A stretch of 64,000 bases of DNA from an uncultured Spirochaetota bacterium (GCA_963781885.1 CAWAHW010000002.1:1216001-1280000), one strand, 5' to 3'; positions 1-64,000 are shown, counted from the first letter of the stretch. Notes: generated by a model from the sequence alone, not told the origin. Numbers and translations: made by a program.

Positions 1-92
1 TTCATTTGTTCCTCCTTTCGAGGAAGGCTTCGGCACCCGTGCCGCGAAGCTCGTAGCCGATCTGCGCACCATGAATCTTCGTTTGCGGCATT

Positions 93-794
93 TCAAATCC
101 CCAGGTATGAGCTGATCACGTGAGGGTTGTGCAGGAGGCCCTCCGCGGTGTCTTCCAGGACGACGCGCCCGTTTTCCAGCACGTATCCGCGGTCGATGGC
201 TTTCAAGCTTTCCCGCACGTTCTGCTCGGTGACGAGTATCGACATGGAGGTCTTGAGCTGTGCGAGCTTTTCGAATACCTCCGCAACGATGGAGGGCTGA
301 AGCCCGAGCGACGGCTCGTCCAGGATGAGGAGCTTCGGGTTGGCCATCAGGGCGCGGCCTATCGCCACCATGCGCTGCTGGCCGCCCGACATGGTCCCCG
401 CGAGCTGGCGATAGCGCTCCTTGAGAACCGGGAAAAGCCCCAGGACCGATTCCAGCCGCTCTTCCATTGCATTGCGTGCGTGCGGTATGTAGGCAGCGCC
501 CAGCTCCAGGTTGTCCGCTACGGACATCGCCGGAAAAAGCTCGCGCTCCTGCGGCACGAGGGCGATGCCGGCGCGCGCAATCTCATGCGTGCTGAGCGCC
601 AGGAGATTCCTTCCGTCCAGCTCCAGCCTGTCCGCGGTGGGGCGCACCATGCCCATGAGCGCGCTGATGAGCGTGGTTTTTCCCGCGCCATTGGGTCCGA
701 ACAAACCGACGGATTCCGCCCCGACGTCGAAGGAAACATTCCGCAAGACCGGGAGCTTGCCGTAGCCGCAGGAAAGATTCCTGATCGTGAGCAT
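93..794 (-). CDS. livF: Branched-chain amino acid-type ABC transporter ATP-binding protein (LivF-like)
   Basis: Walker A GPNGAGKT, signature MSGGQQ, LLILDEPSLGL; last of the Liv cassette. Confidence 0.9.
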   Translation of the reverse strand: MLTIRNLSCGYGKLPVLRNVSFDVGAESVGLFGPNGAGKTTLISALMGMVRPTADRLELDGRNLLALSTHEIARAGIALVPQERELFPAMSVADNLELGAAYIPHARNAMEERLESVLGLFPVLKERYRQLAGTMSGGQQRMVAIGRALMANPKLLILDEPSLGLQPSIVAEVFEKLAQLKTSMSILVTEQNVRESLKAIDRGYVLENGRVVLEDTAEGLLHNPHVISSYLGI

Positions 795-1516
795 CAGGCC
801 GCTCCGCCCAGGTACGCCGCAATGACGCGCGGGTTGCGGGAGACTTCCTCGTACGGGCCCGCCGCGATGATCTCGCCGTTTTCCAGCACGATCACGCGGT
901 GGGTGAGGTCACGAATGACGCTCATGACGTGCTCCACGACGCCGACGCCGATGTTGTGCTGCCGGCTCACGGTCTGCACGAGCCCGACCATCTCCCGGGT
1001 CTCATCGACGTTGAGACCGGCCATGACCTCGTCCAGGAAGAGAATTTCGGGATTGTTCGCCAGCGCGCGGGCGATCTCCATCTTCTTCGTCTCCAACATC
1101 GTGATCTCCGCGACGTCGCGGTCCAGTCGATCCAGGCCGAGCGCGCGGCAGAGCGCATCCGCCTCGGCGCGTGCCTGCCGAAGGCGCATGCCCCTGCTGA
1201 AGAGGAAACCGAGCATGACGTTTTCCCGCACGGTCAGGCTCTGAAGCGGGTGGATGAGCTGGAAGGTCCTTGCGATTCCCATGCGCGCCCGCTTGTGCGG
1301 GGCATCGCCGGTGATGTCGCGGCCTTTGAAGCTGATGCTGCCGCTGCTGGGAAGGTAAACGCCCGACACGAGGTTGATGAACGTCGTCTTGCCCGAGCCA
1401 TTCGGCCCGATGACGCCCAGTATTTCGCCCCGGTCGAGATTGAAGGTCACATTATTCACCGCGACAAGGCCGCCGAAACGTTTCGTGAGTCCGCGGGTCT
1501 CCAGCGTTGCCATCAT
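794..1516 (-). CDS. livG: Branched-chain amino acid-type ABC transporter ATP-binding protein (LivG-like)
   Basis: KRFGGLVAV, GPNGSGKTT, GIARTFQ, C-terminal PRVIAAYLG. Confidence 0.9.
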   Translation of the reverse strand: MMATLETRGLTKRFGGLVAVNNVTFNLDRGEILGVIGPNGSGKTTFINLVSGVYLPSSGSISFKGRDITGDAPHKRARMGIARTFQLIHPLQSLTVRENVMLGFLFSRGMRLRQARAEADALCRALGLDRLDRDVAEITMLETKKMEIARALANNPEILFLDEVMAGLNVDETREMVGLVQTVSRQHNIGVGVVEHVMSVIRDLTHRVIVLENGEIIAAGPYEEVSRNPRVIAAYLGGAA

Positions 1517-2478
1517 TTCCCTTCGGTGCCCGGGTCGGCACCTTTGTTCGCCGCGGGTGCCGCGGTGCGCCGACGGCCGCGAAGCAGCCCGTACAGGCCC
1601 TGCGGCATGAAGAGGATCACGAGGACGATGATGATGCCGTAGACGACCAGATGACCGTACGGGATGTGGAGCTTCAGGAATTCCGCGGCGACACCGAGCA
1701 GCAGCGCGCCGATCACGGGGCCAGGGGTGCCGTGTATGCCTCCCAGGAGCGCCATGGCGAGCGGGAGGAGCGTGTAGTTGGCATCGAAGACCGCGTCGGG
1801 CGATGCGAACCCATAGCCCTGGAGCTGGATGCCGCCCACAATGCCCTGGATGAACGAGCTCACGACGAATGCCACCAGCAGGTACTTGAAGATGCCGACG
1901 CCGCTCGCCGCCGCGCTTAGCTCGTTGTTGCGGATGGCGCTCAGCGCCAGCCGAACACGCGACTTCTCGAACAATGTGGATGCCCCGTAGGCCAGAACCA
2001 CCGCCGCGAGCACCAGCCAGTACAGAGACTTTGATTCCCCGTTGAAGATGAGCTGCGGCAGGACCAGGCCTTCGGGTCCGCCGGTGAAATTGGACCAGTT
2101 CTGGATGATGACGCGGAATATCTCGGCCAGGGCAAGCGTCGTGATGCTGAAGTACACGGCGCGCAGCCGCAGGATGACCAGCCCGAGCAGCAGCGCCACG
2201 ACTGCCGCGAAAACCCCGGCGAAAAGAATGGAAAGAATCGGTGACATGCCGCCGCGAAGCACGGAAAGGGCCGCCGCGTACGCCCCGAGCCCGAAGAAGC
2301 CCGCGATGCCGAACGAGATCTGCCCCGAGCGGAGGAGCATGTCCCAGCTTATCGCCAGGGCCATGTAGGTGAGCACGCTGCGGGCAACAGCAAGCGGGTA
2401 GGGGCCTGATACCAGCGGCAGCAGGGCGGCGGCGGCAAGCGCGAGCAGCGGGATAAGGAACGAAAGCGGTCGTCTCAT
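1513..2478 (-). CDS. livM: Branched-chain amino acid ABC permease (LivM-like)
   Basis: GQISFG, YFSITTLA, TGGPEG motifs; start moved to ATG 2478 (ATGA overlap with the upstream stop). Confidence 0.88.
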   Translation of the reverse strand: MRRPLSFLIPLLALAAAALLPLVSGPYPLAVARSVLTYMALAISWDMLLRSGQISFGIAGFFGLGAYAAALSVLRGGMSPILSILFAGVFAAVVALLLGLVILRLRAVYFSITTLALAEIFRVIIQNWSNFTGGPEGLVLPQLIFNGESKSLYWLVLAAVVLAYGASTLFEKSRVRLALSAIRNNELSAAASGVGIFKYLLVAFVVSSFIQGIVGGIQLQGYGFASPDAVFDANYTLLPLAMALLGGIHGTPGPVIGALLLGVAAEFLKLHIPYGHLVVYGIIIVLVILFMPQGLYGLLRGRRRTAAPAANKGADPGTEGK

Positions 2479-3401
2479 CTCTTTCGCTCCCGGTAGGAAC
2501 GCACGAGGATCGTGGCGATGATGATCGCGAAGAAGACGATATTCGACCAGCCCGCGTACCCGCGGATGCCGTTGATCACGGCCTCCGACAGACCCAGCGC
2601 GAGGCTGCAATACAGGACGCCCACGATATTGCCGACACCGGCCATGGCGACGAGACAGAACGATTTCATGGTGTAGGGCGCGCCGACGTCGGGGAAAATG
2701 GCCTGCTTCGTGAGAAACAGCGAGCCGACGATTCCCATCAGTCCCACTGCAATCGCAAAGATGATGCCGTACGTGCGATCCACGTCGATGCCGACGATGG
2801 CCGCCCCGCGCGGGTTCTGGCCCACGGCGAGCGCTGCCTTGCCCATGCGCGTGCGCTGGAGGAAAAGACGAAGGCCGACGGCGAGCAGGATGGCAACCCC
2901 GACAAAGACGAAATCGAAAACCCCGAAGCTCACGTCACCAATCGTGGCCGAGGCGGTGACGTAGGAGAGGGAGAGCTTGTAGGACTGGGACGTGAAAGCG
3001 AGGTTCACGATCTGGCTGAATGCGATGGCAAGACCGAAGGTGAGGATGAGCTGGTTGAGCTCGGGCGCCTTGAGGGCATGCTTGATCGTCGCCTTGTAGA
3101 TCAGCCAACCGACGAGCGCCATGACGAGGGCAACGGGCACCATCGCCGCAAAGGGATCGAGACCGAGCAACCGGTTGGCGACGAAATAGGCAAGATAGGC
3201 GGCCACCATCATGAGCTCGCCATGGGCGAGATTCACGATGTGGACGATGCCCAGCACGAGCGCCATGGGGATGGCCACGGCGGCGTAGAGGCCGGCCCTC
3301 TGCACGCCGTACACCAGCACCGTGGGTTTCCAGATGAGGATCGCCGCGACCGCTGCCACGACGACAGCCGTCCACAGGATCGTCGACCTTTTCACCGCCA
3401 T
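2475..3401 (-). CDS. livH: Branched-chain amino acid ABC permease (LivH-like)
   Basis: IVNLAHGELMM motif, multiple TM segments. Confidence 0.9.
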   Translation of the reverse strand: MAVKRSTILWTAVVVAAVAAILIWKPTVLVYGVQRAGLYAAVAIPMALVLGIVHIVNLAHGELMMVAAYLAYFVANRLLGLDPFAAMVPVALVMALVGWLIYKATIKHALKAPELNQLILTFGLAIAFSQIVNLAFTSQSYKLSLSYVTASATIGDVSFGVFDFVFVGVAILLAVGLRLFLQRTRMGKAALAVGQNPRGAAIVGIDVDRTYGIIFAIAVGLMGIVGSLFLTKQAIFPDVGAPYTMKSFCLVAMAGVGNIVGVLYCSLALGLSEAVINGIRGYAGWSNIVFFAIIIATILVRSYRERKR

Positions 3402-3441
3402 CCCGGGATGCCCCCCTGCCGCGTGCGCGCGGCGTCAACGG

Positions 3442-3470
3442 GCGGTCCGGCCGCGCCGCGGCCGGACCGC
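3442..3470. other. GC-rich perfect inverted repeat between substrate-binding and permease genes (possible mRNA-stabilising stem-loop)
   Basis: gcggtccggccgcg-c-cgcggccggaccgc. Confidence 0.5.
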
Positions 3471-3486
3471 GAATGCCGATCCTCTG

Positions 3487-4701
3487 CTACCAGGCAGGGA
3501 ACGGGAAGACGATTGGCTTCGACTGGACCTCGAAGGGCCAGATGACCTCCTGCCGGCCGTTCTGCCATTGGAGGATCTTCTGGTTGCGGATGCCCTGGTG
3601 CTTGATGATGTTGGAAGGGCTGAAGGTGATGGTCTCACCGAGCGGGGAGGCGTATTTTGTCGCCTCCAGCGCGGCGATCAGCTTCGCCTTGTCCGTGCCG
3701 CCGGCCCTCTTGATGCCGTCTGCCACGATGTAGACCGCGCTGTAGGAGAGCGCGGCGAAATAGCTCGTCGGTGCCGTGCCCACGGTCTTCACATAGGCAT
3801 CGTAGAACTTCTTGCTCGCCGGGCTGATGTCATTGATCGACTGCGCCCACATGCCGTAGAGCATGACGTTTTCCGCCAGGGGCGATTTGTTCATATCCGC
3901 AGGCCACGCCGGAGGCGCCCCGAGGTAGATGGGCGGGGAGAACTTCATCGCCTTCGACTGCTCCAGCAGGGGCAGGGCGTCCTGCGCATAGCCGGCCCAG
4001 AGGAAGAGATCGGGCTTGAATTCCTTTGCCGCTTCAAGTACCGCGGAATAATCGCTGCCGCCCAGCAGTGCACTCTTGAAAGAGGCGCCGTCGAACTGGT
4101 AGCGCGTGCCGAAGATGGCCTTTGACGCATCGAAGGATGACTTGCCGAATGCCCCTTCCTCATACGCGAGGAAGATGCGGTTGATCTTGATGGCCGGATA
4201 TTTCTTCTGGATGGCATCCCAGCCGTCCGCGTAGCTCTGCCCCTGGTTGTAGTCCCACGGGTGGAGGTGGAAATACCAGTCGGAGTCGGGGCTCGGTCCG
4301 AGCGCCTTCTCCACGGTCGTGCTCGCCGCGGCGCCCGTTGCAACGGTGACGATCTGGTACTTCTTCATGGTCGGCACCTGCGCGAGTGCGACGCCCGAGG
4401 CGATGCCGCCGATCAGCACGTCGACCTTGTCCACGGTGGCGAGCTTCTCGATCGCCGCCACGCCCACGTCGCCCTTGCCTTCATCGTCGACGACGATGAG
4501 CTGGAGCTGCTTTCCCAGGACGCCGCCGGCCTTGTTGATCTCGTCAACGGCGAGCTGCGCCGCCTTGGAGCATTCCAGGCCGCTCACGTCGGCCAGGGGC
4601 CAGTTGGCGCCGATCTTGATGACGCCCTGCCCGAAGGACGTTGCCGCGCAAAGCGTCACCGCGAGGGCGACGAAGACGACGACCGCCAGTCTTTTTCTCA
4701 T
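3487..4701 (-). CDS. ABC transporter substrate-binding protein (LivK/LivJ family)
   Basis: Signal peptide, IKIG...AVDEINKAGGVLGK, periplasmic binding protein type 1 pattern. Confidence 0.9.
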   Translation of the reverse strand: MRKRLAVVVFVALAVTLCAATSFGQGVIKIGANWPLADVSGLECSKAAQLAVDEINKAGGVLGKQLQLIVVDDEGKGDVGVAAIEKLATVDKVDVLIGGIASGVALAQVPTMKKYQIVTVATGAAASTTVEKALGPSPDSDWYFHLHPWDYNQGQSYADGWDAIQKKYPAIKINRIFLAYEEGAFGKSSFDASKAIFGTRYQFDGASFKSALLGGSDYSAVLEAAKEFKPDLFLWAGYAQDALPLLEQSKAMKFSPPIYLGAPPAWPADMNKSPLAENVMLYGMWAQSINDISPASKKFYDAYVKTVGTAPTSYFAALSYSAVYIVADGIKRAGGTDKAKLIAALEATKYASPLGETITFSPSNIIKHQGIRNQKILQWQNGRQEVIWPFEVQSKPIVFPFPAW

Positions 4702-4804
4702 TGTCCTGCCTCCTTGGGGCGCGTTCCGCGCACCCCCGTATCACCCGTGCGGTGCGGTCATGCGACCCGCAGGCCGCGGCCGTCCGCCATTTGCACCCTG
4801 CGAC

Positions 4805-5542
4805 CTAGAGAACCAGGCCTCCGTCCACCCGGAGCACCTGGCCGGTGATGAAGACCGACTCGTCCGAGCACAGGAAAAGCACGGCGTTTGCGATGTCCGC
4901 GATCTCGGCAAGCCTTCCCAGCGGCGTGCGCGCGATGATGGGCTCCAGCACTTTCGCCGGCACGGATGCGATCATCGGTGTCCGGGTGTACCCGGGCGAA
5001 ACGGCATTCACGCGTATCTTCGCGCCCTTGCGCGCGAGCTCCCGGGCCCAGCCCTTTGTCATCGCGACGATGCCGCCCTTGCTCGCCGCGTAGTTCGTCT
5101 GTCCGATATTGCCGTCCAGGCCGACGATGGAGCTGATGCTCACGACAACCCCGGACCCGGCTTCCATCATGTGCGGGGCCACCGCGCGCGTCATGACAAA
5201 AACGCCTTTCAGGTTCACGCCGATCACCGAGTCCCATTCGTCATCCGTCATCTTTCCCAGCAACGCGTCGTGCGTGATGCCGGCATTGTTGACCAGCACG
5301 TCGATTGCCCCGGATTCCGCGACGATGCGCTCGACAACGGCATTCACCGCGGAGGAATCCGTGACGTTGACGACCACGCCGCGAGCCGCGGGACAGGCTT
5401 TCTCCAGGGACGCGAACTCCCTGTCGTTGATGTCCAGCGCCCAGATGCGGCGGGTCCCTTCACGGCCGAATGTCTCCACGATCCCCCTGCCGATGCCCTG
5501 CGCCCCGCCCGTCACGACGCACACCTTGTCTTTCAGTCGCAT
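4805..5542 (-). CDS. fabG: 3-oxoacyl-ACP/CoA reductase (SDR)
   Basis: TGGAQGIG, NNAGI, GNIGQTNYAASK (YxxxK). Confidence 0.88.
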   Translation of the reverse strand: MRLKDKVCVVTGGAQGIGRGIVETFGREGTRRIWALDINDREFASLEKACPAARGVVVNVTDSSAVNAVVERIVAESGAIDVLVNNAGITHDALLGKMTDDEWDSVIGVNLKGVFVMTRAVAPHMMEAGSGVVVSISSIVGLDGNIGQTNYAASKGGIVAMTKGWARELARKGAKIRVNAVSPGYTRTPMIASVPAKVLEPIIARTPLGRLAEIADIANAVLFLCSDESVFITGQVLRVDGGLVL

Positions 5543-5551
5543 GACAACTCC

Positions 5552-6589
5552 TTACCCGTCGCACTTCCCCCAGCGGATCACGGTGGCGGCCCAGACGAAC
5601 CCCAGGCCGGCACCCACGAAAACGATCGTCGCGCCATCCCGCACCTTGCCCGCCGCGAGGCCCAGTTCCAGGGAAAGAACCTGGTCGTTCTGGCCGAGAT
5701 GGCCATAGCCGTCGAGATAGGTCGTGCGCTCGGGAGAGAGGCCGAGCTCCGCAAGCACGGCGTCGTGCGCGCTGCGCTTGAAGTGGAGCAGCGCGAGATA
5801 GTCGATGGCGCGGTCGGGCTTTCCCGTCATCGGGTCATCGGGCATCCCCGAGGCGCGCAACGCCTGGCGAATCACCGCGAAGAAATTGGGCAGGGTCGCA
5901 TCGTTGAGCTTTTTCTTGAATGCCTCTTCGTCGGGAACGATGAAGTGCGCGCGCGCGGTATCTTCCGGTCGGGGAGGCCAGGCGCGTGCGCCCAGGGTGG
6001 GAACGACGCACATCTCCGAAAAGGAGCCGTCGCCGCGGAATGCGGAAGAGAGCACGGCATTACGGCCGGCATTCTTTCGGAGCACCATGGCCGAGGCTCC
6101 CGATCCGATGTCGAGCATGAAGCGCGTCGACGGCTCGGCAAGGTCGATCAGGTCATTGTTGCGGTAGCCGGAGACCAGCAGAACGGTGGTGAGATCGCCG
6201 CGCGCGATGATGAGGGATTTTGCCACGTCGAGCGCCGCCATCATCGAGCCGCACATGGCCTCCATGTCGAAGCTCCAGGCATTTTTCGCGCCGATCTTGT
6301 CGGCGACGGAGAGCCCGGCCAGCCAGCAAGGGTAGTCCTTGTGCTGCGCGCCGCACCATATCACCAGGTCCACCTCCGCGCCCGTCACGCCCGCGTTTTC
6401 CAGCGCACGGCGCGCCGCTTCCAGGCCCATTGACGCCGTGCTCTCCTCGGGGCCCGCCACCGGTTTGCTGCGAACGCCGTATTTAAGCGCCACCACCTGC
6501 TCGGGAATGCCGGTTGCTTTGGCGATATCCGCCGCGCTGAGCGAGTTTGACGGGATCCATGTTCCGATGCCTATTACCCCGACATGCAT
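5552..6589 (-). CDS. FabH/KAS III-like condensing enzyme (non-canonical)
   Basis: Thiolase-fold pattern, EAMCGS catalytic Cys, LHFK, YGHLGQ, GAGLGFVW. Confidence 0.82.
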   Translation of the reverse strand: MHVGVIGIGTWIPSNSLSAADIAKATGIPEQVVALKYGVRSKPVAGPEESTASMGLEAARRALENAGVTGAEVDLVIWCGAQHKDYPCWLAGLSVADKIGAKNAWSFDMEAMCGSMMAALDVAKSLIIARGDLTTVLLVSGYRNNDLIDLAEPSTRFMLDIGSGASAMVLRKNAGRNAVLSSAFRGDGSFSEMCVVPTLGARAWPPRPEDTARAHFIVPDEEAFKKKLNDATLPNFFAVIRQALRASGMPDDPMTGKPDRAIDYLALLHFKRSAHDAVLAELGLSPERTTYLDGYGHLGQNDQVLSLELGLAAGKVRDGATIVFVGAGLGFVWAATVIRWGKCDG

Positions 6590-6608
6590 GCTCAAAGCTC
6601 CATTAAAG

Positions 6609-6751
6609 GTGAATCAGCTCTCACTCTTTATACCAGATGAAATTGAATTGTCAAGAAAAATATTGCCTGAATGCCGATATATTTTAACAAATTGCTTGCG
6701 CTTAATGACTACTGGGCCTATAATGCCACTGTTTAGTGAATCATGTCTCAT
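6609..6751. promoter_or_regulatory. AT-rich divergent promoter region with two candidate TetR operators
   Basis: GTGAATCAnnTCTCA at 6609-6623 and 6736-6750, between divergent genes. Confidence 0.45.
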
Positions 6752-6772
6752 GAAGTGGAGCATATTCGACTG

Positions 6773-7903
6773 ATGACGGAAACCGAGGAACGTCTGGAAG
6801 AGGCAGCAGTCGCGCTATTCGCGAAGAAATGGTACGGGACCGTTTCAGTTGCGGAAATCTGCCGGGCCGCGGGACTTTCCAACGGTGTCTTTTACAGGTA
6901 CTACAAAAAAAAAGAGACGCTTTTCCGCGGCATTTTGTCGAAGGTCCTTGAAATGATACGGGTTGCCATTGAGGTTCCGCAGAATGGGGGACCGTGCGAA
7001 CAGCTTCGCGCCTTTGTGAACGCCATCATCGATTTTTCGTGGGATCATGCCGATCTCGTCTCGGTATTCCGCGAGGGGCAATACAGGTTTTTCGAATACG
7101 AGCGCCGCCTGGTGGCGATCTACCTCCGCGGGCTCAGCACGGCGCTCGCCCGCGAAGTGCGCCTTCCTGAATATCTCTTCGCCCTGGGTGGAGTCAGATT
7201 CTGCGCCGTGCGCCGCGCTCTCCAAGGCGTGCGGATAGAAGTCGACGACGTGCATGGAATACTCCGCGCGGGCCTTTTTCGCGGCATGTCATTCGATGCC
7301 GGACGGGTGTTCGGCGGCTCCGCCACCCCCCTGCCGGTCGCCCTGGAGGAAGGGGCGCGCGACAGGCTCCTGCGGTCGGGGAAGAGGCTTTTTGGGGAAA
7401 AGGGCTTTTTCGAGACCAATATTCATGAGATCACTGACGGTGCCGGCCTCTCCGTGGGCGCATTCTATACGTATTTTGAATCAAAAGAGGCATTCTACGC
7501 ACAGCTCATCCGACAGGTCGGCCACGAGGTGCGCTCTTTTATCGCGCGCAATTTGGCTGCGAGCGCGCCTTCCCTCAACCGTCTCGAGCGCGAGCTGCGG
7601 GGCCTCTGGCTCTGGCTGGTATACCTGTCGATAGACAGGAACTGCTACGCCATCGTGCGCGAGGCAGAGTTCGTCCTGCCCGCGGCGGTGAAGGACTACT
7701 ACGGCGCTTTCGTGGAGGGTTACAGGAAGAACCCCGAGGGCAATGGCGATGTCGACCAGGGAACGGCAATCGAATTTCTCCTCGGCATCGCGCATTACTT
7801 CGGCATCGAGATGGCATTCGACGAATCGCCGGCGAATGCGCGGGCGGCCATCGAGGCGATCGGCGGATATTTGTCGCGCGGATTGGTCGGTGAGGGAGGG
7901 TGA
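6773..7903 (+). CDS. Tandem double TetR/AcrR-family regulator
   Basis: Two TetR HTH motifs (SVAEICRAAGLSNGVFYRYY; NIHEITDGAGLSVGAFYTYF). Confidence 0.88.
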   Translation: MTETEERLEEAAVALFAKKWYGTVSVAEICRAAGLSNGVFYRYYKKKETLFRGILSKVLEMIRVAIEVPQNGGPCEQLRAFVNAIIDFSWDHADLVSVFREGQYRFFEYERRLVAIYLRGLSTALAREVRLPEYLFALGGVRFCAVRRALQGVRIEVDDVHGILRAGLFRGMSFDAGRVFGGSATPLPVALEEGARDRLLRSGKRLFGEKGFFETNIHEITDGAGLSVGAFYTYFESKEAFYAQLIRQVGHEVRSFIARNLAASAPSLNRLERELRGLWLWLVYLSIDRNCYAIVREAEFVLPAAVKDYYGAFVEGYRKNPEGNGDVDQGTAIEFLLGIAHYFGIEMAFDESPANARAAIEAIGGYLSRGLVGEGG

Positions 7904-8912
7904 ATGGCAACGGTGAGAGTACTTTCCACGGGATTGTACGCGCCCGGGCAGCCAATCGACAACGAAGAGCTGAAGACGCTTGCGGGCATCGATTTCGACG
8001 CGGCGCGGCTGGAATCGAAGATCGGCATCCGTACCCGGCATATTGCGCGCCTGCGCGGCATCCGGGAGACGACGGCAGATTTCGCGGAGAAGGCGGCGCG
8101 CGCGGCCCTGGCCCGGGCCGGCGTGGATGCGCAGGAGGTCGGTCTCTTCGTGGTGGCAACCGACACCCCCGAATACATCTCGCCGGCAACCGCCATCCTC
8201 CTCCAGGGCAGGCTCCAGGGCGGCGAGCGGGACGCCGGTGCATTCGACGTCGGCGCCTCCTGCGCGAGCTTTGTCACCGCGCTCGACGTCGTGGCGCGCA
8301 TGATGGCCACCGACGCGACTCTCCGCTACGCGCTGGTGGTCGGCGTCTACAACATGCCCGCCTACCTGCGGCCGGGCGACGTCTTTGGGTGGACCATGTT
8401 TGCCGACGGGGCAGGGGCCGTACTCCTGGAGCGCGCGGAGGAATCCGAGCGCGGCTACCACGAGGGCGTCCTGCGGGCCGACGGCACGCAATGGAATTTC
8501 GTGGGAGTCTATGCCGGGGGAACGAAGCTGCCCGTGACCCGGGAAAAGCTGGAAGAGGGAACCTGGGGTCTGGAATTGCTGCAAAAGCTCCCCGGGGACC
8601 GCAACGTGAAGCTATGGCCGCCGCTCGTGCATCGTCTGCTGGAAAAGGCGGGTCGCAGGCATCGCATCCATCGACCATTTCCTCTTCACGCAGATAAACC
8701 GGTCCGTCATCGCCGAGGTGATGGCGGCACTCGGCCAGCCGATGGAAAAGACGACGTGCATCATGGACCGCTATGGATACACCGGCTCCGCCTGCATCCC
8801 CATGGCCCTGGCGACAGCCGTGGAGGCCGGCACAGTGAAGAAGGGCGACGCGCTGATCTTCGTGGCCTCCGGCGCAGGGCTCGCCGTGGGGGCCAATCTC
8901 GTCGTGCTCTAA
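7904..8912 (+). CDS. FabH/KAS III-like enzyme with apparent +1 frameshift near 8660
   Basis: GASCASF, FADGAGA; continues in the next frame as IDHFLFTQINRS...YGYTGSACIPMAL...ASGAG. Confidence 0.8.
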
Positions 8913-8957
8913 GCCCCGATGCGTTCGCGCGATGCCGTATTCTGAAAGGAGCCTTGC

Positions 8958-10265
8958 ATGGAATGGCGGGACCAGTACAAGAGCAAGCTGACCGACATCG
9001 ACAGCGCCGTTGCGCGCATTGAGAGCGGCAATGACGTCATCGTGGCCCAGTGCGCCTCCGAACCGCAGGGCTGCATGTCGCGCTTTCACATCATTGCCGA
9101 CCAGGTGCGCGACGTGCGTGTCTTTTCCGTCCTCACGCTGAAGCCCTACGACTTCTACATGAAGCCGGAGATGAAGGGGCGCTTCGAGCTCGCTTCCTGG
9201 TTCCATGCGCCCGGATCGCGTGAGGCGCTGAAGGCGGGAACGGGAACCGTGACGTACGTCCCCAATATGCTTCACCGCGCCGCCACGGACCGCATCCAGG
9301 CGCGTCGCCCCGACATCTTCTTCGGCACGTGCACGCCGCCCGACCGGCACGGCTTCGTCTCCCTGTCGCTGGGCATCACCTATGAGAAGGATATCCTCGA
9401 GGCGGCAAAGACGGTCATCCTGGAGGTGAACCCGCGCCTTCCGCGCACGCTCGGGGACACGCACGTGCACGTCTCCGAGGTCGACCTTTTTGCCATGAAC
9501 GACCAGGAAGTCCCCACGCTCCCGTCGCCGTCTCCCTCCCCGACGGACCTCGCCATCGGCGGCCATATCGGCGAGCTGGTGGAGGACGGCGCGACGATCC
9601 AGCTCGGCATCGGCGGCATCCCCAACGCCGCGGCGCTTGCCCTCCGCGACAAGCATGACCTCGGCGTGCACACCGAGATGATGGTGGACTCGGTCATGGA
9701 GCTCTACGAGATGGGCGTCGTGACGAATGCCTGCAAGGGCTTCATGAAGGGCAAGATCATCTGCACGTTCGCAATGGGATCGCGCAAGCTCTACGACTGG
9801 CTGGACGACAACGTGGAGGTGCAGTTCGAGCGCGGCAAGTGGGTGAACGATCCCGCAGTCATCCGGCAGAACACCCGCATGGTGTCGATCAATACCTGCA
9901 TGATGGTGGACTTCACGGGGCAAGTGGCAAGCGAGGCAATCGGCACGGCGCAGTACTCCGGCACGGGAGGACAGGCGGACACGGCGGTGGGCGCCGTGGA
10001 AGGCTTCGACGGGCGGGGGAAGTCGGTGATCGCCTGCTACAGCACCGCCAAGGGCGGCAAGATATCGACGATCGTCCCCGTGCTCCCGGAAGGCACGGCT
10101 GTCTCCCTCCATCGCTCGAACGTGGACAATGTCGTCACCGAATACGGCATCGCGCGACTCCGCGGCAGAACGGTGCGCGAGCGGACGCGCGAGCTGATCG
10201 CGGTGGCGCACCCCGACTTCCGCGCCGAGCTGACCGCAGCCGCGAAAAGGCTGGGATACCTGTAG
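8958..10265 (+). CDS. Acetyl-CoA hydrolase/transferase (4-hydroxybutyrate CoA-transferase-like)
   Basis: QLGIGGIPNA, LGVHTEM, YSGTGGQAD, VVTEYGIA. Confidence 0.92.
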   Translation: MEWRDQYKSKLTDIDSAVARIESGNDVIVAQCASEPQGCMSRFHIIADQVRDVRVFSVLTLKPYDFYMKPEMKGRFELASWFHAPGSREALKAGTGTVTYVPNMLHRAATDRIQARRPDIFFGTCTPPDRHGFVSLSLGITYEKDILEAAKTVILEVNPRLPRTLGDTHVHVSEVDLFAMNDQEVPTLPSPSPSPTDLAIGGHIGELVEDGATIQLGIGGIPNAAALALRDKHDLGVHTEMMVDSVMELYEMGVVTNACKGFMKGKIICTFAMGSRKLYDWLDDNVEVQFERGKWVNDPAVIRQNTRMVSINTCMMVDFTGQVASEAIGTAQYSGTGGQADTAVGAVEGFDGRGKSVIACYSTAKGGKISTIVPVLPEGTAVSLHRSNVDNVVTEYGIARLRGRTVRERTRELIAVAHPDFRAELTAAAKRLGYL

Positions 10266-10324
10266 CGCGCCCGGAGATACGGCGCGATTGACTTTCGGCG
10301 CGCCAGGGACTATAGGTGGGGAGC

Positions 10325-10591
10325 ATGAGCGGTCCTGAGGATCAGATCGAAGAGAAAACCAGCGGCGGGCGCCGGCACTCGCGCGGCCTCTTCTTCCACT
10401 GGCTCATCGGTCTGTTTGGCCTGGGAACGGGAATGCTCGCGTTCCTCCTGCTTTCGACCGGTGACGTGGGATGGACGACGCCGCTCGTGATCCTGCTGTT
10501 GCTCTTCTTCGTGGCCGGCGTCGGGGCGCTCATCGCGGCGCTCGTCATCTCCGTGACAAGGAAGCCCGGCCGAAAGAGCACGCGGCCGTGA
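10325..10591 (+). CDS. Small membrane protein, hypothetical
   Basis: Two hydrophobic segments; GGAG upstream. Confidence 0.6.
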   Translation: MSGPEDQIEEKTSGGRRHSRGLFFHWLIGLFGLGTGMLAFLLLSTGDVGWTTPLVILLLLFFVAGVGALIAALVISVTRKPGRKSTRP

Positions 10592-10863
10592 CGTCCACCG
10601 GCATCTTCGATCGGCTGGCTGCCGCCTTTTCATCGTGGATCGGTTACGGCTGGCTCACGGCCTTTCTCATCTGGGCCGCGGGCACGATAGTCATCCTCCG
10701 CGTCGTCTACCGCTATTTCCTGGAAAGAATTGGCACCCGCATCCCGACCATTGTCATCTTTGCTCTGTGGACCATCATCGTCATGGGCATTGCCGGCCAC
10801 TATCTCGGCTACGGCCAGCCGGGGGAAAATAGGGCTACGCCGATGCCGGGCGAACACGCGTGA
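10588..10863 (+). CDS. Small membrane protein, hypothetical
   Basis: GTGA overlap with the previous stop; two TM segments. Confidence 0.55.
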   Translation: MTSTGIFDRLAAAFSSWIGYGWLTAFLIWAAGTIVILRVVYRYFLERIGTRIPTIVIFALWTIIVMGIAGHYLGYGQPGENRATPMPGEHA

Positions 10864-11614
10864 CCGGGTCCTGCCGGTAGAAGGCGGACAGGAGCGCGTA
10901 GACGTCGGGGTATTCCCCCCGCAGCAGGGTCGGCCTTTCGAAAAAGTATTCCGTGCAGACCGCGAAGAACTCCGCGTCATCTTCCACGGCATAGGGATCG
11001 ATCTTCACGCGACGCTTCTTGCGGCCCGTCTTCTTCTTGAGATCCGCGAATGCACCGGCAAAAACCGCGCTCCAGCGTGCAGGGTCCATGCCGTCGTGCA
11101 GCGCCGGCCTTCCGTTCACTTCGCCATCCAGCATGTCCAGGCGGTGGGCGGCTTCGTGAATGATCACGTTGTAGCCGTCACCCCAGCCCGATGCCTCGAC
11201 GTCCTTCCACGAGAGCACGACGGGGCCCGTGTCCCAGGATTCGCCGCTGTTGTCCTCGTCCCATTCGTGCACGACGCCCGCCTGGTCGTATCCGGTGTGC
11301 TCCTCGATGAAGACGTCCGGCACGACGACAACCGTCTCCCAGTTCTCGAAGCTTTCAAGGCCGAGGTTGAGGATGGGAAGGCATGCCTGCACCGCGATCA
11401 CCTCGCACATCGACGCGGTGAGCTCCAGACCGTCGGCGCCCTCGAATGTCTTTTCGTGCAGGAAGAGCGTGGAGAGAGCGCGCAAACGGCCGAGGTCCGC
11501 CTCCGACAGCCCCGCGAGGATGGGATGCTCCTCCACGAGCCACGTCCACGTGTCTGCGGGGAGAAGGGACTCCTTCAGTATGTGCTGTCGGCGCAGGCTT
11601 CGATAAAGGCCCAT
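10835..11614 (-). CDS. Zinc-dependent peptidase, M90/MtfA family
   Basis: IAVQACLPILNLGL, GPVVLSW, NVIIHEAAHRLD, AEFFAVCTEYFFE. Confidence 0.88.
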   Translation of the reverse strand: MGLYRSLRRQHILKESLLPADTWTWLVEEHPILAGLSEADLGRLRALSTLFLHEKTFEGADGLELTASMCEVIAVQACLPILNLGLESFENWETVVVVPDVFIEEHTGYDQAGVVHEWDEDNSGESWDTGPVVLSWKDVEASGWGDGYNVIIHEAAHRLDMLDGEVNGRPALHDGMDPARWSAVFAGAFADLKKKTGRKKRRVKIDPYAVEDDAEFFAVCTEYFFERPTLLRGEYPDVYALLSAFYRQDPVTRVRPASA

Positions 11615-11758
11615 TCTTTGCTCAAGGAAGCGCGGGAGCCAATCGGCGGCATCTCCGCGCATGCACAAGGTGCGCGCATTTTCTGCCACGGTCAAGCTCT
11701 TCCGTCGCTCGGCCTTTCCGCAGGCGGTCACATCAGCCCGTCAATGCGGGCTATTGGG

Positions 11759-12878
11759 TCACGAATGTGCCGATTCGGCGTCGAGGTACCTCTGCGCGAC
11801 TTCGCGGATCGACTCCGCGGTCGCCAGGAAAGCGTCCACGATGTCCGGATCGAAGTGACTTCCCGAGCTTTCCCGGATGATTGAGACGGCCATTTCGTGA
11901 GGGAACGCCGCCTTGTACACGCGTTTGCTCACCAGCGCATCGTAGACATCCACGACCGCCATGAGCCTTCCGGGAACGGCGATGGCCACTCCCGCCAGAC
12001 CCCGCGGGTATCCCATGCCGTCCCACCTCTCGTGATGCGACCAGGCGACTTCGCGCGCGAGGTGCAGGAATGAGGTCGGCGATTCAATGAGCTTCTCCGC
12101 CGCCATGATGGAGTTTCGACCGAGCGTGGTATGCGTTTTCATGATTTCGAACTCCTCCGCCGTCAGCTTCCCGGGCTTGAGGAGTATGCGGTCGGGAATC
12201 CCTACCTTGCCGATGCCATGGAGCGGGGCCGATTTGTAGAGGAGCTCGATGGTGTCGGGCGTGAGAAAGGACGAGAACCGTGGGTGGCCTTTCAGCCTGA
12301 GCGCGAGCATCTTCACGTAATGCTGGGTCCGGCGGATGTGATTGCCCGTTTCGTTGTCCCGTGTTTCCGCGAGCGACCCCATGGCCACCATTGTCACGTC
12401 CTGGATGGTGCTGATTTCCTGTGTCCTCCTCCCGACCTCCTGCTCGAGATACTCGCTCTTGTCACGCAGAAAGTCTCGCGCGCCCTTCAGTTGCAGGTGG
12501 GTCCGCACCCGCGCGGTCACGATAGCGGGACTGATCGGTTTCACAATGTAGTCGACTGCTCCGAGCTCGAGACCTTTCTGTTCGTCGGCGGCATCCGACT
12601 TTGCTGTAAGGAAGATGACCGGTATGTCGGTTGTGGTTGGATCGTCCCTCAGGCGCTGGCACACTTCGTACCCGTCCATTCCGGGCATCATGACGTCGAG
12701 GAGAATCAGGTCGGGAGGATGTGTCATGAGACGCGACCTCCAGGGCCTTCGCGCCGCCCGTGGCAACCTTCACCCGGTAGGTGGTGTTGAGAAGCGAGCT
12801 CATGAGCGCAAGGTTTTCGGGCGCGTCATCGACGATCAAGATGGTCTGCGTCCTGGCGTTTCTGGGCGTCTCTGACAT
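11759..12878 (-). CDS. Response regulator with HD-GYP domain (RpfG-like), apparent +1 frameshift near 12725
   Basis: ILIVDD in one frame, PDLILLDVMMP in the next; ETGNHIRR, HHERWDGMGYP; HD motif reads HG. Confidence 0.85.
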
Positions 12879-12893
12879 GGTGACACCCTGCGT

Positions 12894-14417
12894 CTATACG
12901 ATCCCGTTGTCGAGTCGCTGCAAGGCGTCCCAGGCGGCGGAGAAATCGTATGCGATGAGCTTTTCTCGCAGCAATTCCACCTTGTTCTCCGCATACGACG
13001 AGGCAAGTCTTCCCGAAACGCTCTCGAGATAGTCGAGGGCGTCGCTGTCACTTTCCTTGATGAGTGTCGTGAGTCGCGCGATGATGATTGTCCGTTCCGC
13101 GGCGTCCAGCTGTGAGCCTGCCCGCTGCACGGGGGCCCGGGACGGAAGGGTTTCCAGAATGCCTGCCGTGGCCTTCTGGAGAGCCGCCGCAAGACGGCGC
13201 AGATTCTCCTCAACGGCGGTCGGTGTGTCTTTTGTCTGGATCCGCCGCTCCAGTTCGCCGGAGAGCTCCTGCACCTCGACCACGCCAAGATTGCCCGCTA
13301 TTCCCTTGACGGTGTGTGCGAGATGCTCAGCCGTCGGACGGTCCCCTTTTTCGAGGGCTTCCGCAATCCTGGCGGGGGTCTCATGGTGCCCCTCTGCAAA
13401 TCGGCGCAAAAGAACCGCATAGAGCGAGGCATTTCCCGCCACTCGCTTCAATCCTGCGACCACGTCGACTCCCACGATCGGGGCAAGGGAAAACTTCTCC
13501 CCAACGTGAGGAGTCTCTTCCGGAATCTGCCCTTTCAGTGTCGGGCCGCGGTAGTACTTGCGGATAGTCTGGACCATGGCGTCGGGGTCGATAGGCTTGC
13601 TTATGTGATCATTCATGCCCGCTTCCAGTGCTTTCTCCCGCTCTTCGCTCAGGGCATGAGCGGTCATCGCAATGACGGGAATGCTCGTTCCCCACTCGGC
13701 GGCCCTGATGCGCCGGGTGGCTTCGTACCCGTCCATTTCTGGCATCTGGACATCCATCAGGACCAGGTCAATACGTGCGGCGTGATCCATCAGCCTCGCA
13801 ATGGACTCCTTTCCGTTGTTTGCGATTTCCACCCCCGCGCCAGCTGCCTGGAGCAGCTCCACGGCGATCTCCTGGTTGATCTCGTTGTCCTCGACCAGCA
13901 GGATGCGCGCGCCGCTGAGCATCCCGGCCTGGTCGTTGCCGGGCATCGATTCACGAAGCGCGGGCCGAATATCGGGGGCAAACACCTTCAGAATGGCATC
14001 CAGAAGGCTGGAGGGGGTCAGTGGCTTCAACAGGAAGTCGGCCGCACCCGCGTTCAGCGCGTTCTGGCGTTCCCCTTCTGCTCCCTCCGACGCGCTGAGC
14101 ATGATGGCGACGGGCGGCCGCGCGGCCTTCACGCCGGCGAGGATTCGCCGCGTGGCTTCAATACCGTCTATGCCCGGCATCCTCCAGTCCATGAGCATGA
14201 GGCCGAATGGATCACTCTCTTCAGCGTTCCTGACCGCCTCTATCGCGTCGCCTCCAGAGGCGACCGTCTTCACCCGGAAATGAAGAGAAAGAAGGGTGCG
14301 CTCGAGGATTTTTCGCGCCTCCTCGTTGTCATCGGCCACGAGGACCCGCATCCCATTCAGATCCACAGGGACTGCAGGGGGTATGTCGAGACTCTGGCGG
14401 GACCGAAGCTGCCCCAC
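12894..14417 (-). pseudogene. C-terminal REC-REC-HPt part of a hybrid histidine kinase, 5'-truncated
   Basis: Two receiver domains (VLVADDN, ILLVEDNEIN) and HPt (AHTVKGIAGNLG); no HisKA/HATPase upstream. Confidence 0.7.
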
Positions 14418-14721
14418 TTCATCCAGGGCCCTTTCAAATCAACCCAGTTCAGGTCGTGCGTTCTTCAGCTGTCTCGACGCACCCAGACTACGCATCTCGT
14501 CCTGATTAATATATTGCAGAGTGATAGGTATATCAAAGAAAAAAACGATTTCTATTCCGATCAGGAAGCCTTCCAGCTGGATTCAGATCTGCATCGGCAG
14601 TTGCGAATCGACCTCACCCAAATTCTAGCTGAATAGAGCACGATGCCTCACGGAAAAAACTAGCCCAGAATATCCGGGCTTCAAGACGATTTCTGTCGCC
14701 TTGGCACGGAGGTGGGCTGAG

Positions 14722-14955
14722 ATGGAGGTATCGATGACCGACAGGCGCACCATCATCAGGCGTAGCTTTCACCGCTACCAAGAGGCTGATCGGAAGACCA
14801 AAACACGAATCTTGAACCAGGTCATGGAGCAGACGATGTACCGCAGTCGCGCCTACCTGGCTTTGATCCTGCGCCAGTGGGGCAGGACCAACTGGCATTC
14901 GGGTCCGCGCGGACCCCTGCACAAATGGGCGAAGGGGACGTCCGCATCCCCGTAG
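14722..14955 (+). pseudogene. N-terminal fragment of a DDE/rve-type transposase
   Basis: RYQEADRKTKTRILNQV...YRSRAYLALILR resembles the RY..A.KKEK..ILDE..Y.R.YA..LL start of integrase-core transposases; ends after 77 aa. Confidence 0.55.
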
Positions 14956-15068
14956 GTTCTGCTAAGGACTGTAAGCCCTCTTGCAGTGCATCATGCGGTC
15001 CGCCGGTCTCTCTGAAATAGCTCGCCGTGGACGGGCGAAAGCTGCTCGCAGGCCGTTGGATTATAATA

Positions 15069-15097
15069 TTGACAGTTGCACTGCCACTGTATATTAT
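15069..15097 (+). promoter_or_regulatory. Sigma70 promoter with overlapping inverted repeat
   Basis: TTGACA-17 bp-TATTAT; arms taatattgacagt / actgtatatta. Confidence 0.7.
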
Positions 15098-15124
15098 GCT
15101 GTCGTGAGTCAAAGTGAGCGCGTC

Positions 15125-15652
15125 ATGAACATGCAGGCGCTGAGCGACCGGTCCGGAACGCCTGTTCGCACAATACGGTTCTACATCAGTCAGCGGCTGC
15201 TGGCGGGGCCGCAAGGTCGGGGTACTTCCAGCTCCTATGCGGAGGATCACCTGCGGCGCCTTCTTCTGATCAAACAGTTGACCCGCCGTCACGTGCCTTT
15301 GACAGAGATCCGTGACCATCTGGATGGGGTCTCCCCGGAGGCACTCGCGCAGGTCCTCGAGTTGGCGCAGAAGCAAAACGCCGCGGAGGCAAAGGTGCAG
15401 AAGAACTCGCCCCGGCAATATCTGTCAGAGCTATTGCGGGACGTTCATCTCCATCGAATGGGAAGCGAGCTCGGGAAGCCGTATGTGCCACAGCGGGAGG
15501 ACCGCGACGTATGGCGGAGGGTGAAGGTCGCCTCGGGTATAGAGCTCCACTACACTCTTGAGTCTGAGGAGAGGAACGCTGAGCTCGTGGCTGAGTTGAT
15601 CGATAGTACGCGACAGGTTGCGCAGAGAGCAAGCACGAGGAGGGGAACGTGA
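15125..15652 (+). CDS. MerR-family HTH regulator
   Basis: LSDRSGTPVRTIRFYISQRLL...YAEDHLRRLLLIK; C-terminal WRRVKVASGIELH. Confidence 0.85.
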   Translation: MNMQALSDRSGTPVRTIRFYISQRLLAGPQGRGTSSSYAEDHLRRLLLIKQLTRRHVPLTEIRDHLDGVSPEALAQVLELAQKQNAAEAKVQKNSPRQYLSELLRDVHLHRMGSELGKPYVPQREDRDVWRRVKVASGIELHYTLESEERNAELVAELIDSTRQVAQRASTRRGT

Positions 15653-17187
15653 TGGAAAATGGACATCCGGCAGAGGGAACGAACGGCCAGGAGGGCATGT
15701 TTCTTGGAGTTGGCGTAGAGAGACGACTGCTCAGGACCGTGAAGAGCGTGAGCCATATCGACCTGACAGTTCGTGCGCCGGTTGCGCATGGAGAAACCGG
15801 GCGGCCGCCGCTTGCTCTTTCCCTGGTGATCGACAGATCGGGCTCAATGCAGGGGAACAAGCTCATCACTGCCAAGCGCGCCGCACTCGCCGTCTTGGAC
15901 CGGCTGAGTGGTGAGGATATCGCGGCCGTCGTGGTCTTCGACAACATCATCGATCTGGTCCTTCCCGAAGGGCCGATAAATGATGAGAGAAAGGCACAGG
16001 CACGGGCCGCCCTCTCTCTCATAGAGGCGAGGTCCCAAACCGCGCTCCACGAGGGCGGGCTGACGGGATGTCGGTCCATTGCCGCGGATGTCATACAGGG
16101 CAGGAAACCCGAAAGGCTTTCCCGGTGCTTTCTGCTCACGGACGGGCTTGCAAACGTGGGCATGACCGACCCTGAGCAGATCGCGGCCCAGACGGCGGAT
16201 GTGCGGCAAAACACTGGGATATGCACAAGCACTTTCGGGATTGGGGATGACTATGATGAAAGGCTCCTTGCCCCTATGGCGGTTGCAGGCAGTGGCCAAT
16301 TCCACCACTTGCGGGATGAAGCGGACATTGCCGCCACCTTCGCGGGCGAACTCTCTGAGATGTTTGAGGTGACCGCGCGAAGCGTGAGCATTGAGATCCA
16401 GGCGGACCCCTCGGTGCATCCTGAGCTGGTCAGCCTGTACTGGGGGGCGAACGGCGCCGGCCCTGGCGTCCTCCGCGTCGATCTGGGTGACATGATCGGC
16501 GGTGAGGAACGGCACGTGGTGGCGCGGCTCGTCTTCGGCTGGGTTCCTGTTGGCGCGCGCATTCCTATGCGTGCCCGCGCGATCTGGCGCGATGGTCAGT
16601 ATCTCAGGGACGGGCCATGGCAGGAGCTCACTTTTGTGGGAGCCGATGACGCAGCCTGCTCCAGGGAAGCGCGGGACATGGCCGTGATGCACTGGGTGGG
16701 GTGTCATCACGCTGACAAGGCCAAGGCAGAGGCCCTGGCGCTCCACCGGCAAGGAGATACGGAGGAGGCCATCCACGTCCTGGAGGGCGTGATGCGGAAG
16801 ATGGGTGAATATGCCGCCGCGGACCCTGACCTGGTACGGGCCTTGAAAGAGCTTGGCGATCTCCGCGAGAAGCTCCTTATGGACCGCGTTTCTTCATCGA
16901 TGGCCAAAGAAATGAGCTATACCTCACACCTGAACTCACGAATGCAGCGGGACATGCGCCACGTCCTGACCGCTGGAAACGGTTCCTTTCGCCTCGTTAC
17001 ATCGCAAGAGTGTGGTCTTTGGGACGCCCTCCACTATGGGACTTATTCAGCCGGTCGCAGCCACCGCCGGAGTTACACTACGCCCGGCGCCAGCCTGCTT
17101 CTCAGTAGTCTCGCTAGGTTTTCTGACGCCAGGAAACGCCTGGCCTATGCTCCGGTGGAGGCCGACCATGGAAAAATACCAGCCTAA
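15649..17187 (+). CDS. von Willebrand factor A domain protein
   Basis: Intact MIDAS (DRSGS...T...LLTDG), STFGIGDDYDE; the tail after QRDMR may be read-through. Confidence 0.88.
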   Translation: MMENGHPAEGTNGQEGMFLGVGVERRLLRTVKSVSHIDLTVRAPVAHGETGRPPLALSLVIDRSGSMQGNKLITAKRAALAVLDRLSGEDIAAVVVFDNIIDLVLPEGPINDERKAQARAALSLIEARSQTALHEGGLTGCRSIAADVIQGRKPERLSRCFLLTDGLANVGMTDPEQIAAQTADVRQNTGICTSTFGIGDDYDERLLAPMAVAGSGQFHHLRDEADIAATFAGELSEMFEVTARSVSIEIQADPSVHPELVSLYWGANGAGPGVLRVDLGDMIGGEERHVVARLVFGWVPVGARIPMRARAIWRDGQYLRDGPWQELTFVGADDAACSREARDMAVMHWVGCHHADKAKAEALALHRQGDTEEAIHVLEGVMRKMGEYAAADPDLVRALKELGDLREKLLMDRVSSSMAKEMSYTSHLNSRMQRDMRHVLTAGNGSFRLVTSQECGLWDALHYGTYSAGRSHRRSYTTPGASLLLSSLARFSDARKRLAYAPVEADHGKIPA

Positions 17188-19483
17188 ACCGATTGACACT
17201 TCACACATTACGCTCCCAAAAGGCATTTTGAAGCTCAAGGAAAAGCTCGCGGAGAACGTGCACGATGTCTGGGCTCAGCAACGGATCAAGGACGGGTGGA
17301 CGTATGGGAAAAGGCGTAGCGACAGGACCAAGCGTCACCCCTGCCTTGTGCCGTACAGGGAGCTTCCGGTTTCAGAGAAAAGGTATGACCGCAGCACCAT
17401 GGAGGAGACCATCAAATGCATACTTGCTCTCGGGTATACCCTGGATTCTGCAAAACATGATGCTGAAGAGGACGATCCTGCCTTGCGTGAGCTCGAGTTG
17501 CTGCTCAAGAGCCCCAAGCCCGATTTCCTGGAGATGTTTCGGCTGTGGCAAAACAGGAATCCACTCGCCAGGCCCGAGACTCCGCGTCTGCACGAATTGT
17601 TCGCGAATCGCCTGATCAAGATGGAGGAATCTATCGTTGCATATGACGTCATCGCGCACGGTTTATCAATCTGGCCGAGCGATAAGAGCATGCTGCATAA
17701 AAAGGGCCTGGTGCTCGCGCGAACCGGCGCCACGGAAGAGGCCCTCTCCATAGCATCCGGCCTTGAACGGGTGACGGGGAAAAAGGATCCGCTCCATGAT
17801 GAAATCCTGGGGCTTCTGGGACGCTGCTACAAGGACCTTTGGGAGTATGAGCATGATTCAACGAGAAAGCGGGAACACCTCGAGCGCGCCTTCGAATTTT
17901 ATCAACGCGCGTTTCAGAGCCTGCGGGGAACCTATTATACGGGCATAAACGCGGCGCACATGGCGCTGCTCAAGGGGGACAGGGAAGAGGCGCTCAGGTT
18001 GGCGGAGATGGTGATAAGCTGCTGCGCATCCGAGCGGCGAAAAGGCGAGGATTCCTACTGGCTGTACGCAACCATGGGCCACGCTCTTCTGATAAAGGCG
18101 TTTCAGGAGCCGCGATTCATGGATGAGGCGGAGCACTGGCTCAGGAGCGCAGCGACCGCGGGCGCGGGCAACTACGGCGATCTCAATGCAACCAAGCGAA
18201 GCATCAGGCAGATCCGTGAAAATATCACGCTGCCACGGGAATTCGAGGAACGCGTGGAGAGTCTGCTCGCCCTATTCCAGTGCCCTTGCGTGGCCGTCTT
18301 CTCCGGGCACATGATCGACCAGCCGGGAAGGCCGGAACCTCGCTTCCCCCAGGGCATTGCTGCAAGGGTCAAGCGTGAGATCAAGCAAAAGCTCATGGAT
18401 CTGAATGTTCGCATTGGATTCGCCTCCGGCGCATGCGGCGCGGACATCCTGTTCCATGAGACACTTCTCGAACTCGGTGGCGAAACGCACGTGGTGCTGC
18501 CATTCAATCGCGATGAGTTCATGAAAACGACCGTTGGGGTCGGGGAGAACGCGGATTTTTGGAAGGGAAAGCTCAGGGCGATCCTGAAGAAGGCCAAGAG
18601 CGTCATCACCGTGTCAAGGCAGCAGACTGATTTCGGGTCGGTTTATTACGATTACGCGAATATCGTGCTGAACGGGCTCTCCCGGAACCAGGCCATGCAC
18701 CTGGACACGGACCTGGTGGCGCTCACGGTCTGGAACGGGAAGGCGGGGGATGGGCCGGGCGGTACCGCAAGCATGTATGGCTATTGGAAGGATGTGATGG
18801 GCCTTCCCAATATCCAGGTCATCAATCCACGGCAATTCTTGCCGGAGGGAGAGGTTGGGAACCTTACAGGCGCGGACATATCACCGGATGATATGACTAT
18901 CGAGCCGGCGAACGCCCAATCGCCGGTTGCATCACCGGTCGCGGCTGAGAGCATCAAGGCCATGCTGTTCGCAGATGTGGTGAAATTCAGTAGCCTCAAG
19001 GCGGGCCAGATCCCTGCTTTTGTCAAGAGTTTTATGGGCGCCATCGCTGGATTGATCGAAAAGACAGAATACAAGCCGGAAACCAGAAACACGTGGGGCG
19101 ACGGTCTCTATTTCGTTTTCGACAAAGTTGAGCACGCGGGTCTGTTCGCGCTCGATTTGTGCGATCTGGTCTTGGGCACGAACTGGATGGAGAAGGGCTT
19201 GAACGATAATACGAGCATCCGAATTGCGCTGCACGCAGGCCCTGTTTTCTGCTGCGTGGATCCTATTCTCGGGGTGAAAAACTACACGGGCTATCATGTG
19301 AATACAGCCGCGCGTCTCGAGCCCATAACGCCCCCCGGCAATGTCTACGCCACCCAGCAATTTGCCGCGCTCGCGTCATTCCACGGGATTACGGGTTTTG
19401 CGTGCGACTATGTGGGTCAAATCCCCTTTCCCAAGGGCTTTGGCGCTTACCCGATCTACCATGTGAGGAGAGCACAGGGGTGA
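17168..19483 (+). CDS. RyR-repeat + TPR (DUF4071-like) + SLOG-like domain + class III nucleotide cyclase
   Basis: GGAGG RBS; YQPKPIDTS...LAENVHDVWA...GWTYG...HPCLVPY (RyR); LGLLGRCYKDLW, YYTGINAA; FSGHMIDQPGR, ACGADILF; FADV, TWGDG, IRIALHAGPV, VNTAARLE. Confidence 0.88.
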   Translation: MEKYQPKPIDTSHITLPKGILKLKEKLAENVHDVWAQQRIKDGWTYGKRRSDRTKRHPCLVPYRELPVSEKRYDRSTMEETIKCILALGYTLDSAKHDAEEDDPALRELELLLKSPKPDFLEMFRLWQNRNPLARPETPRLHELFANRLIKMEESIVAYDVIAHGLSIWPSDKSMLHKKGLVLARTGATEEALSIASGLERVTGKKDPLHDEILGLLGRCYKDLWEYEHDSTRKREHLERAFEFYQRAFQSLRGTYYTGINAAHMALLKGDREEALRLAEMVISCCASERRKGEDSYWLYATMGHALLIKAFQEPRFMDEAEHWLRSAATAGAGNYGDLNATKRSIRQIRENITLPREFEERVESLLALFQCPCVAVFSGHMIDQPGRPEPRFPQGIAARVKREIKQKLMDLNVRIGFASGACGADILFHETLLELGGETHVVLPFNRDEFMKTTVGVGENADFWKGKLRAILKKAKSVITVSRQQTDFGSVYYDYANIVLNGLSRNQAMHLDTDLVALTVWNGKAGDGPGGTASMYGYWKDVMGLPNIQVINPRQFLPEGEVGNLTGADISPDDMTIEPANAQSPVASPVAAESIKAMLFADVVKFSSLKAGQIPAFVKSFMGAIAGLIEKTEYKPETRNTWGDGLYFVFDKVEHAGLFALDLCDLVLGTNWMEKGLNDNTSIRIALHAGPVFCCVDPILGVKNYTGYHVNTAARLEPITPPGNVYATQQFAALASFHGITGFACDYVGQIPFPKGFGAYPIYHVRRAQG

Positions 19484-19622
19484 TCAGGAATTGCCGACGA
19501 TAGACAGCGAAAGTGCATTTCTGTACGCTCAGCCTGCAAAATAAACCATTTCCCAACACAGCACTGCAGCCGAGTGCCTGGAACTCAAGCCGTTTTTTTT
19601 TGCTTGGCTGCCGGAGATCTGC

Positions 19623-21037
19623 ATGAAAAGGGTGTTCATTTCATACCGATACAAGGATCATCCTCGGTTTGAACTTGTCAGAGAGATCTCGGCACGCCTC
19701 CGCTTCTTCTCGATAGAGGTGATCCTGGATCAACGCAGTTTGCTTTTTGGAGAGGACATCAAGGCTTTTATGGAGGAGATGATACAGACAGCAGACGCGA
19801 TCGTGATCCTTCTAAGTGAAGACTATAATCAGGCTCTCCGCCAGGAGGTCGGCCCGGGAGCCGGCGTCCGCTTTGAAGTAAGTCTCGCTCTGCAAGAACG
19901 AAAGCGAAGGCCTGCTTTTCGAAATTCTCCCGATCCTTCTCGACTCAAGTCTTCCTGTCCCCCCATTTGACCGTTTGAAGTGCGCTAGACCGAACGATAT
20001 CGATCAAATCGTCACAGAACTGGGGTTGGTTGAGCATCTGAGTGAGTCGCGTGTTCTGGCCGACCGCTACCGTCTGGATCAATTCGTTGAAACTCGTGGA
20101 CTGGCTCGCGTGTTCAAGTCCCATGATCTGGTTTTGGATACCCCTGTGGAAGTCTATATGGTTCCCGCGACAGGGGAGACTGGCCTTCAGGGCGAGAGGT
20201 TCCGGATTTTCGAAAGGGTCCTAAAAGGACGATCTCAGGCATTTAGTCCATTTCTCCTAAACATTCGCGATTCTTACGTAGATTCTGATGGTGCGTATTA
20301 TCTCGTCACCGAAGAGTTTGCCGGTACCGACCTGAGCGTGCCTCTCAACAGAGGGTTTACGACACACCCTTTTGGCGCACTCTGCATCGCCTACCAGGTT
20401 GCCCTTGGTCTCTACGAGCTTCACCAGAGTGGAGTTCTCCATGCTGGCCTGGCTCCGCGCGCCATCCGGCACAACAAAGAAAGAACTCTCTGCAAGATCG
20501 TTGACTTTGAATTCGCAAGACCCGCTATCGGCGTTCGTCAGCTGCCACTGGACGGATACCCTATCATTTCGCCCCCGGAGCGTTTTGCTGGCAAACCGCC
20601 CTCCATTTGTCAGGATGTCTACCAACTCGCGAATCTTGTATTTTGGCTTATTTGTGGTTTTCCGGTAGTGTCGCGCTCTGTCTATAGGCTCATGCCTTCA
20701 GCCTTAACTCTTTCCACTGTGGTTTGTGAGGATTCTGGCCTCCAAGAATCTCATTGCATCTACGCTATCCGATTTTTCCTCTCGGAAAATAGCAACGGCG
20801 GATCGGAATCCAGACTTAACCGAGGCTATCGCCAGATCGCAATCGACCGACTTCATAAGAAATGTATTAAGCCCGTTTCTTGCTTCCTGTCTTCATCCTG
20901 ATCCTCGATTGAGGCCGAGAAATATCGGTGAAGTGCTGGGCTTTCTATCGACACTGGAGATTCCGCCAGCGGGCAGACTGCTCGATCGTGGGGGCGCCGA
21001 AGTGTCGGGTGCTCTTTTTCCAGAATATGAAACGTAG
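19623..21037 (+). CDS. TIR/SEFIR-like domain fused to Ser/Thr pseudokinase; two apparent +1 frameshifts (~19918, ~20715)
   Basis: VFISY, ILDQ, ADAIVILLSEDY, GVRFE; kinase fold DRYRL, YYLVTE, LYELHQSGVLH, KIVDFE, DVYQL, CLHPDPRLRP. Confidence 0.75.
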
Positions 21038-21127
21038 GTGGAAGGCCACATTGAATTGCAGCCAGGACGCAGCAGGGCACTTGAGCTTCACCGTCCTGGA
21101 TTGAGAATGCGCGGCCACGTCCCTTTT

Positions 21128-21364
21128 TTATAAAGCGATTCTTTGCAGCAGATCGGTTGGAATCGAGCTGAAATGGCTGTCCTTGTGAACGAGTATTGCG
21201 TTATTGAGAGAAGCGCATGCGGCAATCAAGGCATCAAAAAGGGGGAGGCGCGCCTGGCTCAGAGAAGACAGTTCAAAGGCTCTCACTGCGACTGCTGTAT
21301 CAATCGCCATGACGCGCTCAGCCAGCGAGGCATAGGAAAGACTCATAGAGCGCGCTTGATCCAC
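21128..21364 (-). pseudogene. C-terminal fragment of a PIN/VapC-family nuclease
   Basis: LPLFDALIAACA...ILVHKDSHF; N-terminal catalytic Asp missing where the IS21 end begins. Confidence 0.7.
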
Positions 21365-21397
21365 TGTATGTCCGAGTCCAACTGAGCGGGAGCTGGG

Positions 21398-21650
21398 GTC
21401 AGGTCAATTCCCCACCCTCAGGGCTGGTAGGGTCATGTAGATTCCCCGGGTTTCGCGGTTTCGCTCCGTCAGGGTCATTACAATTCCCCACCCCGACGAT
21501 CCCCGGTAGGGTGTCTCCAGAGGGGGACATCAAGGATGGGCTATCGAAGGATGAAGAAGCGCGACCTGTGGGAGACTACCGCCGATGGCAGGCCGGGCGG
21601 TCGCTCTCGCATATTGCCGCTAAAGAGCGGCGCGATCGACGATCAACTCT
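21398..21650 (+). mobile_element. IS21-family left end with IstA N-terminal remnant
   Basis: Three repeats ggtca-n-attcccc; ORF from 21536 MGYRRMKKRDLWE/YRRWQAGRSLSHIA...DRRST. Confidence 0.65.
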
Positions 21651-21654
21651 GAAG

Positions 21655-21858
21655 GTGAAAAACTGCACGGGCTATCACGTGAATATGGCCGCGCGGCTTG
21701 AGAGCATCACGCCCCCGGGCAGCGTCTACGCCACCCAGCAATTCGCCGCTCTCGCGTCATTCCAGGGCAACGCAAGCTTTGCATGCGACTATGTGGGCCA
21801 GATCCCCTTTCCTGAAGGATTTGGCTCATACCCGATCTACCTCGTGAGGAGGGAGTAG
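21655..21858 (+). pseudogene. 3' fragment of a paralogous class III cyclase gene
   Basis: Codon-aligned with 19274-19474; many synonymous differences. Confidence 0.85.
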
Positions 21859-21893
21859 CGCGTTCACCACAAACGGACGTACACGTGTTTGAC

Positions 21894-22586
21894 TCACTCC
21901 TGCCGATCGACCGAAGACGGGGATATTCCCAGGCGGGAAAGCGACCGCGCGGCTTCATCTCGAACTCTCTCGTCCCAATCCTTCAAGCATTCCTGGAGAG
22001 CTCCCACCGCCCGAGAATCCTCGATCTGGCCCAATGAATGAATAACGGCAATCCGTGTATGGACGTCGTACATTCCATTCCCGTGCGTCTTCAAGCTCTT
22101 TACGAGAGGCTCGACCGCATGCGGTTCGCGCAATAGTCCCAATGCGCGCGCGGCTTCGGTGCGGCGCCTGACGCCCAAGTCCCACACATGCTGGTCGGAA
22201 ATCCCCCGGCTCTCCTCCCGAGCCCACGACCTGTTGAACTCATCGTCATCGCCCTCATAATGAATCCTTCTTCGTGATGAGGTCATGCCTTCAGGATGCA
22301 GCTCGGTGATCCACAGCTCGAGCAATCGCGCCTTCAGGTCGGCATCCCGAACGCGTGCCGCCATCGTAACCAGGGCATCCACGGCGGCATGTGCTTCCGT
22401 GTCATCCTCAGCTCCGCGAGCGACAAGCAAGGGCTCCACGGCGCTGTCATCCCCGACCTCGCCCAACGCGGCTGCCGCCTTTGTCACGCTCATACGATCC
22501 TTGGAAGAGCGAAGGACTTTGATCAAGTTTTTCACGTCCGAGCGGGCCTTCATGCGATCGACGTTTGGCGGACCGAATATGCTCAT
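21894..22586 (-). CDS. HEAT/PBS-lyase repeat protein
   Basis: AAAALGEVGDDSAVEPLL, AARALGLLREPHAVEPLV, SLGQIEDSRAVGAL. Confidence 0.85.
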   Translation of the reverse strand: MSIFGPPNVDRMKARSDVKNLIKVLRSSKDRMSVTKAAAALGEVGDDSAVEPLLVARGAEDDTEAHAAVDALVTMAARVRDADLKARLLELWITELHPEGMTSSRRRIHYEGDDDEFNRSWAREESRGISDQHVWDLGVRRRTEAARALGLLREPHAVEPLVKSLKTHGNGMYDVHTRIAVIHSLGQIEDSRAVGALQECLKDWDERVRDEAARSLSRLGISPSSVDRQE

Positions 22587-22639
22587 CCTGCGACCTCCCC
22601 ATGCTTATGAATTATTCCGATTCCTCTCATCAACTTCAC

Positions 22640-22884
22640 CTGCAGCGGACCTTCCCCGCCTTGGTGTGCAGCCGCCGTTTTCAATGTCTTTTCCACCATC
22701 TCCCGCAGCACCTCGCTGAGCTGGTCCTTCACCAACGCCTCGTCGATGCGTATAATCCTTTGCTGTGAACCTTCGTAGTTCATGACGCCCTCCTGAATCA
22801 GTCTGGTCCAGCAACTCAACTGAAGCAGAAGAAGGCGCCCTATTTCGAAGGACTCCAAATGTGCGAAAGATAGTATACGTAATC
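22640..22884 (-). mobile_element. IS256-family remnant, internally deleted
   Basis: IIRIDEALVKDQLSEVLREMVEKTL, then RLHTKAG in another frame; end-like sequence gattacgtatactatctttcgcacattt. Confidence 0.6.
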
Positions 22885-23038
22885 CTGCCGGAGGCCGTAA
22901 AGTTGTGGGACCGCGCCACGGCGAGCAAGATCCCGGAAATTCCTGGCACAAATGGGATTGGCGGTCAAACGCCAGGGCGTGGCTGGGCCGCGTTCAAGCG
23001 TTATTATGAGTCCGTGAATATGGCAGAGGAGCTATGCG

Positions 23039-26000
23039 ATGACCAAAGCCAATGACCGCTACCATTCGCTACGTGGGCTTAGTCTCCCTCACGATGCCTT
23101 TGAGAAGCTGCCGAACATCGAGCGCTACCTCGACGCGGCAGTCGAGAAAGCGTGCGGCGAAATCGTTGCGAGCGGGCCGTTGCCTTGCATCGATGCGCGC
23201 TATGCATTTGCGTTCAACAAGATGGCGCGTGACAGCTATGAGGCGGGGCGAATTGGTGAGGCGGTGGGGCACTATACCCATGGGATCAAGCTGCTCGCCC
23301 TGCTGCTGAAGTCACCCCATGTGCTTGGCGCGTCCCGGTCGACGATCCCAGAGTTTCTCTCCGGCGTCTATTCCGACCGCGCGAGTGCCTGCTCTGATGT
23401 GAATGACTTCACAAACGCGCTCGCCGACTACGCTTGCGCGCTGCGTTTCGACAATCCACAACGCTGGGTCATACTCCTAAATCGGGCAGGAACATTTGAG
23501 CGAATCGGCGAGTTCCAGAGTGCGGAAAGGGATCTGCTGGAGGCGCAACGAATCGCCCCGAAGGCTGGTACGCCGCATGCAAACACGCATGGCACGGAAG
23601 CCCTCGACCGGATCGAGGAGTCCCTTGGACGCGTTCGTCTCGCGGCAGTCGGTCGCGGGGGGGGGTCGGAGGAGCCGCCGTCGCCTCCAACGCCAGAGGC
23701 AAGTGAGAGCGGGACCTCGCTCTACGGGGTTGGCTCGCCCAAGGTCGGCCTTGACGCCGCTCGGGCCGAGATCGCAGAGGGGGAGCCGCGCGTCATCCGC
23801 GTCTTCATTTCGTCAACCTTTCAGGACATGCAGGCCGATCGCGACGAACTGGTGAAGCGGACGTTTCCTGCGCTGCGCAAGCTCTGTGAATCACGTGGCG
23901 TTACCTGGGGAGAGGTCGATCTGCGCTGGGGCGTGACCGACGAACAACGCGCGGAGGGGAAAGTGCTGCCCCTCTGCCTCGAAGAGATCCGGCGCTGCCG
24001 GCCTTACTTCATTGGGCTGCTGGGGGAGCGATACGGTTGGGTGCCCGACGAGATTCCCAGGGAGCTGACCACGCGGGAAGAATGGCTGACGGAGCACCGC
24101 GGCGTTTCGGTTACCGAGCTGGAGATCCTGCATGGCGTGCTGAATGATCCCCAAATGGCCGACCGCGCCCTGTTCTACTTCCGTGACCCTGCTTACAGCG
24201 AGGGGAGGCCGGATGGCGAGCGAGCGCCGTATCTCGAGGCTCCGAACGCGGACGAGACTGCGCGCTTTGGACGAGAAGAGGCTGCGCGTAGGGCTGAGGA
24301 GCGCAGGCAGAAGCTGAAAGCCTTGAAAGGGCGCATTCGGGATAGCGGCCTTCCTCTTCGCGAGAACTACAGAGATCCACGCGAGCTTGGCGAGCTCATC
24401 TTGTCCGATATGACCTCGATTATCGATCGGCTCTTCCCGGAAGGCTCCGCGCTGGACATCCTCGATCGGGAGGCACGTGATCACGCTTTCTTCGCGCGCA
24501 GCCGCGCAAATGTCTACATTCGGCGACCTGCGTACTTCGAGCGTCTCGATCGTCATGTGGGGAGCGACGATCCGCCCCTGGTCTTGATCGGCGAATCGGG
24601 CTCTGGGAAGTCCGCGCTTGTCGCAAATTGGTCGTTGGAATATAGAAAGAAGCACCCGCGCGATTTCCTTTTGCTTCACTTCATTGGTGCCACACCCGAC
24701 AGCGCGCATTGGGCACCTATGTTGCTTCGGATTATGGGCGAATTCCATCGCCAGCTGGGCATTGTTGGCGAAGTCGGCGAGAATCCGCAGACACTGCGCG
24801 CGTCGTTTGCCCGATGGCTGAATATCGCCGCGGAGAAAGCGCGTATTACACTGATCCTCGATGGGCTGAACCAACTCGAGGACACCGATCAGGCTCTTGA
24901 CTTGAGCTGGCTGCCAGAAACAATCCCGAATAACATTCGGCTGATCCTAACCACTCAGCCGGGCCACACCTTGGATGTGCTGCGCGCGCGCGAATGGCCC
25001 ACCGCACTGGTGGAGCCTTGCACGGAAATGGAACGCGAGAAACTGATCGAACAGTATTTGCTGCAGTATGGAAAGGCGCTCAGCCCAAAGCAGATGAAGA
25101 CGATCGTTTCCGCGACGCAGGCCGGGAACCCTCTTTACACAAGAGCGTTGTTGGAGGAACTGCGAATGTTTGGGGTCCATGAGCAACTCGACCAGTGTTT
25201 CCAAAGCTATCTGCAAGCCGCGACGATCGATCAGCTCTTCGAGAGGATCCTTGCCCGTTGGGAGCACGACTATGAGGACCACCAAGCGCCCCAGCTTGTG
25301 GGCAGGGCAATGACGCTGCTATGGGCCGCGCGAAGAGGTTTGTCGGAAGCAGAGCTGTTGGAACTGCTCGGGACAGAGAAAGCGCCACTACCGCACGCCC
25401 TCTGGTCGCCGCTGCACCGGGCGCTTGACTCGCATATAGTCGACCGGATGGGTCAACTGGCTTTCTCGCATGAATACATGCGTCAGGCAGTACACCAGCG
25501 CTATCTGGCAAATGAGGAAGCAGCACGGGACGCGCATCGCAAGCTCGCAGATTACTTTGCGGGACGAGGTCTTACTCAGCGAAAGATCGAGGAAGAGCCG
25601 TGGCAAATGGATCGTGCTGGCGATTTCAAGTCTCTCGCGCGCCTGCTGTCTGATCCCTCGTTTTTCATTGCCGCGTGGCAGTCGAACCAGTATGAACTGA
25701 AGGCTTACTGGACACATATCGAGAAGCAGTCGGACGTGAGGTTAGCCACAGCATATCACGCCGTACTGGAGTCGCCTGAGAAGGTGGATCATGAGGCAGT
25801 ATGGAACATCGCGATGTTGCTCAACGACACCGGATCTCTTCCAGAAGCACTGCAGCTTCGACGTTACCTGGTCCGCTACTACCGGACGTCAGACGATCGG
25901 AAAAGGCTGGCGGGCGCGCTGGGTAACGAGGCCGCTTCGCTCATGGCTGTCGGGGACATGGCCGGCGCCATGCCCCTGGTTCGAGAACAAGAGCAGCTTG

Positions 26001-27274
26001 CCCGCGATCTGGACGACAAATATGAGCTTGCGAGATCGCTTGGTAATCAAGCGATCATCCAGCGGCACCTCGGCAATCTTGAGGAAGCGAGCAGATTACG
26101 TAAAGAGTGCGCGCTCGTGGCGAAGGAAATGGGCAACGACCTGCTGATGGCCGAGTCGCTTGCGGATCAGGCGTTAATCCTTGCCAAGACGGGCAACCTG
26201 CCCGAGGCGCTGGAAGTAGTCGAAGTGGCGGAGCGTGTTTTTTATGGATTGGGCGAAAAGCGGTCGTTGGCCATCGCTCTGCTCAATCACGCTTCGATGT
26301 TGAAACAGCAGGGCAATCTCCGAGGTGCCCTTGCACTCCACGAGAAGGCTGAGTGCTTGCATCGCGAGATGGGGGACAGGGAATTGGTCGCGAAATCGCG
26401 CGAGCTAGAGGGCGAAATCTTCGTCGCGCTGAAAGATCTTCGCGCAGCGTTGCAGTGTTTCCAGGAGCAAGAACGCCTGGCACGCGAACTGAGCAACATG
26501 CGAATATTGGCCTCATCCGTCGGGCGCCAAGGGCAAGTGTCCGCCCTGCAAGGCGAGCTCGATCAAGCCTTGCGACAGTTCCAAGAGTCCGAGCGATTAA
26601 GCCGTGAGTCGAGTGACCTGGTTCCAGTCGCCTGGTCGCTGATTCAGCAGGCGATTGTGCTGGCAGCCGAGAACGATCTCGATGGCGCGCTGAATCGGGG
26701 CAAGGAAGCCGAGAGCTTGTGTCGCAAGCTTGGGAACAAGCCACTACTGGCAGAGGCGCTCGACCGTCAGTCTCGAGCCTATGCTGCGCGCGGTGAAGGA
26801 AAGGTATGCCAACCGCTGCTAAAGGAACTAGAGCGCCTGTACCGCGAGCTTGGCGACAAGCCGCATCTGCAATCAACACTTGGCTCCCTGGCTGCCCTTC
26901 ATTACTCGGACGGCGACTTCGCTGCCACAATAACGCTGTTGAAAGAACAGGAAGCCCTCGCGCGTGAGCTCAATGATCTGGCGAGCGTGCAGCTTGCGAT
27001 TGGACACCGTGCGGAGATCTTGTTCCGAACCAACAACGTTCCGGCCGCGCTTGACGCGCTGGAAGAGAACGTTCGGCTGTGCCGTGAATCGGGCGATAAG
27101 GCCGGGCTGGTAAGAGTGCTCGGCAACCAGGCTGAGCTCCTGCACCGCAGCGGACAGTATCAACACGCACTGAGACTGGTCGATGAGGCGGCCGCTGTCG
27201 CTCAAGAAGCGCGTGATCTTCAATCGGCCTTGCGGATTGAAGACTTGCGCCATCGGATCCAGACACGTCGGTAG
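23039..27274 (+). CDS. TPR + DUF4062 + STAND/NACHT-like NTPase + TPR sensor (NLR-like)
   Basis: RVFISSTFQDM...VDLRWG...CLEEI...FIGLLGERYGW; Walker A GESGSGKS; Walker B LILDGLNQL; GNPLY; ~40-aa TPR repeats. Confidence 0.9.
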   Translation: MTKANDRYHSLRGLSLPHDAFEKLPNIERYLDAAVEKACGEIVASGPLPCIDARYAFAFNKMARDSYEAGRIGEAVGHYTHGIKLLALLLKSPHVLGASRSTIPEFLSGVYSDRASACSDVNDFTNALADYACALRFDNPQRWVILLNRAGTFERIGEFQSAERDLLEAQRIAPKAGTPHANTHGTEALDRIEESLGRVRLAAVGRGGGSEEPPSPPTPEASESGTSLYGVGSPKVGLDAARAEIAEGEPRVIRVFISSTFQDMQADRDELVKRTFPALRKLCESRGVTWGEVDLRWGVTDEQRAEGKVLPLCLEEIRRCRPYFIGLLGERYGWVPDEIPRELTTREEWLTEHRGVSVTELEILHGVLNDPQMADRALFYFRDPAYSEGRPDGERAPYLEAPNADETARFGREEAARRAEERRQKLKALKGRIRDSGLPLRENYRDPRELGELILSDMTSIIDRLFPEGSALDILDREARDHAFFARSRANVYIRRPAYFERLDRHVGSDDPPLVLIGESGSGKSALVANWSLEYRKKHPRDFLLLHFIGATPDSAHWAPMLLRIMGEFHRQLGIVGEVGENPQTLRASFARWLNIAAEKARITLILDGLNQLEDTDQALDLSWLPETIPNNIRLILTTQPGHTLDVLRAREWPTALVEPCTEMEREKLIEQYLLQYGKALSPKQMKTIVSATQAGNPLYTRALLEELRMFGVHEQLDQCFQSYLQAATIDQLFERILARWEHDYEDHQAPQLVGRAMTLLWAARRGLSEAELLELLGTEKAPLPHALWSPLHRALDSHIVDRMGQLAFSHEYMRQAVHQRYLANEEAARDAHRKLADYFAGRGLTQRKIEEEPWQMDRAGDFKSLARLLSDPSFFIAAWQSNQYELKAYWTHIEKQSDVRLATAYHAVLESPEKVDHEAVWNIAMLLNDTGSLPEALQLRRYLVRYYRTSDDRKRLAGALGNEAASLMAVGDMAGAMPLVREQEQLARDLDDKYELARSLGNQAIIQRHLGNLEEASRLRKECALVAKEMGNDLLMAESLADQALILAKTGNLPEALEVVEVAERVFYGLGEKRSLAIALLNHASMLKQQGNLRGALALHEKAECLHREMGDRELVAKSRELEGEIFVALKDLRAALQCFQEQERLARELSNMRILASSVGRQGQVSALQGELDQALRQFQESERLSRESSDLVPVAWSLIQQAIVLAAENDLDGALNRGKEAESLCRKLGNKPLLAEALDRQSRAYAARGEGKVCQPLLKELERLYRELGDKPHLQSTLGSLAALHYSDGDFAATITLLKEQEALARELNDLASVQLAIGHRAEILFRTNNVPAALDALEENVRLCRESGDKAGLVRVLGNQAELLHRSGQYQHALRLVDEAAAVAQEARDLQSALRIEDLRHRIQTRR

Positions 27275-27989
27275 CTCTCCCCACGCGTGATCGCGCTCAG
27301 AGGCCGATCCTTGAAAGTGGGCAGAATGAGACGCTTGAGTTGGGAAGAGCGCAGCACCGCACATGACCGCGAGAAGTGTCCGGAGTGACCTATGTTACGG
27401 GCTGTGCAGGGTGCCGAGGGGCTTGTGTGGGCGAAACCATTCCAGGGCAAGCCGATGCATGGCTCCCGAGGCAGAGGTCTCCCCCGGCTGTGCGAGCGGC
27501 ATCCGTTGTGGGGGCTCTGTCAGGCGGCGGGTTTCACAAGACTACGCATGCGCTCCTGTTGCTCAGCTCTGATCCGTCCCATCGCGATCCGGAGGAGGGC
27601 TATGGTGGGCGCTTGGGGGGGAGCAAATCGCACTTTAATCCATTATTTTAGCTGATCATAGATCCCAAAAACATTTGAACATAAGGGCGCAACAATTTGC
27701 ACCGAAGCGCGAACCGGCGCTGCCTTTGAGCAGAGTTTCGGGGATGTGTCGTGCAATACGGTCGAGGTTGGGCGCGTTTGTCCTATGGTCGCCATGGATG
27801 TCGCACTGGCTGTTCAAGATATACTTGCATCCAAATAGCCGCTTGGTCTTGAAGGAAAGAAAAGAGGGGGCGGAGAGCTGTTGCGGAACGCGCGATGCGT
27901 AAATAGCCTTGTGGGTGATTGTCACCTAAAGCCGAGCCTTCAATCATTTCTATTTTCTCCTGAGAAGCAGGATGGATTCTCCGTAAGCG

Positions 27990-28280
27990 AGTATCGCCGG
28001 CGATACTTCGACCAAGCGCAGCTCCAACCTGAGCGAGAGCATCAAAAAAGCGACTTGTGAAGTAGTGGACAAGAAGAAAGTCAGAGTTAACAGCTAATAT
28101 ATTACATAGCAAATAGTTAGAAGATTTATGTAAACAGGAATGAAGTTGTAAACGGCATAATTCCTTGATGCGAAACGAATTGAGAAAAGGCGTTTACATC
28201 CTTTATCTTGTCCTATGCATTTTGTCCTATGCACTTTATCATTCCATCTTGATATCGAAGTATCGCCGGCGATACTTCGA
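27990..28280. repeat. Two copies of a palindromic 22-mer plus a 12-bp direct repeat
   Basis: agtatcgccggcgatacttcga at 27990-28011 and 28259-28280; ttgtcctatgca at 28208 and 28222. Confidence 0.85.
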
Positions 28281-28455
28281 ATATCTATGCAATGGACTGG
28301 GTTTTATGCTGCCGGCATGCTTGATGGATTACTTTCATCGTCCCCCCTGCGAGGCGGCAAAATCGGAAGACCCTTGAAGTGCAAGGACATATATAGCCGA
28401 GATTCCGCGTACCGCAATGTGGTGGTGATATAATGCCACAACTGAGGAGGCATCC

Positions 28456-28653
28456 ATGGATTTCAGGCGGTTTCGAGTGTACGTGGACGAGGTGGAAGAA
28501 GGGAAAGGTTTCGAGACGGATGAAGCTTTTCCCGTTCTATCCATGAGGGATGGGCAAGGAGGAGTAACGGAACTTCTTGTCCCGGATATCAAGAAAAAAC
28601 TCACTTGGGTGAAGATGAAAAACACAAAGTTCATGGGCTTGAGCAGAGTGTAG
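28456..28653 (+). CDS. Small hypothetical protein (65 aa)
   Basis: Strong GAGGAGG RBS; globular composition. Confidence 0.55.
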   Translation: MDFRRFRVYVDEVEEGKGFETDEAFPVLSMRDGQGGVTELLVPDIKKKLTWVKMKNTKFMGLSRV

Positions 28654-28868
28654 GGAAACCGCGGCAGGCCCCTAAGAGATCGCACTTTGCACTGCCAGTA
28701 AGAAAGATTCGAGCCGTGAGCCTCCGAGAAGCCCCCCGGACGAACTTTTACTGACAGACACCCTCAGGGGGGGGGGCGCAGACCCTGCAATGGCCCGCTA
28801 ATAGCAGGCTATGTCATGACTGCATCGTAGCCCCTATGTTTGAAAGCACTGCGCCGCCAAAGGACTGA

Positions 28869-30137
28869 CTACCCGAGCAATCTCGCGAGATAGCGTGATT
28901 TCATCTGCTTACTTGCCAACGCCTGCTTCAAGAGAGGAAGCTTCAGAATAACGCCGAGCACAGCGGCCATGGCTCTGTGGCTGACATGAGCCTGGTTGTC
29001 GAAGATGAGGTGGGCAAGCGTGCCACGCTCAATGGCCATCACGACGGCCCGATGAGTTGAGTTGATGGGGCTGATGATTCGCTCACCCCGGCGTACGAGT
29101 GCCAGTGCATTCGTGCGGCAGGCGCGGACGCATACCCCGCATCCGAGGCACCGTTCGACGTCCACCCGTGCCTTCTTCGCTTTCGGCGCTCGCGCGTCGT
29201 TGGCGGAGACGAGGCCCATTGCCTCCACGGGACAGGCGGCAACGCACAGGCCACACCCGGTGCACATGGCGGCAGCGACCTCGGGGAGGTACGCGGTCGT
29301 CTGGATGGGGTGGAGGGTCCCGAATCGGCGTTGGGCGATCATCGCTTCGCAACAGCATCCGCAGCAATTGCAGATGAAGCTCACACCATTCTGGACGTTC
29401 TCGCCGAACTGGACGAGTCCGCAGTCCTGCGCCTGCTGCAGCAGTGCGAGGCCTTCCGCAACGTCTATCGCGCGAGCGTAATCGTGCTTTGCAAGCGAGG
29501 CCGCGGCGTCACCGAATGTCATGCAGATGTCTTTCGGAGCGTCGCAATCCCTGCCGATGTGCTGCATCTTGTGCCGGCAGTAACACACCCCCACTGCCCG
29601 GTGGGTGGCGCTGCGCACCACCTCGCTCGCCCGCTCCCAGTCGAGGACTCGCAGGTTCTCCTCCGGCGCAAGGACGGCTTCCTGTACGAAGGTGCGTCCC
29701 GGCTTGGTCTCGCCCGTAAAAAGCGCGCGGATGAACTCTTCCTCGACGTTCAAATACTGATGGAAAAGCTCCGCGAGCATCTTCTGGTCGATATCCCCCC
29801 GAATGCGCATCATCGAGAATTCGAAAGAGCCGGCCATGGGAGGGGGAAGGAAATAGGTCTGGTTGCCCTTGGGGTCCTCGGCATCGATAAGGATTGCGCG
29901 GTCCGCGAGCGCGTCGAGAGTCTTCTGCGCCGCGGCGATTGACGTGCGCCAGGCGCTTGCCGCCACCGCGGTCGTAAACGGCTTGATGGGGAGCTGGGCC
30001 ACGAGGGCAGCCTCGCGGTCGCTGAAAAGCATAGCGAGGATCTTGAAAAGAACCTCCGATGGCGGCGCCCCTTGCGGGAAGCGATTCAAACGCTCCACCA
30101 GAGAGCTATAGCCGGACTTCAACGTGTGGTGGGACAT
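28869..30137 (-). CDS. 4Fe-4S dicluster domain protein
   Basis: [14 protein letters not shown], two CxxCxxCxxxC motifs. Confidence 0.88.
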
Positions 30138-30263
30138 GATTTGTTTGATGGTATTACTTCGTCATCCCGTTGTACAAGCGCGGATGGTCAGCAGCGCGGA
30201 CAGCCAAGAAAGAGACATAAAGGTGATTGCAACTCGGCTTCAAATATCGCATCGTCCGCTGAT

Positions 30264-31976
30264 ATGCAGCAAAACCGCTACAAATGGATAGCGCTTTCCA
30301 ACACGACGCTTGGTGTTCTCATGGCTTCCATCAACTCCTCGATCGTTCTTATCTCCCTGCCGGCCATCTTCCGCGGCATTAACATCGACCCGCTCATTCC
30401 AGAGAATGTCAGCTATCTGCTCTGGATGCTCATGGGCTACATGCTGGTGACCGCAGTACTCGTGGTGAGCCTTGGTCGAGTCGGTGATATGTACGGCCGG
30501 GTGAGAATGTACAATCTCGGTTTTGCAATTTTCACAGTGGCGTCGCTCTGCCTGTCGTTTGTATTCTGGCAGGGACCGTCGGCCGCCATGACCTTGATCG
30601 GACTTCGCATTGTCCAAGGCGTCGGGGGAGCCTTTCTCATGGCGAACTCGGCTGCGATCCTCACCGACGCCTTTCCGCTGGATCAGAGAGGAATGGCCCT
30701 TGGCATCAATTCGGTGGCGGGGATCTCGGGTTCTTTTATCGGCCTCGTTGTCGGAGGGCTGCTTTCCATCGGCAACTGGCATCTGATTTTCCTGGTGACC
30801 GTGCCTATTGGAATTGCGGGTACGATATGGGCCTATCTGAGCTTACGGGAAATCGGGGTCATGCGGCGGGCACGCATCGACTGGTGGGGAAACCTCACCT
30901 TCGGTCTTGGCCTTGTTGCGCTTCTGGTCGGCATCACCTACGGCATTCAACCCTACGGGACGCGGAGCATGGGCTGGCTCAACCCCATGGTTCTCGCAGC
31001 GATGCTGGGAGGCGTCATTCTGCTGGTCGTTTTCTGTTTCATCGAAACGCGCGTGGCCGAGCCGATGTTTCGAATGGGGCTCTTCCGGGTGCCTGCATTC
31101 AGCGCCGGCAATCTGGCCGGCCTCCTGGCTTCCATCGGCCGAGGCGGATTAATGTTCATGTTGATCATCTGGCTCCAGGGGATCTGGCTTCCCTATCACG
31201 GATACAGCTTCGAATCCACCCCGCTCTGGGCGGCGATCTACATGCTCCCGATGACCGCTGGTTTCCTCATTGCCGGACCGCTTTCAGGCTATCTTTCTGA
31301 TCGCTTTGGCGCACGACCTTTCGCCACCGGTGGCATGCTTCTTGCGGCGGTCACTTTTGCGCTCATGATGCTTTTGCCGCCCAACTTCAGTTACGCGCCA
31401 TTTGGCCTGCTTCTGCTGGCGAACGGCCTCGCCATGGGACTCTTCACCTCTCCGAACACGGCAGGGATCATGAACTCGGTGCCGCCGGGAGAGCGGGGAG
31501 TTGCATCGGGGATGCGGGCAACTTTTCAAAACGCCGCTATGAGTCTCTCGATTGGGCTTTTTTTCTCCCTGATGATCGCTGGTTTGAGCGCTTCGTTCCC
31601 CGCAACACTCCTTCGCGGACTCACAGCTCAAGGAGTGCCGGACTCGGTGGCCAACAGGGTCGCCCACCTCCCTCCGGTGGGAAGCCTCTTTGCGGCCTTT
31701 CTGGGATATAACCCGATGCAATCGCTCCTGGGTTCAACGCTCGAGCACCTTTCGCCGGAACGTGCCGCATTTCTCACGGGCAAGACTTTTTTCCCTGACC
31801 TCATCTCGGGGCCCTTCATGCAAGGGATGCATATCACCTTTCTCTTTTCGCTTGTAATGATGCTTGTGGCGGCGGGAGCCTCGTGGCTGAGAGGGAAGCG
31901 ATACGTCTACGATGAGGTGGGGCCGACTGCGGCGCACGAACAGACACTGAACCCCGCAGGGCCAGGGAAACAATAG
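30264..31976 (+). CDS. MFS transporter (DHA2-like)
   Basis: GRVGDMYGR motif [10 protein letters not shown], many TM segments. Confidence 0.9.
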
Positions 31977-32039
31977 AAGATCAGGGTAATGCCGGCGCTG
32001 GTGTGCAAGGTTTGGGGTGTGAGCGGCCTTCTTTTCATG

Positions 32040-32131
32040 CCGTCCCCGCGGAAGCGAACGTAGAAGCGATGCTGATTCTTTCTTTTTGTCCGTCTGGTGT
32101 AGATCGAATAGGGACGCTGAGACCTTTCCAT
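32040..32131 (-). pseudogene. N-terminal stub of a tyrosine integrase
   Basis: AGGAGG RBS; MERSQRPYSIYTRRTKRKNQHRFYVRFR resembles arm-binding N-termini of spirochaete integrases; directly 3' of tRNA-Gly. Confidence 0.5.
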
Positions 32132-32223
32132 AAGCTCCTCCTTGCCCCCGGGGGGTGCCATTTCTCAGTGTGACACTCAGGGTGACACCTTGATGCTTGA
32201 TGGAAAGTCCGTTTTCGGTTTCG

Positions 32224-32294
32224 AGCGCCCGACGAGAGTCGAACTCGTAGCTCCAGCTTGGAAGGCTGGGGTATTACCGTTATACGACGGGCGC
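32224..32294 (-). tRNA. tRNA-Gly (TCC)
   Basis: Acceptor GCGCCCG/CGGGCGC, anticodon arm CCAGC-CTTCCAA-GCTGG, T-loop GTTCGAC. Confidence 0.95.
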
Positions 32295-32442
32295 GTGACG
32301 CAAAATGTATCAGCGGTGTCTGCAATCGTCAAGGCAGTCGGGCTCTTCGGCTCGGCCGGGCGCGCCCTGAGGCTCGCGCGCATTGCACCTTTGGTGGACG
32401 CCGGGCTATCATGCAGGGGGTCAGCCAAAGGAAGGACGGCGC

Positions 32443-32715
32443 ATGGCAACACGAGGCGAGGTTTTCTCATCAAAGGCTTCGACGCCGAAAAGGACATATT
32501 TTTTCAACGTCAAGGAGACCCGCACGGGCGACGTGTTCCTGAACATCGTTGAGAGCAAGCAGGTGAAGACGCCGCCAGGCACCCAGTCGACGCGCATGGC
32601 ATCCACCGCCGGAGACGATCAGTTCGAGCGCCGATCCGTGATCGTGTTCAAGGAGGACCTTTCCGTCTTTCTGGAAGGCTTTGGCGCGGCGGTGAAATTC
32701 ATCAAGGGGAAGTGA
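32443..32715 (+). CDS. PUR-domain/DUF3276 nucleic-acid-binding protein
   Basis: GEVFS...RTYFFNVKE...FLNIVESK...FERRSVIVFKED. Confidence 0.85.
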   Translation: MATRGEVFSSKASTPKRTYFFNVKETRTGDVFLNIVESKQVKTPPGTQSTRMASTAGDDQFERRSVIVFKEDLSVFLEGFGAAVKFIKGK

Positions 32716-33256
32716 CCTTGAAGGTCCGCCGCTGGATCATGGACGGGCCTCTTTCAATGATGATGCGGCGGTGTTCGGCGGTCGGGTACCCCTTGTGCTT
32801 TTCGAACATGTACGCCGGCTCCCGCGGAGCGTAGCTTTCCATCCAGGCATCGCGCGCCGTTTTCGCCAGGATGGAGGCGGCCATGATCGAATGCACGGTC
32901 GCGTCGCCCTTGATGATGGCCATGGAAGGGATGCCGCAGCAGGGGCAGTAGATGCCGTCTACGAGGAGACGGTCGGGCCGCACGGGGAGCGCCTCCACCG
33001 CCCGCCGCATGGCCAGGAGCGACGCCTGGAGGATGTTCAGCTCGTCGATTTCTTCGTTCGACGCCCACCCGACGCCCCACGCAACGGCCTGCGCCTTGAT
33101 CACGATTTCGGCTTCCTGCCGGCGGGCGGCCGTGAGGACCTTGGAGTCTGCCAGGATTTCGACGGGGAAATCTGCCGGCAGGATCACCGCCCCGGCTGTC
33201 ACCGGACCGGCCAGCGGACCGCGCCCCGCTTCATCCACGCCGCAGACAAGCTCCAC
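32702..33256 (-). CDS. rnhB: Ribonuclease HII
   Basis: GVDEAGRGPLAGPV, DSK, IMAASILAK, KHKGYPT. Confidence 0.95.
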   Translation of the reverse strand: MELVCGVDEAGRGPLAGPVTAGAVILPADFPVEILADSKVLTAARRQEAEIVIKAQAVAWGVGWASNEEIDELNILQASLLAMRRAVEALPVRPDRLLVDGIYCPCCGIPSMAIIKGDATVHSIMAASILAKTARDAWMESYAPREPAYMFEKHKGYPTAEHRRIIIERGPSMIQRRTFKVTSP

Positions 33257-33368
33257 GATCGCGCCCCCCTCCCCATGCCGGCGTCGCCCGGGCGGTCCGC
33301 CTTGACCTCACCCTCTAATGGGTGTTAACTTCGGTGGCCATAGTAGCGCAGATTAACTGGGAGCGGAA

Positions 33369-36182
33369 GTGTTCTTAAAGACCCTGGAGATCTTCGGATT
33401 CAAATCATTCGCGGACAAGGTTCGTATCGAGTTCACCGACGGCGTGGCGGCTCTGCTCGGGCCGAACGGCTGCGGCAAGAGCAATGTGGTGGACGCCATG
33501 AAGTGGGTGCTCGGCGAGCAGTCCTCGAAGTCGCTGCGCGCGGAGAACATGGTCGACGTCATTTTCGCCGGCTCAGAAACCCGCAAGCCCCTGGGGGTCG
33601 CCGAGGTGACGCTCCTTGTATCGAACCAGGACGAAGTTCTGCCCCTCAACCTCCCCGAGGTTTCCATTCGCCGGCGGCTGTACCGCTCGGGCGAGAGCGA
33701 GTATTTCCTCAACAACAACCCGGTGAAGCTCCGCGACATTCGCGAGCTTTTTTTCGACACCGGCATCGGAAAGTCCGCCTACTCCATCATGGAGCAGGGA
33801 AAGATCGACCAGCTCCTCTCCACGAAGCCGGAGGAGCGGCGGATCGTCTTCGAGGAAGCCGCCGGCATCACGCGCTTTCGGGTGCGCGGCCAGGAGGCGG
33901 AGCGCAAGCTCGAGAAGACCGAAGAGAACATGCGCCACGTCGAGGGCATCCTCGACGAGGTGAAACGCAGCTATACCTCCCTCAAGGCGCAGGCGGAAAA
34001 GGCCGAAGCATACCGCACGTTGAAGGAGCAGATCTTCGAGGTGGAGCTTTCCATCCAGCTCCTCCGTCTGAAGGGGCTCCTCGAGGACAAGAAAAAGAGG
34101 GAAGCACGGCTCTCCGACAAGGAGAAGAATCGCGGCGAGATTGCGCGCGCCATCGCGGGGGTGAATGAAACGATCGCGCGCGAGGCGGACCTCGTGAACG
34201 CGATGGAGTCGCAGCTCGTGGAGTCGCACAAGAAGCTCTACCAGCTCGACATGGAGAAGAGCACCCGCGACAGCCAGATCCACATGTACCGCGAGCGCAT
34301 CACGGAGCTGGAGCGCGGCATCGAAGCGAACACGCTGCGCCAGCAGAACATCCAGCGCAAGATGGAGGAGATGGACGGGGAGGTCGCGCGGAAGAACGAG
34401 GGGCTGGGAGAGCTCACCGCGCGCATTGCCGAGACAGAGAAGAACATCGCCGCTTTTATCGCCGACGTCGAGGGGTTCAGCGAGCGCGTGCGCGCCAACG
34501 ACGCGGAAACACGCGCGAACGGGGAGAAGATACAGGGCAGTGAGGCGGCGATTGAAGACCTGAGGGTCCAGCTCCGCGCCATCACGGAGGACATCGTCAC
34601 GCAGCTGGACGCGCGGCTGAAAGAGATGGGCTATTCGGCAGCGGAACGCCGGTCCGTCGAAGAGTCCATCGCCGAAGCGCTCCAGGGGCTCCGCATCCAG
34701 ATCACGGGCAAGGTGACGATGCTGGAGGACGCATCGCACGTGGACTCCACCGCAAAGCCCCTCCGCGACAAGCTTGTCCAGAGCACCCTCGCGATGCTGA
34801 AGGAATCGCTGGAGAAGCTCACGACGCTGGAAGGCCTCTTCCAGAGGTCCCGCGCTTTCGCGCCATCCTTTCTCGACGAGTTCCTGGCGCCGGAAGGCAT
34901 CATCACCCGCAAGCGGGAGATCGACGAGCGCATCAACGACAGCGCCGCCACGATCGCGCGGCTGCGGCAGCGCAATGAAGAGCTCGCGAAGGAGAATGCG
35001 GGGCTGCGCCAGAAGATCGAAGAGTACCGCAGCACGCTGGAGAATCTCCGCGTCGACCTTGCGCGGCAGCAGACGCAGCGCACCGGCGTGGAGCAGGAGA
35101 TCGCCCGGTTGGGCCGCGAGCGCACCGAGCAGGAAGCGCTCCTCCGCGACGTCGGGGTGGAGATCGCCGACACCCGCACCCGTGTGAAGGAGACGCAGGA
35201 GAAGGCCACCCTCGCGGAAGGCGAACGGCGGCGCATCGAAGAGGACGAAAAGAGCGCCCGCGCCGCTCTGTCGGGGCTGGAAGGGGAGATCGCCAGCCGC
35301 AACAAGGAGCTTTCCACCCGCGAAGAGGAGCTGAAGCAGAAGAACGGTCTCCTGGGAAAGGCGCAGTCGGAGATCGAGAAGATGCAGATCGAGGTGACGG
35401 AGATCCGCACCGAGATCAAGGACCTGCACGCGAACTTCGCCGAGCGCTTCTCCCGCGACCTCTCGGAGTATGAGACGAGGATCCCCGATCTCCAGCCCAA
35501 CCACGATCTTCGGCCGCGCCTCGCGGAGCTGCGGGAGGAGATGCGCAAGCTCGGGCAGATCAACCTCATGGCCCCGGAGGAGTTCGCCGAGGTCAAGGAT
35601 CGCTTCGACTTCCTCACGGGGCAGCTCGGCGACCTCGTGCACGCCCGCGAGGACCTGAAGCGCGTGACGACGGAGATCCGCACGGAGTCCACCGAGCTTT
35701 TCCTCGACACCTACAACAAGATCAAGAAAAACTTTCACACGGTCTTCCGCCGCCTGTTCGGCGGAGGCCGCGCGGAGCTGCGGCTGGAAAACCCCGATGC
35801 GCCGCTCGAATCGGGTATCGAGGTCTTCGCGCAGCCGCCGGGCAAGAAGCTGGAGAACATCAACCTCCTCTCGGGCGGCGAGCGCTCCCTCACGGGCGTC
35901 TCGCTTCTCTTCGCCATTTACATGGTGAAGCCGTCGCCGTTCTGTCTCCTGGACGAGATCGACGCCGCGCTGGATGAGGAGAACGTGGGCCGGCTCGCCA
36001 ACCTGCTGCGGGAGTTTTCCAATCATTCGCAGTTCATCGTCATCACCCATAACAAGCGCACGGTGGCCGGTGCCGATGTGCTGTACGGCGTGACCATGGA
36101 AGAGTCGGGTATCTCGAAGCTCGTCGCGATCCGGCTGGAGAGCAGGGAGAAGAGTGAAGCTGCCCCGGCTGCCGCGCCCTGA
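33369..36182 (+). CDS. smc: Chromosome segregation protein SMC (short form)
   Basis: GFKSF, GPNGCGKSN, LSGGE, LLDEIDAALD, long coiled coil. Confidence 0.92.
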   Translation: MFLKTLEIFGFKSFADKVRIEFTDGVAALLGPNGCGKSNVVDAMKWVLGEQSSKSLRAENMVDVIFAGSETRKPLGVAEVTLLVSNQDEVLPLNLPEVSIRRRLYRSGESEYFLNNNPVKLRDIRELFFDTGIGKSAYSIMEQGKIDQLLSTKPEERRIVFEEAAGITRFRVRGQEAERKLEKTEENMRHVEGILDEVKRSYTSLKAQAEKAEAYRTLKEQIFEVELSIQLLRLKGLLEDKKKREARLSDKEKNRGEIARAIAGVNETIAREADLVNAMESQLVESHKKLYQLDMEKSTRDSQIHMYRERITELERGIEANTLRQQNIQRKMEEMDGEVARKNEGLGELTARIAETEKNIAAFIADVEGFSERVRANDAETRANGEKIQGSEAAIEDLRVQLRAITEDIVTQLDARLKEMGYSAAERRSVEESIAEALQGLRIQITGKVTMLEDASHVDSTAKPLRDKLVQSTLAMLKESLEKLTTLEGLFQRSRAFAPSFLDEFLAPEGIITRKREIDERINDSAATIARLRQRNEELAKENAGLRQKIEEYRSTLENLRVDLARQQTQRTGVEQEIARLGRERTEQEALLRDVGVEIADTRTRVKETQEKATLAEGERRRIEEDEKSARAALSGLEGEIASRNKELSTREEELKQKNGLLGKAQSEIEKMQIEVTEIRTEIKDLHANFAERFSRDLSEYETRIPDLQPNHDLRPRLAELREEMRKLGQINLMAPEEFAEVKDRFDFLTGQLGDLVHAREDLKRVTTEIRTESTELFLDTYNKIKKNFHTVFRRLFGGGRAELRLENPDAPLESGIEVFAQPPGKKLENINLLSGGERSLTGVSLLFAIYMVKPSPFCLLDEIDAALDEENVGRLANLLREFSNHSQFIVITHNKRTVAGADVLYGVTMEESGISKLVAIRLESREKSEAAPAAAP

Positions 36183-36531
36183 GATCCTCATCATCGCGGG
36201 GACGGCGTTCCTGGCATTCGTCATCACCCTCGCGGTTCTCGCGTCGCACGCGCATGCGGTCTCCGTGGCGGCCCTGCAGGAGAGACAGCGAGCCGCCCCG
36301 CGGCCGCTGCTGAGCGCCGACGAGCTGGAGATCACCCCCGAGGACTACATGGTTCCCGACCTCTCGCCGACGGACCCGGGGCCGCAGTACGTGCCCTATC
36401 GGCCCCGGCTTCCGAAGTGGAACCAGGAGCTCGTCCAGAAGTATTGGGTGGACCCGCGCGAGATCGTGAAGGAGGTCGTCGGGTCCATCAACGATCGGAA
36501 CATGGAGCAGCTTTTCCAGAGCGTGCCCTAG
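36154..36531 (+). CDS. Hypothetical membrane-anchored protein
   Basis: N-terminal TM segment; overlaps smc end. Confidence 0.6.
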   Translation: MKLPRLPRPEILIIAGTAFLAFVITLAVLASHAHAVSVAALQERQRAAPRPLLSADELEITPEDYMVPDLSPTDPGPQYVPYRPRLPKWNQELVQKYWVDPREIVKEVVGSINDRNMEQLFQSVP

Positions 36532-36617
36532 GTATATACTTGCGTGGCCCGACGGCGTCCGAGGGAACGCGGTCGGCCCACGTGATTGGCGCTTCGGTTT
36601 TTCTGGGAGGGGAACCG

Positions 36618-38291
36618 ATGATGAGGAAGGCCTCTTTCTTTCCTGTCGCGGTCGTCATGTGCTTCCTGCTGGGCTGCGCCACATCGCCGCCGCCCGCGGT
36701 TCTCACCATTGAGATGTACGATTCGAAAGCCGCCGTTGCCCCGGCGGCGCAGAATCCCGTCCTGCCTATCCCTGATCCACCTGCTGCCGATGAGCCTGTC
36801 GCGCCACCAGCACCGGTCGTCGCGTCCACCCCGGCGCCCCCGGTGGACCTTCCCGCCACCGCGGCCGGCCCGGCACCTGTGGCGCAGGCGCCGCTTCCTG
36901 TCCCGGTGGACTTCGGCTTCCTGACGCCGCCGCAGCCTCGTGCACGCGCGGCATTCGCACTCGCCGCGCCCGTTGCGCCGGCCGTGGGGGCTTTGGTGAC
37001 TCCCAGGACCGGCGCGACGAATCCGACCTTGACCGGGGCGCCCGCGGCGGCTGGAGGCACGTCGGCGGCAGCGCAAAAGCCCAAACCGGCGGCGTCGACT
37101 CCCGTATCGGGTGGCCTTTCAGCAGCCGCTTCCGGCGGCACCACTGCTTCCATCCCCTCGCTGCCTGGTACGTCGAACCCGGTGACCACGTCCGGCGGCA
37201 GGAGCTCGGCGGCTGGCTCCGGCAACACGACGGCGGGCGCGGGACAGCAGGGAAGCTCCGGCGCCGCATCAACGGGCAGCGGGGGCGGCGCGCAGGGGTC
37301 GGCGCCGGGAACGGCAACGCCGAGTGCAGCCGCCGCGCCGGGGGCGACAGGCGGCGGGCAGGGAAGCTACGGCCGGCTGCGCGAGATCTATGCCCGGCAA
37401 GGAGACGAGCTGCAGATAGGCCTGGACGGCATCGGATTCCTCTTCCTCGGCTTCCCCGATGCGGTCCAGCAGGGAGACGGCATGTCTTTCAAGGCCAAGG
37501 AAACGCGCAACGACAAGACGTGGTTCACATTCAAGGCCTTGAAGATGGGTACCTACGACCTCGATTTTCTCCAGCAGGACAACACGACCGGGAAATCGGC
37601 AAAGGAAACCGTCAGGGTGCACGTCGTCTCGGACCAGGACTTCAACGCCGCCGTGGGGCAGCAGCAGGGGCTCGATGCCGCGGGCAGCGGGACCGTGGAA
37701 ACGGGAGATCCGGCCTTCGCGGAGCGCCTGACGAGCCTGGGATCCTACGAGGCGGCGATCGCCGAGCTCCTCAAGGGGTACAAGGACGGAAACCCCGCGC
37801 GGAACGATCAGATCGCTTCCCTCTACATGCGCCTGGGCAGCTACGATGCAGCGGCCAAGTACTACGACAAGAATCTTGCGCCGCAGAACGCCTATACGCA
37901 GAGCGCGGTGCTCGGGCTGGTGAAGGTGGCCGTGGCACAGAAGGACCAGCAGGGGCTCATGAGCGTGCTCAAGCAGTTTCTCGCGATCAACGATCCGTCG
38001 ATGGAAGAGCCGCTGATCTCGGCGGCGCGGCTGGAAAAGAGCAATGGGGAGGCAGGCGTCGGACTCGATCTCGCCGCGGAATATGCGCGCCGATTCCCGA
38101 CAGGCACCTGGATCGATGAGGCCGAGTTCCTGATGGCGCAGCTCCTGGAGGCGGACTCGCAGTTCCGCGATCTTGCCCGCGCACGCGCCCTTTACCGCGA
38201 CATTCTCACGACCTATCCAGAGAGTCGTTTTGCAGACGACGCGCGACAGAGGCTGTTGTACATCGAAAGCCATTTTTTCCAGGTCCGGTGA
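36618..38291 (+). CDS. Lipoprotein with Pro/Ala/Gly-rich linker and C-terminal TPR
   Basis: Lipobox LLGC; TPR-like end (ARALYRDILTTYPES). Confidence 0.75.
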   Translation: MMRKASFFPVAVVMCFLLGCATSPPPAVLTIEMYDSKAAVAPAAQNPVLPIPDPPAADEPVAPPAPVVASTPAPPVDLPATAAGPAPVAQAPLPVPVDFGFLTPPQPRARAAFALAAPVAPAVGALVTPRTGATNPTLTGAPAAAGGTSAAAQKPKPAASTPVSGGLSAAASGGTTASIPSLPGTSNPVTTSGGRSSAAGSGNTTAGAGQQGSSGAASTGSGGGAQGSAPGTATPSAAAAPGATGGGQGSYGRLREIYARQGDELQIGLDGIGFLFLGFPDAVQQGDGMSFKAKETRNDKTWFTFKALKMGTYDLDFLQQDNTTGKSAKETVRVHVVSDQDFNAAVGQQQGLDAAGSGTVETGDPAFAERLTSLGSYEAAIAELLKGYKDGNPARNDQIASLYMRLGSYDAAAKYYDKNLAPQNAYTQSAVLGLVKVAVAQKDQQGLMSVLKQFLAINDPSMEEPLISAARLEKSNGEAGVGLDLAAEYARRFPTGTWIDEAEFLMAQLLEADSQFRDLARARALYRDILTTYPESRFADDARQRLLYIESHFFQVR

Positions 38292-38364
38292 CGCGGGGAC
38301 CCGTGAGAAGATCGGCGGATTTCTGGTAGTCCCGCGCCGCGCGGCCTGATATACTCCGCTCCTC

Positions 38365-39546
38365 ATGACGCGACCACTTGCGTGCTGCTCGATTTTTCTC
38401 TGCGCGTGCATTCTCTTCTCCTGCACGACGACCACCCGGGTGCGGGAGACGGGGCCCGTGCGCATCGGCATATACGGCGACCTCAGCTCGACCGGCGCGC
38501 GCGACGGCAACGATGCGTTGAAAGGTGCGGAGGTGCGTGTCGAAGACATCAACGACGCGGGCGGTATCGGCGGGAGGCCCATCGAGCTCTATCCGATCGA
38601 CGTCAAGCAGAGCCCCACGGAAGCGGTCAAGGCGTACACGGCGCTCGTGCAGGAAGACGGCGTCTGCGCCGTGATCGGGTCCACCGTCGCGAACGCGGGG
38701 CTCGCGGTCAGCCCCGTCGCCGATCTCTCGAAGGTGCCGCTCGTCTCGCTTTCCATCGACGACCTGGTGACGAGCCCCGACCTCAAGCCCGATCACCCCG
38801 AGCATCCGGGGACCGTGCGGCCGTTTGCCTTCCTCATCCAGCCCAGCGCGGTGCAGCTGGCTTCAGCCCTGGCCTCCTACGCCGCGGGCAATTTCCTGGT
38901 CACGCGCTATGCAACGTTGTCGGATCCGGCGAACAAGGTGTCCGTCATGCAGGCGCGGGCATTCGAAACGGCCATTTCCAAAGCGGGCAAGGTCGTGGCA
39001 GCATCGCTGTCGTTCGAAGGGGATTTTGCGGCTCTCCTTCCCCGGCTTCGGGACGCCGACGTGGAGGCCCTCTTCGTCTGTGGATCGCAGGAGATGGATC
39101 TCGCCGTCGCGCGCGCGGCACAGGCCGTTTCCTATCGCTCGCTCGTCCTCGGCAACCAGGCGTGGGCGGCGCCGTTCCTGGACAAGGCGGGGGCCGGGCT
39201 TACGGATGTGTGGTTTTGCGCAGGCGTTGCCCCTGATGATGCGGGCGTTGTGGACCTGAGGGCGAGATTCAAGGCCCGTTTCGACGATGAGCCGCGGCCT
39301 GCGGCGGTGCCAGGGTGGGACGCAATCGGTCTTATCGCTGCGGCCGTCCGAAAGGCCGGCTCGTCAAACCCGCAGAAGGTGCGGGATGCGCTGGAGCAGA
39401 CGCTGGGATACAAAGGCCTGACGGGGCAGATCGACATGGATAGAAAGACCCACAAGCCGCTGCAGCTTCCCGTGGCGATCATGCGAATCGTGAGCGGGGC
39501 CTATATGAGCGTGCAGACGCGCTACATTCCGGGGCCGACGAAGTAG
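38365..39546 (+). CDS. ABC substrate-binding lipoprotein (LivK-like)
   Basis: LFSC lipobox, VRIG, INDAGGIGGR, YKGLTG. Confidence 0.85.
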   Translation: MTRPLACCSIFLCACILFSCTTTTRVRETGPVRIGIYGDLSSTGARDGNDALKGAEVRVEDINDAGGIGGRPIELYPIDVKQSPTEAVKAYTALVQEDGVCAVIGSTVANAGLAVSPVADLSKVPLVSLSIDDLVTSPDLKPDHPEHPGTVRPFAFLIQPSAVQLASALASYAAGNFLVTRYATLSDPANKVSVMQARAFETAISKAGKVVAASLSFEGDFAALLPRLRDADVEALFVCGSQEMDLAVARAAQAVSYRSLVLGNQAWAAPFLDKAGAGLTDVWFCAGVAPDDAGVVDLRARFKARFDDEPRPAAVPGWDAIGLIAAAVRKAGSSNPQKVRDALEQTLGYKGLTGQIDMDRKTHKPLQLPVAIMRIVSGAYMSVQTRYIPGPTK

Positions 39547-39574
39547 AAGCTCCTGAACGCATGGCTGGGCGAAT

Positions 39575-40039
39575 GCCACCGGGCACGGTGGCCGCAAATG
39601 CCACGGCGTACCGTGGCCGCAAATGCCACGGCGTACCGTGGCCGGTGTGGCTGCGCGAATGCCACCGGGTACGGTGGCCGCAAATGCCACCGGGTACGGT
39701 GGCCGCAAATGCCACGGCGTACCGTGGCCGCAAATGCCACGGCGTACCGTGGCCGCAAATGCCACGGCGTACCGTGGCCGCAAATGCCACGGCGTACCGT
39801 GGCCGCAAATGCCACGGCGTACCGTGGCCGCAAATGCCACGGCGTACCGTGGCCGCAAATGCCACGGCGTACCGTGGCCGCAAATGCCACGGCGTACCGT
39901 GGCCGGTGTGGCTGCGCGAATGCCACCGGGTATGGTGGCCGCAAATGCCACGGCGTACCGTGGCCGCAAATGCCACCGGGTACGGTGGCCGCAAATGCCA
40001 CCGGGTACGGTGGCCGCAAATGCCACGGCGTACCGTGGC
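39575..40039. repeat. Tandem array of 18 hairpin units with 25-bp period (REP-like)
   Basis: 12x GCCACGG-CGTA-CCGTGGC and 6x GCCACCG-GGYA-YGGTGGC, linked by CGCAAAT or twice by an 18-nt linker. Confidence 0.95.
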
Positions 40040-40052
40040 CGGTGTGGCCGGC

Positions 40053-40083
40053 TTGACATGTACCCAGGGGATCGGTATATGTT
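40053..40083 (+). promoter_or_regulatory. Probable sigma70 promoter of ffh
   Basis: TTGACA at 40053 followed by a TATATGTT -10 region. Confidence 0.5.
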
Positions 40084-40116
40084 CGTACGTCTTACACTTA
40101 CGAAGAACGGGTACGA

Positions 40117-41448
40117 ATGCTTGACAGATTGAGCGGCAAGCTTGGCGATCTGATGCGACAGATCGGCGGCAAGGCGCATATCTCCGAAAAAAACATCCAG
40201 GACGCGATCAACGAGGTCAAGATCGCCCTCCTCGAGGCAGACGTCAACCTGCGGGTCGTGCGCCGGTTCGTCAATCAGGCCACGGAGGAAGCGCTCGGGG
40301 AGAAGGTCCTCCGGTCGGTCTCCCCAGGCCAGCAGTTCGTCAAGCTCCTGTACGACAAGATGGTGGCGCTGCTCGGCGGGGAAAACCAGGGGCTTGCGCT
40401 GAAGGGACCCGATACGCAGTCGGTGATCCTGCTCGCGGGGCTCCAGGGCTCGGGCAAGACCACGACTGCGGCAAAGCTTGCGCTTCGCCTGAAAGGGCAG
40501 GGAAGGCGGCCGCTCCTGGTCGCCGCCGACCTCGTGCGCCCTGCCGCCGTGCAGCAGCTCGTCGTGCTGGGGGAGAAGGCCGGCGTCGAGGTCCATCACG
40601 AGGAGGTGACGGACCCCGTCCAGGTGGTGCGGGGCGCGTTGAGCCGTGCGCGCAAGGAACAGTTCGACACGGTCATCGTCGACACGTCGGGCCGGCTCCA
40701 GGCCGACGAGGCGCTCATGGCGGAGCTGGTGCGCATACGCGACGCGGCCAGTCCCGTGGAGGTGCTGCTCGTGGCGGACGCGATGACCGGGCAGAATGCC
40801 GTGGACATCGCGCGCGAGTTCGACGCAAAGGTGACGCTCACGGGCGTCATCCTCACGAAGTTCGATTCCGACACGCGCGGCGGCGCGGCCCTTTCCGTGA
40901 AGAGCATCACCGGAAAGCCCGTCAAGTTCGTGGGCGTCGGGGAGAAGCTCGACGGGCTGGAGGCGTTCCATCCCGCGCGGATCGCGTCGCGCATCCTCGG
41001 CATGGGCGACGTCGTGAGCCTGGTGGAGAAGGCGCAGGCAACGATGGAGCAGGGCGAGGCGGAGCGGCTCCAGGACAAGCTCGCGTCGGAGACGTTCACG
41101 CTGGAGGACATGCTCGACCAGTACCGCCGGATGCGGAAGATGGGAAGCATCCAGTCCATCGTGGAGATGATCCCCGGGCTCAAGGGCTCGGGCGCGGAGG
41201 ACAAGATCGACGAGCAGGGGATGAAGCGGGAAGAGGCCATCATCCTCTCCATGACGCGGGCGGAGCGCCGGAACTACCGGATCATCGGCCCGAAGCGCCG
41301 TACACGCATCGCGCGGGGCAGCGGGACCTCCGTCTTCGAGGTGAACAGGTTCTTGAAAAAATTCGAGAAGACGTGTCTGATGATGAAGAAGATGTCGAAG
41401 AACTCGAAATACCAGGCTCAGGTGCTGTCGCAGCTCGGCGGCTCATAG
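40117..41448 (+). CDS. ffh: Signal recognition particle protein
   Basis: ALLEADV, GLQGSGKTT, DTSGR, TKFD, RILGMGD, Met-rich M domain. Confidence 0.97.
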   Translation: MLDRLSGKLGDLMRQIGGKAHISEKNIQDAINEVKIALLEADVNLRVVRRFVNQATEEALGEKVLRSVSPGQQFVKLLYDKMVALLGGENQGLALKGPDTQSVILLAGLQGSGKTTTAAKLALRLKGQGRRPLLVAADLVRPAAVQQLVVLGEKAGVEVHHEEVTDPVQVVRGALSRARKEQFDTVIVDTSGRLQADEALMAELVRIRDAASPVEVLLVADAMTGQNAVDIAREFDAKVTLTGVILTKFDSDTRGGAALSVKSITGKPVKFVGVGEKLDGLEAFHPARIASRILGMGDVVSLVEKAQATMEQGEAERLQDKLASETFTLEDMLDQYRRMRKMGSIQSIVEMIPGLKGSGAEDKIDEQGMKREEAIILSMTRAERRNYRIIGPKRRTRIARGSGTSVFEVNRFLKKFEKTCLMMKKMSKNSKYQAQVLSQLGGS

Positions 41449-41524
41449 CCAGGGAATGCCGCCAGGAGCGGCAGCGAGGGCGAGGGCGAGCGAGGCCAGG
41501 GAATGCCGTCAGGAACGGCGGCGA
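41448..41524. repeat. Two 30-bp direct repeats each containing a small hairpin
   Basis: gccagggaatGCCGCcaggaGCGGCagcga and gccagggaatGCCGTcaggaACGGCggcga. Confidence 0.8.
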
Positions 41525-41571
41525 CGGCCGCAAGCGAGCCCTGCTCAGTAGAAAGATCAAGGAGGACGCCA

Positions 41572-41823
41572 GTGAGCGTGCGCATCAGGCTGAAGAGATT
41601 CGGGACAAAGAAACGCCCCTTTTACAGGATCGTGGTGATGGACTCCCGCACACCGCGCGACGGCCGTGTGCTGGAAGAGATCGGCCTGTACCATCCCATC
41701 GAGAAGCCGGAGAAACAGGTCTCCGTCGATGAAGCAAAGGTCAAGGACTGGATCGCGCGCGGAGCGACCCCGTCGAACACGGTGAAGCAGCTCCTCAGCC
41801 GCAAGCCCGTGGGCGCCGCATAG
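41572..41823 (+). CDS. rpsP: 30S ribosomal protein S16
   Basis: VRIRLKRFGTKKRPFYRIVVMDSR; GGAGG RBS, GTG start. Confidence 0.97.
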   Translation: MSVRIRLKRFGTKKRPFYRIVVMDSRTPRDGRVLEEIGLYHPIEKPEKQVSVDEAKVKDWIARGATPSNTVKQLLSRKPVGAA

Positions 41824-41846
41824 GACAACCGCGGAAGGAGAGTTCC

Positions 41847-42080
41847 GTGGAAAAGGACCTGGTCGAATACATCGCAAAGACCCTTGTCGACGACCCGTCG
41901 GGCGTGAGCGTGAACGTGATCGAGGGGGAGAAATCCACGATCCTCGAGTTGAAGGTCGCCGACAACGACATTGGAAAGGTAATCGGGAAGCACGGCCGGA
42001 TCGCCAAGGCGGTCCGCACCCTCCTGAGCGCTGCCTCCACCCGGTCGGGCAAGAGGGTGGTGCTCGAAATCCTGGACTGA
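41847..42080 (+). CDS. khpA: KH-domain RNA-binding protein
   Basis: DIGKVIGKHGR; conserved position after rpsP. Confidence 0.92.
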   Translation: MEKDLVEYIAKTLVDDPSGVSVNVIEGEKSTILELKVADNDIGKVIGKHGRIAKAVRTLLSAASTRSGKRVVLEILD

Positions 42081-42093
42081 AAGCCCGTTCCAC

Positions 42094-42600
42094 GTGGATC
42101 AGCAGCTTCTTGCCGTCGGCGTCGTCACCGGGACGCATGGCGTCACGGGAGAGCTGAAGATCAGGAGCTTCTCCGGCGAGGTATCACACTTGCTGGGGCT
42201 GCGCGAAGCGCTGTTCAGGAAGGCCGGCGCGGAGAAGCGGATGCATATCGCCTCTTCGCGGCCGCAACCGGCGGGCATCATCGCCAAGGTGGAGGGGCTG
42301 GAAAGCCCGGAGGCGGCGAAGCGTTTCGTGGGCTGGGAGGTGTGGGTTCCCCGCACACTTGCCGCGCCGCTGGCTTCCGGTGAATACTACGCATCGGACC
42401 TGTGCCGGTGCAGGCTCTGGTTCGGGGATCAGGAGGTCGGCGAGGTGCGCTCCGTCTGGGACGGGGGACCCGCCCAGCTCCTGGAGATCCGCGCAAAGGA
42501 TGGAAGGACGATCCTCGTCCCCTTCACGGATCACTTCATTGCAGAGGTGGACCCGGCGGCGGGGCGGATGGTGCTGAGAGAGGATGAGATCCTCCGATGA
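42094..42600 (+). CDS. rimM: Ribosome maturation factor RimM
   Basis: THGVTGELK, EYY..DL, ILVPF. Confidence 0.92.
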   Translation: MDQQLLAVGVVTGTHGVTGELKIRSFSGEVSHLLGLREALFRKAGAEKRMHIASSRPQPAGIIAKVEGLESPEAAKRFVGWEVWVPRTLAAPLASGEYYASDLCRCRLWFGDQEVGEVRSVWDGGPAQLLEIRAKDGRTILVPFTDHFIAEVDPAAGRMVLREDEILR

Positions 42601-43346
42601 CCATTACGATCCTTACCCTTTTCCCGGATCTCTTTTCGGGATATCTGGGAAGCTCCATCCTGGCCCGCGCAATCGCGCGCGACCAGGTGGCAGTGAAGGC
42701 GGTGGATATTCGCGCCTTCGCGACGGACAGGCACCATGTCTGTGACGATGCCGCCTACGGCGGCGGTCCCGGCATGGTGATGAAGCCGGAACCGATCGCG
42801 CTGGCCATCGAGGCCGTGTGCGTGCCGGGCCAGAGGGTGGTGTACCTGACGCCGGCGGGTCGGAGATTCACGCAGGGGACGGCGGAAGAGCTTGCCCGTG
42901 AGCCGGGCTTCATCCTGCTGTGCGGGAGGTATGAAGGGATCGATCAGAGGGTCATCGACGCGTTCGTGACCGACGAGCTCTCAATCGGGGACTACGTGCT
43001 CTCCGGCGGGGAGGTGGCGGCCATGGCGGTCGTCGACGCGGTGGTCCGCTTGGTGCCGGGCGTGATCACGGGGGAATCGCTCGAGGAGGAGAGCTTCGCA
43101 CAAGGGCTCCTGGAGTATCCCCACTATACGAGACCGGAGGATTTTCGCGGCCGACGCGTGCCGGACATCCTCCTCTCGGGGCACCACGAGAAGATCCGCC
43201 GGTGGCGGCTTCGCAAAAGCATCGAGAAGACGATGGAGAATCGCCCCGAGCTGCTGGATTCACCGGCGCTACCGGATGACGTGCGGGACCTCGCGGCGGA
43301 GATCATGAGAGAAGGAGACGGCCATGGACGTGATGAAGGCTCTTGA
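42597..43346 (+). CDS. trmD: tRNA (guanine-N1)-methyltransferase
   Basis: [27 protein letters not shown]. Confidence 0.97.
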
Positions 43347-43746
43347 AGCGGAGCAGATGAAGGAGAACGCGGAAAACTTCCGCATCGGCGATACCGTCAA
43401 GGTGCACTACAAGATCATCGAGGGCAAGACCGAGCGCGTGCAGGTCTTCGAAGGCATCGTGATCGCCATGAAGCGCGACGGCCTGCGGAAGACCTTCACC
43501 GTGCGCAAGATCAGCTACGGCGTGGGCGTCGAAAGAATATTCCCCCTCAACTCGCCGAAGATCGCGAAGATCGTGCGCGTGCGGGAAGGGCGCATCCGCC
43601 GCTCCAAGCTGTACTACCTGCGCGGCAGGTCGGGAAAGGCCGCCAAGGTCCAGGAGCTCATCCATCGCCGACGCGAGAAGGTGCCCGAGACGGGGATTGC
43701 CGAAGTCGCGGAGGCGAGCGCGGGCGAGACGGCGGAGACCACCTGA
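43324..43746 (+). CDS. rplS: 50S ribosomal protein L19
   Basis: [31 protein letters not shown]. Confidence 0.97.
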
Positions 43747-43785
43747 GCAGGTGCGGCTGCGCGGACCTCTCCGCATGAGGCATCC

Positions 43786-44782
43786 ATGATCCCGACCCCT
43801 GTCGGGGGCAGCATTCACGTCGCCGCGGGGACCCAGACGGCGTTGCGTCACGGGGACATGGTTGTCCTGCACGTGATCAAACGCCTCGAGGGCGACAAGT
43901 GGGCCGTCGGCATCGGCGGACGGGTGTACCCCGCGGTTTCGCGCCTGGCGCTGGAGACGGGAGCCACGCTGCGGGCGCGCGTCGACATCTCCCCCGGAAA
44001 GCTCACTCTCACCGTCTCCGAGATCGTTGAAGATGCCGTGATGGCCGCCCTGCAGGGCCAGGGCATGCCGGGCACGGAGGCGGAGCTCGCCATCGCACGG
44101 GCGCTCGCCCGGACCGGGCTGCCCATCCACGCACAGACCATACAGAAGATACGGCAGCTCCTGTCCCGCGAAGGCGTCGACCTGAAGAACGGCGCGCGGG
44201 CCGCCGCGACGCTCGTCGACAAGGGTTTCGACCCGGGAAGCGACGCGGCGCGCACCCTCCTGCCGGTGCTGGGATTCGGCCAGAAGGGCGGCGGGGACCC
44301 GCGTCGGTACAAGCGCAAGCCCCTTCCGCAGTCGGCGAAGGCGGTGCGCGGCTTTGTCGACGGCCTTGCCACCGATCCGGCAGAATCCCCCACCACGCTC
44401 CAGGCGTACAATCACATCCGGGGGAGAACGGAGTCGTGGATCGTCCTGCCGTTCTCATTCTCGGCCGACCGGGGGCGCGACGATTTCCGGCACGCTGAAG
44501 ATCCTCTACGACCCGTACAAGGCGGAGGCGCGCGCGATGACGCTCTGCACGCCGGGGGTCAGTTTCCACCTCCCGCTCTCCGGCAAGAAGCGCGCGCTCG
44601 CCGTTTACTGCGACACACCGGCAAAGATGCATGCCGTCCGGGGAGGTCTGGACAGCTTGAAGTCAAAAATCCATAACATGGGTTTGGAAGTTGACGATAC
44701 TATAAAAGAAGGGGACGGATTCGACGGCTTCTCCCCTGTCGCGGAGGGGGAAACCCTCCCGAGCGTGGACACAGTGGGGTAG
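43786..44782 (+). CDS. Hypothetical protein (FliK-like by position), apparent +1 frameshift in G run 44471-44475
   Basis: WIVLPFSFSADR continues as GATISGTLKILYD in the next frame; precedes a FlhB-C gene. Confidence 0.6.
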
Positions 44783-44784
44783 GA

Positions 44785-45042
44785 ATGGCGCAGGTGGACA
44801 GGGCGGTCGCCCTGCAATACAACGATGATCTCCCGGCTCCCCTCGTGGTCGCGGCAGGCATGGGGGCCACGGCCCAGGCCATCGCGCGGATCGCGCGGGA
44901 GGCAGGCGTGCCACTGGTCGTGAATGAGGCGGTCGCGGACTCCCTTCTGCAGCTCGACGTCGGCACGCTCATCCCGGAGAACCTGTACGCGGTCATCGCG
45001 GAGATCCTCGTCTTCGTGTCCGGCCTGGATGCCTCCCAATGA
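44785..45042 (+). CDS. FlhB C-terminal-like (EscU/YscU) small protein
   Basis: AVALQY...APLVVAAG...[13 protein letters not shown]. Confidence 0.88.
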
Positions 45043-46217
45043 AAAACATCAAGACCAGCGATCTGCGGGACGGCATGAAGTTCGACAAGCCCGTTTTCAT
45101 GGACGGGGAAAACGTCTTCGTTCCCGCCGGCGTGCCCATCCGGCAGAAGGACATCGAGAGGCTTCTGCGGTGGGAGATCACGGAGGTGCGCACGGACGGC
45201 GCGCCCGTATCCGATGCGCCCCGCAGCGTGGAATTGAGCATTGACCTCGCGACGTTCAAAGATCTTCCGGCAGGGGACAAGAGCGCCTTCGATGCGTACC
45301 TGCGCGCCATCGACGAATATGAGCACATCATGAACAGCGTGGCCACGGGAGAGGAGATCGACCGCGCGAAGGTCGATGCCACCGTGAACCTGCTTCTGGA
45401 AAAGATAAAAGACGGCAAGAACGACATGATCCAGCTCATCCTCATGGGCGGCAGGATGGAGCGGAAGATCGCGGCGGGCGTCATCAACGTGACGATCCTG
45501 TCGACCATCATGGGCACGGTATTGAAAATGACCAGCCACCGGCTGATCCAGCTCGCCACCGGCGCGCTCCTCCACGATACGGGCATGGTGAAGGTTCCCA
45601 AGGCCATCCTGAAAAAGAAGGAGAAGCTCACCCCGGACGAGGTGAACCAGATCCGCACGCACCCCATCCACTCGTACAAGGTCATCTCCAAGGAGCTGAA
45701 ATACCCCGAGGACATCGGGGTGATCGCCCTCCAGCACCACGAGCGCTGGGACGGCAACGGCTATCCGCGCAAGCTGCGCGGCGAAGACATCAACCTGGCG
45801 GCGCGCATCGTCGCCGTCGCCGACGCTTACATCTCCATGATCAACAACCGGCCGCATCGCAACTCCATGATCGGTTACAGCGCGATGAAGAACCTGCTGA
45901 ACGACAACGGGCGGCATTTCGACCCCAAGATCCTCAAGGCCTTCCTGGAGAGCATGGGCATCTATCCCATCGGCAGCATCGTGCAGCTGAATACCTCGGC
46001 CATCGGCAGGGTGGTGGAAAGCCACCCCGAAGCGCCGCTGCGGCCGGCCGTCGAGCTCATCATCGACGAATACGGCAATCAGCTCAGCGAGCGCGAGGTC
46101 GTCGACCTGCTCACGAAGAAGGGCACGTTCATCGTCAAGGCGGTGGATCCGAAGTCACTGGCGCCCGCCACGGGTGTCCCGGCGTCGGGAAAGCCTCCCG
46201 CGGAGCGCAACGCGTGA
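45039..46217 (+). CDS. HD-GYP domain phosphodiesterase
   Basis: [25 protein letters not shown]. Confidence 0.88.
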
Positions 46218-46591
46218 GCGGGGTTGCCTCGACGCGTCGGAAAGGCGCGCGCGGCGAAGAAGCTGCCGCTGCGTACCTCGCGGCGCAGGGATGGGTCGTG
46301 CGGGACCGCAATTACCGCACGCGCCGCGGCGAGATCGACATCGTGGCGACGCGCGACGACCTGCTCGCGTTCGTCGAGGTGAAGGCCTGGGGGTCGCTCC
46401 CGCGCGACGAGCTGGGCCGCGCGGTGAACGGCCGCAAGCGGGCGCGCATCACGGGTGCCGCGCGCTGCTATGTCGCCGAAAGGCCGGATCTTGCCGACCG
46501 GCACATGCGTTTCAACGTCGTCTTCATCGACACGCGAAGCGGCGGGATCGAGCTGATTCCCGGCGCGTGGAGCGGGGAGGGGATCGACTGA
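46214..46591 (+). CDS. YraN-family (UPF0102) nuclease-like protein
   Basis: [14 protein letters not shown]...FVEVK. Confidence 0.88.
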
Positions 46592-46728
46592 TGGTGCGGA
46601 TTGCCAAGAAGACCGACCCCAAGAAGCTCGCGGAGCTGAAGATCAAGATACACGACGAGGAGTATCTCCTGCAGGCGATCCAGAAGATCGCCCAGGATCT
46701 CACACGCAATCTCGAGCACGGGGAGTAG
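46591..46728 (+). CDS. Small hypothetical protein (45 aa)
   Basis: TGATG coupling with yraN; host-like codon usage. Confidence 0.6.
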   Translation: MVRIAKKTDPKKLAELKIKIHDEEYLLQAIQKIAQDLTRNLEHGE

Positions 46729-46731
46729 CGC

Positions 46732-47265
46732 ATGAGCTCGCGCAGCTTCAGACGCCGCAGCAATCGACGCCGCCACAAGGCCGGGGGCCCGCAGGACGGC
46801 CAGAGCCCGAAGCCGCAGGGCGAACCGGCCGAACGGCCCGCGAATCCGAGACGCCCCCCGCAGCACGCCGGTCCGCCGCGGGCAGGCGGGCAGCAGCGGG
46901 ACGGACGCAGAGGCCGCGGCGCACCGGGCCGGCCGCCGGAAGCGCAGAGGCCGCAGGAGCCCGCGATCCCCATCGTCTATCCCGATTGCCCCATCTGCGG
47001 CAAGCAGGTGCGGGACCTGCCTTCAGCGCTCACGCACCGCGTGACGCGCCAGCCGGCCCACTTTGATTGCATCGTGCAGGAGCTGCGGGACACGAATGAG
47101 ATCGCCCCGCAGGAGAAGATATGCTACCTGGGCGGCGGCAGCTTCGGCATCCTGGAGTTCCGGGCGTCGGGCGGCCCCGGACACTTCGTCATCAAGAAGC
47201 GCATCCAGTATGAGGAGAAGGAAGCGCAACAGGAGTGGAAGAAGCCGCTCCAGGTGTCGTGGTAG
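46732..47265 (+). CDS. Hypothetical protein with Arg-rich N-terminus and CxxC...HxxC zinc motif
   Basis: CPICG, AHFDC, YLGGGSFG. Confidence 0.7.
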   Translation: MSSRSFRRRSNRRRHKAGGPQDGQSPKPQGEPAERPANPRRPPQHAGPPRAGGQQRDGRRGRGAPGRPPEAQRPQEPAIPIVYPDCPICGKQVRDLPSALTHRVTRQPAHFDCIVQELRDTNEIAPQEKICYLGGGSFGILEFRASGGPGHFVIKKRIQYEEKEAQQEWKKPLQVSW

Positions 47266-47269
47266 GAAG

Positions 47270-47815
47270 ATGTCGCTGAAATTCGCCCTCCTCGGGCTGC
47301 TCGCGGAGAGCCCCAAGTACGGTTACGAGATCAAGAGACGATTCGATGGCGCGCTGGGAAACGTCTGGTCGGTATCCTACGGCCAGCTCTACCCGACGCT
47401 CCGCCGGCTCTCGGAGCAGGGCTGGGTCACGAAGAAGACCGAGCCCGGCAAAAAGGCTGCGGAGAAAAACATCTACTCGATCACGGAGAAGGGACGCAAG
47501 AAGCTGGACGAATGGCTTCTGAAGCCGCTCCGCAGCACCTACAAGGTGAAAGACGAGTTCACGCTCCGCTTCCTCTTTTTCAGCAAGCTGTCACCGGAGA
47601 GTGTCCTGGATTACCTCAAGGGCCAGCAAAAAAAGACGGTCCTGCAGCGGGAGAGTTTCCAACGCACCCTTGTTTCGCTTCGCGACGAGCTCGATTTCTT
47701 TCTCCAGGCGATCATCCGCAAGGGCATCATCCACCTTGAAGCCGAGAATCAGTGGCTGGAGGAAGTGATCGATGACATCCGGAGGACCACCGCCGGGCGG
47801 AAAAGCCCCGGGTAG
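47270..47815 (+). CDS. PadR-family regulator
   Basis: LLGLL...YGYEIK, SYGQLYPTLRRL, YSITEKG. Confidence 0.92.
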   Translation: MSLKFALLGLLAESPKYGYEIKRRFDGALGNVWSVSYGQLYPTLRRLSEQGWVTKKTEPGKKAAEKNIYSITEKGRKKLDEWLLKPLRSTYKVKDEFTLRFLFFSKLSPESVLDYLKGQQKKTVLQRESFQRTLVSLRDELDFFLQAIIRKGIIHLEAENQWLEEVIDDIRRTTAGRKSPG

Positions 47816-47838
47816 CCGCGCCGCCAACCCTGCCGCTA

Positions 47839-48627
47839 CTACTGCGGCGTCTTCAGCTCGTCGAGAACCTGGAGCGCCTTTGTCTTCACCGTCCGCAGAT
47901 AATTGCCCTGCGCGATCTTCACCAGGAGGGTGAACGCGGCCGGATCCTTCAGGCCGCCCGGCGACTTGTTGCCGATCTTTTCTATTGCAAGGCATAGCGC
48001 GTAGCCGAAATTGTTGTCCGGCTTCTGCGGGTCTTCCTGCCCGTAGGCGAAGACCAGAGCGTCAATCACTTCGTTGTTGGGATTCTTGCCGATGACGCCC
48101 AGCGCGTACGCCGCTTCCGCCTTCACGACCGGCTCTTCATCGATGAGGAGGACGCGGGTAAGGGCGTCTTTTGCCTGGTCCGTCCCGAGCCTGCCCAGCA
48201 TGTTCGCCGCGCGCCGCCGAACCTCGGGGTAGTTGTTCACAAGGTGCCCGGCCTGCCGCGTCGTGCGGGCGGAGCCCTCCAGCGCGAGGTACTCCAGCAC
48301 GAACTCCACCTGCTGATCCTGGCCCTTGTACGAACCGTCGCTCACCTTCTTGTCCAGGTCGTCCAGGGCGTTCATCTTCATATCGTAGTCGTCAGAGAAA
48401 GCCTTTTCACGCAGGATCTGGAACTCGACGCTCTGGAGGAAGAGCTGCTCAATCGTGATTTCCTTGTTCTGGCTCGCCGCGGGGGCCGACGCCGCCGTGG
48501 AGGAGGCCGTGGATGCCTGCTGGGCGGAAAGCGCGAATGCAAGACCGAAGAACAGCACCGACGCGCAGACGATCGTCCGCAAGTAAAGGATGCGCTTGGC
48601 CGAGTGACTGCTACCGCTCATCATCAT
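47839..48627 (-). CDS. Secreted HEAT-repeat protein
   Basis: Signal peptide; VRRRAANMLGRLG, VKAEAAYALG. Confidence 0.78.
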   Translation of the reverse strand: MMMSGSSHSAKRILYLRTIVCASVLFFGLAFALSAQQASTASSTAASAPAASQNKEITIEQLFLQSVEFQILREKAFSDDYDMKMNALDDLDKKVSDGSYKGQDQQVEFVLEYLALEGSARTTRQAGHLVNNYPEVRRRAANMLGRLGTDQAKDALTRVLLIDEEPVVKAEAAYALGVIGKNPNNEVIDALVFAYGQEDPQKPDNNFGYALCLAIEKIGNKSPGGLKDPAAFTLLVKIAQGNYLRTVKTKALQVLDELKTPQ

Positions 48628-48649
48628 GTTTCTGCTCCCGTTGTTCCTG

Positions 48650-49243
48650 TCAGTCTGTTCCGGTCGGCCGCAGACCAACCTTCCAACGCCCCTCTTCGTG
48701 CACAAGATAGTAGAGGATGACGGAGGTTCCCTGGATCTGCGTCAATGCCTTCACGTGGGTGGCGTCGACAAATTGTATCTCGCTCAGCGTCGCCTGGAGG
48801 TGGCTCTTGACGACGACATTATCGAAATAGTCCTTCAAATCCTTCAGGACGATTCCGTTCTTCTTGAGCACCCCCGCGTTCGACGCATCCTGGAGCGACT
48901 TCGGGCTGCCCGTCACCTGCACGTAGTCCGCGGTGAGATATCCCAGCCAGCTGTCATAGTCTCCCGCGGCGATCAGCTTCGTAAGGGCGTCGATCGTCGC
49001 CTGCACTTCGTCGAAGGTCTTCTTGTACAGCTCCTGGGTGGCGACGAACTCCGGCTGCCCGCCTGCGGCGGGAGCAACGTTTCCCGTGGGTTGGCTCTGC
49101 GGCGTGACCGCCGCGGCCTGCTGCTGGCTCGTGTCAGGCGTGGGCGTCGGGTTCTGCGGCGGTTTCGTGGCGCACGCCGCGAGACACAGCACAACCAGAA
49201 GGAGCACGCCGCGAGGTCGTCCACCCGGATTCATTACCTTCAA
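48650..49243 (-). CDS. Hypothetical lipoprotein
   Basis: Lipobox LAAC. Confidence 0.7.
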   Translation of the reverse strand: MKVMNPGGRPRGVLLLVVLCLAACATKPPQNPTPTPDTSQQQAAAVTPQSQPTGNVAPAAGGQPEFVATQELYKKTFDEVQATIDALTKLIAAGDYDSWLGYLTADYVQVTGSPKSLQDASNAGVLKKNGIVLKDLKDYFDNVVVKSHLQATLSEIQFVDATHVKALTQIQGTSVILYYLVHEEGRWKVGLRPTGTD

Positions 49244-49319
49244 TTCTATTCTCCGGCATGGTCTTTGTCAAAGATTTTTCCCTTGCCAATGGCGGCGAAG
49301 CTCGGCTATTGTGGGTGCC

Positions 49320-49844
49320 ATGTTCAAGGTGCTCCTGCCCGGCACGTACGATCCGCCGACAAACGGCCACCTCAATATCCTCCGCAGGGCCTCGCGCCTC
49401 TTCGAGGCCGTCCAGGTGGTCATCGCGGTCAACCCGTCGAAGATTTACCTGTTCAGCGCGGAGGAGCGCCTTGCGATGATGACGGAGATGGCCGCGGGTC
49501 TGCAGAATGTCACCGTCTCCACGTGGAACGGGCTGATCGTGGACTTCGCGGACAGGGTCGGCATTCACGTCATCGTCCGTGGCGTGCGCGCCCTCGCCGA
49601 TTTCGATTACGAGTTCGAGCTCTCGCTCATGAACAGGTCCCTCAATCCGCGCATTGAGACCATTTTTCTGCCCACGGACCAGAAGTATTCCGTCATAAGA
49701 TCGTCCGCGATCAAGGATATTGCAGGCTTTGGCGGCGACATCTCGGGTATGGTGCCTCCAAACGTGGCAAAAGCGCTGAAGGAAAAGCTCGGAAGCCGCG
49801 CAGCGCAGTCCGCGGCAGGGGTCGAGGAGACCCGGGCGCCTTGA
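49320..49844 (+). CDS. coaD: Phosphopantetheine adenylyltransferase
   Basis: PGTYDPPTNGH, RGVRALADFDYE, SSAIK. Confidence 0.95.
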   Translation: MFKVLLPGTYDPPTNGHLNILRRASRLFEAVQVVIAVNPSKIYLFSAEERLAMMTEMAAGLQNVTVSTWNGLIVDFADRVGIHVIVRGVRALADFDYEFELSLMNRSLNPRIETIFLPTDQKYSVIRSSAIKDIAGFGGDISGMVPPNVAKALKEKLGSRAAQSAAGVEETRAP

Positions 49845-49869
49845 CATTCAAGGGTCGATGGTGTAGCTT
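49841..49869 (+). promoter_or_regulatory. Sigma70 promoter of rpmF-acpP-rnc
   Basis: TTGACA-17 bp-TAGCTT. Confidence 0.6.
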
Positions 49870-49912
49870 AACCTGACTTTATCAAATCAATATACTTTCG
49901 AGGTGACGTGAA

Positions 49913-50101
49913 ATGGCTCTGCCAAAAAGAAGAATATCGAGGGCGAGGGGAAGGAAACGCCGCACGGCGAACATGAGATTGGCCGTGCCCACCCTCGTTG
50001 AATGCAGCAACTGCGGAAACAGGATCATGCCGCACCGCGTGTGCCCGAAATGCGGGCATTACAGGGGCCGGCAGATCCTGAAGCCCGAGGAAATATCCTG
50101 A
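49913..50101 (+). CDS. rpmF: 50S ribosomal protein L32
   Basis: MALPKRR, CxxC...HRVCxxCG. Confidence 0.95.
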   Translation: MALPKRRISRARGRKRRTANMRLAVPTLVECSNCGNRIMPHRVCPKCGHYRGRQILKPEEIS

Positions 50102-50174
50102 CCGCGATGTGTGATCGCTCCCAGCGAACACCCCCCCGCTGCCTTACTATTTTTTCAACAGGAGGTTGAACGGT

Positions 50175-50414
50175 ATGGACGAGCTTTTTGAGAAAATGAA
50201 GAAACTCATCGCCGATCGCTTGGAGATCGACGAATCGAAGATCACACTCGACTCATCTTTCCGCCAGGACCTCGGGGCCGACAGCCTTGACACGTACGAG
50301 CTCGTGTACGCGATCGAGGAGGAGCTCGGCATCAGCATTCCGGATGAAAAGGCAAACGAGTTCGAAACGGTCCGCGACGCTCTGGAATACATCCGCTCTC
50401 AGGTAAAGAAATAG
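50175..50414 (+). CDS. acpP: Acyl carrier protein
   Basis: DLGADSLD. Confidence 0.95.
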   Translation: MDELFEKMKKLIADRLEIDESKITLDSSFRQDLGADSLDTYELVYAIEEELGISIPDEKANEFETVRDALEYIRSQVKK

Positions 50415-50420
50415 CAGGTT

Positions 50421-51242
50421 TTGTTCACGAATATCCGGCGTTCACACGCTGCGCTTTCACCTGAACGAAAGAAGGAGCTCCAGCTCTTCGAGCGGCATGC
50501 AAAGATCCGCTTTCGGCGGCTGGAGTTCCTGAATCAGGCGTTCTCGCATCGTTCCTTCGCGCATGAGCTGGGAGAGCTCGGGGAGAACAACGAGCGGTTG
50601 GAGTTTCTCGGGGACTCCGTGCTCGGTCTCGTCGTCGCGGAATATGTCTACCAGACCCTTCCCGATCAGCCGGAGGGCGAGCTTGCGCGCATCAAGAGCT
50701 TCGTCGTCTCGGAAGCGAGCCTTTCAGAGATCGCCCGCGGGCTTCGGGTCGACAATTTCATCCTGATCGGCAAGGGTGAGGAATACTCGGGAGGCCGGTC
50801 GAAGAAGACCATCCTCGCCGACTGCCTGGAAGCCATCATCGGCGCCTATTACCTGGACTCGGGGTTTCCCGCTGCACAGAAATTCGTGCACATGATGCTC
50901 ATCCCGGAGATCAACAAGGTCCTGGAGAACCGGCACGCGAAAGACTACAAGACGCTTCTGCAAGAGCACGTGCAGAAGAAGATGAAAACGTATCCCAAGT
51001 ACCGCGTCGTCCAGAAGACGGGCCCGGACCATGACAAGACATTCTGGATCGAGGTGCACGTCGGCGACAAATCGTTCGGGGCGGGAAAAGGAAAAAACAA
51101 AAAGGAAGCGGAACAGGAGGCGGCGCGCCTGGCCTTTGAGGCCATGAACGTGCCGGAGAGACCCGTCCGCGCCGCAAAGACCCCTCCGGCCAATCGCGCC
51201 TCAAACCCGGCCCGCACGGACGGACCCGCCCGCAGAGGTTAG
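50421..51242 (+). CDS. rnc: Ribonuclease III
   Basis: NERLEFLGDSVLG, dsRBD (DYKTLLQE...KKEAEQEAA). Confidence 0.96.
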   Translation: MFTNIRRSHAALSPERKKELQLFERHAKIRFRRLEFLNQAFSHRSFAHELGELGENNERLEFLGDSVLGLVVAEYVYQTLPDQPEGELARIKSFVVSEASLSEIARGLRVDNFILIGKGEEYSGGRSKKTILADCLEAIIGAYYLDSGFPAAQKFVHMMLIPEINKVLENRHAKDYKTLLQEHVQKKMKTYPKYRVVQKTGPDHDKTFWIEVHVGDKSFGAGKGKNKKEAEQEAARLAFEAMNVPERPVRAAKTPPANRASNPARTDGPARRG

Positions 51243-52597
51243 GTTCCTCCGAGTCTCTCCTTCAGCAGCCTTTGCGCAATCTGGAGCAGTTTCCCGCGTT
51301 CGTTCAGGCTCGGATCCTCCAGCACCGCCTGCAGAAGCTCCTTCAGGATGATTCCCACTCTCGGGCCCGCCGCGACACCGAGGCTCTCCATGAGGTCGCT
51401 GCCGTTGACGGCAAGACGCGAAACGGTGAATGCCTGGCCTGCTTCCTTCACCGCCTTGACGCGCCGCGCGAATTGCGCGAGCCCCTCGGGGAAGTGCTCC
51501 GCGTTCTCGGGGCACATGCCGATCTGGTCTGCCCTCCGCAGGGCCATCAGGTCGTCGATGGCCGGCTCGCCGACGCGTGCGATCAGCCTGCGCACGGCCG
51601 CATCCGACCATTCTTCCTGGTAGTTGAACATGTGGTGCGCCACCAAGTGGACGACGTCCTTGATCATGGCGTTCGGCAGCTTCAAGCGCAGGAGGATGTC
51701 CCGGGTCATGTCCGCGGACACCGTCTCGTGGCCGTAGAAGGTGGGCCGGCCGTCGGGCGCCGCGGCGAGCGTCCACGGCTTGCCGACGTCGTGGAGGAGG
51801 GCCGCCAGGCGAAGGACGGGCGACTCTCCGGGGGCCGCGTCGCAGGCCGCGAGGGAATGGATGAAGACGTCGTGGCAGTGATACCGGCCCTGCTGCATGC
51901 CGACGCCCTCGAGCAGCTCGGGAAGCACGACGCCCAGGATGCCCGTCTCCTTCATGAGCAGGAGCCCCGCGGACGGCGTGGGTGACGCGAGTATCTTCAG
52001 AAGCTCGTCGCGCACGCGCTCGGCCGAAACTTTCGCAAGGACGTCCAGCGTGCCCGGGATCGCTTTCCGCGTCGCCTCCTCCACGCTGAACTCCAGTTGG
52101 GCGGCGAACCGACAGGCGCGCAGCGGGCGCAACCCGTCCTCGCGGAAGCGCGCCGTCGGATCCCCGATGGCGCGGATGACCCTGCGGTCGATGTCCGCGC
52201 GTCCGTCGTGGGGATCGTTCATGCTGCGCCCGATGAGGTCGAAGGCAATGGCGTTGATCGTGAAATCCCGGCGCGCGAGGTCGGCTTCCAGGGACGGGGT
52301 GAAGACGACCGCGTCGGGACGACGGCCGTCGCTGTAGTCCGCGTCCGTGCGGAACGTGGTGACCTCGAATGTCGTGCCGCGGAAATGGACGGTCACCGTC
52401 CCGTGCTTGATGCCGGTGGGGATCACGCGCGCGAAAAGCGGAACGACCTGCGTCGGGAGCGCATCCGTGGCCACGTCGAGGTCGGTGTGGGGCCTGCCCA
52501 TGAGGATATCGCGAACGGCGCCGCCCACGAGGTGGCACTGGAAGCCGTGCTCCTTGAACACCGCGGCAAAATCGTAGGCAACCCGGGGGACGCGCAT
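51239..52597 (-). CDS. cca: CCA tRNA nucleotidyltransferase with HD domain
   Basis: VGGAVRD, DLDVAT, RRDFTINA, EDGLR, LLHDVGK. Confidence 0.9.
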   Translation of the reverse strand: MRVPRVAYDFAAVFKEHGFQCHLVGGAVRDILMGRPHTDLDVATDALPTQVVPLFARVIPTGIKHGTVTVHFRGTTFEVTTFRTDADYSDGRRPDAVVFTPSLEADLARRDFTINAIAFDLIGRSMNDPHDGRADIDRRVIRAIGDPTARFREDGLRPLRACRFAAQLEFSVEEATRKAIPGTLDVLAKVSAERVRDELLKILASPTPSAGLLLMKETGILGVVLPELLEGVGMQQGRYHCHDVFIHSLAACDAAPGESPVLRLAALLHDVGKPWTLAAAPDGRPTFYGHETVSADMTRDILLRLKLPNAMIKDVVHLVAHHMFNYQEEWSDAAVRRLIARVGEPAIDDLMALRRADQIGMCPENAEHFPEGLAQFARRVKAVKEAGQAFTVSRLAVNGSDLMESLGVAAGPRVGIILKELLQAVLEDPSLNERGKLLQIAQRLLKERLGGT

Positions 52598-52701
52598 GAC
52601 GGGGTGAGTATCTGCGGTGGCGCGCTGCCCTGTCAACAAAGACGGCGCACGGTTCATGCAGACCTGAGCCGGCGCCATGGCGGCGCGCGGGACGCGCTGA
52701 G

Positions 52702-52731
52702 AAAAAAAGCCGCCCTCATCCGGGCGGCTTT
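52702..52731 (-). terminator. Rho-independent terminator of flaB
   Basis: Minus strand gccgccc-ggatga-gggcggc followed by T7. Confidence 0.8.
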
Positions 52732-52747
52732 GATCCGTTCAGTGCCT

Positions 52748-53620
52748 TTACTTGAAGAGCTGCAGGATGGACTGCGGTTTCGTGTTCGCCTGGGCGAGCA
52801 TTGCCGTGGAGGACTGCACGAGGATCTGGTCCTTCACGAACTCCACCATCTGGGCCGCCATGTCGGTGTCCCTGATCTGGGACTCGGCCGCCTGGAGGTT
52901 TTCCGCGCCGATGGAGAGACCCTTCATCGCGTACTCGAGCCGGTTCTGGTAGGCGCCGAGGTCCGCGCGCTGCTTGTTCACCAGGCGCAGGGCGTTGTCG
53001 AGCACGCCGATCGCCGCGTTGGCCCTGTCCGGCGAGGACAGCGAAATGAACGTCGCCGTGGACGGCCGGCCGTTCGCTCCCTGCACGCCGAGGCCCTGCG
53101 CGGTCATGGTCCCGATGATGACCTGGACGCGCTGGTCCATGTTCGCGCCGATCTGCAGCCACATGCTCGCGGTGACGGCATTTTCACCCGTCGCCTTGGC
53201 GAACCTGCCGGTGAGCATGTTCATGCCGTTGAACTGGGCGTGGGAGGCGATCCGGTTGATCTCGCTCACCAGCTGGGAGACCTCGACCTGGATCTGCATG
53301 CGGTCCTCGTTGGAGTAGATCCCGTTTGCCGCCTGCACGGAGAGCTCGCGGAGACGCTGCAGGATATCCTGGCTTTCCTGGAGATATCCCTCCGCTGTCT
53401 GGATGAAGGAAATGCCGTTCTCCGAGTTCGTTTCCGCCATGCGAAGGCCGCGGATCTGCGACCTCATCTTCTCCGACACGGCCAGACCGGATGCATCGTC
53501 GCCGGCCCGGTTGATGCGCTCGCCCGAGCTGAGCTTCTCCATGTCCTTGTCCGACGCAATGTTGTTGAACTTCAGGTTGCGCTCGGTGAAGATGGCAGAC
53601 ATGTTGTGATTGATGATCAT
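52748..53620 (-). CDS. flaB: Periplasmic flagellar filament core protein
   Basis: [51 protein letters not shown]. Confidence 0.95.
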
Positions 53621-53745
53621 CTCATCCTCCTTGAATGTGTGTCCCGGACTTCCCTGTCCGGGCCGATCCTGTCACCGCAGGGCGGGACCCGCGCCAGTGG
53701 CGACATTCCATATTCAATGCTCGGACGAATCCAAAAGTGCTTGAG
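53621..53745 (-). promoter_or_regulatory. flaB leader with candidate CsrA sites and sigma28-like promoter
   Basis: GGAC-AGGGAA-GTCC hairpin and CATTCAAGGAGG at the RBS; TCAAG...CCGAGCA upstream. Confidence 0.45.
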
Positions 53746-53792
53746 GGATTTCGTTTCTTGAACGCGGCGGCGGAAATCGCTACTCTGCGGGC

Positions 53793-54449
53793 ATGCCGGA
53801 TGCTGCGCGGGAAGGAGACGACGGAGCGGCGCGGGGCCTGCTCGTCATCGGCGGGAGCGGGCCGTCGCCGTCCGTTCTCCGCTCGTGCGCGCGCGGCGTG
53901 CGGATGGTCGTAGCCGCCGATTCCGGTCTGGACCACTGCATCGCGGCGGAGGTCACGCCCGACCTTGTCGTCGGCGACATGGATTCCCTTTCCGACCGCG
54001 CCCTGCTCTCGCGGTTTCCGGCAGAGCGCGTCATTGCCTTTTCGCACGACAAGGATGAGACGGACACGGAGATCGGCGTGCGGCTTCTCTTCCAGAAAGG
54101 GTGCCGGCTCATCACCATTGCCGGCGGGGGAGGGGGGAGACTCGATCACCTCCTGGGCGTCGCGGCGCTCTTCGAGCGGGATCCGGCCCCGTCGCGCTGG
54201 GTGACCGACCGCGAAGACCTGCTGCTCGTGGAAGGTGAGGCCGTGTTCAGCGGGTGGCGGGGAAGCACCGTCTCCGTCTTTCCCGTCGGCGCGCGCGCCG
54301 GCGAGATGCATTCCGACGGGCTCCAATGGCCGCTGGACGGCCTGGAGTTTCGACGCGGCTTCGCGGGCATCAGCAACAGGGCCGTCGCCGATACGGTGCG
54401 CATTTCCGTGGGCGAGGGAAAGCTTCTCGTGATACACTTTCTTCCGTAG
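53793..54449 (+). CDS. thiN: Thiamine diphosphokinase
   Basis: AADSG, VGDMDS, KDETDTE, GGRLDH, GISN. Confidence 0.92.
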   Translation: MPDAAREGDDGAARGLLVIGGSGPSPSVLRSCARGVRMVVAADSGLDHCIAAEVTPDLVVGDMDSLSDRALLSRFPAERVIAFSHDKDETDTEIGVRLLFQKGCRLITIAGGGGGRLDHLLGVAALFERDPAPSRWVTDREDLLLVEGEAVFSGWRGSTVSVFPVGARAGEMHSDGLQWPLDGLEFRRGFAGISNRAVADTVRISVGEGKLLVIHFLP

Positions 54450-54452
54450 GAA

Positions 54453-56234
54453 ATGATGAGAATGGAGAAGAGCCGGCTGGAAGAGCTCTCCAAAGAGCTC
54501 CCGGAAAAGGAAAGAAAGGAGCTTCTCGAGCGCATCGGTCGCCGCATGGAGCAGGAGGAGGGCGAAGATCCCGTCCCCGTCGAGCTCCAGCAGGACGAGC
54601 GCGACAAGATCATCGCCTTCGAGCTGAAGAAGGCAAGTGCCTGGGTGCGCTTCCAGCTCTGGCTGCGGACGCTCATGAGCGGAAAGCCCCGCAAGGAGGT
54701 CTTCCTCGACATCCGGCTGCGCATGCTGAAAAGCCATATCCGCGCGCTCTCTCCCGGCATCACAGGTTTTGAAACACGCGACCTCTCGGTCAAATTCGCC
54801 CGCAAGCTCTTTGACCTCTATGTGAAGGTCCAGGCAGTGGCCGGGATTTACCACGCGCTGGCCTCCGACAAGGCGGTCCGGGGCGCCGCCTACGCCTGGT
54901 ACGTCGAGCAACGCTGGGAGCATGCGAAAAAGGGCCTGGACGAGTTCATCCGCACGGAGGAAATGGAGGAGATTTTTGCCCAGACCGGACAGACGGATGA
55001 GATCAAGAAGAAGCTGTCCCTCCGTCTGAACGATTACGTGCATGCACTGCCCGAAAGCTTCCTCCTCCAGCTCGAGGCGGAGGCGAAGCTGCACCTTTCC
55101 CTGGGTCGGCTGGTGGCATTCCCTTTCGCGACGTTCTTCCGCTACTTCAATTTCCTCCTGGCCGACTCCACGGAGCCTCACGCCCCGTCCTTTGAAGCCG
55201 CCCCGGTCATGCTCACCCTCGATCTCATGGAGAAGCTGCACGTCACCTTCGGCCTTTTTGACGCGAGCGCGCCAGATTATCTCTATGCGGAAGAGCCCAT
55301 CTCCTGCTACTTCGCGTTGCGCGCGGGGGTGAAGCCAGGCGTCGAAGAGGCGGCCAAGCACGACGAGGAGTTGGGCAGGCTGCGCGGGGACATCATGGCC
55401 ATCGTGCACGAGATCGACGCCTTCGAGTCATCCATCCCGCTGCTCGATCTCCTGCGCTATTTCCGCCGTGACCCGTGGTTCCAGCTCGTCGTCAACGCGC
55501 CGCGGCTGTATCTGCGGAGCATGTATTTTTCCACGCTCAAAGCGCGCTTCGGGCAGGAGCTGGAGGAGCAGTTGGGCGGCGTGAAAGAGAGGGTGATCGC
55601 GCGGAAGGTCCAGGAGGTGCTCAAGGGCCAGAAGATGCTGGACTTCACCTGGTACAGGGAGAACCCCGATTTCGATTTCCGCAAGCTCGGGTTGTCCTAC
55701 TTTTCCTGCATCCGCAGTCTCACGCTCGTCTACAACTACCTCCTCCAGCAGTTCAAGGGCGCCGTCCAGGAGGCGGCGGGGCTCGTGGCCTCCACCGTGC
55801 TCGCCAACAACCGCATCATGCAAAGCCGGCTCACGCAGAATATTTCAGGGTTGGAGGACCTGGAGGCGCGCATCGTGCTTTTCGACCGCGCCCTCTCCCC
55901 GGACGAGGAGGACGGCAAGCAACTGGGCAAGTTCCGTTTCAATCTGGCAACGGACCTGCTGTTGCAGAAGAGCTACCGCGCCTTCATCAGCCAGAAGGAT
56001 CGCGACGCGCGGGACCTCATCGAAAAGGGGCGCGAGTACCTGGGCGCCATCCGCAAGACATTCGACGAGATACGGACGAGCACGTTCGACAACACCCGCT
56101 CGCTGCTGAAGACGCTCCACATGTATCGGGGCCGCAACCAGACCCTCGGGCAGATCCTCAACGCGCGGTCGGAGAATGTCGGGGTTTTCCTGAAGCTGCT
56201 CGATCAGCTTCTGGAGCTTGAAAAAGGCTCCTGA
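54453..56234 (+). CDS. Conserved spirochaete protein (DUF5312-like)
   Basis: Long helical ORF, host codon usage; family call by resemblance. Confidence 0.65.
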   Translation: MMRMEKSRLEELSKELPEKERKELLERIGRRMEQEEGEDPVPVELQQDERDKIIAFELKKASAWVRFQLWLRTLMSGKPRKEVFLDIRLRMLKSHIRALSPGITGFETRDLSVKFARKLFDLYVKVQAVAGIYHALASDKAVRGAAYAWYVEQRWEHAKKGLDEFIRTEEMEEIFAQTGQTDEIKKKLSLRLNDYVHALPESFLLQLEAEAKLHLSLGRLVAFPFATFFRYFNFLLADSTEPHAPSFEAAPVMLTLDLMEKLHVTFGLFDASAPDYLYAEEPISCYFALRAGVKPGVEEAAKHDEELGRLRGDIMAIVHEIDAFESSIPLLDLLRYFRRDPWFQLVVNAPRLYLRSMYFSTLKARFGQELEEQLGGVKERVIARKVQEVLKGQKMLDFTWYRENPDFDFRKLGLSYFSCIRSLTLVYNYLLQQFKGAVQEAAGLVASTVLANNRIMQSRLTQNISGLEDLEARIVLFDRALSPDEEDGKQLGKFRFNLATDLLLQKSYRAFISQKDRDARDLIEKGREYLGAIRKTFDEIRTSTFDNTRSLLKTLHMYRGRNQTLGQILNARSENVGVFLKLLDQLLELEKGS

Positions 56235-56713
56235 GCGATGATGGCGGAGAGACGCCGGGCGGTTTCCCGCGGGTCCTCCACCAGCACGCGCTTTCCGGCG
56301 ATCAGGTCGGCGATGCCTGTCTCCCGCGGGTAGCGCGGGATGATGTGCAGGTGCAGATGATTGATCGACGCCCCTGCCGCGGCGCCCATGTTGAAGCCGA
56401 TATTGTACGCGTGGGGCGCGCACGCCCGGTCCAGGATGCCGAGGAGCCAGCGCTGCAGGGCGGCGAGCTCGCTCTCCTCTTCCCGGGTGAGCTCGCGGAT
56501 GTCCTCCACGTGGCGGCAGGGATAGATCATGAGATGACCCGGGTTGTACGGGTAGAGATTCACGGAGGCAACGAATTGCTCGTCGCGCCAGATGCTCAGG
56601 TCCACGACGTCCGGGCTGCGGTCACGCGCAAGACAGAGGATGCACCCCGCGGGGTGGCGTCCCTTCACGTAGGACATCTTGTCGAAATTGAAGAAATACC
56701 CGCTGTCGCCCAT
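56204..56713 (-). CDS. HIT-family hydrolase
   Basis: NLYPYNPGH, AGASINHLHLHIIPR. Confidence 0.92.
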   Translation of the reverse strand: MGDSGYFFNFDKMSYVKGRHPAGCILCLARDRSPDVVDLSIWRDEQFVASVNLYPYNPGHLMIYPCRHVEDIRELTREEESELAALQRWLLGILDRACAPHAYNIGFNMGAAAGASINHLHLHIIPRYPRETGIADLIAGKRVLVEDPRETARRLSAIIAQEPFSSSRS

Positions 56714-56757
56714 GTCTCTTTGTGGTTCGTCCCCGGCCGAACGATGATCGCGCGCGC

Positions 56758-57093
56758 ATGAAAGGGTACAGGTTTCTCTCCCGGGTGTCCAGTTTCACCG
56801 GTCGCGCGGTCGTCTTCTTCTTCCTCCTCTCGGTTCTTTTTTTCTTCTTCTACATGCTGGGCAATTACCAGGATTTCCTGGATTCGACGCAAATGCTTCT
56901 CCTCTTTCTCCTGCGCATCTCCCTCTCCCTGGAGCTCGTGACGGGGGTGTGGCTTGGGGGGCTCCTTGTCTACCGCAATGCGCGCGAGCATCGCCCGCTG
57001 GTCGTCCGCTGGATCCTCCTTATCCTCTCCCTCATCATCTGCGGTGTCCTTCTCACCGCTCTGCGATTCGTGCAGCAATGGCTGCGCCCTTGA
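56758..57093 (+). CDS. Hypothetical membrane protein
   Basis: Three TM segments. Confidence 0.65.
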   Translation: MKGYRFLSRVSSFTGRAVVFFFLLSVLFFFFYMLGNYQDFLDSTQMLLLFLLRISLSLELVTGVWLGGLLVYRNAREHRPLVVRWILLILSLIICGVLLTALRFVQQWLRP

Positions 57094-57114
57094 AAACCCG
57101 TTATACTCACACGC

Positions 57115-58257
57115 ATGACCCCCTTCAGCCTCGAGATGCCCGCGGCAATTCACTTCGGCAACGGTGCGCTTGAGAAGCTGCCTCACGTGATTGACGGCTT
57201 CGGCGGCCGGGTCCTGCTGGTCGCCGGTTCGGGGTGGTCGTCAGGACCGGGAGGGGAGGCGGCCATCACCGGCAGGCTGGGAAAATGCGTCGTTCATCGC
57301 GTCACCTGTCGCTCCATGGAGCCGACAACCGAGTCGCTGGAGGCAATCGCCCTGTCTGCTGCGGGATTCGGCCCTGACGTCATCCTGGCGGTGGGTGGCG
57401 GGTCGGTCATGGATACCGCGAAGGCGCTTTCCGCACTGCTCCGCTATCCCGGTCCGGCCGAGCGCTTCCTCGAGGGTCTGGAAGGCTCCTGCCCGATCCC
57501 GGGGCCCTGTCTGCCCTGGGTCGCCGTTCCGACCACCGCGGGGACGGGAGCCGAGGCGACAAAAAACGCGGTGGTACGCGCCCTCCGGCTGGGAGTGAAG
57601 CGCAGCATGCGCTCGGCTCATCTCCTGGCACGCGCAGTCATCGTGGACCCCACGCTCACGCTGTCCCTGCCGGCGCGCGTCACCGGCACGTCGGGCCTGG
57701 ATGCGCTCACGCAGCTTGTGGAATCCTATGTCAGCAGGACAAGCACTCCATTCGTGCAGGCCCTCGTGGAGGGCGCATTCCCTGCGATGCTCCATGCCCT
57801 GCAGGGGCTTGCCGACAATCCAGATGACGTCGACCTCCGTTCGGCCGCAAGCTACGGCGCGCTTGTGAGCGGCATCGCGCTCGCCAATGCGGGGCTCGGC
57901 GCGGCGCACGGTTTTGCCGCCGCGATCGGAGGCATGTACGATGTCCCCCATGGACTTGCGTGCGCGGTGCTTCTCCCGCATGTGCTGGAGGCGAACGCGA
58001 CGATCATCGAGGACCGCGTCGCCCATCTTGCGGGCAACCTGTGCGACGCTTCCAGGGGCACGGCGGTCGCCTGGCTTGCCGGGGTGGTCAGATCGATGCT
58101 CGGGGCCTACGGGCTTCCCCAGACGCTGAGAGATTTCCATATCGATCCCGCGTCGATCCCCGAGCTTGCGGAAAGGTCATCCGGCTCCAGCATGCGGGGA
58201 AATCCCCGGGAAATCGGCATGGAGGAGAGGATCGAAATCCTCTCAGCCGTGATATAG
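57115..58257 (+). CDS. Iron-containing alcohol dehydrogenase
   Basis: GGGSVMD, PTTAGTGAE, DALTQLVE, AAHG, PHG. Confidence 0.92.
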   Translation: MTPFSLEMPAAIHFGNGALEKLPHVIDGFGGRVLLVAGSGWSSGPGGEAAITGRLGKCVVHRVTCRSMEPTTESLEAIALSAAGFGPDVILAVGGGSVMDTAKALSALLRYPGPAERFLEGLEGSCPIPGPCLPWVAVPTTAGTGAEATKNAVVRALRLGVKRSMRSAHLLARAVIVDPTLTLSLPARVTGTSGLDALTQLVESYVSRTSTPFVQALVEGAFPAMLHALQGLADNPDDVDLRSAASYGALVSGIALANAGLGAAHGFAAAIGGMYDVPHGLACAVLLPHVLEANATIIEDRVAHLAGNLCDASRGTAVAWLAGVVRSMLGAYGLPQTLRDFHIDPASIPELAERSSGSSMRGNPREIGMEERIEILSAVI

Positions 58258-58261
58258 GTCG

Positions 58262-58317
58262 GCCACGGTACACCGTGGCTGGGTCTGCCACGGTACACCG
58301 TGGCTGGGTCTGCCACG
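58262..58317. repeat. Short array of the same hairpin family, 25-bp period
   Basis: GCCACGG-TACA-CCGTGGC-tgggtct x2 plus partial GCCACG. Confidence 0.9.
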
Positions 58318-58364
58318 CGACGTCCCTTGGTGGACGGTCGCGGCATGACGCGAAGGAGTATCGA

Positions 58365-58730
58365 ATGACAAGAGCCGTCCGCGGCGCCATACAGGTCGAG
58401 TCCAATAGTGCCGCGCTGATCGAGCAGGCAACCGCACGGCTGATCGCGCGTATGCGGGACGCCAATGCAATTGCCGAGAATTTCATCGTGAGCATCATTT
58501 TCTCCCTGACGGCGGACCTCACCGCCGCGAATCCTGCTACGGCGCTTCGCCGGCATGGCTACGTGGAGACTCCCCTGTTCTGCACGCAGGAGGCCCAGGT
58601 CGACAGCGGCATGCCGCGCATGCTTCGCGTGCTTCTTACCTTCGAATCGCTGGAGCACCGCCGTCTGGTTCCCATCTACCTCGATGGCGCCGAATCGCTG
58701 CGGCCGGACCTGCAGGGCGAAAGCGGGTGA
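58365..58730 (+). CDS. aroH: Chorismate mutase, AroH class
   Basis: RAVRGAIQV, SIIFSLTADL, PLFCTQE, YLDGAESLRPDL. Confidence 0.9.
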   Translation: MTRAVRGAIQVESNSAALIEQATARLIARMRDANAIAENFIVSIIFSLTADLTAANPATALRRHGYVETPLFCTQEAQVDSGMPRMLRVLLTFESLEHRRLVPIYLDGAESLRPDLQGESG

Positions 58731-60317
58731 AAAGCGGTCTTTCCATCTGGCATGTCGCGCGGGAATACGCGGGCATTGCAGAAGCCGGTGGCGTGAAGGA
58801 CGTCGTCCGCGGGCTGGCCGAGGCGCTTGCGCGCACCGGCGCCTCCGCCAGCGTCGTGCTGCCCCTGTATGGATTCATGTCGGACGATCTTCGTCGCGCG
58901 CCGGTCGTTACGACATTCGAGCTCTCCCTTCCCGACCAGGACCAGGAGAACCGTTTTTTTACCGAAGAGGTCGCCATCCGGATGGCCATGCTCGACGGCG
59001 TCCGCCTCCTCCTCGTCGACGCCCCGCGCTTTTCCGCGGCCCGTGACGTCTACGTCCATACGGACAGGGACGAGGAGGAGAATCTCTGGCGCAAAAGGGG
59101 CACGGGGCACTGGGACTTTCACCAGAAGAATCTCCTCCTGCAACGGTCGGCCCTGGAGACCGCCGTTGCGCTCGGGGAAAAGCCCGATGTCTTTCATTGC
59201 CATGACGGGCATACCGCATTTCTGCCCGGCGCTCCTGCGTGAAGATCCACGCTATGCACGCGCGCTGCCGTCAAGCTCCTCCGTCCTCACGATCCATAAT
59301 GCCGGCGCGGGCTATCACCAGGAGGTCTGGGACCTGCACTTCTGCCATTTGCTCACGGGTCTTGACCCCGAGGTGCTCGAAAAAGGCATTCTGGGAGGCA
59401 GGGTGGATCCGCTCCTCCTTGCCGGCTCATATGCGCCCCTGGTCACCGTATCCGAGCAGTACGCGCTCGAATTGCTGGACGGCCAGGACATTCAGGAAAA
59501 TGGCGGCCTGGGGGCGGCGTTGCGAGCAAAAGGCATCGCCCTGACAGGCATCACCAACGGCATCGATCCCGTCCCCTACGATCCCCGGCCCGTGCCGGGT
59601 CCTGTTCCCTTCAGCTTCGATCCTTCAGTCGGCGAGCTTGCCGGGAAGAGGAAATGCCGCGAGTTGCTGGGAAAGACTCTGGGCAATCCCGCGGCAGTCG
59701 GGGGCAGGGGGCCTTTGTATGTCTTCGTCGGCCGTCTCACGGGACAGAAAGGCATCGACGTCCTCATCCGCGCGCTCCAGGGCCTTGTCCGGGGGGAGCC
59801 GTCGCGGCATTTTGTCGTCCTCGGCCGCGGAGAGAAAGAGCTGGAGGCGATGCTGTCGTCCCTGGCCGACGAGTCGCTGAGCGCCGGCAGGTTGACGTTT
59901 CTGTCGCGCTACGACCCCAGGCTGGCCTCCCTCATTAATGCCGCAAGCGATTTCTTCCTGATCCCGTCGGCCTTCGAGCCGTGCGGCCTCACGGATTTCA
60001 TCGCGCAACTCATGGGAAGCATTCCCGTCGTCCACCGGGTGGGCGGTCTCCACAAGGTCCGCGACGGGGAGACGGGATTCTCCTATGACGCGCACACTTC
60101 CGCGGCGCTGGCGGAAGCAGTGGAGCGCACGACGCGTCTTTACTTCCAGTCGCAGGACGTCCTGGACAGGATCCGCAGGACGGCTTTTGCGGAAATTTTC
60201 GCCCTGCACACCTGGGACAGGGTGCTTGCGGATTCCTACCTGCCTCTCTACCAGTCTCTTCGGGAGGATGCCGTCCGCGGCGCGCCGCGGCGCGGGGAAG
60301 CATGGACGCAGAGATAA
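58727..60317 (+). CDS. glgA: Glycogen synthase, apparent +1 frameshift near 59226
   Basis: AGGVKDV, FHCHDGH; next frame LTIHNAG, TVS..YA, GITNGID, GRLTGQKG, PSAFEPCGLT. Confidence 0.85.
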
Positions 60318-61102
60318 GCCTCAAGACCTCCGTCGACGTCGCGCGCATCCGCCGCGCCTGCCGCGTCGTGGAAAAATGCTTCCATTACCTTGCCCCGTGC
60401 GTGCGTGCGGGCATCTCCACGGAAGAGCTGGAAAGGCTCGCGGGAAGATTTCTCGACGCGCAGGGCGCCCAGGCAGCCTTGCGAGGCTTCCGCGGCTTCC
60501 CCGGCTGCATCTGCACGTCCGTCAACAACGTGGCCGCGCATGGCATCCCGACGAATCGGTTGCTGGAGCCGGGTGACGTGCTCAGCATCGACATCACGGC
60601 GAGCGTCGACGGCTGGCACGGCGATGCCGCCTGGACATATCTCGTGGGAGACGCGGACCCGGACAGGCGCAGGCTGATCCGGGGGGCATGGGCGGCGACC
60701 CTCGCCGGCATCCGCGCCGCGGTGGCCGGCAATCACATCGGCGACGTGGGCGCGGCGATCCAGGAGGCCGCGCGGAGGCACGGCTGCTCCGTGATCGAGG
60801 ACTACGTCGGACACGGCATCGGCCGCGTCATGCACGAGGACCCCATGGTGCCGAACTTCGGCTCACCTGACACGGGGCCGCGCATCGTGCCCGGCATGGT
60901 GTTCACCATCGAGCCCATCCTTACCCTCGGCAAGGCCGACGTGCACGTCTCCAGCGACGGGTGGACTCTCGTAACGAGCGACGGAAGCCTCTCCGCCCAG
61001 TTCGAGCATACGATCGCCGTTTTCCGCGACTACACGGAGGTGCTCACCTTCGCCAACCGTGATCTTTTCACCTTCACCGAGCTCCCGCCTTCTCTGGTAT
61101 AG
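60302..61102 (+). CDS. map: Methionine aminopeptidase type I
   Basis: CTSVN..AHGIP, HGD, GHGIG..HEDP, TIEP, AQFEHT. Confidence 0.95.
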   Translation: MDAEISLKTSVDVARIRRACRVVEKCFHYLAPCVRAGISTEELERLAGRFLDAQGAQAALRGFRGFPGCICTSVNNVAAHGIPTNRLLEPGDVLSIDITASVDGWHGDAAWTYLVGDADPDRRRLIRGAWAATLAGIRAAVAGNHIGDVGAAIQEAARRHGCSVIEDYVGHGIGRVMHEDPMVPNFGSPDTGPRIVPGMVFTIEPILTLGKADVHVSSDGWTLVTSDGSLSAQFEHTIAVFRDYTEVLTFANRDLFTFTELPPSLV

Positions 61103-61173
61103 CGTCGGAAAAGCTTTGCGGTCTTCATGCAGAATTAACCATTTGCTCGTATATTCTGGCTAGGGATGGCACC

Positions 61174-61656
61174 ATGATCAAAATTCTGTGTCTCTGCGTT
61201 CACAATTCGGCGCGCAGTCAAATGGCGGAAGAGTATGTCCGCAAGCTCGGCGGTGACATCATCGAGGTGGAAAGCGCCGGCCTGGATCCGGGCGAGCTGA
61301 ACCCCTATGTCGTGCGCGCGCTCCGTGAAGAGGGGATCGATATTTCCGGCAAGAAGACGCAATCGGTTTTCGATCTTTCGCGTGGGGGCCGCTCGTATCG
61401 CTACGTCATCACCGTCTGCTCCAAGGACGCAGCCGAACGCTGCCCGGTATTTCCCGGCAGGTCGGAGCGCCTGCACTGGCCGTTTCCTGACCCCTCGATC
61501 TTCCAGGGCACGGACGACCAGATCATGGCACAGGTGCGTGAGGTGCGGGATTCCATCAAGGCGCGGGTCCGGGCATTCGTCGCCGACGTCCGCGCCGCGG
61601 CCGAAAGCTCCTCAGCCGGGCGCCGGCGAAGCATCCATGCGCCGCTTGACAGCTGA
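61174..61656 (+). CDS. arsC: Arsenate reductase, LMW-PTP family
   Basis: CVHNSARSQMAE, ITVC, CPVFPG, HWPFPDP. Confidence 0.88.
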   Translation: MIKILCLCVHNSARSQMAEEYVRKLGGDIIEVESAGLDPGELNPYVVRALREEGIDISGKKTQSVFDLSRGGRSYRYVITVCSKDAAERCPVFPGRSERLHWPFPDPSIFQGTDDQIMAQVREVRDSIKARVRAFVADVRAAAESSSAGRRRSIHAPLDS

Positions 61657-61674
61657 AAAAGCGGCAAGTACTGT
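61646..61674 (+). promoter_or_regulatory. Sigma70 promoter of tRNA-Thr
   Basis: TTGACA-17 bp-TACTGT. Confidence 0.6.
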
Positions 61675-61744
61675 TTCGCCATACGACGCGACGGGGGATG
61701 AATCCGCGACAGTCGAATAAAGCGATACCTCGCAGGGATTTAAC

Positions 61745-61817
61745 GCCACCTTAGCTCAACTGGCAGAGCACGTGATTTGTAATCTCGAGGTTCTCGGTTC
61801 AAGTCCGAGAGGTGGCT
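61745..61817 (+). tRNA. tRNA-Thr (TGT)
   Basis: Acceptor GCCACCT/AGGTGGC, anticodon loop TTTGTAA, T-loop GTTCAAG. Confidence 0.93.
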
Positions 61818-61976
61818 TTCGCCCATGCCGCGGCGCGTGGCTACTTGACAGAGGCGACCCGTTTTCATTATGAAATGAGGGCTCTTTGTCTTGCATAAAG
61901 TCCTTGAAAGCGGCCTCCCGCCGTCTGCTCTGCGGTCGGCTGCCGGCCTTCGGTTTTGCGCTTCGCGCAAAACCTT

Positions 61977-62058
61977 GGGGAGATTCCCGAGTGGTCAAAG
62001 GGGGCAGACTGTAAATCTGTTGGCTACGCCTTCGAAGGTTCGAATCCTTCTCTCCCCA
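61977..62058 (+). tRNA. tRNA-Tyr (GTA)
   Basis: Acceptor GGGGAGA/TCTCCCC, anticodon loop CTGTAAA, long variable arm, GTTCGAAT. Confidence 0.95.
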
Positions 62059-62060
62059 GG

Positions 62061-62091
62061 AGCCTTCTTCCCCGAGGGAAGAAGGCTTTTT
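62061..62091 (+). terminator. Rho-independent terminator after tRNA-Tyr
   Basis: agccttcttccc-cga-gggaagaaggct followed by a T run. Confidence 0.8.
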
Positions 62092-62119
62092 CTTCGCCAG
62101 CGGCCCGATGGGAGATAGG

Positions 62120-62635
62120 ATGGAAAAGCCCGACGGTTTCGCGCGCGGCGGCCTCCGATTCGAATGCACCCGCTGCTCGCAGTGCTGCCGGTACACGCCG
62201 GGGTACGTCTTTCTCTCCCCTGCGGACGTCACGACTCTCGCCCGCCGGCATGGGCTCGGGCGTGACGATTTCCTCTCCCGCTACTGTCGCGCGGTCGACT
62301 TCGGGCTCAGCCGACGCTACAGCCTCAAGGAAAAACCCAATCTCGATTGCATATTCTGGGAAAACGGGGGATGCTCGGTGTATGTGGCAAGACCTCTGCA
62401 ATGCCGCAGCTTCCCGTTCTGGAGCGCGCTCGTCACCTCGCAGGCCGAATGGGAAAACCAGGCACGGCTGTGCCCCGGGATGGGCAAGGGGCCTCTGCAC
62501 CCGTGGGGCGAGATAAAGGAATGGCTCGAGCGGCGTTTCCAGGAAGGGTTCCTCGAAGCCGATGGAGAAGAGCAGGAGAATGAAGGTCATTTTCTGGGGC
62601 GTGCGCGGTTCTCTTCCGACCCCACTGACGCCTGA
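62120..62635 (+). CDS. YkgJ-family CxxCxxCC cysteine cluster protein
   Basis: FECTRCSQCC, CIFW...CSVY..RPLQCRSFPFW, CPG. Confidence 0.88.
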   Translation: MEKPDGFARGGLRFECTRCSQCCRYTPGYVFLSPADVTTLARRHGLGRDDFLSRYCRAVDFGLSRRYSLKEKPNLDCIFWENGGCSVYVARPLQCRSFPFWSALVTSQAEWENQARLCPGMGKGPLHPWGEIKEWLERRFQEGFLEADGEEQENEGHFLGRARFSSDPTDA

Positions 62636-63521
62636 GCAGGTCAGGGGCAAGATCGCTGCGGTCGTCCAGCGCATCAGGCCCGGCGACCTTGAAAGCCAGA
62701 AAAGCCGGGAGCTCTTCCTCGCCGGCCTGCCGCCGTACCTTTTCGGCACGACGGGCGGCAATACGACCTGTCTGGAGGTGCGCACCGACGATGACCGGAT
62801 CATCATCATCGATGGGGGCACCGGTCTTCGGGACCTCGGCGTTTCGCTCCTGAAGAAGCGCGATCCAAGCACGGATTTCCCCATTTTCTTCACCCATTTC
62901 CACTGGGACCACCTTCAGGGAATTCCGTTTTTCGGTCCTGCCTGGATCAAAGGCAACCGCATCACCTTCGCAAGCCCCTTTCCGTCGATCGAGCGCACCA
63001 TCCGCGGGCAGATGAAGCCCCCGTATTTCCCCGTCACGATGGACGCGATGCAGGCGGAGATTCGTTTCGCTTATCTCCAGGGCGAAAGCGTGCGCGTGGG
63101 CTCGGCCGAGATACGCTGGAAACGGATGAATCATCCCGGCGGCTCGTTCGCCTACAAGATCATGGATGGCGGCAAGAGCGTCGTCTTCGCCACGGATTCG
63201 GAGGTCACCGACCGCGAGTTCCAGCAGAGGGAGGAGAACCGCGCCTTTTTCGAATCGGCAGACATCCTCATCCTCGATTCCCAGTACACCCTGGAGGAAT
63301 CCTTTTCCAAGTTCGACTTCGGCCATACCGCCTATACCATGGCCGTGAATCTCGCGATGGAGTGGAAAGTGAAGACGCTCGTTCTTTTCCACCACGAACC
63401 GCAATACGACGACCGCAAGCTCTTCGGGCTTGCCCGCAGCGCCGCCTGGCACAAGGAACAGCTCGGCAACGGCGCGCTGGACATCAGGACTGCCCAGGAA
63501 GGGCTGGAGCTCTCCCCGTGA
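62580..63521 (+). CDS. MBL-fold metallo-hydrolase
   Basis: FWGVRGS, GGNTTC, DGGTG, THFHWDH, HPG, FHH. Confidence 0.9.
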   Translation: MKVIFWGVRGSLPTPLTPEQVRGKIAAVVQRIRPGDLESQKSRELFLAGLPPYLFGTTGGNTTCLEVRTDDDRIIIIDGGTGLRDLGVSLLKKRDPSTDFPIFFTHFHWDHLQGIPFFGPAWIKGNRITFASPFPSIERTIRGQMKPPYFPVTMDAMQAEIRFAYLQGESVRVGSAEIRWKRMNHPGGSFAYKIMDGGKSVVFATDSEVTDREFQQREENRAFFESADILILDSQYTLEESFSKFDFGHTAYTMAVNLAMEWKVKTLVLFHHEPQYDDRKLFGLARSAAWHKEQLGNGALDIRTAQEGLELSP

Positions 63522-63700
63522 CCGGGGTCGTTCTCTCCGATCGGGAGCAGGAAGAGATCTATATCCTTCTCAAGCCCCGCGAAGATGCACTTCCCGAGCC
63601 GCTCGAAGAGGTCCTGCGAAGGATCGAGAAGGCCCTCTTCGAGCGGCTTACAATTGAAGAAATCGAGGCGTTGGCAGCCCGCTTCGACGAAGGGCGTTGA
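63518..63700 (+). CDS. Small hypothetical protein
   Basis: GTGA coupling; helical 60-aa ORF. Confidence 0.55.
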   Translation: MTGVVLSDREQEEIYILLKPREDALPEPLEEVLRRIEKALFERLTIEEIEALAARFDEGR

Positions 63701-63747
63701 TTTCCTTTTCTGGCAGGGCTATTTTGAAGTATGGCTGGGAGGTTGGA

Positions 63748-64000
63748 ATGACAAAATACTCGCGTCATGCAGTGGTCGCCGTTCTCTTTCTATTCGCTGC
63801 AGGGGCCGCAGCGTCGGCGGACAGCAGCTTTCTTGACTACACATCGCCACAATTCCTTTCCAGCGGGGAGGAATCGGCCACCGCGGAAATACCCGCGGGA
63901 ACCATTCTCAACCCAGCCATCTCCGCCGACAGGCAAAGAGTCACCTTCGATGCATCCTACATCGCGTTGACCCAGCTCACGCCTTTCGATTGGGGCGGGA
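63748..64000 (+). CDS. Secreted protein, runs off the window end
   Basis: GGAGG RBS; MTKYSRHAVVAVLFLFAAGAAASA signal peptide; open to the end. Confidence 0.65.
   Translation, partial: MTKYSRHAVVAVLFLFAAGAAASADSSFLDYTSPQFLSSGEESATAEIPAGTILNPAISADRQRVTFDASYIALTQLTPFDWGG

Follow-up and report, generated by a model that had tools for sequence, protein, structure and literature searches.

Several described systems resemble parts of the locus analysed here. In type I Thoeris, the SLOG domain of ThsA senses 3'cADPR made by a TIR protein, and type VIII Thoeris is reported in the same preprint to pair a TIR protein with ThsI, a CMP-hydrolase-TPR protein, with canonical cADPR as the signal (bioRxiv 10.64898/2025.12.03.692087). 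The TPR of ThsI is presumed there to perceive cADPR, and Aravind and colleagues had predicted a TPR of this type in TIR signalling. Class III-type cyclases are paired with TIR effectors in Pycsar and Pucsar, where the cyclase is reported to be the sensor and the TIR effector bears a cNMP-binding domain (bioRxiv 10.64898/2026.08.12.744502). According to two 2026 preprints, RyR-domain proteins of phages bind or cleave the cADPR isomers 2'/3'cADPR and cADPR, and in RyDEP and RyR Tad, two such phage proteins, the single RyR repeat forms dimers (PMC13232231; bioRxiv 10.64898/2026.06.04.730250). Finally, the vWA-MoxR ternary systems associate vWA domains with cNMP cyclase, TIR, SLOG and inactive kinase domains, as stated in Kaur et al. 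2020 (PMC7159879).

The locus lies at 15125-21037 of a 64,000-nucleotide stretch of DNA from an uncultured Spirochaetota bacterium (GCA_963781885.1, CAWAHW010000002.1:1216001-1280000), referred to hereafter as the window. Gene calling gave four closely spaced genes, all on the + strand, for a MerR-family regulator, a vWA protein, a 771-aa sensor-cyclase and a TIR-pseudokinase. A preliminary description, drawn from the DNA itself, had presented these genes as one candidate undescribed conflict system; its account of four co-oriented genes holds, and the MerR, vWA, RyR/TPR/cyclase and TIR domains that it named all gave profile matches at E 8e-8 or better. PADLOC returned no system-level match. 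Our preferred reading, to which we give a probability of roughly 0.55, is a mosaic of two units, in which a MerR-vWA cassette adjoins a Thoeris-like relay running from the TIR protein through RyR, TPR-S and SLOG domains to a cyclase.

The sensor-cyclase (17168-19483, + strand) has four domains. An RyR domain (17177-17446; PF02026, E 4e-36) is followed by a TPR-S/MAP3K_TRAF_bd region (17651-18076; TPR-S PF20308, E 4e-19), a predicted YpsA-like SLOG domain (about 18245-18877; AF2 model and Foldseek) and a class III cyclase domain (about 18935-19480; Guanylate_cyc PF00211, E 7e-8, and Foldseek). The frame is open at full length with all conserved residues. As judged from its AF2 model (pLDDT 87.5), the middle domain has a SLOG fold, in agreement with its earlier labelling as SLOG-like; the best Foldseek match was YpsA (2nx2, E 1.7e-6), then ShosA, DprA and LOG. 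A work cited by PMC7159879 places YpsA among the SLOG proteins in its title.

For the C-terminal domain, the PF00211 profile score was 32.8 bits, above the cut-off of 21.9. Since searching the PDB by sequence gave only weak hits (best E 0.0076), the cyclase fold was settled by a Foldseek fold search, in which the model (pLDDT 92.2) matched CyaB and RhGC at E about 1e-13 (best 1.5e-13) and TM about 0.8, bearing out the original assignment. D603 and D645 are invariant in the cyclase family (70/70 sequences) and R716 is present in at least 90% of them; the Asn of VNTAAR is present in the window cyclase, at a position that is mostly Ser in the family. By our own reading, D603 and D645 would bind metal, and R716 and the Asn would be transition-state residues. 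The substrate-specifying positions are non-canonical, N-T-W-G-D as against K-x-x-G-D, so that an Asn, neither Lys nor Glu, stands four residues before the second Asp. The canonical residues are Lys/Asp in adenylyl cyclases and Glu/Cys in guanylyl cyclases.

The RyR domain had animal RyR repeats among its matches, at about 1e-20 for each domain. Of its putative ligand residues, H32 is invariant (22/22 sequences), W35 and D74 reach at least 90%, and H57 occurs in 18/22. The spacing of H32/W35/H57/D74 in the window equals that of residues mapped by experiment as binding cADPR isomers, H75/W78/H100/D117 in RyDEP and H129/W132/H154/D171 in RyR Tad, the equivalence resting on this spacing and the residue numbers given in the papers.

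Relatives of the cyclase are common: at least 587 of 600 scanned stretches from GTDB species genomes encoded one. A TIR ORF was present within 5 kb of the cyclase gene in 39/80 loci, and TIR ORFs made up 35/148 of the neighbours at rank 1, 9/133 at rank 2 and 4/422 (about 1%) at rank 3 or beyond. A TIR gene was the immediate neighbour in 34/78 distant loci, lay on the same strand within 200 nt of the cyclase gene in 20/80 loci, and was directly downstream on the same strand in 7/7 relatives. Because the loci are related, many of them coming from Pyrinomonadaceae, these adjacency counts overstate independence. The seven relatives carry no RyR domain, so RyR is dispensable for the link to TIR. 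A TIR gene and a SLOG-containing cyclase gene, as in the preliminary description, accordingly form a recurrent pair, and by gene neighbourhood the conserved core is the TPR-S/SLOG/cyclase protein, with or without RyR, together with a neighbouring TIR protein. At least five TIR partner architectures occur: TIR-TPR, a ThsB-like TIR-X of about 630 aa, a TIR-X of about 500 aa, 3xTIR-WD40 or TIR-STAND-WD40, and X-TIR. TIR-linked cyclase loci span about nine phyla, and the partner type switches often along the cyclase tree (FastTree, which flagged long branches, the window's own among them).

About half of the cyclase-family loci have no TIR neighbour, including 16/18 in a cyanobacterial clade, which are often in housekeeping contexts. 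These loci bear on a physiological explanation, in which a cAMP/cGMP cyclase would respond to NAD+-derived or other metabolites and the TIR proteins would be metabolic NAD+ hydrolases. Cyanobacterial and verrucomicrobial loci sit amid genes such as those for IspD, ResB and NAD synthase, Crp-type cNMP receptors adjoin the cyclase gene in two loci (L026 and L066), and the RyR-less form, found in 16/20 same-genus genomes, suggests vertical conservation. PADLOC had no match to the sensor-cyclase, its ThsA models also being silent. However, the TIR partners have hallmarks of conflict genes (STAND-WD40, TPR, tandem TIRs) and turn over quickly, and the window copy is part of a strain-specific island, beside an NLR-like gene and an IS remnant. 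We regard purely physiological signalling as unlikely.

That island, claimed from the outset, was confirmed. Across 15 same-genus genomes, some 14 kb (about 14.7-28.4 kb) had no DNA match other than repeats and short hits to cyclase paralogues, and GC content drops there to 0.52-0.59. An end remnant of an IS21-family insertion sequence was recognised by repeat comparison at 21378-21638; it is 88-92% identical to a repeat common at contig ends in same-genus genomes, has one copy in the source genome and, in one of the compared genomes (G006), adjoins an IstA-like ORF and then IstB (PF01695, E 2e-57). Next to it, at 21654-21851 on the + strand, is a second copy of the sensor-cyclase gene's 3' end (83% nucleotide identity to 19273-19470, about 82% at the protein level). 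This duplicate is a rearrangement scar bracketing the TIR-pseudokinase cassette, and the locus is a recombination-scarred mosaic. Further into the island are genes for a HEAT-repeat protein (21894-22586, - strand; PF13646, E 1e-16) and, by domain search, a 1411-aa DUF4062-NACHT-TPR protein (23039-27274, + strand). The latter gene is NLR-like and its N-terminal module TIR-like, DUF4062 being described as a TIR-like NADase (bioRxiv 10.64898/2026.05.01.722283), and is a second conflict-type gene of the island, for which PADLOC gave no match. An Rfam scan of 14400-23100 gave no match.

The TIR-pseudokinase gene (19623-21037, + strand; TIR_2 E 5e-12, SEFIR 4e-8, Pkinase 2e-8) is split over three reading frames (19623-19970, 19975-20901 and 20726-21037) in the window. 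Its two frameshifts, the duplicated 3' fragment, the IS21 end remnant and an Ala in place of a family-invariant Glu might together point to a decaying, non-functional juxtaposition, the gene being a frameshifted pseudogene amid rearrangement debris. Against this, the three frames align with intact homologues (448-508 aa, 52-75% identity) over the whole length apart from the two sites, and Logan short-read contigs from two runs have one base fewer exactly at each of them, near 19922-19924 and at 20747 (depth 3-4, one contig per site). Short-read cover of 19400-21900 was patchy, with depth in 15, 6 and 2 of 30 bins in three runs. The frameshifts, which the preliminary description had already noted, are present in the window, but independent short-read contigs do not share them. 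Assembly indels or a strain variant probably account for them, and the gene is probably intact (about 471 aa). As the sensor-cyclase gene is also full-length with its conserved residues, we give decay very little credence. For genome scans in general, the case is a caution that apparent frameshifts may be assembly errors.

Throughout the TIR-pseudokinase family, by our own reading of the alignment, the kinase domain has HGG in place of HRD, lacks the VAIK Lys and keeps DFE. The first two features make it a pseudokinase, as first proposed, and not an active Ser/Thr kinase. The TIR domain matched a bacterial SEFIR structure (5y8f, E 5.6e-6) in a PDB alignment that ends before the GPGEG motif. 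The window protein has Ala at the Glu of that motif, which 12/12 intact homologues have, and keeps the second invariant Glu (RFEV), either of the two being a candidate for the catalytic residue. PADLOC matched single pieces only, bSEFIR (2e-16) and the PD-T4-6 kinase (3.5e-16). A domain search of the window protein found no cNMP-binding domain (PF00027), in keeping with the preliminary description.

Several results count against the relay: the non-canonical cyclase positions and the variable Asn, the Ala in the TIR domain, the loci without a TIR neighbour, the missing cNMP receptor and the dispensability of RyR. In addition, the window's own TIR-pseudokinase has no counterpart beside the cyclase family (0/80 loci by tblastn, with only two weak kinase hits). 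The protein was also unmatched in 400 genomes of the window's own phylum and in 400 genomes from the order of locus L047; positive controls were unmatched in the latter too, so that this blank shows little. A metagenome scan yielded two loci, one of them informative (L096); there, neither the 1 kb upstream of the TIR-pseudokinase nor the 2.2 kb downstream holds a cyclase gene.

The first two genes belong to another unit. The MerR-family regulator (15125-15652, + strand; MerR_1 PF13411, E 5e-12) overlaps the vWA gene (15649-17187, + strand; VWA, E 8e-8) by 4 nt, or by 1 nt if vWA starts at the ATG at 15652. The 20-nt overlap of vWA with the sensor-cyclase gene rests on a 73-codon vWA tail without counterpart in homologues; the family is about 440 aa long and its aligned homology stops near 16965, about 200 nt before the sensor-cyclase gene starts. 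Of the overlaps first described among the three leading genes, then, that of MerR and vWA stands, while the other depends on this non-homologous tail. The vWA family comprises at least 448 proteins at E <= 0.001 among the candidates, with 45-79% identity among the matches listed. In 18/25 other loci the gene just before the vWA homologue, in the same orientation, encodes a MerR homologue, and one protein (P0215) is a MerR-vWA fusion. A search of 24 genomes from the same family, 20 of which are from the same genus, gave no vWA homologue. These comparisons indicate that MerR-vWA is a separate, self-contained two-gene module of wide distribution.

A putative sigma-70-like promoter, TTGACA-17-TATTAT, is present at 15069-15097 (+ strand, 11/12 consensus matches) and is the only + strand site before 22234, with a dyad, ACAGT-N9-ACTGT, inside its 17-nt spacer. 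The strong promoter originally proposed survives as this site, although the total of promoter-like sites (6, against 3.8 ± 2.0 in shuffles) shows no excess. It is probably a MerR-controlled promoter for the MerR-vWA cassette and possibly serves everything downstream as well; the cassette would happen to sit upstream of the signalling pair and may supply its promoter.

Such an arrangement, with co-oriented, closely spaced genes behind one good promoter-like site, could also reflect an integrated four-gene system in which vWA is a scaffold or regulator of the relay. PF03747 (ADP-ribosylglycohydrolase) is fused to vWA in 4/120 of the homologues listed, which hints at a link to ADP-ribose chemistry, and vWA is reported to be coupled to cNMP cyclase, TIR and inactive kinase in vWA-MoxR systems (PMC7159879). 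The comparison of loci contradicts this reading, however. MerR and vWA homologues were found by tblastn in 0/80 cyclase-family loci, where the TIR-pseudokinase is likewise missing, and a cyclase or TIR homologue was within 1.5 kb of vWA in 0/25 vWA loci. Genes 3' of vWA are heterogeneous (13/24 on the opposite strand), vWA homology ends short of the sensor-cyclase gene, GC content steps down across the locus (about 0.61, 0.57 and 0.525), and a scan of the ORFs from 6.7 to 36 kb revealed no MoxR ATPase or VMAP domain. The four genes are thus very improbable as a single system, contrary to the preliminary description, and the order of genes in one island proved a poor guide, a further caution for genome scans.

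Under the two-unit reading, the TIR-pseudokinase would be both sensor and signal generator, its pseudokinase or C-terminal part detecting infection and its TIR domain using NAD+ to make an ADP-ribose-derived messenger. The receiver would be the 771-aa protein, whose constant TPR-S and YpsA-like SLOG core and optional N-terminal RyR would bind the messenger. Binding would switch on the C-terminal cyclase, a class III domain that requires dimerisation. Its output would be either a cyclic mononucleotide or the consumption of NTP, with growth arrest or a secondary response to follow. RyR shares its His/Asp dyad with RyDEP, a phage glycosidase, and may for that reason be a built-in off-switch destroying the signal and not a sensor. 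We infer every mechanistic step from the domains, conserved residues and gene adjacency described above. The order from TIR product to sensor domain to cyclase, one of the two put forward initially, fits best, as SLOG, TPR-S and RyR can each be tied by analogy to TIR-made ADP-ribose signals.

The reverse order, as in Pycsar and Pucsar (bioRxiv 10.64898/2026.08.12.744502), would have the large protein sense infection through RyR/TPR-S/SLOG and make a cNMP, which would activate TIR as an NAD+-depleting effector. There is the reported precedent of a class III-type cyclase with a TIR effector, the cyclase residues look competent, and nucleotide binding by the pseudokinase is possible in principle. 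Yet PF00027 was found in 0/13 TIR partner representatives (the window TIR-pseudokinase, P0123 and 11 others), the partners bear TPR, WD40 or STAND modules typical of sensors, and the large protein combines three types of domain for which reception of TIR products is established or predicted. The reverse relay seems decidedly improbable.

To our knowledge, the action of known Thoeris effectors is direct, killing or starving the cell. If the forward relay is correct, a Thoeris effector with a further second messenger as its output would bring in a stage of relay or amplification. The fuller proposal, that host RyR, TPR-S and SLOG domains receive TIR-made cyclic ADP-ribose signals and drive the cyclase, and that RyR arose in TIR systems, is tentative and we are inclined to doubt it; under it, bacterial immunity would hold a two-tier second-messenger cascade, first an NAD+-derived signal and then a cNMP. 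A host RyR fused to a TIR-linked receiver would place the RyR fold on the defence side as well. The link between cADPR and the ryanodine receptor in animals is debated; under the fuller proposal RyR would have begun as a cADPR-type sensor or off-switch in TIR systems, a bacterial antecedent of that link, and the question would become testable with simple bacterial proteins. With at least 587 loci in species-representative genomes, candidates for testing are plentiful.

We found no description of an RyR/TPR-S/SLOG/cyclase effector, nor a paper joining TPR-S with a TIR domain, in a literature search that left Burroughs and Aravind 2020 and the preprint supplements outside its range. The idea of TPR-S as a sensor was reportedly published in that 2020 work. 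The term "undescribed" is thus apt only in part: it may hold for the architecture, while the general logic is that of Thoeris.

Compared with the vWA-MoxR systems, the locus has no MoxR ATPase or VMAP, and its vWA belongs to a MerR-linked two-gene family. Like Pycsar and Pucsar, it places a class III-type cyclase gene beside a TIR gene; unlike them, its TIR protein has no cNMP-binding domain, its cyclase protein has receiver-type domains, and no cNMP receptor was found within the locus. The RyR domain shares with RyDEP and RyR Tad the PF02026 profile, a single repeat and the ligand spacing (H, W +3, H +25, D +42). Those proteins are small viral anti-defence sponges or glycosidases, whereas the window RyR is host-encoded, fused to sensor and output domains and beside a TIR gene. 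Type VIII Thoeris likewise has an effector with a TPR tied to TIR signalling, a TPR that we infer, from its description and not from the ThsI sequence, to be Pfam TPR-S (PF20308); the output is a nucleotide hydrolase in ThsI as against a cyclase here, and the phyla differ. In type I Thoeris (ThsB TIR with ThsA SIR2-SLOG), as here, the TIR gene adjoins a SLOG-domain gene. In our locus the SLOG is YpsA-like, the predicted output is a class III cyclase in place of SIR2, and TPR-S and RyR are added. Thoeris-type adjacency is absent for the window's TIR-pseudokinase family (0/80; L096) and present for the effector family, and the locus itself has the Thoeris-type combination of a TIR protein and an adjacent effector with candidate receiver domains.

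Four genes, all on the + strand, occupy 15.1-21.0 kb of the window, as the preliminary description had it. They encode a MerR regulator (15125-15652; PF13411, E 5e-12), a vWA protein (15649-17187; PF00092, E 8e-8), a 771-aa sensor-cyclase that starts with an ATG (17168-19483; RyR, E 4e-36; TPR-S, 4e-19; Guanylate_cyc, 7e-8) and a TIR/SEFIR domain followed by a protein-kinase domain, spread over three consecutive reading frames (19623-19970, 19975-20901 and 20726-21037; 5e-12 and 4e-8, kinase 2e-8). The TPR-S match overlaps one to MAP3K_TRAF_bd; the TIR-linked TPR sensor was reportedly defined in Burroughs and Aravind 2020. The set had been placed behind one strong promoter. A + strand promoter-like site (TTGACA, 17 nt, TATTAT; 11/12 matches, with a small dyad in the spacer) does lie at 15069-15097, and no second one was found on that strand before 22234, but the six promoter-like sites of the region do not exceed the 3.8 ± 2.0 expected from shuffled sequence. 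PADLOC, which had been suggested as a check, recognised no known system at the locus; the vWA and 771-aa proteins were without any match and the only single-piece matches came from the last gene (bSEFIR, 2e-16; PD-T4-6 kinase, 3.5e-16).

The proposal that these genes form a single anti-phage system was not supported by comparison with other genomes. Proteins with the architecture of the sensor-cyclase occur widely: more than 150 clusters were found, with full-length identities of 32-44%, and relatives were encoded in at least 587 of 600 scanned stretches from species-representative genomes. We surveyed the neighbours, within 8-kb flanks, at the best 80 of these at least 587 loci. Homologues of the window MerR, vWA and TIR were found at none of the 80, and the window kinase gave two weak matches. 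The reverse search agreed: neither a cyclase nor a TIR homologue occurred within 1.5 kb of the vWA gene at any of 25 vWA loci (Chloroflexota plus one from the window's order), while a MerR homologue lay directly upstream on the same strand at 18 of them. Judged by gene neighbourhood, MerR and vWA make up a module of their own.

The vWA family is large (~440 aa; 448 proteins at E ≤ 0.001 among the candidates), with 45-79% identity among the matches listed, and one homologue is a MerR-vWA fusion. A vWA homologue was found in 24 of 351 Chloroflexota genomes, and none was found in 24 genomes from the family to which the window belongs, 20 of which are of the same genus. The gene downstream of vWA was on the opposite strand at 13 of 24 loci and was otherwise heterogeneous. 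Four of the 120 homologues listed (P0225, P0227, P0238 and P0262) carry a C-terminal ADP-ribosylglycohydrolase domain (PF03747), which hints at a further link between this module and the chemistry of ADP-ribose. Family homology stops at the motif SRMQRDxR(H), near 16965, and the window frame runs on for 73 codons (16966-17187) that have no counterpart. The overlapping ends noted for vWA and the cyclase gene (20 nt) result from this tail, which the homologues lack; either the stop codon was lost at a recombination junction or the tail reflects a further assembly indel error.

When the ORFs neighbouring the 80 cyclase genes were clustered and representatives scanned with Pfam, TIR proteins of several kinds emerged as the recurrent neighbours. 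These were TIR-TPR proteins (~490 aa), a ThsB-like TIR with an unknown domain (616-816 aa), a TIR with an unknown domain (~500 aa) that often has an nSTAND1-WD40 protein beside it, and triple-TIR-WD40 and TIR-STAND-WD40 proteins. With a TIR profile built from the partner matches, TIR ORFs were detected within 5 kb of the cyclase gene at 39 of the 80 loci, and at 20 a same-strand TIR gene lay within 200 nt. Two further loci (L052 and L069) held members of the ThsB-like cluster with the TIR end running off the contig. Ranking ORFs by distance from the cyclase gene provided an internal control: TIR ORFs made up 35/148 (23.6%) at rank 1, 9/133 (6.8%) at rank 2 and 4/422 (0.9%) at rank 3 and beyond. 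A TIR gene was the immediate neighbour at 34 of 78 loci and at most two genes away at 38.

A form of the protein without RyR, ~37% identical over residues 124-769, was present in 16 of 20 same-genus genomes, and at all seven loci fetched for RyR-less relatives a gene with a C-terminal TIR_2/ThsB_TIR domain followed directly on the same strand. Among the 80 loci, a TIR gene within two genes was seen at 34 of 65 RyR-bearing loci compared to 4 of 15 RyR-less ones. Since TIR genes accompany both sets of RyR-less proteins, RyR is not required for the link. The pairing of a TIR protein with a SLOG-containing cyclase, part of the original proposal, was thus borne out, and the conserved unit combines a TIR protein with a TPR-S/SLOG/cyclase protein in which RyR is optional.

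On a FastTree phylogeny of 84 family members, which carried long-branch warnings, the TIR-linked loci came from Acidobacteriota, Thermodesulfobacteriota, Myxococcota, Bipolaricaulota, Chloroflexota, Armatimonadota, Gemmatimonadota, Verrucomicrobiota and, in a few cases, Cyanobacteriota. This tree shows at least 24 changes of partner type, and 16 of the 18 members of a cyanobacterial clade were without TIR. Neighbours at TIR-less loci were mostly unrelated housekeeping genes, and a physiological, non-immune role is possible for part of the family. The exceptions among these neighbours were a DUF4062-TPR gene directly downstream (L076), an NB-ARC-TPR gene (L048), a prokaryotic TRPM-type SLOG gene (L060) and Crp-type cNMP receptors (L026 and L066). 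Six Pyrinomonadaceae loci (L003, L004, L008, L013, L014 and L021) share a larger neighbourhood around the cyclase gene. One flank holds nSTAND1-WD40 and TIR-X genes, and the opposite flank a 147-aa ORF, a 360-aa ORF and an S8 peptidase; a functional link and common descent would look alike here.

The TIR partner in the window is of a rare family. Intact homologues (448-508 aa, 52-75% identical) include those named from Pirellulales and Rhodopirellula metagenome bins. A scan of 400 genomes from the phylum of the window gave no match, nor did one, without a positive control, of 400 genomes from the order around locus L047; a metagenome scan yielded two loci. One of these, a 4.7-kb contig with an intact gene (L096), lacks a cyclase-family gene in the 1 kb upstream and the 2.2 kb downstream. 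Given this and the rarity of the family, the TIR-pseudokinase partner is particular to the window, which fits the frequent partner swapping in the cyclase family. Across the family HGG stands at the HRD position and the VAIK lysine is absent (motif equivalence is our reading), so the earlier designation of the kinase domain as a pseudokinase appears correct. The window does contain the two frame shifts, but Logan short-read contigs (freshwater-sediment metagenomes, one study) differ at both sites: the run of A at 19922-19924 is shorter by one A in one contig, and a second contig has one base absent at 20747 (each one contig, depth 3-4). Both differences abolish their frame shift; the gene is therefore probably intact, and the window sequence probably contains consensus indel errors or represents a strain variant. 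The GPGEG glutamate, present in 12/12 intact homologues, is alanine in the window TIR and in the short-read contig, while a second invariant glutamate (RFEV) is retained.

The location of the locus inside an island was confirmed. DNA from 10001-30000 matched 15 same-genus genomes only up to ~14.4 kb; from there to ~28.4 kb there were only short matches to a paralogous cyclase gene and repeats, and GC drops in steps across the locus. The left edge (11759-14417, - strand) carries response-regulator-HD-GYP and double-receiver-Hpt genes that have paralogues elsewhere in the source genome (C2, near 73-80 kb), and at the low-GC right edge further short repeats (27276-27382 and 28426-28655) show 78-92% identity with same-genus genomes. 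A 198-nt duplicate of the 3' end of the cyclase gene lies at 21654-21851 in an ORF (21511-21858); it is 83% identical to the original and, at the protein level, ~82% compared to ~52% for the genus-type paralogue. Two copies of this gene end thus flank the TIR-pseudokinase cassette, a rearrangement scar. Immediately preceding the duplicate is a solo IS21-family end (21378-21638), a ~260-bp repeat 88-92% identical to one in relatives. In several same-genus genomes this repeat lies at the ends of contigs, and in G006 it abuts IstA-like and IstB genes. Downstream of these are a HEAT-repeat gene and, 3.5 kb from the cyclase gene, a gene for an NLR-like, 1411-aa DUF4062-NACHT-TPR protein (23039-27274) with a TIR-like N-terminal module. 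DUF4062 has been reported as a TIR-like NADase (bioRxiv 10.64898/2026.05.01.722283). Because of this gene and the DUF4062-TPR gene at L076, DUF4062 proteins may be alternative partners of the cyclase.

Between the TPR-S and cyclase domains, residues ~360-570 are strongly conserved yet have no Pfam match. An AlphaFold2 model of this region (71 sequences, pLDDT 87.5) was closest to YpsA (2nx2; E 1.7e-6; TM 0.59/0.68), followed by ShosA, DprA and LOG, which places it in the SLOG superfamily, as first suggested. The C-terminal model (pLDDT 92.2) matched the class III cyclases CyaB, rhodopsin-guanylyl cyclases and Rv1900c (E ~1e-13, TM ~0.8), in line with the predicted cyclase. Its two metal-binding aspartates are invariant in 70/70 sequences. 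The arginine of the N-x-x-x-R motif is kept in at least 90% of them; the asparagine is kept in the window and is mostly serine in the family. The usual substrate-specifying lysine or glutamate is asparagine in the window, and the residues permit no prediction of the product.

A two-signal relay had been proposed in either direction. The best-supported reading, by analogy, is a Thoeris-like mechanism. The variable module of the TIR protein resembles a sensor; the TIR domain would produce an NAD+-derived signal and the large protein would take up this signal, switching on the cyclase. The reverse, a Pycsar- or Pucsar-like direction in which the cyclase signal acts on the TIR protein, is less likely because the scan of 13 TIR partner representatives found no cNMP-binding domain in any of them, a lack already remarked on for the window's partner. 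We found no description of the RyR/TPR-S/SLOG/cyclase architecture in the literature searched, although it may have been mentioned before in computational work. A preprint surveying Thoeris gives 29 putative effector types in its main text (sections 5 and 8) without mentioning a cyclase effector (bioRxiv 10.64898/2025.12.03.692087), and no clade of this kind appears in the text of the Pucsar preprint (bioRxiv 10.64898/2026.08.12.744502).

Precedents exist for the three predicted sensory domains. The SLOG domain of ThsA is reported to bind 3'cADPR, and the TPR of ThsI presumably senses cADPR, Aravind and colleagues having predicted a role in TIR signalling (bioRxiv 10.64898/2025.12.03.692087). 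RyR domains bind cADPR isomers, and two 2026 preprints describe phage RyR-domain proteins that bind or cleave Thoeris signals (PMC13232231; bioRxiv 10.64898/2026.06.04.730250). In RyDEP, cleavage of 2'/3'cADPR depends on a His75/Asp117 dyad and binding on Trp78 and His100 (PMC13232231), while RyR Tad binds 3'cADPR with a Kd of 43 nM, as well as 2'cADPR and cADPR, through His129/Trp132, His154 and Asp171 (bioRxiv 10.64898/2026.06.04.730250). The RyR domain of the window protein matched the repeat-1/2 region of animal ryanodine receptors (~1e-20 per domain) and bacterial 'putative ryanodine receptor' structures in the PDB. Its His32, Trp35, His57 and Asp74 have the same spacing (+3, +25, +42) as the residues of RyDEP and RyR Tad, an equivalence based on spacing. 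All of the 22 homologues have His32, at least 90% have Trp35 and Asp74, and 18 have His57.
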